A stretch of 64,000 bases of DNA from Trichoplax adhaerens (lineage: Eukaryota > Animalia > Placozoa): positions 5,964,286-6,028,285 of the forward strand of contig NW_002060947.1 of assembly GCF_000150275.1 (NCBI RefSeq). The letters run 5' to 3'. How positions within the stretch are numbered: position 1 is the stretch's first letter; every line of letters begins with the position of its first letter. Below are positions 1 through 64,000 of this stretch, one piece after another. The translations under genes and the position numbers were made by a program. The notes under the pieces were generated by a model. That model made no database searches. It was not told the origin of the DNA and saw only the letters and a list, made by a program, of their open reading frames with translations.

Positions 1-1355
1 GTTGTCAGTGTCCGACATGGTTGGCATTGGTATAGGAACTTCGAATCTTTTATTATTAGGATCGTAAATCTATAATTTTAAAATAAAGTTAGTAAATAAT
101 GAAATAGACAATATATATAAAATAATGTCAAAAAATGGAAAAAAACTTTTATTTAATTCATTAAACAGTGTCACATCAATCTGTAGAAGATTTTTAGCAA
201 TCATTTGTTGTATCCGATAGGAAACAAAGTGCCGCACCTTTATTTTAAGTCATATCACATTGTAATATAAAGTAAATTGGGTGGCCCAACAAGCTTGGCC
301 TTTATTTTACAAGCTTTGATAATTGCAAATTAGTAGAGTAAAAATTAGAGGAAAGAGATCTAGACTTTTTTTTATAAATTGAGATACTGAATCAAAATGA
401 CAGACATCCCCTACGTGTATTTCCAATATCTCAAGTTAGATATATAATCAACATCTATGTCGGCTAAATTAACGTTATCCGGTCTAAACTCTATTCAGAT
501 ATAGCTTACATGATGAGCTAGTCTACTGATACCTAATATTAATATTAGTTGTTTGATTTGCGATCAGCTGTACGAGTCAATACTAGACCTATACAGCATT
601 CTATCGACTTTAACTACTTTTCAGTTCTAATCGACAGCTAAAACTCTTTTCCGTTCATCCTTAAATGATAATCTCAATTTTAATCTGCTGCTCTATTCAA
701 CAGATAATATAGCATTAATCCTTAAAGACTGCTAGTTTCATACACTTACTTTCATTCTCAATCTTTCATTGGTTTGAAATTGGAAATCTGCATAGATCAT
801 ATTTGGAGCATTACCGTAATGAACAGGCATGAAAGCATCCCGCATTAAGATAGCACGAATTCCGAAGGGCATCGTTCGAACTGTGCTGTTGTAAAATGAA
901 AATTTGTCGGAATAGATACACCATGGTACACCACCGGTCGAAATTGGCCTCCAACAGCAGCGCCGATTTGCACAGGAAGAAGGATTGGAAAAGGAATAGT
1001 CTGCAAAGCAATCCAGTCGATTTTTTTCAGTGACTGCTAGACAAGGATTAACAGGAGGAGTTGGTGGTATCGTTGCTTGAGTTGTTGCACCAGTTGTTGC
1101 TGCATTTGTGGCTGCAGTGGTTGCAGCTGTTGTTTGCGGTGCTTTGGTTGTAGGTGGATTTGTTGGCCGAGTTGTTGGCTTTGATGTAGTCACTGCTTGA
1201 GTTGATCCAATTTCTTGATTTAAAGGGATGCAATTAATGTTGATAACCATTGGAACAACGACACAAATGGCGATAGTTGCGATCAAGAATATGCCTAATA
1301 CCCAGAGAGCTCTTTTGCTGGACGTAAATTGTCCAAATGCATCGTCTTTCGACAT
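1..1355 (-). CDS. GH31 alpha-glucosidase paralog A (MGAM/SI/GAA-like, type II membrane); first two coding exons only, gene continues past the left edge
   Basis: Exon 1 1355-750 encodes a TM segment ALWVLGIFLIATIAICVVVPMVI, a Thr/Pro/Ala stalk, a six-Cys trefoil (C..DC..C..RCCW..PWC) and ...QFQTNERLRMK, then donor GTAAGT. Exon 2 69-<1 follows acceptor TATAG and reads IYDPNNKRFEVPIPMPTMSDTDN, homologous to exon 2 of paralogs B-D. Confidence 0.92.
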
Positions 1356-1597
1356 TTTACTTCCAATTTATCTAGAAGAATACTCAGGCTTTAGCGAAGT
1401 GATTTTTGCTTCAAAATTTTAAAGCTGCTAAAATATGCAATAGAGATGAAGTAAGCTATAGACTATGAACAGATTGAATACAACAGTATTGCACTAGCCT
1501 ACTAAAAGTGGAGATGGTCATAACCGCTGTTTAATATCACATTGGTCAACTCTATGCGGTCAGGCAAATGGGGAGGTGCTTGTATCAAAGACGGCTA

Positions 1598-1736
1598 AGG
1601 AGGTGGGATAGGAGGTGGGATAGAAGGTAGGATAAGGTAGAATAGAAGGTTGGATAGAAGGTTGGATAGAAGGTGGGATAGAAGATGGGATAGAAGGTGG
1701 GATAGAAGGTGGGATAGAAGGTGGGATAGGAGGTGT
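1598..1736. repeat. 12-bp purine-rich minisatellite (AGAAGGTGGGAT)n, about 11 copies
   Basis: Directly visible tandem array about 240 bp upstream of gene A's ATG; it explains the low-complexity ORFs 1585..1767 and 1595..1786. Confidence 0.95.
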
Positions 1737-2329
1737 TTACAAAGTTTGCAAAATGAAATAATAACAAATAAATAGCCTAAAATCACCTACAGCAAGTATT
1801 AATATTTATTTATTGTCTTTGTTTATAGAAAGCTTTTGTCTGATTCTAGGTCACGATCATCCTCTAAGATACGCCAGAAATTGAGAAAGAGTTTATTATA
1901 TTCTACTGGAAGCCATCATTGAACTATAACTGAAGCAAATATAAATTAGTACTCTACTAAAGCTTTTATAACATCTATCATATCCTTGACCTGTAGGCTG
2001 TAGCCATGAACCTAATCATGGTTTTTTCCTTATTTGGTTAGGACTTGTTAAATTGTTATTATCATTATTATTGATTCGAGCTATTGATTCTAGCTATTGC
2101 AGTCAAGATCATTTCATGTTTTAGCAATCGGCGTTGAGTTGCATGATCTAAAATAATTTACTCCACGTATTAATCAGTTCTTGCGACTATACACTACGGT
2201 CATCTTCCATCCAGTTAGGAAAAAACATTCTATGAAGGTCTGTAAAGAGGTGTCATAATTCATCTGTTTTGGTGACTATGATCAACTGCTCAATTAGAAA
2301 ATGTATTCTATTAAGAACTTGAAAGGGCT

Positions 2330-2680
2330 CGCAGTATTCTTCCATTTTTACAACTATAACCCGCTAGCGAGTTAGGAGATGCACTACACAGAGAATCTCA
2401 TAAAATTGACCGCGCTCATCCGCAATATTAGGAACTTTAAGGGGTTTGCGCTGTTCTGCTATCTTCACAACTATAATTCGTTAGTCAGTTAGGAAATGCA
2501 CTACACAACGAATCTCAAAGAGTTTCCCGCGTTCATCCATTTACGTGACTATAATTCACTGTGCAGATCTAGTTAACAAGGACAGTATACTAATAATCTT
2601 GAAAAGTTTACACTATTTATCCATTTTTTTTGTAACCCTAATCCACTCTCTAGCAGGAAAGTGCACTATATGCAAAATTG
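2330..2680. repeat. Degenerate ~80-115-bp tandem repeat (3-4 copies)
   Basis: Recurring ACAACTATAA...GTTAGGA(G/A)ATGCACTACACA..GAATCTCA at ~2351 and ~2467, with weaker copies further on. Confidence 0.6.
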
Positions 2681-4449
2681 TTAGTCATTTATTTGGATAT
2701 TAAGTTCATTGACTAACAATAAAACAACTTAAGATAAGTTCCCATCATTTCTCACGCTATGCGAAATTGTCTTGAATATGAGTAAGAACTGCCCATCGTC
2801 AAAGATGAACACGTATAGAAACTTTCATTTATTGATAGACGCTATTTAATAAAAATGGCTTCTTAAGTCTTTCAGCATCAAAGATGTAATCATCACTATC
2901 TAACTGAAATAATTTTCCTAGAATGTAAATCACAGTACATCTCAGCCGTTCGTGGCATAATTATTCCTAGGTAAACATTATGCTAATTAAATTAAAATCG
3001 TGTTATCTGGTACCTGCACGAATTATGGACTTATTTACGAATAGTTAATATTAATAATTCTCTGACAAAGTATAGAATGATTCCGCCAATTCATATTGCA
3101 ATAAATGATAATAATGACTGAATCATCTGCCGGCTTCTGCTATTTGACACAGCTTTAGTTTTCTCCTAAAGCTTTATTCTAATAATAACAACGACACAAT
3201 GTAAACGATGAGGAAGACGGATAAACAGCAAATCAGTAATTTTGACCAACATGGAGATTATCTCTTCTCTATGGAATGACTCTATATAAAGTGCTAGCGA
3301 TGAAAATCAGTCGGAGAATACGAAAGAAATTCCGTTAAAATTTGATTCCAATTATAAAATTCAATTAGCTTTGAGTTTCGCAACAAGTTGGTAGCCATCG
3401 TTTTCTTCATATTCCAGATAGTCAAGTCTGCTGCACCGAATGATCGATCTTACACTCTCAGCAATCATCAGCAGATAAGGTATCTGACAAGGGCTATAAA
3501 ATTCAATCAATTAGCACTCGCATCTCTTTGTAGACGAGAAGTTGGAAAATTTCATACAGTACCAAGACGGGCATATGAATTTAAATGGAAAAGATTAACT
3601 TAATTGCCTCATCAGTACCGGCAAAGCAAAGCATAGCTAATAACTACTAGAGCAGTAAATAATATATCATTAATATGGACCAGCGATCATGATAGAAGAA
3701 GATGGAAATGATACAGCAGAGTACGAATGTATAATATTGGATTTTTTGCACTTCTGAAACAAAAAAATGATAAGGAAATTGAATCTTAGCAAGGTTTCAG
3801 TTTCATATCGGCTAATTATGGCGACTTTTTACAGCATCTATAGAATTGGTTAGCTTCTTATAAAATTTAACCTCTAGAATAGTTAGGAAAGTAAAATAAT
3901 CCAAAAGTCGCTGATGACGTATTTCCGACGATAAGACTTAAACTTATAGAGAAAAATTCAATAGAAATCCTGCTATAAATACTTAATTCATTCACTCTAG
4001 CAGCTTACATAGCACAACCATCATTACTTTCAGCTTTCATTTTATAGATTATTTGATATACAGTCCTCTATCTTTAAAATGGCTTGATATCACAGCTAAA
4101 TTGAATAGATCCAGCCATGGACTACTAATGAAATACCTTACTTTCTCTAGTACCGTAGTCCATGATACAGTTTACGAATGTCGTGATATTTATCCCATCA
4201 TTCAGTTGAAAGCTATTATGGCTATAGCAGATTCGTAAATTATATCATCAAGGCGAAATGAATCATTTAATAGCAACAATATCAACCCGTAGGTTTATGA
4301 TAGTAGTTCAGTAAGACTTATGAAATCACTTAGCATCTTACCTAACCTAACTTAGTAACCCATCAATTATCCAATACTACCCTATACTATGCTTCATAAT
4401 TTCTGCCTGGCCTATCATATAAATCTTGTCATATTAATTTATTTCTTCT

Positions 4450-4625
4450 AAATAGGTGAAAAGATATTGTCTACTCTACCAAAATATGATAATGCTTTCT
4501 TAACATCGTGCTTATTAAGTAAAGCGATCCCATTTATTGCAAATAGGTGAAAAGATACTGCCTACTCTACCAAATCTATAAGGTAAATGTTTTCTTAACA
4601 TAATTGTCTATTAAGTAAAGCAATC
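4450..4625. repeat. Direct duplication of ~90 bp
   Basis: AAATAGGTGAAAAGATA.TG.CTACTCTACCAAA...TTTCTTAACAT...TATTAAGTAAAGC occurs at ~4450 and ~4541. Confidence 0.8.
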
Positions 4626-5329
4626 ACGATATCACATATTTTATAGTTTTGTCCCTTGCTTATTACAACTAACCGGTAATACATCTTCTCAATTTAGCAA
4701 AATGAGCAAAAATGTACTATTGTTCTTGTTGAAATATATTATATTAATCGCTAGCCAATTTCCCCAAAATTAGCATTATATTGACTCATACTATGGACTA
4801 TAGTTCAATCAACTCCTGTTGCTTTCTTTAAATGAATCAATCACTCTTATAAGCAAGTAAAACGCCTTCCACGGATTTTTACCTGAACAGTTTTATTTCC
4901 AATAAAATAATCATTTTTAAAATGTTAATTTTTAAAGTTAATTGACGAAAAAGAATCTATCAAAGATTCGAAACTGGTGATACTATTTAGTAAGATTTAT
5001 TGAAAAGAATTCATTTGGATAATCAACAACAAGCATCAAAAGCAATGAATAAGTAAGTATTCAGCGCATTTTCTTTTCAGTAGTTCAGGTACAAAAATGA
5101 AATAGGAATCATGATAGCTCTCCATTTCAAATGTATTCAATTATTACTATCCCAATTACAAAAATATAAAAAACGATTTAACGGCAATAAGTTACTTAGA
5201 CATGGTATTCTAAACGAATTTAAATCGTCTCACATGGCGTTCTTCTTTAGTCCATTGACAGTCTAATAATCAATTCGGGATAAAACTTTGTAATCACCCT
5301 ATCAACGATATGATATTCAATTTTATTTC

Positions 5330-5740
5330 CTAATTGCTAGAAACGACAGAAGAAGTTCTATCCGAAGAGGTCATTGATGGAAAATGTTCATGAACAACCG
5401 TACCACTCGCCACAATCGTAGACTCTCTCGCTTGCTCATCTTCATCAACATTATTGCCATAATCATAGCCCATTGAAATATCACTATAACTACTCAGAGC
5501 TATAGATGAAATAGCAGTAGAGATCGTTTTTAGCGAATCTGCGGTAAGGATATTCTTATTCATTAGCGTGCTTGCGGTTGAAGTAGGAATATTCTGAGAT
5601 GTTAGGCTAACATCATTTGGATTTTTCTGCAGTACCCCAACCAGTATACTGGCTGTAATTACTCCAATAACGATCAGAGCCAGGAGACAAACTACCACAA
5701 CGGCCTTTCCTGTCAATTTGCAAGTTTTTGCTGAATCCAT
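5330..5740 (-). CDS. Intronless ORF for a small predicted type II membrane protein (136 aa): signal anchor plus Ser/Thr-rich ectodomain, no catalytic domain
   Basis: First ATG at 5740 (the ORF-track start at 5749 is TTG). Basic N-tail MDSAKTCKLTGK, hydrophobic AVVVVCLLALIVIGVITASILVGVL, then an S/T-rich tail. TATAAAA at 5839-5833 and AATAAA at 5327-5322 immediately after the stop. Confidence 0.65.
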   Translation of the reverse strand: MDSAKTCKLTGKAVVVVCLLALIVIGVITASILVGVLQKNPNDVSLTSQNIPTSTASTLMNKNILTADSLKTISTAISSIALSSYSDISMGYDYGNNVDEDEQARESTIVASGTVVHEHFPSMTSSDRTSSVVSSN

Positions 5741-5832
5741 GTTCGTCAACCGGAATCGAGTGGAATAAGAGGATAATGATCACGCAGTCTTTATGATGAG
5801 AAACTATGAGTAAGTTTTCCAATATCAAGAGT

Positions 5833-5839
5833 TTTTATA
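5833..5839 (-). promoter_or_regulatory. Putative TATA box of the orphan membrane-protein ORF
   Basis: GTATAAAAAC on the minus strand, about 93 nt upstream of the ATG at 5740. Confidence 0.5.
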
Positions 5840-6104
5840 CATAGCAGTTCAACACGCACTGAGCTACAATATCTTTCAATCGTCAAATTGATAGTGAGAT
5901 TTACTTACTAATTTTATCACGCAGAAAACACTTTACCTTCCCCAAACTACCAATCGTTCAAGTTCCATCCAAATAAAGTAGTAAAGCAGGGCTTGGAGAT
6001 AAATCCATTGACCATAAGAAGAGATTGATCTCTATTCTAGAATGATCAATAGCCTGAATATCTTCCTTCAAGCGTTCCCATTTCCAAACTCTAGTCTCTT
6101 GAAG

Positions 6105-6920
6105 ACAGCTTTGCCCACCTACTATTGCCATATATAGTCTAAACTTGCGGAAATGCGTAGTCGTTCAAGATTGTAATTTCGAAAGTTTCAGCCCTGAGTA
6201 TCGGTTTGCACCTTCGAATCTCGCTAAGAAAAGTTAGCCATTAAATACCACTACTACTATATAGGGAAAGAATTTGTGTAATCTTTAAGAATATATCCAG
6301 CTGAGATAGCTTTGGCCACCTACCGTTTTTTGGCATCAGCTTGAGGAAATGACTAATTGTTCATAATGATAGTCTTGATAATCTCATGTTATTGTGTCAG
6401 CCTACACTTTCGAATCTTGCTAAAAGAGCTTAGCCATTTAATTCTACTACTGCATTGGGTATAAGTTGATATCATTTTCAAGAATGTACTGTGCTAGGAT
6501 AGCTTTGGCCGTCTATAACTACCGTATATGGCGCTATGCTAAGACAATTTTAGCCACCTATGTATATGACCTAAGTATAGGAAAGTGATTAATGAATTGT
6601 GCATGATCATAGTCTCGATAGTTTTATGCTACTTCGCCAGTTTGCACCTTCGAATCTCATCAAGAAAGCTTAGCCATCTGCTACTACTACTGTACTATAG
6701 TATAGGACATAAGTTGGTGTCATCGTCGAGGATATATCTAGCCAACATAGCAATGGCCAGTTACTGCTAGCGTATATGGAATAAGATTATGGAAATGACT
6801 TGTCGTTTATGATCACAGTCTCAAGAATGTAATTCTACTATGTCGGTTTACACCTTCGAATCTCCAGGAGAGTTTAGACATCTACTACCGTATATAGCAT
6901 GGGCTTATGTCATCGTCATG
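6105..6920. repeat. Degenerate ~200-240-bp tandem repeat, about 4 copies
   Basis: Core CAC(C/T)TTCGAATCT at ~6209, 6405, 6645 and 6851, each followed by TTAG(C/A)CAT..CTAC; AGCTTTG(G/C)CC and GGAAATG also recur. Confidence 0.85.
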
Positions 6921-7699
6921 ATGAAAATATTGTGATACCATATCTATATTTAATTGAAAATTACTGATAATCAATCCTGTGTCTACCTTGATACTGAATA
7001 ATTTGCCTTATTAAAAGTACTGTGCTGTATTCGTTTAAAATAAAGTCATGATCTGGCCATTGGATTCTTAGACAATTCTTTATTCCCTTTATACCTACAA
7101 TAGCTGACTGAATACGGTAACTAGCTTAAAAGCCGCGATGGAAATAATAGTAAATTTATTAGATAACCTAATGCCTTTAATGAAATGGGATAAATTGTAA
7201 GTACCAAATCTCTAATAAGTTATGATTGCAAAATTAATCGATACCTGCATCTACTGGTAATACGTAGAATTCTCTTTCCGCTGAATATTTCTAGATGGCA
7301 ATGCCATAGCTTTCACATTTAGTAAATATAGCTGTCCTTGAAGTCCACCACAGTGTACGAAAACCTCACGAACAGCTTCATGGAACAACAATGCTAGCAG
7401 ATATTTTTACCGGCTATTTTAGTCCAAGAGTAGTAAGAAAAATTTTCAACTCTATAGAATATGACGTTGGTATACTGCATTCTATTTTTGGCTTAGCAAA
7501 AAAATTGACTGCCAAATACGTCATGAAGTAATGGATGCTAAATACGGATCCATATACAGTAATCCATAACTTTATTAAGATTAAAGTAAGGATCAGGCCT
7601 GCTATTGTAATATTATGTCTCCATATTTGACCTATATTAAATTCGAATTGCAAAGCTATGATACAGTGTGAAGTCATTGCAAACCTGAAGTGTATAAAA

Positions 7700-8360
7700 G
7701 ATTAAAATCTTTTGCACTTCCTATACTGTGATTCGCGAGACTAACTAGAGGTATACTGAAAAGATTTAATCTCCGCTAAAACCCTTCTGTGATCTCATAT
7801 TTCTATCATTATTACCCTACTTAAGTATATTAGGACCATAGCTAGAGTTTTAAACTGCTAATACAGTTCCAATCATGTCCGTTGTAACAAAATCGGATCG
7901 GTTTTATTAAAATTTGAAGTGTATATATAAATAGTTTGCAACTCTTATACTATAGTTTGTATGACTTAGTAGAAATCCACTAAAAGCATTTAGCCTAGGC
8001 TAAATCCCTTCTTTGGTCTCGGATTTGTATTATCCCACTTAACTATACCACTACCATAGAGGAAGTGTTTAAGATTATAAGTATAGAGCAAATTACGCCC
8101 ATCGATTTGTCTTGACGAAATGGGATCAGTTTTTTAAGAACTTCCGAGTATACAAAATCTTTTACGTCTCTCATACTAGAGTTTATATCACTTACTAGTA
8201 ATTTACTGGAAGGATTTGGCCTACAGTAAGCCCCTTTTGTGATCTCATATTTACATTATTATCCCACCAAATTACGTATACTACTATCATAGCTAGAGTT
8301 TAAACTGTAAATACAGAGCAAACCATGACCTTCGATTTATTTTCACGAAATGGGAATAAT
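7700..8360. repeat. Degenerate ~225-bp tandem repeat, about 3 copies
   Basis: CCCTT.T.TG.TCTC..ATTT...ATTAT..CC.AC..AA...CATAG at ~7782, ~8005 and ~8232. Confidence 0.8.
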
Positions 8361-8715
8361 TTTTTCTAATAATTCGCCATCATTCTACCAACCGCCGTAC
8401 ACTAAATTGGAAAAATTTCCCTGTTTGCTTTACTTTCTGAGCTAATTACATACAATTTGTACAGAAATAGTTGATAAAGTATAGAAAATATTCTTTACTG
8501 TCGTACGATGAATTAATTATTCAAGAAAAACTAGACGACTATCCATTCCAATTAGAAACACTTTACCTGATATATATCATAATAAATCATTATAGACCTT
8601 AATATACGCAGATGCATACTATAATTAATCGTAATTGCCATCAAATATTAATTAGATTGCGATTTCTTGCAGTGAAATTTCAGCCCGTCTTTTTAGATAC
8701 TTTTAAACAAATCCA

Positions 8716-8721
8716 TTTATT
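8716..8721 (-). terminator. Putative polyadenylation signal of gene B
   Basis: AATAAA about 325 nt past the stop. The surrounding block AAATCCATTTATTG is conserved downstream of paralog D (~42512-42524) and in the inverted copy (25679-25684). Confidence 0.6.
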
Positions 8722-9044
8722 GAAAATTAAAGGTGCATCGCTATGTCAATACTAAAGTAGTCATTAAATGATTGCAACCTATTTAAAATGGCAATCAAAA
8801 AGCATTTGGATGCCTATACAAGAAGAAATGACTTGAAGGAAACTAAATACGACACACTAAATGCAAACAAAGATTAATGACTGGTATACATGAAGTAACG
8901 TGCAACTAATAAATGCAGACCATTTAATACAAAAAATAGCTCATGCTGCAATGCACAAGAAGCTACTGCTAACCCCTAACGACCACAAATTAAAGATCTA
9001 TGAAATGATAGAATAGATAGATGCCAAAGAGGCCAAATAACAAA

Positions 9045-22709
<13,665 letters not shown>

Positions 22710-25160
22710 GTTGATCTAGCTAATGAATAGAGGAGATATTTCTGCACAAAAATTAAAATTGATAGTGGATCAGATGCAGCCCAATTTTTTTCGATCTGGA
22801 AGGCAATGATAACCAGCCAGTGCTACCAGATCAAAAAAGCAGAAGTAAGTTAGCGCTTATGGGGATAGTAGATTAAATAATGCTGAACGTGCACATGGAA
22901 ACAATAACGCCTTAAGATTTTGACTTAATCGATCCATTCTGCTGATTATGTACTTAGTAGCAACCAATGAAATCTTATGTAAATAAGAAGATAGTTTATG
23001 ACAACAACTATTCTTCTGTCTTATTTAAATTCAGTTACGTTAATAAATTCACTGAAAAGGATTGAAAGACGATTCACACTATTCTTTGCAAAGTTAGCTC
23101 GATAAATAGTATGAAAACCGTTAATTTATGGCCATGCCTATATTCTACGTACGTGTATGTTCACTTTTAGAGGAACAGAATACAGAAATTTTAATTTGCT
23201 GAAAAACTGAATACACAGTTCTGTGCTATGTTAATCAAGTCATAATTGTAGATAGCTCGTCAATACTAGATGGTGAAATGTTTAAGCTATTTTATTACTC
23301 ATTTCATGACTTAACCACATTGCTGAGCTGCAAAAGAAAAGCTATGTTCGAGTGACTTGGAAATTTATTTAAACACGTTCACAGAGAGTAGCTGTGAATA
23401 AAATTTTAATAAATTTTACTTAAATAATTTCATATATTGTACGCAAAATTTAATATAGGCTATGAATGTTAGATTGTCTATACTAATGTAGATAGAATAC
23501 CTCAAGTTAAAGTTATTGACGATTACGAAGTAGTTTTTTCGTTGATCAATTTAAAAGAACGAAAACAATGCTTAATAATGTGCATACACGCCTTGCATGC
23601 TCAATTATAAAGTAGATACTGTTAGGATCGTACTTTCGCAAGCATGTACTTATTTTATTTTCGTTAGATAAAATACTTCAGCATTTGTTGATAATACCGT
23701 TATCTATGACGCTATATTCAGTTTTATAGATAACAGTAAAGTTTATGATATTATCTAGGACCTGATAATTATATAATTGTTGTTATTGTTTCCCAATTAC
23801 AAATTTGCCGATTTTCTACAAAAATTAGGTTCAGTTTTGTTTAATAGAGACTAATGGTTTAATATAACATCTTGAGGGTGGCGAGATAGTGTTTTTTAGA
23901 GTCGAACTATTGATAAAAATCTTAGAAGACAAACATGATTGCAGATCCGTAATGTAATAACTGTTGGTAATGTTTATTTCCTCGTTATAATTCTGATTTG
24001 TAGCGATTGAACTAGTATTTAGAGTCATTTGACGTTAATGCAGAGGAGAACAAGCCTGACAGTAGATTCACAGTGTTAGTATCTAGTAGTAGTACTCAAT
24101 TTTTGCTATAGATTTCAATTTTTAATCTCCATTTTTAGATAAGAACTATTCAGTCACGTAAATCTCAACAGGATCAATTTGATGCATTACCCATACAAAT
24201 GTTGAATATACTGTGGTAATAGAACAGAGTAAAAGAATAGAGAAAAGTAAATTTCTGCCAAAGAAAACAGTCTGATACTGCGCGAAGAAAATTATGTCAA
24301 GGTCACGCAAAGCATAATTGATGGTTAACAGTCGAACGGATGCTATTATTCAATAAATCGAATTTCTTCACCTTTACCTCAATTGATAAAATAGGAAAAC
24401 TGTTCCATTTATCAGTGGTAATACAACATATAATTATCGTTCAATATATCCAGGTATAAATCAAAGTTTTATTGACTGAACTTCACTATCGACGGCGTGG
24501 AGTAGCTGAAGGCTACCGACAATTTTATGATGATGAGATTATTCGAGCCTAGTCCAAGTCTTCAATTGAGTGGTAATGTAATGCTATTAATAATTACATT
24601 ATCAAAACACTTTAGTAGTAGTAATTCCCTCTAGTATTACTAGACTTAGTAGTTACTACTTTTCTAGATAAGCATTTGTCTCATGTTCAGTATAATAATT
24701 ATTCTTCATAGCGACTTGTTATAACATTTACAGTAACTACTGTAAGCGGTGGTTATATTGATGCTCATAATCTTTCTGATACCTAGCGAAACCTGCTTTC
24801 TCAATGTTTACTAATCGTACATTACGGTTGCACAATAGTAACAACTTAAAAATAGTAACAACTAGCAAAGCCAGTGACTGCAAGATTGCAGTCACTATTT
24901 CACTATCCTGTAATGTAGGAGGTCATTATTTGTGCGCATTCCACCTTCCATCTCATCTACCTCATTTGCCAGTTGTTGGCGTAAACTAAATGAGGATCTT
25001 GTCAAGAAGTAGATGATGATGATAGTAAAATTACTTTATTGAGTAATTATTAATCTTAATACTGATGTAAATCTTGCTATTATTTTTTTACTTCTCATCT
25101 ACAAGCTCCTGTTCCAATTCTTCTACTACAATTCTTGCTACAAGTACACAAAACCATACA

Positions 25161-25722
25161 TGATTGCTATTTCTGATCTTTATAATCGATCAATATTGAC
25201 AGTATCACCTTGAGAAATTGAGAAAATTAACGTGTGTGAATTTCATTTTGACTTGTGTTGGCTAGGTCCTGAATATAACTGGTATAAATGGCGCGTCATT
25301 AAATTACAACATGAATGGAAGAGGTTTCACAACAACATATAAAGAGTTCCTTTAGTTTGTTATTTGGCCTCTTTGGCATCTATCTATTCTATCATTTCAT
25401 AGATCTTTAATTTGTGGTCGTTAGGGGTTAACAGTAGCTTTTTGTGCATTGCAGCATGAGCTATTTTTTGTGTTAAATGGTCTGCATTTATTAGTTGTAC
25501 GTTACTTCATGTATACCAGTCATTAATTTTTGTTTACATTTAGTACGTCGTATTTAGTTTCCTTCAAGTCACCTCTTTTTGTATAGGCATCCAAATGCTT
25601 TTTGATTGCCATTTTAAATAGGCTGCAATCATTAAATGACTACTTTAGTATTGACATAGCGATGCACCTTTAATTTTCAATAAATGGATTTGTTTAAAAG
25701 TATCTAATACGACGGGCTGAAA
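25161..25722 (+). repeat. Near-identical inverted duplicate (562 bp) of 8678-9239: distal part of last intron, terminal exon and 3' UTR of gene B
   Basis: Reverse-complement match along the whole length with scattered substitutions. Contains acceptor CTAG, the exon VLNITGINGASLNYNMNGRGFTTTYKEFL* (~25266-25355) and AATAAA at 25679-25684. Confidence 0.95.
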
Positions 25723-28275
25723 GTGGCTACGATAAATCGGATGATCAACTTAGTCTCCACGATAACAATCCCATCTTATTTAACAGTTACATTAAGACAT
25801 TACACAAAAATACCACCTTATATAGCTGCCTACAATGGCCTTATACGCACACAGTACGAATAATATAAGTACACCTTTTCATCATCATTAATCATGAAAT
25901 TACCTTATAAGCATAGTCGACTATTCTACTTCTTAATGCTTACGTACTTCAACTACTATTGTAATTAGCTGAAACTACTTCAAAATTTAACTGGTGGAAT
26001 TGTGTAACAGATAACAACATAATCAAATATAGATGATGCTTCCACCAAAGCAAAACATTTAAATAATATATTAGGTCTCATTATATTACTCATGTATTGT
26101 TAAGTATCAGTAAGAATAAAAATCTCTTTGATATACACATTTATAGTTTAGCTGAAGTATAAATAAAGCATACAGTACAGTACATTCTCGCCATACAGGT
26201 AATCTAATAACCTATCTAGGAGTCTACATATAGTTAATGCCACGTAGGAAGTATCTTAGCAAGATTTGAAAATTACCTACTTCTGTCACATTTTAACATC
26301 TGTAAGGTAATAACACTAATATAGCTGTAAACTGCGATAAAAGAATGACAGTAATCTGACATATACAGTATTAGAAAATTAGATGATTCTATAATATTAA
26401 ATATTACTATAAAATGCAATCCTTTTGTAGCTCTCAATATCAATGTATAAGATTTATTCCTATGTAGTCATCGTGTAACCCCAAGTATGGAAGTGCAACA
26501 TTTGAACTATATAAATTAGCATAGCCTAGATCATAACTATAAATATAGCGATTGGAATTCACGTATTACGATAGTATTTTATGTTATTAGCAAAAGCATA
26601 TTAGCGCGAGCTGAATAATAAAATAGTCCAATTTATAAGCTACCCTCGGAATAACTATCGGATGAAGAAAATGGCACAGATACCTAATAGAACTTTATTC
26701 ATTTTCCATATAAACAAATAGGAAACAAGTCAAGCATGCTGTTATTATTCGCAACGGCTACATCAGGATGATTACTATAACTGCCAAAAAATTCTCTTAA
26801 TTTAATTTAATCTATGATAATTATTATAAGAGGAGTTACGATTTGTAACATTTTGTAATTTTACAAGATTATAGCCAAGAATGATGCTATCAAGAAAGGA
26901 TATGACTATGTATAAACACACTCTCAAAGGTCACTGCACATAATTACAAATTCGTGCAAATAATATTAATAATTTCAAGTTTTTAAACAAAAGCGAAGCA
27001 TTTCGATGTTATTAATTAACATTATCTACATAAGCAAAAATTAAGCTGTTTGGGAGCACATTTATATGCCGTTTCTAAGCAAATTCCTCCCGTAAGAATA
27101 TCAACAAATACCGGAACTACTTAAATTCCCAACTGGTGAATAATGTGTCCAAGGTTAGGCCCGACCAGAAAATGATTATGACATGCAACTAATAATTTAT
27201 TGAATTTGCTTTTAATTCTATAAATTGTGAATAACAACTGCATGATATATTACAGGGTATAGACATGGGCTCATTCTATGGATTTTTTTGCACAGCGTAT
27301 AGATTATTGTTAAATTACATACATTTAGCATAACCTGGTTTGTTGATAATTCATTTAATAAATAATATCATCTAATACTCAGCAATACATTTTAAACTAT
27401 TATTGAATGATTCATCCATTTAAATCCAGACTTTATAAATTTTAGATCGGCTGTATACTGTTTTCATACTGTAAATAGATATTGCCAGGATGAATATTCA
27501 GTTTATAATAAATAAGATCTAAGTCCTGGCAGAAAATAGCAGTTCATCAAATCGTTAAATTATTTCGTATATCATACTGAATAGCCATTGCTTCATCTTG
27601 GAGATAGTTTTGTTAAAAGAATTTATTAAACTCTGTATGTCATACTGTTTACGGTATATCCGCTGTAGTTAGCTCAGCATCATTGATGATAATTAACATG
27701 TAAACACAATTATATACCACATCATGCTAGCTATGAATTGGTATACGGAAATCATAAATTTTCTTTGATAATTACACGAGTCCAGCAGTCTGTAATAAAT
27801 CGTAGTCAAATATATTTTTTACTTATATCGATACATATAATATTAGTAAGTTAATTAAGGCAGTCTCTCCTTTTAATGAAAAACTTTACATCAATATATC
27901 GTATAAGAGTTTTAACCCTGAAAGTAGTCACCTGTAACTACATTATTGGGCTAGATCTTATCGATAATTAACCTAGAAATAATAGCCATTGTCGTCACAC
28001 ATCGTCATGCTATTCCTGATAAATATATCATAAACTAGAGTAACGATGCTATCGAAGAAAATTAGAGTTTACAATAATTACTTTTTCATATATTATAAGC
28101 AAATACGCACATATACTTCTATGCTTAAAGTTATAAGAACAAATACGCAACAAGCTTCCAATTTGAAAGAAATATTTGGTCATAGGATATCTTACTTCTT
28201 CATTGTGAGTCCAACTTCCAAATTTAAATCATTCTGATCGTTAAAATACCGATTCTACAGCTCTGTATTCCACAT

Positions 28276-31200
28276 CTAAGGTATTCCGTACTCAAGGATA
28301 AAATTTGTGTTCATGTCATGATCTAATTTAGTAACATTGAGTACCTAGATGGCCCAAAGCAAAGTATAGAAATTAATTATTAGTTCTGTATATTTTGTAA
28401 AAAGAAGACAATGCTTTGCAATGAATACTTGAGACTTACTTTCTTATCGTTGTCCCAATTGAAGAGCTTGTATCTGCTATTAAGTCTACAGGAGATAATT
28501 CTCGATGCTTTGATACCATAAACTGTTATAAAATCCAATCTTGGTACTATTGAATACCCTTTGACAGTGACTGAAGCCGTTACGCCAGTCTATAGAAATT
28601 AATAAGTTAAATTTTAATCTTATCAGAATAAAAAAGCTATTTATTACCCGCAGAATATGGAATAATTTTCAATTTACTCTTTGTTAAACAAAATAAAGTA
28701 AATTCTACTCGTATAACGAGTGTTCTATCTACTTACAGATGTTGCCTCATAATTGATGATGGTATATTGTTGCTTATCAATGGTATCTTAATATGTCAAT
28801 AAATAGTAAAGCATCCATTTAAGCTCATTATCTATCATAAAGTTATTTTTGGGTAAAGTTTTCATTTTAAATTTAATAAGCTAGCTAACTAAAGGTCATA
28901 TTAAACGAAATGCGTTATCATCTACTGGTACCACAGAAAACATTAAAAATTAACCAGAAATGGCATCATTTACAAACCAGGTTATTTACAATATAATAGC
29001 TTACAATAAATTAACTATCATCCAAGGAAAAATATATCCTAATTAATTATGAATACAAAGTCCAAGAAAATTATTTTCTACTATGTCTGTTTAATTGCTA
29101 GTTTGGAGATGAAGCAGCAATGTTATTAAGAAACATCATTTATAATTATAAAATGATTAATGTCCAGCTAATTATAATTATTGCTGTACTACACTAATAA
29201 TCAACCTCATAAAAATAGCTGCAGCTAGTGCTGCTTTTCTATCTCTATTAGTGTATAATCTAACTAGACTTACCAATTGATTCTCCATCATCATAAAATG
29301 CAGTACCACTAGCTTGCTCGTTGTTATCTACAGCTATCTTTAATGAATACGGATTCTTGCGACTATTATTAAATAAATAATCGGTTATTTAAGCTTGTCT
29401 AAAGAGCGACGATACCTTTTCGTTGGGCATTTGTTAATGATAATCTAATTGAATTTGTAATCCCTTGTCTAATAACTTACGCGTAAAACGTTGTATTAGC
29501 GGGTTTTTGGTGAGGTAAAACGTAGCCACCACGAATATGCAAATTGATGTGATTTGTTGGTGCTGGTAAGTCGACAAATCTATTTACAGTATTAATTTCT
29601 TGTCCCTAAGCGTAAAAATCGTGAAACCTTAATGGAAGTTAGCATAACTACCACAAGACTATAACAAAAATTTAACATATATATGATATTACAGTGTAAT
29701 AATCGAACCAACGGCCTTGAGGGAAGTAAGCCCGAACGGAATTAGCATTCTGTAAAGCAATAAACATTTAAAATTTTTTTATCCAGTTTATATCATGATC
29801 ACTGACTATTATAATCTCAATTTCCTCGAACAGTAGTAATCTCGACTCATAAACTAGTGTGGTCTTATTTTTATAAGTCAAATAATTTTAGGATATTTAG
29901 AGTAATATCTAATCTATCAATAATAAATAAGTCATATTTCGTTGCTGATTATAAAATGTGTAAGTGAAACATTCTTACCTCCGTTAAAACTGGTGTTATT
30001 AACAAAGCAGGTCCCCATAAGAATTGTTTATCGATACTTCGAGCAACCTCGTCGGTAGGAAATTCAAACATTAGAGATCGCGTAACAGTATTGCCTTGTG
30101 TGTGTGCTTGGTAGAATAATGTGTACAAGTAAGGTAAAAGGGAATATCTTGTTAATAAAACTTTTTTAGCATTGGCTGCGTTTTCCGGACCCAATGCTGG
30201 TGGATGTTGGGCCTATGGAAATTTATGTAAAATTAGCAACTTAATTTCAATTAAGTAAGTTAATATTCATATTTCCGTCTTCAACTGAACTCAAAACAAG
30301 TATTTTACCCCAAAACCATAGCTGTTATGATTTCTTGAATAGGTATAAAATGCTCCTAACTGCATCCAACGATTACATAATGAGGCTGTTGCGTTACCAG
30401 AATAACCGCAAACATTCGCACCAACCTACAATTGTATCGATAAGATATTTACAGTTAATTGATATACAGTATTAAGTAACATTAGCATCAGAATTTCTTT
30501 AACTTTTAATATAATGTTTGACATTGCTTTTATTAGCGTTGGAAATTTAAGTCATATTCTCTGATAATATCTAATTAAGTATTCTATAAACTTACGTATG
30601 GAACACCAAACATGTTAAATTCAAGACTTCCTATAATGTAATACAATAATTTTATAGTAAGTTTTATCTATTAGCTTACCATGTATACATAGCTGTGATT
30701 ACTTGAAATAATTAAATTACCAATAATAGAATTCGACATAGATTGCCAACCAGACCAGTTATCCCCTAAGTTGTGTCCACCAAATCTTCCCGAACCAGTA
30801 AAAGTAGAACGGGAAATAATCATTCCTCGTTGTTTAACAGCTACACGAAGGGCTCTAAAGTTATTCATTTTGATGCAAATAGTAATTAGAGTAATTGACC
30901 TTCAAATTTAAGTCTAATAGTCTATTTAATGCTTAATTCCTTACTATCATAAAAAATATCAAAGGTTACTTACTTCATAGATGGCTCCATTTGGCTGTAA
31001 CCATACAAGTTATGAACATTATAGTGATCGCCCCATGTCTGCTTACCATGCATGCATAGAGTTTTATCATATATTCTATTTCCGCTTATAGCAGCTTTAA
31101 ATTATCAAGAAACATCCATTAATTAAGTCAATCAATTTATAACCTTTAACTTCACTAGCCCAGCTTAAATATGGCTCTGATAATAATAATTGAAACCACT

Positions 31201-34200
31201 ATAATGGCGGCATTTGCAAATCAACCTACCAGGCTTATATGGAGGATTATTGAAATTATTACGTGGACAACCAGAAATTGATCCAGAAACAAAGTTAGAA
31301 GGCTCATTCATGTCCTGAAGCATAATTTCAAATAACAATTTATTCTAGCAATTAGATTAGGGTATCCTGATTGAAATATTATTACATTTATCAAATTATT
31401 TTTGACGACTTTATCTACCAAGATCTATACTTATTAGTACCACGATTAGAATAGCAATTCTATTGCGATTAGAATAGCAATTCTATTGCGATTAGAATAG
31501 CAATTCTATTGCTATTAGAATATTTTAGCAATCAAATTATTACTGCAATATGTTATCATTAACATATTATATTTGTTGCATTACTACTTTTGATAATATT
31601 TTCTAATCTAATCACTCCCTCGTAATATCACATAAAAAGTTAATTTTAACGAAGTTTGAGTGCAATGCAACTTTTTACACGATGATTTTCATACTGTATC
31701 CCGATTTAACCGAATTGCTTTCGTCTATCTACTAAGATTATAGCCAAAGAATTTATAAACGATCAATGCAGTGTTGACATAATTTAAAAAAATGCTCTGA
31801 TCAATTAGTCCAAGACAGCAGTCAAAATTCTACTGTTATCTATGGAGATCCATTATTTTTAAATCTCATAACTTAATTTTTAAATACTTCGTAATGCTAC
31901 TAATTCCTTATATTTATCAAATGAATCTTAGTAAACTTCTCAGTTTTAAATTTATAATCAATGATATTTTATAGCTATATAAATATAAGGTAAGTAACTT
32001 ACTAGCCATAATCCATCAAACGAAATGTTCTTATGGAAATTTACAATCTGATCTTGCCACCAGGAGTGAGAAAGAGAATTAGTAAAATCTGGATAGACAG
32101 AAGCAGTTTGTGGCCAAACCTATGAGCAGACGGAAACATCAGAAAGTAAATCTTTTGCAGTCCCGTAACTAAAATTTATTAAATTGTGCTGTAGGTTTAG
32201 AGCAACTTATGTATTCGAATTAACTAAGCAGCAAAATGTTAAAAAATTATACATTTATCACAACTACTTTTAATCTTATTGTGAAAAACAGAAAAGATGA
32301 AGTAATTAAAAATTAAGCTGTCTAACATATAGCATACAATTTTGAAAGCAATTAACTTATTTCAATTTATGCATTCTATCTTTTCTGTTAAATATGATCT
32401 TAACTAATACTATCTATCGATAATATCATACTTATTTCTAATCTTTTGACTTATCATTAAAGATCATAAGAATTATAAATAAGCATGATATTGATTTTTC
32501 TAATTTATCAAAATGAGCTACCTGGCCACGAATTAGCATGCCATTTTCGTCTCTAATAAAGATATTACGAGTCAGACCTTCAGAATAAGGTCTATAGAAA
32601 CCAGGCCGATTACTTCGAATAGCAGGATCCTTATATAAATTTTAGCACACATATATAGATTAGAAAATAACAAGTTAAGCTGAGCAGATTGTTGGAAAAT
32701 TTCTACATGCTACTTTTATTTACCAATACAATAACGTATTTTTGTCCTTCTGCATGTAGATGGCGAACAAATTCAGGTAGTCCAGAAAAGCTTTCCTTAT
32801 TATACGTAAAATCCATTCGATCCTGCATGTAGTCGATATCCCCATACTGAACATCCTAGTTACACCATGAATTGAAATTATGGTTAGCATGCTATATATA
32901 GAAATTTATACTACTTTAGTTAGGCAAGCTGATATTTATCGCATTCAACGTAAGTTTGGAGTAAATTTGTTATTTTAAAATTTTATGATTTTCAATATCA
33001 CAGACCTGTGGGATTCCGGCGTCTTTCATCTCTTTAACAACTTCTTTGACCCGATCTAAGCTGTTATAACCCCAGCGAGATAACTGAAAACCTAGGGCCC
33101 AATAAGGTGGAAAATATGGCAAGCCTATAGTCTTTATAGCATTCAATATCAGTCAGTACAAAATCACCAAAACCTAAAGAGAATGTACTGAGCAAAAACT
33201 GCATTTTAAATTTAGCCGTAACATAATTTTAACTATTAAATGTATGAATAAATGAAAAATAGGCATCTATGTGTACATCCAATTAATATCATCTAAGTAA
33301 TAATAATAATCTTCATATTTTTAATATGCAGGTTAATTAACACTAGCGACTGCAGTATTTCAGACCTTAATATATTGATTAATGACATCTTGTGGACTTG
33401 GGCCAAGAAATACTATGAAATCGAGAATGCCTCCAATAGTTCTCCAAGTAAGACCAGGCGATGGAGTTAATACAGCCTCTATGAAAGATATCACAGAAAT
33501 TGATGAATCAGATAATATACTGATCACAATTATTGGTAAATTTTGTTGTATAAGACTCATACTAAATATCTTCAAGATTCACTTATCGAAATCGGAGCTA
33601 ATTTATTTAAGGTATTACTAATAAATATCCAGAACTGCAGTAAAAAATCATGGAATGGCTCTCTTACCCAAAGCATTGCTATTAATTAACAAAACGGCAT
33701 GAGCATTGCCCGCATTATCTTCAATATTTAAGTACATAGGATGGACTCCATACAAATTTTGATTGGTCTTAAGGAAGATGTAATTATAAAGTTAAAATAG
33801 ACTTGATCTAATTGAAGACTAATAGGCGTAAATTTCATAACTCGATTCTCACTCTAGATCTTGCAAAAGCTTAAACTGAGCAAAAACAAACTTACATCAG
33901 GCATGTTATCTGAGGCAAACATTCCCCAGCGGTGCCAATTCCAGTCTTGATGGCGATAATTTTGACGCTCATGTTCTCCTAACCCATAAAGCCATGTTGA
34001 TGATAGTTTACTTGAAATTTGTAAAAACTGATCTTCGTAGATAAATCCACCAACACTTGTGTCCATACTATAAGCAAAATGATGTCATCAGTCACTGTAT
34101 TCAATAGTCGTTGATCAATATTGACCATCATGATTAGTAATTGGTCCTGAATTTATACTTTGAAATAATACTATGACGAAAGTACATACAGCTCGGATTA

Positions 34201-37200
34201 AATGAAACCATTGCATTAATTAGTTTAAAAATATAGACATACATGACTTGACCCGTCGATTTTCTGGTAATTTTAATCGAAAATGGATTGGTATTAACTT
34301 GAACGTGATATAAAGGATTTCTATTGCCTTGATCACTTTCTTTCATATCAGGAAATTGTTGAATTGGAACCTGATATCTTGCACTATTTCTATCTGTAAT
34401 CTAAAGGCAAACATAATTATTCAAGATTCATATCCTGGTTTTCAAACAAAACGAAATAGCTATACTATAGGGCAGCATTTTAAGGACTAGATTGCGTCTT
34501 GAAAATATTTATTTAGCTAACGCAATATTGGCTTCTATTGACGCTATACTACCGTAGAATTAATCCAAATCAAACTTGAAGTTTTTAAATAGCCTGCTAA
34601 TAGCTATTCTAATTTGATCATTTGCTATGAATCCAGTTCCTTCCCAGGTGAAAAATGAGGAGTACACTTAAAACTTTAAATCTAATTCATGCTATACCGT
34701 ACTTAAATTTCAGCTATTCAAAGAGATATGCATAATTTATATGGGCGATTATTACAAATTTATCCTTAATAGTTATTGAATAATTTTTCCCAAATTTACA
34801 TTTACTGGTAGAGTAGAATATTCCGTCAGAATAATTTCTTTTACTTTTTACTAGCAGTCTATCTTAAAAGTTAACCTCTTTGCCTAATTCATACACTGGG
34901 TACAATCCTATCAGATAGCTTAGTTTTGCTTTTGAAGGTCATTTTATATCACATAAGGTAATTTCATCTGTCTTACAGTTGATTTTAAAACTTGCAGCAT
35001 CGGTTACGCGTTGCTGAAATTTATGGCTTAAAATTTTATTAAATTGTTTAGTACTCAAATTAATATAGGAGACCCAATTATGGAAAGGAGAGTGAGATAT
35101 TTTCTGACTATAAACTGAGGCCAAAATATCACAGTAATTAAGCTCCCTAAACCTTTTAACGCACAAAGAAATTCGTTTATAGGCGGCTAGTGCGCATAAA
35201 GTGCTAAAGCCTATTAAATATCAAGCTTGTACTAACTTTACCGTAGTATTAATGATTAGCCTAGCGAAACAAACCATTTAAACTGTGACACTTTCTAATC
35301 TCTACTTGCCAGCCAACATTGCGTTTAACAAACTACCAGTTGTAACAGAATTAAATTTAGCAGTATTAATTGAGGATATAGAAGGAATTTAATGTTATAT
35401 CTTAACATTAATCAGACTAAACTATAAATAAAAAGAATCTATTTAAGCCCATTCCTAGCTATTAAGCAATTTTTAGGCTACTAACTTATCCCATTTCTAC
35501 CCTAAATATCAGTACTTTCAAGGGCATATACTATACCTGCAATCCTTTAACCGGCTATAAAATCTAATCTATACAGTCTGCAACAATGACTAATCAATTC
35601 TTCACCTTTATTGATTACTAATCAGCATTTATTTTGTTCCAATAATTTTATTGACATATGCCCGATAGCCATATGATGCGACAGACAGTTTAATTCATTG
35701 CCCATAGATATGAGTAAGTTGATAAATAAATAAAGGATAAACATTAGAAAAAATCTTCCAATAAACAGTCTCTGAGTAATAAATACGATGACTTGTCCTT
35801 GTGCCGATATAAGAGCAAAATTTTAAAATTGATCGGAAAGGATCAGAAATGGTCTAGTAGAGTTTAAAGTATTCTTTAGTAATAAAGAATGCCATTTTCA
35901 CTTTATAGGGATAAATGGAGAAAAATTTAAAGATTTGAATGTTTGATAAGAGAATAATTATCCTTAGCGTATATTCTACCAAATGAACTAACTGTTCCTT
36001 CAAAGAAATGATGATTTGATATGGCGTTAAATGAATTTCCAAATTTCCCTCCACTCTCAAAAATCAATTTGTTATTAGCAAATTAACTTAGTCTCTTGGG
36101 TTTAATCGAGTTCTCATGAAATTTACTGGCAAGACAAAATCATAACGTAAGACGATTGTCACTTTGTCTAGCAGTTTTAAAGTTTGTCTGGTTGTCAACT
36201 GGACTGAATATTCTGAAATTAATTTTAATCGAGATTTGAAGCAAAAATATAATCAAACATTTCAGGCATTATGCATCAACACTTGTGTAACAATAACGTA
36301 GATTTTTAATTATCATTAAACTTCTTGATAACAATGCAATTATTACCTACGAAACTAGGGAACCTAAAATAATATTTCAAGGTTTAGCTGTACTAGTACT
36401 TAACATTTTGGAAATTTAAAGCAAAACTAGAGTTGATAATTGTTAAAATCCCAAAGCAACCCAGGAAATAGACAAGTTTAGAATCCTGCTTTACTGCAGG
36501 CTGGACTGAATATTACTGTAAGAAATTTAAGAAATTAAGAGTTTAAGTAGAACAGAAATTGGTAGCTACAAAGTCCACAAGGCTATCTCTTTGATTTAAT
36601 ACAAAAAGTAAATTCCTAGCAGTATTGGACTGCTTAGAAATAAATGCAAAATCCTTTAAACCTAATCGAGTTATGAATATAGCTCTAGGTATATCAAGTA
36701 TCCTAATAGACGAAAGGTATTTCATTGCAATGAGGGGCAAGTAACGTCGCCCGTGAGAGCCTGTGACCTTCGAATGTTCGATCAATAATATTACTAACGT
36801 TTGGTTTAACAACCACAATTTCTTAAGATTTTAAGACGCAATTTATTTAGGTATGAATTACGCATGGTAGAGCACTCTTGGTTCTTAAGTAGAATCATAA
36901 AGAAGAATAACCATCCGAGAAATAACTTGATGATTCCAACTCATCATTATAATTTAAGAAGTTCAATCATCATTTATAAGCTCTCCACAAATCATTCGAA
37001 GCCATCTAGCCTTACAAATACGCATATTCTGCCCTACTATATTAATTATTTCTGATGTTATTAAAGCATAAGCTATGTGCACGTATCTTACCTTAATTCG
37101 CAACCGAGAGGCTGTTTGATGCTGAATATCTACTCGCAGAGATATGGCAGGTGAATGATAGAGAGCTGGCTGATCTAAACGACGATTAACAATCACTCGC

Positions 37201-37787
37201 TGACCAAAAGAGACATTTTGAACTTGTTGGCCATAATAGGTAGTATAATTAGGTGGGTAATAACATGAAGGAGCATTTTTGGGCTCAGAAATGGGATTCC
37301 AACAGCAACCACGAGCTATGCATCCACTTTGCGATCGTTTAACAACATCAGGAAAGCAATCAAATCGTTGATAACCAGCGATTTGATTGCATGTAGATGG
37401 CTGTGTTGGATCGCCAACCGTTGGTTCTCTAGTCGTTGATATTATTATTGGTGGACGACTGGTTGGACTATTAGTACTAACTACTGGAATACCACTAGTT
37501 GTACGTGTAGTTGTTGCTGATATGGTCGAAGCAAATGTTGAATTTTCTGTACGTAAAGGATTATCAGTACTTTGGCCCAGTCCTGATTGCTCACCTGGGC
37601 TTTCATTTCGATAGGCCATTATGGTGATAGGAATAACGGCGATAATTAAAGCCAGTCCTGTGATAATAAGACCGATAAATAACTTCCGATGAGTTGTATT
37701 TCTTTTGACTTCGACAACAGCTTCTTGATCTTTTGAAGGCGATGTTTGCTCGTTTTTGAACGATTTAATGTCTTCTTCACTTGCCAT
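28276..37787 (-). CDS. GH31 alpha-glucosidase-like paralog C (type II membrane, altered active-site residues), 21 coding exons, ~995 aa
   Basis: Exons: 37787-37092, 34400-34243, 34067-33896, 33767-33668, 33478-33366, 33131-33006, 32855-32724, 32629-32522, 32119-32003, 31314-31230, 31094-30974, 30854-30721, 30630-30596, 30425-30309, 30212-29979, 29749-29693, 29605-29481, 29362-29274, 28786-28737, 28589-28440, 28344-28276. All GT-AG, no stops found. Motifs: TM, stalk, six-Cys trefoil, DIDYM, GQVWP, WLDMNE, HNLGDN, GANVCGY, RNHN; ends ...ILEYGIP*. Confidence 0.94.
31444..31522. repeat. 23-bp perfect tandem repeat (GATTAGAATAGCAATTCTATTGC) x3 plus a partial copy, in intron 9 of gene C
   Basis: Directly visible; the unit contains internal inverted repeats (AATAG/CTATT and GCAAT/ATTGC). 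Confidence 0.95.
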
Positions 37788-40700
37788 GGTGATGATACGG
37801 CCAAATTTTCTTTTCTCTAACTGAAATCAATCTTAAGGTAGAAAATATCAGCCTGTGTTGGCAATTACTAGACCATGGACTAAGTTACTGCAGAAGATTG
37901 AGGTGAATGATATCTAAGCCGCATAGGACTTTAGATTTATACTGAATTTGTTATTCATCAACTATATAAATAATCGAAAGTCTAGGTTGCATCTATTTAT
38001 TTATAAGCCCATACCAAAGATGCTATCCAATAATATTGCATGCAATTGTTGGTATTGTCTTGATATCTTCATGCTTCAATATGGAATGTTACCTACCAAG
38101 CAGATGGTTTGTACTGAAGGCGTTTCACATCCATCTAATAAATTTTCGTAAAAATAGACTGTTGACTAATTATTGATATCAAGCCGTCTAGTATTGACTT
38201 TGACTTTGCATTCATTAATGGAATAGATTGATTAACGTCAGTTTAATTAAAAACTTTTGAACATGTCAGCAATTACAATTATTTGTCTTCTCGTCGATAG
38301 TAATCGTTTTTAAATTATCTGTATAGTAGGTATCCTATAATGTCAGTGGATAGAGTTTGGCACTATAACTTACTCAAAGACTTATTCGTAACTGATTATA
38401 TACTGTAAATAATTATTATCTGGTGACACATAAAATGCTGTAACGTAGGCCATGTTATTTCCTTTTTACTAGCATAATTTCGGATATCTATAATTTTCAA
38501 ACTTGAAGGAAATACATTTGTCGATCATGTCTGTAACTTGATTTTGTTTATACTATTTTATAAGCATTCCATCTAATAGACAGCCTTGGGAATAGTTTCA
38601 AAAATATTATCTCTATTCCTTATATAGTTATGCTCACTTATAGCTAAGCAATCATCAATATGCCGAAGCAAGCTCAGAATTTTTATAAAATAATTAAGGA
38701 TCGATTAAAACTTAGGACGTATACCATACGTTGAGGTAGATTTTGCAATGGGACTAGCATAATTGTATTCCTAAATTCAATTTAATCAGGTTGTAAATAA
38801 GTTTTACCAACCAGATAGATATTGTGTCAACTGTGGTGTGCAAATGCTACAGCACCAATTTCTAAATCAAAATTATAGACGCAAATGAGAAAGCAAAACT
38901 TCGACATCGCTAATATGGATAATCATGTGAGCATAGCAATAATACTAAGCATCCTTCTATATACACAAAACCTCAAATTATGTTTGCCTATTATAAGCAA
39001 ACATGATTTAACCAATATTCAATAGCAATAAGTCTCTTTAAATCGAATTAAAATAGAGTGATACAATATCATATGCTAAATTAGAATAAATTCTAGAATT
39101 GACTCAAGATAGCTGTAAATTCTAAATCGACTTTCATGAAACTTGATATTAAGGTGAAATTCGAATATGCCTATCGGGCTCTAAGTCTAGGCTTTTTAAA
39201 CTGTTCTCGTCAGATAATGCCAAATTAAACATATTTGCGTAATATTCTATATCTATTTTACATGAATCAAATTGAGCTATTGTAAACTGACATAGTAGAA
39301 AGCCACAAATCTATTCAATGTAAAAATATATGTTATCTCTATGATATGTGGTAATCCTGACAAGAGCATGAAAATATGTTCATGTTTTCAGTGATCAAGT
39401 AAGTTCTAGATTACCATTTGATCTAAGTCTATCAAACCTGGTTTTAACTGTGGCATTTTGCATGTTTTACTCTAATAGAATTAATATTACAGTATTTTAT
39501 TAGGATGTACAACAGGTCAAAATTTATTATTAAATTTTTTTTTATAATGCCAGAGCAGATGAACATTCTGTATAAAATATGCTATATAAATAAATCAACA
39601 TCAGCTACAAAAGCAAATAGTTAAACAGTGGTACCACCACAGACACCAGATTGAAAATAAATATTTCTACCGGTAATGATTTGTTAATGTAAGACTACTT
39701 ATAACTAGTGGGAAAAAACTACCCTAATAGCACTAACCAAATATCCCATAACTGTATATAACAAGGCTTAGAACAAGAAAGTGAGTTATAACGTTAACAA
39801 GCTCTTTATACACAACTCTTTTATTAAAAATAATCATGATTATCAAGAACATATTCGTGCATGCCTTTCCAGGAATGCTATCTTGCTATTACATTAGAAT
39901 TACTTTATTAGTGTGAACATCTCTCTAGCCCATTATATTTACATTTCAAAGTGTACATTGGATTGATAAAATACATTAAATGTAGACAAATGTCTGCTCT
40001 AAGCTCCATGAACTTATGCTATAGAATAGTTTGTAATATATATGCATAACCGTATGCAACCTAACATGAATTACAGGCATAATTTGCATTATTGACATAC
40101 CGGTATCTGTCGAGAGTTTGAGATATTTTATTTTTGAATCAAATACCTCCCTGTTATAGAAAAATAAGGAGGTTATAGCCAAACCCCACTCAAAACTATA
40201 GCTAGAAAGGAAATATTCATTATTTTGAAAGTTACGTTCTACGCGCATTCAGCACGTGGTACATTCTTGTCAGGGCTATAAATTCATGAGCGACAAGCTT
40301 CATAGAAAATCTATTAAAAATTAGTTGAGTCCTTTTTCTTTATATCTATAGCTTATTTTAGTGATTACATCTAATTTCTCGACTGCAAATAAGTCTAAGA
40401 GACTATAAAACAGCATAAGTCATTCTTCAAGAAATATCTTAAACTGTCATTACGAAGCCTATTACCGGTAATGGTTGATAATTCGATTTCGTCCAGTTAA
40501 GTAATTTTGGGACCGCAAAAATGAATGTATCAGCAATAACAACTCAAATGTCATGCTAATAATACTTGCTGTAATGAAAAAAAATGTATAAAGACAATAA
40601 CGTAGATTTAAACGATACTAGAAACACATCTAATGCAACTATTTTTCAATCATAAAGTAAAATTGTTGAAGAAGGGGCACCTAGTCATGTTAGCTTTAAA

Positions 40701-43365
40701 TTATAGTATATGCACCGAGCTATCATAGCTAGTCTATATATGCAGTTTGGGTTTGAGTAATGGGACAACTCTAATACAATTATGTAGTTTATAAGAATAA
40801 TATAAATGTCCATGGAGTCAAGATTTACTTTAGATCAGTAGTTGTTATGAACTAAATATTATAGACAAATAAAATGAAAGCATTGAACTTCGAAGTATCT
40901 TCTTGGTCACCAATTCATTAATAGCTTTCAAATAATTATCCAATTAAAATACTAGTTTTGAGTCGGAGCTCACTCGCTATGCTCACAGTCAATTAATTTT
41001 AAAGTTCAAATAATAATAAATCGCTTAGTTGCACTTAGTAGAATAATATTATATTTTAGTAATCATGTTCATCAGTATATTGGATTTGAATATTAATTTA
41101 CTTGATATGGACGTTAAATTTCATACATAATCAATTTTTCACTTATAGGGCACTATGTTTTAAACGTTCTTAATGCAGTGGTATTATTATAGAATGTTCT
41201 ATTAACTTTTACATACTATAAACTACTTAGAAGCAAGTTGCAAATCGGCAAGACTTTACAACAATAATAAATTGCAGAGCAACCAAATCAAATTTTTCAC
41301 TAAAAGAACGGCATGTTATTACACTAATTATGATTTAGAGCGACCCTATATCGCTCTTATGTAATTTATTTTGGCTTAAAAATTTTAAATGATAATACCA
41401 TATATTCATGATCAGGGAACGCATCTGATCTTAAATCTACTATGGAATGCAAGCCCACTACAGTTGGCGTTATCTGATAGTCTTATCCATTTATTCATTA
41501 TGTTAATTTCAATTAGGATATACTATTAGTAAATTTAAGGCTACTATTTTTGGCTAGTTTACATTCCCCATGTTCTATTTTTATAATCTATAAAAAAATA
41601 GCAGCAAAATTGACCTAAAGGCCGTAGTCCGATACTTTATTAGGATTAAAGGTAAGGATTAGATATTCTTTTGACTACCATATTGATATTTATTCCACGT
41701 TTAACCTATATTAAATGGATGATGTTAAGGGTATAATAATATAGCCTGTATAATGACGAATACAAAGTGTACAAAATTTTCATGCACTCTATAATATTTA
41801 ACTGGCGAAAGAACAGACCAAAGGAAAAGTAAGAGAAATAAAAGCTGATTTTTCTTTTCCTTTTTCGGTTTTCAGTGTTCTTTTACTTGGTGCTGTTTGA
41901 GGCTTTTCAATTTATGATCTGCTAGATCTATTTTTAAAGATTTCTACCTACTAAATCTTTTACAGTCTCATATTTAAAAGCCACCAGCAATTTACGAACT
42001 TTTATGCTGCTTGCCAGGTAGTGCTACTACAGTAAACTGCTATTCATCCAACCCGGAATCATGCCTGTTGATTGGTCTTGAAAAAAGCTGATCACAGTGT
42101 TAATTACAATAATGCTAATTCCACAGCTATTGAAATCGAGACATCTATTCCTTATCATTATCAGTATCCTATGTTGTCCATGTCGTTATCATTATGAATT
42201 TTACTAGACCTCAAATATATTCATCAATTAGTTATGTTACCCGTACATGAATATGAGTGCGTATAATCTGCAAGAACGTTTTAAAAATAATTCAGCCTCA
42301 ATTATATTATTGCAATTGAAAGACCATTAGCTATTCTAATACTTAGGTATTTATTTAAACGAAGGCAAGTCTATCTAAAATGGTTATTTAACAATAATAA
42401 TCCAAATCCAACTTTAGTTATAAAACGATTGGGTAGGGATTCAATACTTGGTGCAAAATTTTCTCGTGAGATGCTTTCAGACAAACTCTACTTGTTAGAC
42501 AACTTCAGATAAATCCATTTATTGTAAATTACTTATCGTTAGCAATTTTAACATTTAGGTATTTATTTAAACAATTGCAATTCTATCTGAAGTGACAATA
42601 AAAAGCATTTGAATGCTATTGAAAAAGTGATAACTTTAAGAAGGCTAGAATAGGTTAAACTAAATTTTAATCAGGATTGAATATACGACAGCATACATGA
42701 TGTTAACAAGAATTAATTAAAACGAGATTAAAAAATTTTCAGTATATAAAATAAAGATACGCTGAAATAGATAAGTTTCTGTTAAATTGTTATAGCTATG
42801 GATTAAAAATCTATGAAATCATAGAATATATAGGATGCATAGAGCTAAATAGCAATTTATAGGAATTCTTTATAGGTCACAGTAAAACCTCCACCATTCA
42901 TGTTGTAGTCTAATGAGGCACCGTTTATACCATATATATCCTAGACCTAACCAATAAAAGTAAAATAGAACTCATGCTTGTTAATATCCCAACTTTTACA
43001 AGAAAACTATCCATGTCTATTAGCTACAATGAAACCCATCGAATGGAGTAAGCAAATGAATCCTGAGCTAACGCATTAATATAATCATTAGCGAAATTAC
43101 CCTAGTATTAGAATTAAATACATGATTCTTAAATTCGCCACCCACGGTTACCGATACAATATAGGGAACTGTTATACCGTAAACCAAAATATTGCTTACA
43201 GTTGGTTCAATGGCATAATCATTCTTCACCATGTTGACAGTTAAAGTATCCTATAAAAATAGAAGAAGAATCCAGATTAAGAGTTAATACCTTCATATTG
43301 GCAATATTGATTATGTCAATATCGTCTCATCGTAGGCATGTCTAGATAAACGATTATAATTCTAA

Positions 43366-43461
43366 TCCATTTTAAATTTATATCTATACGTATAAAATCG
43401 CAAATCTTCTCCATTTTAAATTTATATCTATACGTATAGAATCGCAAATCTTCTCCATTTT
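43366..43461. repeat. ~44-bp direct tandem duplication in intron 19 of gene D
   Basis: TCCATTTTAAATTTATATCTATACGTATA(A/G)AATCGCAAATCTTC occurs twice, followed by TCCATTTT. Confidence 0.9.
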
Positions 43462-45264
43462 CTATCTAAATAGCATCGCAGAGCATAACATTGACAGGCT
43501 TTCGGTTGCTTTGTTCATGTGATTGTCTACAATACTTTCAACCTTGAGCATTAGCCTATTTGCAACAGTATATCATAAAATACCTTAGTAGCCTTCATAG
43601 TCATGTAGGTATATTGATTATTCTTAATAGTATCTAGAAAAATAAGAGCTTAGTAAATAAACAACAAATAATATCACCAGATGATCTTCAAGACAATGCT
43701 AATGCCGACATGGGCAAAGATTTATTTTAATAAGCAGAAATAAAATGCATGATTAATACCGAGACTTAGAATTTGTAAGAGTGTCATTGATACTAGAGAT
43801 CTAGACTATACTTTCTACTTTAAAGTAATTAAAAAATTCTTGATATTGTATTTTGGAAAGAATAAAAGCTTGAAATCGCACGATATATAGCTACAAAATA
43901 AACTGGTTATCCGATCATCAATACTTTTAAAACACTTGCTAGACGTTGCAGCTAGTACGATGCCGAAATAGAAGTACTAATAACGTCTTCTATCAAGGTA
44001 TAAATTTACTTGGCATCGACGATTGATATAAAGCAATAGTTTATGGGGAAAATGCCAAAATCAGTATTTTATAAAGTAATGTGTTCTTAATGCTATTGGA
44101 ATATTAATAAAAGATTTATTTAGTTACAGATTATCAATTTTAAAGTTATATCGATGATCACCAAATATTTATCATTGATTATATTAATTATAACGGCAGT
44201 AATTCATTATTCTTAAGATTACCTATGCTCTCCCCATCATCCCAAAAGAAGGACCCTTCTGCATAGTTGTTAGCACTGATAGCAATAATAATAGTAAATT
44301 TATTTTTTCGTCTGAAATGTAGAATAATATTACGTTAGAATAGTGTCAAATCGCATTTTAATCTTAATTTTTACTCATAGATACCATAAAGTACCTCAGA
44401 AGATTATTTTACGAGCATACGAACATGATAATCATATACGAGTTAGGACCAAGATTACGATTAAACCATAAGGAATCATACATAATAAGATAATCTAGCT
44501 GTTAATTTTCTTTTAATATATTGCTTCGTGCAAAATATGTTTCCGTTCATTTGAACGGGTAACTGATTAGCAAGTCTATTATTATTAATATAAAGGTAAA
44601 CTGATAAAATTAGGTCAAAAATTAATTTCATTCATACGTAGTCTTAGCGACATGAGGTATCGTAGGCAGATACATTTCCTATCTACGTTACAACTAAGAT
44701 GATAAAATATGTTTAAAGTAACAGCGATGTTTGCAAATACAGAGGGATGAAATATAGCCACCAAACCAAAATAATCATGTAACTGATTCTATGCCACTAT
44801 TGAATGCTATCTTCAAAGTTTAATAGAGCATTAAAAATAAATTTAGGATAGTTTACTTGGCTAGGACTACGATGACAACTAAATGACCTAGTAGAAGACC
44901 TTGATGATATGAACTTACGAGTAAACTGTAGTATTAGCCGGTTCTTGTACGACCATGATGCTTCCCCCACGCATATGAAGAGGAATATAATCTGCAGGAG
45001 CATTCAACGAAACATTACCTTTAGTTTTTAATTCTACACCCTATTGAAATCAGATTAATGCATGGAAAGTAGATATGACTAGCTCAAAGCTTAACATCTA
45101 TTTATCATGTAAGTAGCATAAGTTCTCTATTTTTTTATACTATCCCTCTTTAATATCATAAGGCAACCGTAGTAATGATATACTTACGGTATAATAGTCG
45201 AACCAACGCCCACTTGGAAAATAACCATAGACACTATTTGCATTCTATTTAATTGGAGAATGAT

Positions 45265-45640
45265 GTTTAATTGATTCGTCAATTAATATCAACATTTAGC
45301 TTCTGACATGTAAGAATCGTCAAAGAGTGGAATTATGATGGAATAATAAGAGGAGGATGATATTTAATTGATTCATCAATTAATATCAAACATTTAGTTC
45401 TCAACATTTAAGACTGATGAAAGAGTAAAACCATGGTAGAATATTTGATAGCAGAATGCTATCATTAAATTGCTTCATCAATTAATATTCAACATTTAGT
45501 TCTTAACGTTTAGATTGGATAAAAGTGGGACTATGGTTGAGTATTTAATATGCGAATAATGTTATTCAATTGATTCATCAATTAATATCTAACATTTAGG
45601 TTCTTAAGATTTACGATTGGTCAAAGAGTGAAGTTATGAA
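45265..45640. repeat. Degenerate ~100-bp minisatellite, 4 copies, intron 15 of gene D
   Basis: AATTG.TTC.TCAATTAATAT..AACATTTAG at ~45269, 45366, 45468 and 45568. Confidence 0.85.
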
Positions 45641-46056
45641 TAAAAATTGAAATTGAAATATAGGCAATTTTATCTTCAAATTCGAATTCATTAGACAATA
45701 GTTCATTATTTATAGCAAGAAAACAAGTTTGTAACTTACATCTTCCAAAATCGGAGTAATCAACAGTGCAGATCCCCACATAAATTGTTTATAAATGGAA
45801 CACGTGATTAAATCTGTTGGAAACTCCATCATTAACGAGCGCATAACGGTCTTTCCTTCTGTAGCTGCTTCATAAAATAAGGTATACAGATAAGGTAGCA
45901 ATCTATAACGTATGAGCAGAACTTTCCTAGCATTTACTGCATTTTGAGTATCAAATGCTGTTGAATGTTGAGGCTACAAAGGAAAATAAAGTAATTTTAT
46001 ACCATTAGAATTTTTCTTCTTCTATCCTAAAATATCAAACATTGATCTTTGTCTTA

Positions 46057-46257
<201 letters not shown>

Positions 46258-47169
46258 TTATGATTTACAATAGCATTGCAAATTACTGTACTACGCTTAA
46301 ATCTGAAAATTTACAAATTTCAAACATACAAATGGTATGCCAAATAGGTTAAACTCCAAGGAACCTGTTCAAAAGCGAACAAATGGTAGGAATTTATAAA
46401 GCCAATTATGATTAAAATTAGCTGAAAAAATTGTATCGATTTTATTCTATAATCAGGCTGTAGCCATTTGTGAATATTGATATCTCCTTTGAAGCAATGT
46501 AGAGTATATCCTAATAAAATGTTAACCGATAATAGAATAAGCCATGGATGGCCATTCAGATAGATTGTCGCCAAGCCAATGGCCACCATATTTACCACTA
46601 CCAGCAAAAGTCGAGCGACTAATCATGATACTTCGCTTTCCCGTCGCTGTATTGCAACCCCTAAGAAATTATTCGCAAGTTCTGCTCATAAGTAGGTATC
46701 GTAAGATTAAAACTATTTATATCAGCACTTGAATATACCATGAATGCTAATTAGTTTGATTTAAAGATATAATATAGACGCAAATACTACAAAATGCCAT
46801 AAAATTGCAAAGTTATCGACGGCAGAAGAGATTCAATCTCAATTATAATAATACATTGAAAAATTGACTTAACACATATAATTAAATAGGATATACTATG
46901 ATAATACCAGCTATGAAAATAAAATATAAAATTAAACTCTATTCAACTCTCTTTACTGTATTTGCAGCTTACTGTAAAGATGGCTCTATTTCACTATATC
47001 CATATAAACTGTGGGTGTTATAATGACTTCCCCAAGCCTGCTTGCCATCCATACAGATAGTTTGATTAAACAAAGTCTTTCCAATGATTGCCTCTACAAG
47101 CAGTTTTTAATTACTCAATTGCGTAATTAAATCAATACCTGTTTATATTTATATCTATAGAACTTAAAA

Positions 47170-47735
47170 GCAATATCTGAGGATAAAATAAATTAAAGTC
47201 TAAAAATTTAAACCACGTTGCCGTACAATTGGATCGATATCTGCTAAACGCGTATTAATATATTACATGTACAGGTAATATCTGACGATAAAGTATTTAT
47301 AATTACTAAAGTCTAAAAATTTAAATAAGACTGTTTTACAATTAGATCAATACCGGCTGTATTAAATTAATATGTAAAATCTACAGGCAATATCTGACGA
47401 TAAAATAATAACAATTACTAAAGTTTAAAAGTTTAGATTGTAAAGTCGTACAATTAGATCAATACCTACCATATTAATATATAGAATGTACTGGCAATAT
47501 CTGACCATAAAATAATTGCAATAACTAAAGTCTAAAAATTTAAACTATATTGCCGCATAATTTAATCCATACCTCCTATATTAATACGTTAAATGTGCAG
47601 GCAATATCTGACCATAAAATAATTATTACAGTCTAAAAATTTAAGCCATACTACCGTGCAGTTATATCAATGCCTGCTATGTTGATGTACAGGCATTATC
47701 CGATGATGAAATAAATCAATGTCTAAAAATTAAAA
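47170..47735. repeat. Degenerate ~105-120-bp minisatellite, about 6 copies, intron 10 of gene D
   Basis: GGCAATATCTGAC.ATAAAATAA...AAAGTCTAAAAATTTAAA recurs at ~47170, 47275, 47386, 47493, 47600 and 47691. Confidence 0.9.
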
Positions 47736-49360
47736 CTCCTAATCATTGCCACTAAACTATGACTCAAATTTTAAGATTTTACACAAATTAATTTCTTCAT
47801 TACTTGGTTTATATGGAGGATAGTTGTATTGATTGTTAATACAACCGACAATCAATCCAGGGACAAAGTTTGCCGGTTCATTCATGTCCTAACATCATGG
47901 GATAACAGTTATTTAGATTATTTGTCTCATGAAATTTTGTCTCTGATCACTACATCGAAAGCCAAAGGGCCTTACACCCGCTCAAACGATCCAATACAGC
48001 AGTTAATAGAATAGTTTAATTTTAAGATTTAATGTAGCTACATTAAATACCAATCCTTATCCTATAAAGAGAAATTTTCATCTTATCTGCTCAAAAATTG
48101 CCATCTAATACTAGAAATGATTTATACATTATTTTTTAAGACAATGGAACTTCTCAAACGCAGCAATCGATAGCAACTTACGAGCCATAGACCATCAAAT
48201 GGAATGGTTCTACGGAAATCAACAATCATATTTCTCCACCAAGTTTTTGTCGAGTCACTAGTAAAATCCGGAAACACGCTAGTTCCACGAGGCCATACCT
48301 ACAAGCGAAAATAAGCGGCATATATGTGTCTTTAGTACATATAGAATTGACTAATTTATCGTAGCTTATAGGGTGTCCTTTTTAGAAGCAGGCTTCTTAA
48401 TATCTTACTGGATATTTTGCTAAAAACTGGATTCCAGATTCGAATAATAATCATAATATTACCTTGCCAACAATCATTCTATCATCGCTATGACGAATAA
48501 AGATATTTCTTTGCATTCCTTCATCGTAGGGAGGATATGTGCCATTAGTTTCATTATTGCCGATCTGTGCATCCTAGTTGATGCAATAGAACAAGTGTCG
48601 AGCAATCGTAATTAATAGATGTTGTAAATAATTTAGCTGCTAGAAATACGAGTATAGAATATACTCGAGATTAATGCCATCATTACAAGTTTAATAATAT
48701 ATTTTTGGCCACGATTATGAAGATCGTCGATAAATTCGGGTAAACCACCGTAATTGACTGAATCATAGGTAAAACTTAGATGGTACTTGGTAAAGTCAAG
48801 ATCATTAAATTGGACGTCCTAAAAATAACTGAAATTCTATTTTCAGCCATCATCATTAAACTATCAGATCAAAATCATGCTGACAAACCTATTGGCGTTA
48901 AATACTTAATAGCATCAATAATATATATGCCGCTTATTTACCATTGGAATATCAGCTGTTCTCATTTCTTCCAGAACTTGCTGAACATGATCCAAATTTT
49001 GGTATCCCCAACGACTTAGTTGGAAACCCAAGGATTAATAAGGTGGCAAATAAGGTAATCCAATAGCCTTCAATATCAAGCCAATGGGGTTATTAGTAAA
49101 TTATTGGTACATAAGTATTGTAGGAAGCAGACTGGCGAGTTTCAAACAGCTGATTATGATTATAGGCCTAGCCTAGCTAGTCAAAATTTAATTAAACGAT
49201 TCATTAACTATGTTATAAGATTTTTAGTTTGGTCTAATACAATAATTAACTCAGCAGAAATTTAAAGCCAAGATATTTACATTTAATGTGATATTACAAT
49301 ATATTTGTCGTAGTTGCAGTTAGTAAAGCTCTAAGCCACTATGTTTACGTACAAGATCTA

Positions 49361-49513
<153 letters not shown>

Positions 49514-51467
49514 TCAATCGAGTTTGATGGTATAAATATCATTGTATCCAATTATATTGTTATAATCTTGTAGCTTTTAGACATACCCATAGCATTGCTA
49601 TTGGCTAAGAGAACAACGTTAGAGTTACCAGCATTATCTTCGATGTTTAAGTACATAGGATGTGTACTATACAAATTTTTATCAGGCTGATTAAAACAAG
49701 GATAATTTCATATCAGTATAGACTTTAAAAGTTAAAGAAATTCTAAGATGGCACAAAATCCTAATGCTTCAGCCAATATACTATACGCTATATACATAAG
49801 TAACTATATACTATTACTCCTAAAGTTTCAAATAAGTCTACTTAAACCGAGTTAAGGATAAAACAATTATTTCAAAAATTTGTTTAGCCGTTGTAAAAGT
49901 TGATCGTATACGAAATCGCAACGGCAACAAATTATTGACTATTCAAGGCTATAATACTTTGTTGTAATCCACGAAAAATATTAATACTATCAATTATAGC
50001 GGATCATGGAAAGCAGCAAGAACTTGTCTTATAACCGTAATTTAGCAGTGTGAGCTTAATTCTACTGTTCATAACTATGAAACATCAATGCAGTAATTAC
50101 AAGTGTATAATATCTAAAGCAATTTATTATCACAACTAGCTTTACCGGCCACTACCCGATTTTTATTTATTTTTTATAATATATTCTTAATATAGTAGTA
50201 ATCATTGCCAAAAAGTCAATAACACATTTTCTAGTCAGAAAGCAATAGCTGTAGCTTGATTCTAAATCTCTAAACTATTATCTGTCGGTCTAATATTAAG
50301 TAGATAACTAAATATTTCAGCTTTAAACTATAACAGCTGCCGAGATGAGTGTAAACTTTCTGCTACTAGTTACTAAACACTTTATAAAAGCGAAGAGATA
50401 GAAGTAAAAGTCAATCACTCTGATTTATAGCTATCAAGTCTATTGCAATATCTACTGTAGAGAGTAAACTTAATAAACTATTCAATATACCCCAAGAAAT
50501 TCGTCTCTAGCAAACATTCCCCAACGTTTCCAGTCCCAGTTTTTATGGACGAAGGACCGATGTTCATGTTCACCTAAGCCATAGAAATACTTGGATGGCA
50601 ATTTGGAAGAAATCTCCAAAAATTGATCTTCATAGATGAAGCCAGATACGCTGGAATCAAAACTATATCCAAATAAGAGATGTAAACATTAACAGCAATT
50701 AATTTTAAACGTTCTAGCTAACTCAATTTCTTGAAATGAAATTCCATTTCTAGTGTATCACAGAACTTACATGATAGTATTTGTCGATCGCCTTTTAACA
50801 ACTATAGCAAAAGGATCCGTTTTTACTTCAACATCGTATAGACGATTTGCAGCTGTTTGATCATTTGCATTCATAGTAGGAAATTTGATTGGCACTTCAT
50901 AGCGGGCTGTAGCGTTGTCCGTAAACTATAAATACGTAATGGACGTGTCAGTATTTCAGGTTAAACATGACAATAAATATTTCTCTAACTTAGCTCCACT
51001 CATTCTAGGTATCGATACTGTAATTAAACATTCAAACAGAATAAACGCTAATTCATGACATGGTGTTTAAAATATTACCCAATTTATAACTAGTAACCTC
51101 AGAATATTATTACTAATAACCGTAATAGCTGAAACGAATTTGGAATCCCTTAGCTATGTCGTAATCTCAGTACTACCGTAAATAGTGACAAGATACGCAA
51201 GTTATACTAATCTATTCGATCATATTAGATTGTTGTAGTTATAATGGTATAATTGTTAATTCGAGATTACTTTGTATAATTATTGGCTCAGAAAACTTGA
51301 CCTAGCATCATAATTACTTTAGCAATGTTGAATCGATGCAGGCACTAAAGAAAATTCTTGGATAATAACGATCTTAACTTAATAAACGATAAATGCTTAG
51401 GAATAACGAATAATTCGTTATCAATGACGAATTTTTAGCTAATTGATATCAATTTCCTTTAGCAGAT

Positions 51468-52073
51468 TGTTACGGAGCAAAGCACCGTACATGTTAACTT
51501 AATTAAGTAGATTTCATTACGTAGCTATACGCGGTAAACAGTGATTATAAATATTAATCGTGCATAGTTTTGTTAGACTACCTAGATGTACTGTAAGCGT
51601 GTTCTGAAATCTATTAGTATAATCTTTATAGATACTAATATTGGCATGGCCTTAGCACCCGCCGCGAAGTGCGAGTAGCTTACTGAGCATCGCTCGTTTA
51701 ATTGGCTATTTATTAGTTATTGCCAATTAAAGTTTTTTACTAATTGTATCTATAGTAAACTATATAGTTTATTGAGGGTTGTTTTCTTATAAGAACCCTG
51801 TAAATGTTATGTTGCTTAATTACTATGTGTGCACCTCAAGTTTGGCGGTAGAGTATAAAAGGAGGATCAAATGCTCAGCTCCTCAGTTCGTTCGTGATTA
51901 GAAAGCATTTCGGCTACTCTACCAATAAAACTATACTAAATTCTTAGAACAGTCTTACCCCTGTGTGACTGTAAGTAAAACAGGACTACCACACAGTAGA
52001 CCTAAGTGTAGTGGAGATAGGAATAAGTAATCTATTATTTTAGGGTAGTAGTTCGCAAAACAAGTTTATTACA
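51468..52073 (+). mobile_element. Solo LTR (606 bp) of an LTR retrotransposon, inserted antisense in intron 1 of gene D
   Basis: Starts TGTTAC and ends ATTACA (TGT...ACA termini). Flanked by the exact 5-bp direct repeat CAGAT (51463-51467 and 52074-52078). Internal TATAAAAGG (51854-51862) is followed by AATAAA (51924-51929). Locally more GC/CpG-rich than flanks, and similarity to B's intron 1 resumes just after it. Confidence 0.75.
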
Positions 52074-55000
52074 CAGATAAATAATTACAATCATTTGATT
52101 TATAATACCACTACCATATTTGTATTTGTTTTATAAATAATAGGAACCATTACAAGGGAGGAGTTTTGCTATATGATAATGGTAATCAATTTAGCGATAG
52201 CGATGATAATCAACGTAGTTGTGATCATGATAATCAATTTAAAAATAATGATGTAATCAACATAGCCTTGATAATGACAATTGATTTAATCATGAAGATG
52301 ATAATTGGCTTTGAAAACTTCGATTGTAGCCATCATTAGAAAGAAAGTTATTTTTATCTAATGTTTGTTCGTTATTTCATATTCAACATTACCGTTCATC
52401 TCCTTAATCGCCAGCAATGATGGACGGTTGGTAGAAAAAGAACGTGGTATGTTTTCTTTTCCTGATAGGTATTAACTTAACTATTCTATTTTCCTGTATC
52501 ACATTTAACTACTTTCTACTTGAGCTAATTATAAACATATTCTGATATTTCCGACTCTAATTCTGTCATGAGTATAAAAATTCAAAGTGAGATATACTTC
52601 TTCCTCAATTTCAATTATTTACTATTTTATTCTTAACTACATCGAGTGATAGATATTCTTTGCTGTAAGTTAATCTAATTTTTTAACTGGATAGGAATAA
52701 GAACTACTAAATGCTACAACTAGTGAAATAAAAAATAAGAAATTTCATTCATGAAATCAATACTGTTGGCACTTTTAATCGTAATTTCATCATGTATCAA
52801 TTAATCCGTCTTTAGCCACGATTAAAGGAGGAAATGGATGATTATTAAATCATTTATCATTAGATAGTCTTTGTTCTATCTGTCACTTACTATCGTCCCT
52901 CATTATAATACTCGATCATCTTATAACATAGAGTAAATCCATTCGAAGCTCATAAAGCTCTATTTTACATCACAATATAACCTATTTCTCTATGTAATTA
53001 TTTCACCTATTTTTTACGAAAGACAGCAATTTTAATGTCCTAAATTCTGTTCGTGGACAACCTACACGCCATCATATCGTTTGCGGTACTTGGTAGAGAT
53101 AAATCTGGATCATAGTCAACACAGATTAATTTACCCGTATTATTTGCCGATAAATTAATGTTATGCAAATTCGGCTTTTATTAAAGTTACCAGCCCCTAA
53201 CCCATTTTATTTTTATATTATAACATAGTCCTAAATCGTATAATACAGTTTTAAGCAAGCGTGTGTGTATTATAATAGCTTAAGTTTGCTACTCTATTAT
53301 AATTTCAAATATGGAACGGAACTCTCTTTTGATATTCCCTTCTATTTCTTTCATCTTTCTATATTATTAAATATTACAATTTACTCTTTACTATTAAGGA
53401 TGTTACTCTTACCTCATTAAATGAAAGGTGAGCTAGTAAATGGATACAAATTAGCATTTTAGTCTAGATATAAATTGAATTAATAGGCTGTAGCTATTGC
53501 AAATTCAAATAAAATATTAAACTGAGGAGAAATGCGTGTAATCATAACTTTATCATGGAATGTTTCTTAGATAGGCCATTAGTCATATTAAGTAATTAAT
53601 ATTACAGGTTACTGATTCTAGTTTTATTTGATCTAATATTCAGTTTGGCCATAACGGCTGGTTTTCTAACAGCTCCATTTAGATATTTTTTTGGAAAAGT
53701 GAGTTCATACAGGGTAAACTGTGGTAGAAACGCATAAAAAAATTAGAAATGATTTTAACTGCATGTTAGTCTACTTATCAACTACAACAACATGAACGCT
53801 CAGAATTAATCCTTTCTAGTCCAGAAATTCCTATTCAATCCTAATTGTTCCGCTACAAAATGTATAATAAAATCAATCATCTTTCACCTTTCCGTCAGGA
53901 ATGTGTCGTAAGATTTTGAATTATTATAAGTCAGCGATAAGTAAACGCAATTTTTTGGCGCTAAAAGTGAGGCTGTTGAGAATCTTAATAGCAGTAAAAC
54001 AGAATTAAAATCATCCTATTCTAAAATCAAGATCTAGACATCTAACTCTTTCTAGTTTGTCATGAGAGCAACGATGTAGCTCCATTCAAGCAAAATATTA
54101 TCACTTAGTACTTTAGTCCACTAGGAGTAGAGTCTTGTAGACTACAGAATGAAAGATGTTTAAAAATAGGTTCAAGGATAAAACGCTATTCTAATATTGA
54201 AACATGTTGCCATTAATCTCACGAATTTTCCAATTGCCATCAAAATAATTTTTATCACGAAATCGATCTGAAGTTGAAATAAACGAATATAGGAAGGGCA
54301 CTTTATTTCGGTTAGTCACTCAGTAGGATAGACAGTCGAGGGAGTAGAAAATTGAATCAGTACCTCTATATTCAATTTTCAAACTGACATATATTGCAAC
54401 AAAATTCGAATAGAAAACATCTTAGGCTGAAATAAATGATTGCCCAGGAATTCTTCAACGTATAAAATAAAATGGATACAGGACTTAAAATTGTTCATTT
54501 CCAGTCCATTTGGACAACTATCGTATAGAGTATGACTTGAATCTGTAGTTCAATTTTACTAATGGATGTAAAGGACATACGCGTATTTCCAGCTCGAAAG
54601 TGCTCATGCTATTAGTGCAAAAATGCTTACCTTGATACGCAATCGATTGCTAGCTTGAAATTGAATATCTAATTTGATCGTATTGCTTGGCGATCCATAA
54701 TGGGTAGGCAAGACTGGATTGCGCTCTAAGATATATTTCTTACCATAAGGTACGGCTTGTTCTGTTGCTGTATAGGATCGGTATTGAGGAGGATAAAAGC
54801 AACTTGGAGCTCTAGCGACATTGATAGGAATCCAACTACATCCTCGAGCTTGACAGACACCTTTGGATTGCTTATCCGTATCTGGAAAGCAATCAAAACG
54901 CTGTAAAGCCTGAACACTTGGACGTGTTGGGGAATTACTGACAATTAAAGTTGTTGGAGTAGGCGATGTGAGGCCTTGTGTAGTCGCTATGGTTGCTGGC

Positions 55001-57696
55001 TCAGTAGCTCCAATATTTTCACGTTGGCCATTAGCGACCAAGACAACAGGAATAATAATGGCACACATAATAACGATGGCTACAGGGACTCCAATAACAA
55101 TTTTTAATCTATTACTCATTTCTCTCATGATGAGATAATTGATCTAATCGATACTGACAGGGAAAAAGTTGTTAAAGAATTGGATGTCGATAGCAGATCA
55201 GCTAGAGTTGCAATTCCTTTGGATCTGGAAGGCAGTAAGAGCCAGTCAGTACCGTACTACCACATTGAAACAGCAGAAATTATAAAGTGCTTACGGAATG
55301 ACTAATTAAATAATGCTCTACATGCATACATATGGAATCGCTCCAACATGTCGATTTAATGTTCTCATTCTGCCTATTATATACTTAGGACTAGCCAATT
55401 AAATTGTATGTCAATAGTAATATCGATTATAATAGACAGCACTCTTCTTCTCAGTTCAATTTGCTTAATTAATTGATCCTTTAATTAGAAAGACTCATAG
55501 ATAATTCATGCTATTCATCACTTGATCGGTTTGATATCGTATCAAAGCTATTCCTTGATGACCTTGTATACTTTCTATGCCCATCCATGTTAAGAGGAAA
55601 AGCATGCAAGAATTTTTAATTTTCTACTAGACAGGATAAATGTTTTTTACTATGTTAATCAAGTCATGGTTGCTAATAGCTCGAAATTCCACTATCCCAT
55701 TACTTATTTTTTAAAATGAATTGCGTTGCCATATTGGATAAAATTACAAATAAAAACTGAACATAAAACCGCAGCATACTGGGCCCAGATTATATGACAT
55801 GGGCAAAAGTCAATTTGTAAACTTGGGCAAATCTAATTTTTGGTCTTACTTTTATAATTAATCGATAATTTCACGTGACTTTGATAACAGGTATGGTCAT
55901 ATGGGAACTACTTTTAGGGCACGTGTAAATAGCTGCTAAAGTTATTTTACCTAAATATAATGAATTCATTGCATAAAAAATCGACTTAACTAAGCGTATA
56001 ATAAAAGGTTTATAGATTTCAAAATACAGGAAATTTTATTAATATTTAAGTTGATACACTTTAGTAAATTGCTTCAGTTGTATGCAGTAAAAATTGTTTT
56101 TAAAATCTCGTATTTTTCTTGATAATAATAATAAAAATGTGGTTCACTATATTTAAGTTGTTAAATAATTATAATTTAGTGATTGCGTCGTTTACAAGAG
56201 TACCTAAATATTTGCCTGCTTTGCCCGAATTCGTAATATTTACGAACTTGTATATGTTACAATGTATATTCTTTACGGTATAATATGCCTAAAATAAATC
56301 GAAAGAGATATATTTTCTAATTCAGTGTAACCATGGAATATCAATTTTTCAAACATTTATCGTCTGTTAAACACTAATATTTCTAGTTCTGAAATAAGTT
56401 GGAGTCCAAATATGTATACTAGTTTGACGATAATAGTTCATATTATTGTCTACAATTTAAATTTACTTAATAACCCATGGACTATTAGTTTTTCCTAGGC
56501 TACAAGTAACCCTATCTAGATCATCGTATAAATCAGATCAACCATCATTCACCGTATGCTATATCTACAACGAACTAGGCCTTGCTTTAACTCAATTCTT
56601 AGCACCAACAAGCAATACCAATTCGTTATTATCCGTCATTCCACTAAATATGAAGATCTAAAATTTTAAAGCATACTTTAATATTAAAATAAATGTAAAT
56701 TAATTATCTAACGTATCTTAATCGATCATCTTCTCATAACCAAACATGTAGATACGATATCTCAATTAGTAAAACCACTTATAAAGTCAGCATTCGAGAC
56801 AATTTCATTTATTACGTTTAGCATCATTACGGAAACTTTCAAAATACATCAGAATGGATAATAGACAATAAGATGTTCCTTAATTTAAGTCAAACAATAT
56901 TCCATAAATTCTTTTCGATTGTACTACGGAATTATAATTATCAACTCAAGCTTGATCTATTCTATCAAGACTAAATGATTTATCATAACAAATCAGCTTA
57001 CAATAATCTATCAAATCAATGGAACGATAGCTAATGGAATAATTATAGCTCAATTTCCAAAGCCAGTCCCATTACATCTAGCTGAAAATAAAGTACCCTA
57101 CTCTATCAATTTGTTTTCGTCTCAAAAATTGGGTAGCGATCAGGCATTAAATTAAAAATTCAATTTCCATAATGAGTACACAACATTTACCTAAAACACC
57201 ACTTCTCCTCCCTATCAATTTAACGTTATCTTAGAAACTGATGACGAAAAGCAGAGTCATTTACGCCATAGCTCTATTTCTAAAGCGAACAAATTACATC
57301 TAATTGCGAGTCACTATCTCCTAACGAGTTATCATAATCTTAATACAGACAACAAAAATGCAACATTTCGGATGTACCTGCAATGAATAATACTATAACT
57401 GGATCAAAATAGGCATAAAATATGACTAGTTTTTCGGCTATTGCTACGGAAAGACTTCTGGTATACATTAATTTAGCCTGAAAAAGTTGCTAAAGCTATC
57501 CAAGGCGCTTTGCAAGTACAAACTAACTCTTGACAATGGCATTAAAATTTGATTAACAGGTAAACACAAGTAGAAGATAATTTTAAATGCATAAGCTGAA
57601 CTAGCAGCTTTGCTACCAAAATTAAGTATGGTAGCCGGTAAAGTTAAAATTATTCTATGGCTATTTGGATAACTCTAGGTTGCTGTTGCCATAACC

Positions 57697-63883
<6,187 letters not shown>

Positions 63884-64000
63884 CTATCGAAACGTTTGCA
63901 GAAACTATCAGTAAAATAACATACATAACTTAATATTTTAGATGCTCGATCACGTATTTCCTTTGATGAAATTATTAACCTTAGGTTTATATTTGTAATC

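What the first reader, a model, noticed from the sequence alone, without database searches (positions are those of the whole stretch)
30402..33913. Paralog C keeps both catalytic Asp residues but has a remodelled sugar-binding pocket (HWLGD->HNLGD, GADICGF->GANVCGY, RD->SD)
Seen: C is intact and keeps the nucleophile (WL|DMNE) and acid/base (GDN) Asp. The Trp before the acid/base is Asn (AAC at 30772-30770, three changes from TGG, so not a single-base error). The Asp of GADICG is Asn (30416-30414), the following Phe is Tyr (30404-30402), and the Arg of the N-terminal 'RD' loop is Ser (33913-33911). B, D and E all keep W and D. Established: these positions correspond to human GAA W613, D645, F649 and R281 (NtMGAM W539, D571, F575, R202), which line the -1/+1 subsites, and D645N is a known Pompe-disease substitution. 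Inference: several co-located changes in an otherwise conserved gene suggest a neofunctionalised GH31 with a non-alpha-glucoside substrate, a transglycosidase/lyase-type activity, or a low-activity carbohydrate-binding surface protein.
Basis: partly seen in the sequence, partly recalled or inferred. Interest (0 to 1): 0.82.

Follow-up and report, generated by a model that had tools for sequence, protein, structure and literature searches.

The report
Placozoan alpha-glucosidase paralog lacking pocket tryptophan
One of seven tandem membrane-anchored GH31 alpha-glucosidase genes of Trichoplax adhaerens is intact and under strong purifying selection, keeps its catalytic residues but has lost an almost invariant sugar-pocket tryptophan, a loss shared with an ortholog from another placozoan-like genome, so it is probably a specificity-shifted enzyme and not a decaying copy.

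Summary
Paralog C (window 28276-37787, minus strand) is a complete 21-exon, 990-codon gene. It encodes a type II membrane protein with anchor, Ser/Thr/Pro stalk, trefoil and GH31 domains. It keeps the nucleophile and acid/base Asp and the Arg600, His674 and Asp404 equivalents. At the stated codons it carries R281S, W613N, D645N and F649Y (GAA numbering).

The four changes are not one signature:
- **W613:** Trp in 483 of 485 surveyed animal GH31 units.
- **Ortholog:** a 1.6-kb metagenome scaffold carries a C ortholog (78% identity, same exon sizes, clade support 100/100, dN/dS about 0.04-0.10). It reads HTLGDN and GADICGY, so Trp loss and Phe-to-Tyr are ancestral to the C lineage. D645N and I646V arose later, on the T. 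adhaerens side.
- **F649Y:** a recurrent natural variant.
- **D645N:** found only on that Tyr background, including the N-terminal unit of mammalian MGAM2.

Simple decay is rejected. The likeliest reading is a still-catalytic alpha-glycosidase with a more polar, probably wider, -1 pocket wall. The substrate is unknown. It is not a YihQ-type sulfoquinovosidase.

I found no expression data, and no 3D model of C was made. This is a new variant of a known kind, of moderate interest.

The parts
28276..37787 (-). Whole gene C: ATG at 37787, 21 exons, stop at 28278-28276. CDS is 2973 nt and encodes 990 aa.
   Evidence: Spliced alignment, all introns GT-AG, one terminal stop only
37092..37787 (-). Exon 1: cytoplasmic tail, membrane anchor, Ser/Thr/Pro stalk, trefoil domain and start of the N-terminal sheet domain
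   Evidence: 232 codons without a stop; Pfam Trefoil PF00088 at residues 133-178, E 1.5e-10; hydropathy and stalk composition
37614..37682 (-). Predicted type II membrane anchor, residues 36-58
   Evidence: Best 19-residue Kyte-Doolittle window, mean 2.85, preceded by HRK
37254..37391 (-). Trefoil (P-type) domain
   Evidence: PF00088, 41.2 bits against a cut-off of 21
34243..34400 (-). Exon 2
33896..34067 (-). Exon 3: N-terminal loop that supplies the +1 subsite Asp (MFASDNMPD)
   Evidence: Aligns to NtMGAM 153-206 and to MGAM 9KZ6
33911..33913 (-). Ser codon TCA at the GAA R281 / NtMGAM R202 position. The next codon is the conserved Asp (D282/D203).
33668..33767 (-). Exon 4
33366..33478 (-). 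Exon 5
33006..33131 (-). Exon 6 (PPYWALGF; W376 equivalent kept)
32724..32855 (-). Exon 7 ([10 protein letters not shown]; D404 equivalent kept)
   Evidence: PF01055 positions 39-81
32522..32629 (-). Exon 8 (VIVLDPAI; I441 equivalent is Val)
32003..32119 (-). Exon 9 (VWP; W481 equivalent kept). Ends ...DGLWL.
31230..31314 (-). Exon 10, starts DMNE. The nucleophile Asp codon is at 31314-31312.
30974..31094 (-). Exon 11
30721..30854 (-). Exon 12: ISRSTF (R600 equivalent) and HNLGDN (acid/base Asp at 30763-30761)
   Evidence: PF01055 positions 208-244; solved-structure alignment
30770..30772 (-). Asn codon AAC at the GAA W613 / NtMGAM W539 position
30596..30630 (-). Exon 13 (35 nt)
30309..30425 (-). 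Exon 14: [11 protein letters not shown]...SRNHNS (H674 equivalent kept)
   Evidence: PF01055 positions 258-292; solved-structure alignment
30402..30416 (-). Codons Asn (AAT, D645 position), Val (GTT, I646), Cys, Gly, Tyr (TAT, F649 position)
29979..30212 (-). Exon 15
   Evidence: PF01055 end and PF21365 start
29693..29749 (-). Exon 16
29481..29605 (-). Exon 17. Its 125-nt length is shared by C, the L011 ortholog and paralogs U2 and U3; the clade-mates U7, U4 and U6 have 137, 128 and 122 nt.
29274..29362 (-). Exon 18 (FYDDGES; the Trp-to-Tyr change is shared with the ortholog)
28733..28786 (-). Exon 19
28440..28570 (-). Exon 20
28276..28344 (-). Exon 21 with the stop codon (...FILEYGIP*)

Best explanation
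Gene C encodes a single-unit, type II membrane-anchored GH31 ectoenzyme of the MGAM/SI/GAA kind. It is one of seven tandem paralogs that Trichoplax adhaerens probably uses for surface digestion of prey glycans.

Early in the C lineage, the Trp that packs against the -1 sugar just before the acid/base Asp was replaced by a small polar residue. It is Asn in T. adhaerens and Thr in the ortholog. The neighbouring Phe became Tyr.

The double-displacement machinery was kept: nucleophile Asp, acid/base Asp, and the Arg600, His674 and Asp404 equivalents. The protein therefore most likely still hydrolyses alpha-glycosides. One wall of its -1 pocket is probably wider and more polar, which would shift substrate preference or kinetics away from plain maltose-type substrates.

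D645N and I646V are later second-shell changes on the T. adhaerens side, probably tolerated because Tyr was already in place. When R281S arose is unknown.

Shown here: gene structure, residues, conservation, selection and the order of events. Inferred: retained catalysis, the pocket geometry and the digestive role.
For: - **Gene structure:** intact 990-codon CDS with 20 GT-AG introns, an anchor, a stalk and a trefoil domain.
- **Family:** the exons match PF01055 and PF21365.
- **Ligand residues:** 11 of 17 catalytic or ligand-site residues are unchanged. The six changes are R281S, I441V, W613N, D645N, I646V and F649Y.
- **Trp column:** W in 483 of 485 units, never N.
- **Ortholog L011:** 225/287 identical residues and identical sizes for the six complete shared exons. 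The clade has 100/100 support. It reads HTLGDN and GADICGY and keeps the R600, D616 and H674 equivalents.
- **Selection:** dN 0.12-0.14 against dS 1.4-2.8, so omega is 0.04-0.10. Codon positions 1, 2 and 3 are 84%, 88.5% and 49% identical.
- **Age:** dS against all paralogs is saturated, so C has stayed open for a long time.
- **Contrast:** relatives that really lost function also lost catalytic residues (P0415, P0376) or gained a stop (paralog D).
- **Literature:** W613 and F649 contact the -1 ligand in GAA.
- **Tyr position:** the Tyr aligns with YihQ Y508, which helps recognise the C6 sulfonate of sulfoquinovose.
Against: - The new residues are not fixed between orthologs (N versus T, N versus D, V versus I). 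This fits local relaxation as well as a new specificity.
- C has 6 changes at 122 near-invariant columns. That is above the 95th percentile of 4 and equals pseudogene D.
- C has 6 unique changes at sites conserved everywhere else, against 2 in the ortholog. Its terminal branch is 0.18 against 0.10.
- D645N in human GAA causes severe loss of activity.
- No annotated protein or transcript-derived protein for C turned up in T. adhaerens or T. sp. H2.
- There is no 3D model and no assay.
Confidence: 0.5

Rival explanations
1. C is a low-activity or non-catalytic glycan-binding surface protein. Selection keeps the fold and the binding groups for binding, sensing or partnering with the active paralogs, not for turnover.
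For: - It has lost an almost invariant pocket Trp.
- D645N abolishes most GAA activity.
- The pocket-wall residues drift between orthologs.
- It shows an excess of changes at near-invariant columns.
Against: - Both catalytic Asp and the R600, H674 and D404 equivalents are kept in C. The ortholog scaffold covers three of them (D616, R600, H674) and keeps all three, despite saturated synonymous divergence.
- Known degenerate relatives lose these residues.
- D645N with Tyr is the conserved natural state of a mammalian MGAM2 unit that keeps HWLGDN.
Confidence: 0.2
2. C is still an ordinary maltase-type alpha-glucosidase. The substitutions are tolerated near-neutral variants, buffered by the Tyr, with no change of substrate.
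For: - Most ligand-contact residues are unchanged.
- F649Y occurs in 17 other units.
- D645N occurs naturally on a Tyr background.
- The Trp-position residue is not fixed within the C lineage.
Against: - The Trp column is W in 483 of 485 units, and W is also kept in the distant YihQ.
- Such constraint makes a neutral loss unlikely.
- The C+L011 stem branch is long, 0.22, with several shared aromatic changes.
Confidence: 0.2
3. The T. adhaerens copy has recently lost constraint and is on its way to becoming a pseudogene like its neighbour D.
For: - D645N and five other unique changes fall at otherwise conserved sites, against two in the ortholog.
- The relative-rate test is significant with outgroups U2 and U3.
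- No annotated or transcript-derived protein was found.
- A decaying paralog sits next door.
Against: - There is no stop, frameshift or broken splice site in 2973 nt and 20 introns.
- Five of the six unique changes are conservative.
- The relative-rate test is not significant with the closest outgroups U7 and U4.
- Annotation of this array is patchy for clearly intact paralogs too, since E and U2 are also missing.
Confidence: 0.08

Closest known systems
Brush-border maltase-glucoamylase and sucrase-isomaltase, and lysosomal GAA (animal GH31 alpha-glucosidases with a trefoil domain)
   Same: - Same domain order, and for MGAM/SI the same type II anchor plus O-glycosylated-type stalk.
- 45-55% identity.
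- Same nucleophile, acid/base, Arg, His and Asp ligand residues.
   Different: - C has one GH31 unit per gene, not two.
- The pocket Trp (W613/W539) is Asn.
- D645/D571 is Asn, F649/F575 is Tyr and R281/R202 is Ser.
N-terminal unit of mammalian MGAM2 (probable maltase-glucoamylase 2, FLJ16351-like)
   Same: Carries GANICGY, the same D645N plus F649Y pair, as its conserved natural state (P0306, P0307, P0002, P0284, P0293).
   Different: - It keeps the Trp (HWLGDN).
- It is a multi-unit protein.
- Its function is also uncharacterised, as far as the sources' names show.
Toxocara canis two-unit GH31 protein (P0382), first unit
   Same: Trp replaced by a small polar residue (HSTGDN) together with Tyr (GADICGY). 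The acid/base Asp is kept.
   Different: - It is an independent lineage, a nematode.
- Its gene model lacks the RNHN region.
- No orthologs were examined.
Sulfoquinovosidase YihQ (GH31)
   Same: The Tyr of C aligns with YihQ Y508, one of the sulfonate-recognition residues.
   Different: - YihQ keeps the Trp and the Asp.
- C has Asp, not Gln, at the Q288 position.
- At the W304 position C has the Phe of ordinary alpha-glucosidases. An Arg can be aligned with R301, but paralog U1 has one there too, so it is not specific.
- C lies in the MGAM-like clade.

Membership tests
Glycoside hydrolase family 31 | Match to the GH31 TIM-barrel model PF01055 and the C-terminal model PF21365 above the curated cut-off | tested here: met
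   Exons 7, 12 and 14 score 35-44 bits against a cut-off of 23.5. Exon 15 scores 42.7 bits on PF21365. Genome scan.
Glycoside hydrolase family 31 | Nucleophile Asp in WxDMNE | tested here: met
   WL|DMNE, Asp at 31314-31312
Glycoside hydrolase family 31 | Acid/base Asp in the HWxGD motif | tested here: met
   Asp at 30763-30761 aligns to NtMGAM D542
Glycoside hydrolase family 31 | Trp preceding the acid/base (HWxGD) | tested here: not met
   Asn in C, Thr in ortholog L011. W in 483 of 485 animal units and in YihQ.
Glycoside hydrolase family 31 | Asp of the GADxxGF motif | tested here: not met
   Asn in C. Asp is kept in the ortholog. Asn is also natural in MGAM2 units.
Brush-border MGAM/SI type | N-terminal type II anchor, Ser/Thr-rich stalk and trefoil domain ahead of the GH31 module | tested here: met
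   Hydropathy peak at residues 36-54, stalk 53% S/T/P, PF00088
Brush-border MGAM/SI type | Two tandem GH31 units in one polypeptide | tested here: not met
   Each of the seven array members has its own ATG, its own anchor and its own stop
Brush-border MGAM/SI type | Maltase, glucoamylase or isomaltase activity | not testable with these tools
   Needs an enzyme assay
Sulfoquinovosidase (YihQ type) | Tyr at the Y508 position | tested here: met
   Alignment of E. coli YihQ to the family HMM: HSDIGGY aligns to GANVCGY
Sulfoquinovosidase (YihQ type) | Q288 (or the Glu plus Lys pair) and the R301/W304 sulfonate pair | tested here: not met
   C has the GDIDYM...DFTY pattern of its alpha-glucosidase paralogs. 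The profile alignment is of low confidence in this stretch.
Sulfoquinovosidase (YihQ type) | Placement in the YihQ/SmoI clade | tested here: not met
   C nests inside a placozoan-specific MGAM-like clade. YihQ itself was not in the tree; it aligns at 22% identity.
Processed or decaying pseudogene | Stops, frameshifts, broken splice sites, or dN/dS near 1 | tested here: not met
   None in 2973 nt and 20 introns. Omega is 0.04-0.10 against the ortholog.

The most novel reading that the evidence does not exclude
The C lineage defines a new specificity class within animal GH31. Its marks are a small polar residue in place of the HWxGD Trp and a Tyr in place of the GADxxGF Phe. On this reading it evolved in placozoans to cleave a modified or non-glucose alpha-glycoside from algal or microbial prey, for example a C6-substituted glucoside. 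The Tyr sits where YihQ reads the C6 sulfonate. The Tyr-first, then Trp-loss or Asp-to-Asn path recurs in nematode, sea-urchin and mammalian MGAM2 units, and would then mark a general alternative pocket design in the family.
Probability: 0.3. Interest if true: 0.65.

Novelty: new variant of a known kind. Interest (0 to 1): 0.45.

Why it matters
GH31 active sites are among the most conserved in carbohydrate enzymology. The Trp lost here is treated as a fixed part of the -1 subsite in the human enzymes that matter for Pompe disease and diabetes drugs.

This lineage has lived without that Trp while under strong purifying selection. It shows the residue can be replaced, and it offers natural scaffolds for asking what the Trp does. 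The natural GANxCGY state shows that the Pompe substitution D645N is tolerated when the neighbouring Phe is Tyr, a testable epistasis.

For placozoan biology, seven anchored GH31 genes, one of them with a divergent pocket, point to a broader extracellular glycan-digestion repertoire than a single maltase.

Tried and rejected
- **Joined model:** the spliced protein of C was built only inside scripts and was sent to no tool. It was searched exon by exon. There is therefore no structure prediction, no fold search and no full-length database search of C.
- **Word searches:** the three searches used the C1370 open frame, P0004 and P0204 as queries. They found T. adhaerens and T. sp. H2 proteins for U1, U3, U4 and D, but none for C, E or U2.
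- **T. sp. H2 contig:** it was reached through P0204, but the 10-kb flank ends about 1.7 kb short of C. The only closer handle is a spliced 207-aa model, which I could not pass by reference.
- **Own-genome look-up:** the look-up of TRIADDRAFT_56702 returned nothing, because records of the window's own genome are left out.
- **Metagenome scans:** the first found no relative. The second found only 45-61% identical GH31 genes of other eukaryotes. The state of the R281 position in the ortholog therefore stays unknown.
- **dS estimates:** NG86 and YN00 fail from saturation, so ML and LWL85 were used.
- **Sulfoquinovosidase:** considered and rejected.
- **Lyase or transglycosidase:** nothing in the sequence speaks for or against. 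Not pursued.
- **Scan notes:** only neighbouring observations turned up.


Full report
**Source and setting**

The window is Trichoplax adhaerens scaffold C1410, 5964286-6028285. The assembly has 105.6 Mb in 1414 contigs. A locus elsewhere in the genome is 100% identical to TRIADDRAFT_34135. It is not human DNA.

A genome scan with the GH31 barrel model PF01055, followed by tblastn with P0004, shows seven GH31 units in tandem on the minus strand of C1410. Four lie in the window and three just upstream of it.

I wrote a protein-to-genome spliced aligner and ran it on all seven units. Each unit is a separate gene. Its first exon opens with ATG, a short cytoplasmic tail, a hydrophobic anchor, a Thr/Ser/Pro-rich stalk and a trefoil domain. 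Each unit ends in its own stop.

**Observation**

- C reads MFASDNMPD, with Ser at 33913-33911.
- The nucleophile motif WL|DMNE is split by intron 9.
- C reads HNLGDN, with Asn AAC at 30772-30770, and GANVCGY at 30422-30402.
- All six paralogs have TGG, GAT, ATH (ATT, ATC or ATA) and TTY or CTT at the four barrel codons.

Exon-by-exon alignment to solved structures confirms the numbering. Ser is NtMGAM R202. Asn is W539, three residues before D542. GANVCGY is NtMGAM 568-575 and GAA 642-649.

**Gene integrity**

C has 21 exons, 20 GT-AG introns, a 2973-nt CDS and 990 codons, with only the terminal stop.
- Exon 1 (232 codons) carries a trefoil domain.
- The anchor scores 2.85 on a 19-residue Kyte-Doolittle window, and the stalk is 53% S/T/P.
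- Exons 7, 12, 14 and 15 match PF01055 or PF21365 above the cut-off.

By contrast, neighbour D (U6) has TAA at 49037-49035 in place of the W376-equivalent Trp.

**How unusual the four residues are**

I aligned about 730 GH31 domain hits from 295 animal proteins fetched in the word searches. Of these, about 470-485 cover each site.

| Position (GAA) | Residues seen |
|---|---|
| W613 | W 483, G 2, never N |
| D645 | D 463, N 3, A 3, E 2 |
| R281 | R 381, K 79, S 2, H 1 |
| F649 | F 446, Y 17 |

All other catalytic and ligand positions are unchanged in C: D282, W376, D404, W481, W516, D518, M519, R600, H612, D616 and H674. I441 is Val.

At 122 near-invariant columns C has 6 changes, against a median of 0 and a 95th percentile of 4. 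Three of these are W-to-N, D-to-N and I-to-V in the two barrel motifs. One (G-to-A) is shared across the placozoan array.

**Literature check**

- In GAA, W613 and F649 make hydrophobic contacts with the -1 ligand. D282 and R600 bind the +1 sugar.
- R281 is described as H-bonding a main-chain carbonyl of the catalytic domain.
- D645N is described as loss of a strictly conserved, buried residue that helps forge the active-site architecture.
- D645N causes severe loss of GAA activity.

Two of the four residues are therefore pocket lining and two are second shell.

**Age and selection**

- Synonymous divergence between C and every paralog is saturated. Only B-D has dS near 0.7.
- On a protein tree the placozoan genes form their own clade. 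C groups with E, B and D at 99% support. Its terminal branch is 0.49, against 0.27 for E.

**The ortholog**

It lies on a 1588-bp ENA metagenome scaffold, L011.

Spliced alignment shows eight exons; the six complete ones are the same sizes as C exons 12-17 (134, 35, 117, 234, 57 and 125 nt), all with GT-AG introns.
- Identity is 225/287 (78%) to C, against 67% to E and 64% to B.
- C and L011 form a clade with 100/100 support. The stem branch is 0.22.
- Codon positions 1, 2 and 3 are 84%, 88.5% and 49% identical.
- ML gives dN 0.119, dS 2.81 and omega 0.04. LWL85 gives omega 0.10.
- Fourfold sites are 41% identical, against 34% expected from base composition.

The C lineage is therefore under strong purifying selection.

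**Order of events**

L011 has Thr (ACT) at the Trp position, GADICGY, FYDDGES, and the R600, D616 and H674 equivalents.
- Shared C-lineage changes at sites constant in the other paralogs include W to N/T, F649Y and W to Y in FWDDGES.
- D645N (GAT to AAT) and I646V (ATH to GTT) are single transitions unique to T. adhaerens C.
- C has 6 unique changes at otherwise constant sites, five of them conservative. L011 has 2.
- Tajima relative-rate tests are not significant with outgroups E or B, and significant with U2 or U3.

So Trp loss and Tyr gain are ancestral. D645N came later, on a Tyr background. The state of R281 in the ortholog is unknown, because the scaffold ends before that exon.

**Recurrence elsewhere**

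- All six other GxNxxG[FY] units in the fetched proteins carry Tyr. Five are the N-terminal unit of mammalian MGAM2-type proteins, for example "probable maltase-glucoamylase 2" of Talpa and the FLJ16351-like protein of Cricetulus. P0002 and P0306 show HWLGDN; P0307 reads HWLGNN (acid/base lost); P0284 and P0293 are fragments that do not cover that motif. The sixth is a sea-urchin fragment that has also lost the acid/base.
- Trp loss also occurs with Tyr in unit 1 of a Toxocara canis protein (HSTGDN, GADICGY) and in the sea-urchin fragment.
- Trp loss occurs with Phe in a Ridgeia protein that has also lost R600 and H674.
- Tyr is present in only about 4% of units. This suggests that Tyr is permissive for both changes, but the number of independent events is small.

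**Sulfoquinovosidase test**

I aligned E. coli YihQ, taken from the K-12 record, to the family model.
- YihQ keeps the Trp (MWAGDQ) and the Asp (HSDIGGY).
- Its Y508 falls in the F649 column, so C's Tyr sits where YihQ helps read the C6 sulfonate.
- At the Q288/R301/W304 region, C looks like its alpha-glucosidase paralogs. Alignment confidence is low there.
- C lies in the MGAM-like clade.

C is not a YihQ-type enzyme. The homology does suggest that the altered wall faces the C6 side of the -1 sugar. That is an inference.

**Reading**

- Decay is rejected.
- Retention of all catalytic and hydrogen-bonding residues across saturated synonymous divergence favours a working retaining alpha-glycosidase. 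Truly degenerate relatives lose these residues.
- The -1 pocket wall is remodelled, probably wider and more polar.
A low-activity binding protein or a still-ordinary maltase therefore cannot be excluded.

**Limits**

- The joined spliced protein was not handed to any tool. There is no 3D model and no full-length search of C.
- No expression data were found.
- No annotated C protein turned up in T. adhaerens or T. sp. H2. Intact paralogs E and U2 are missing too, so this says little.
- The H2 contig fetched stops about 1.7 kb short of C.

Noticed in passing
window 49035-49037 (minus strand), gene D at about 43068-55143: Paralog D has an in-frame TAA where all the others have the W376-equivalent Trp codon. 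It also has I441K and GADICGL. It is nevertheless annotated as TRIADDRAFT_56702 (P0239, 633 aa, 99% identical to my model). B-D omega is 0.19.
   Followed up: partly
G000:C1410:5934001-6038000 (window plus L001-L005): Seven tandem single-unit GH31 genes, each with its own anchor, stalk and trefoil exon, form a placozoan-specific clade. Intron positions are largely shared. Only U1, U3, U4 and D were found as annotated proteins.
   Followed up: partly
L006:2872-6432 (minus), scaffold C1370: A 1187-codon intron-free open frame holds the C-terminal half of one GH31 unit, a linker and most of a second unit. TRIADDRAFT_34135 (872 aa) starts in the middle of it. The real gene is probably a two-unit MGAM/SI-like protein whose annotation is truncated.
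   Followed up: no
P0306, P0307, P0002, P0284, P0293: The N-terminal unit of mammalian MGAM2-type proteins carries GANICGY, the Pompe-type D645N together with F649Y, as its normal sequence. All D-to-N cases seen are on a Tyr background, which suggests epistasis.
   Followed up: partly
P0382 residues about 500-720 (Toxocara canis): The first unit reads HSTGDN and GADICGY. This is an independent loss of the pocket Trp on a Tyr background, with the acid/base kept.
   Followed up: no
P0415 (sea-urchin FLJ16351-like fragment) and P0376 (ENA metagenome): These GH31-like fragments have lost the acid/base Asp (GHALGKN, GATLGNN) as well as the Trp. They look like pseudoenzymes or pseudogenes.
   Followed up: no
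window about 31445-31530, intron 9 of C: A short tandem repeat of a roughly 23-base unit (aatagaattgctattctaatcgc), visible in the raw sequence.
   Followed up: no
window 61820-61821, gene E: The best spliced model of E uses a GC donor after exon 10 (61906-61822).
   Followed up: no
L012:3868-4595 (T. sp. H2 contig NOWV01000065.1): In T. sp. H2 the anchor, stalk and trefoil first exon of the B ortholog is annotated as a separate 207-aa gene. The rest is annotated as a 774-aa 'lysosomal alpha-glucosidase', so the gene model is split.
   Followed up: no
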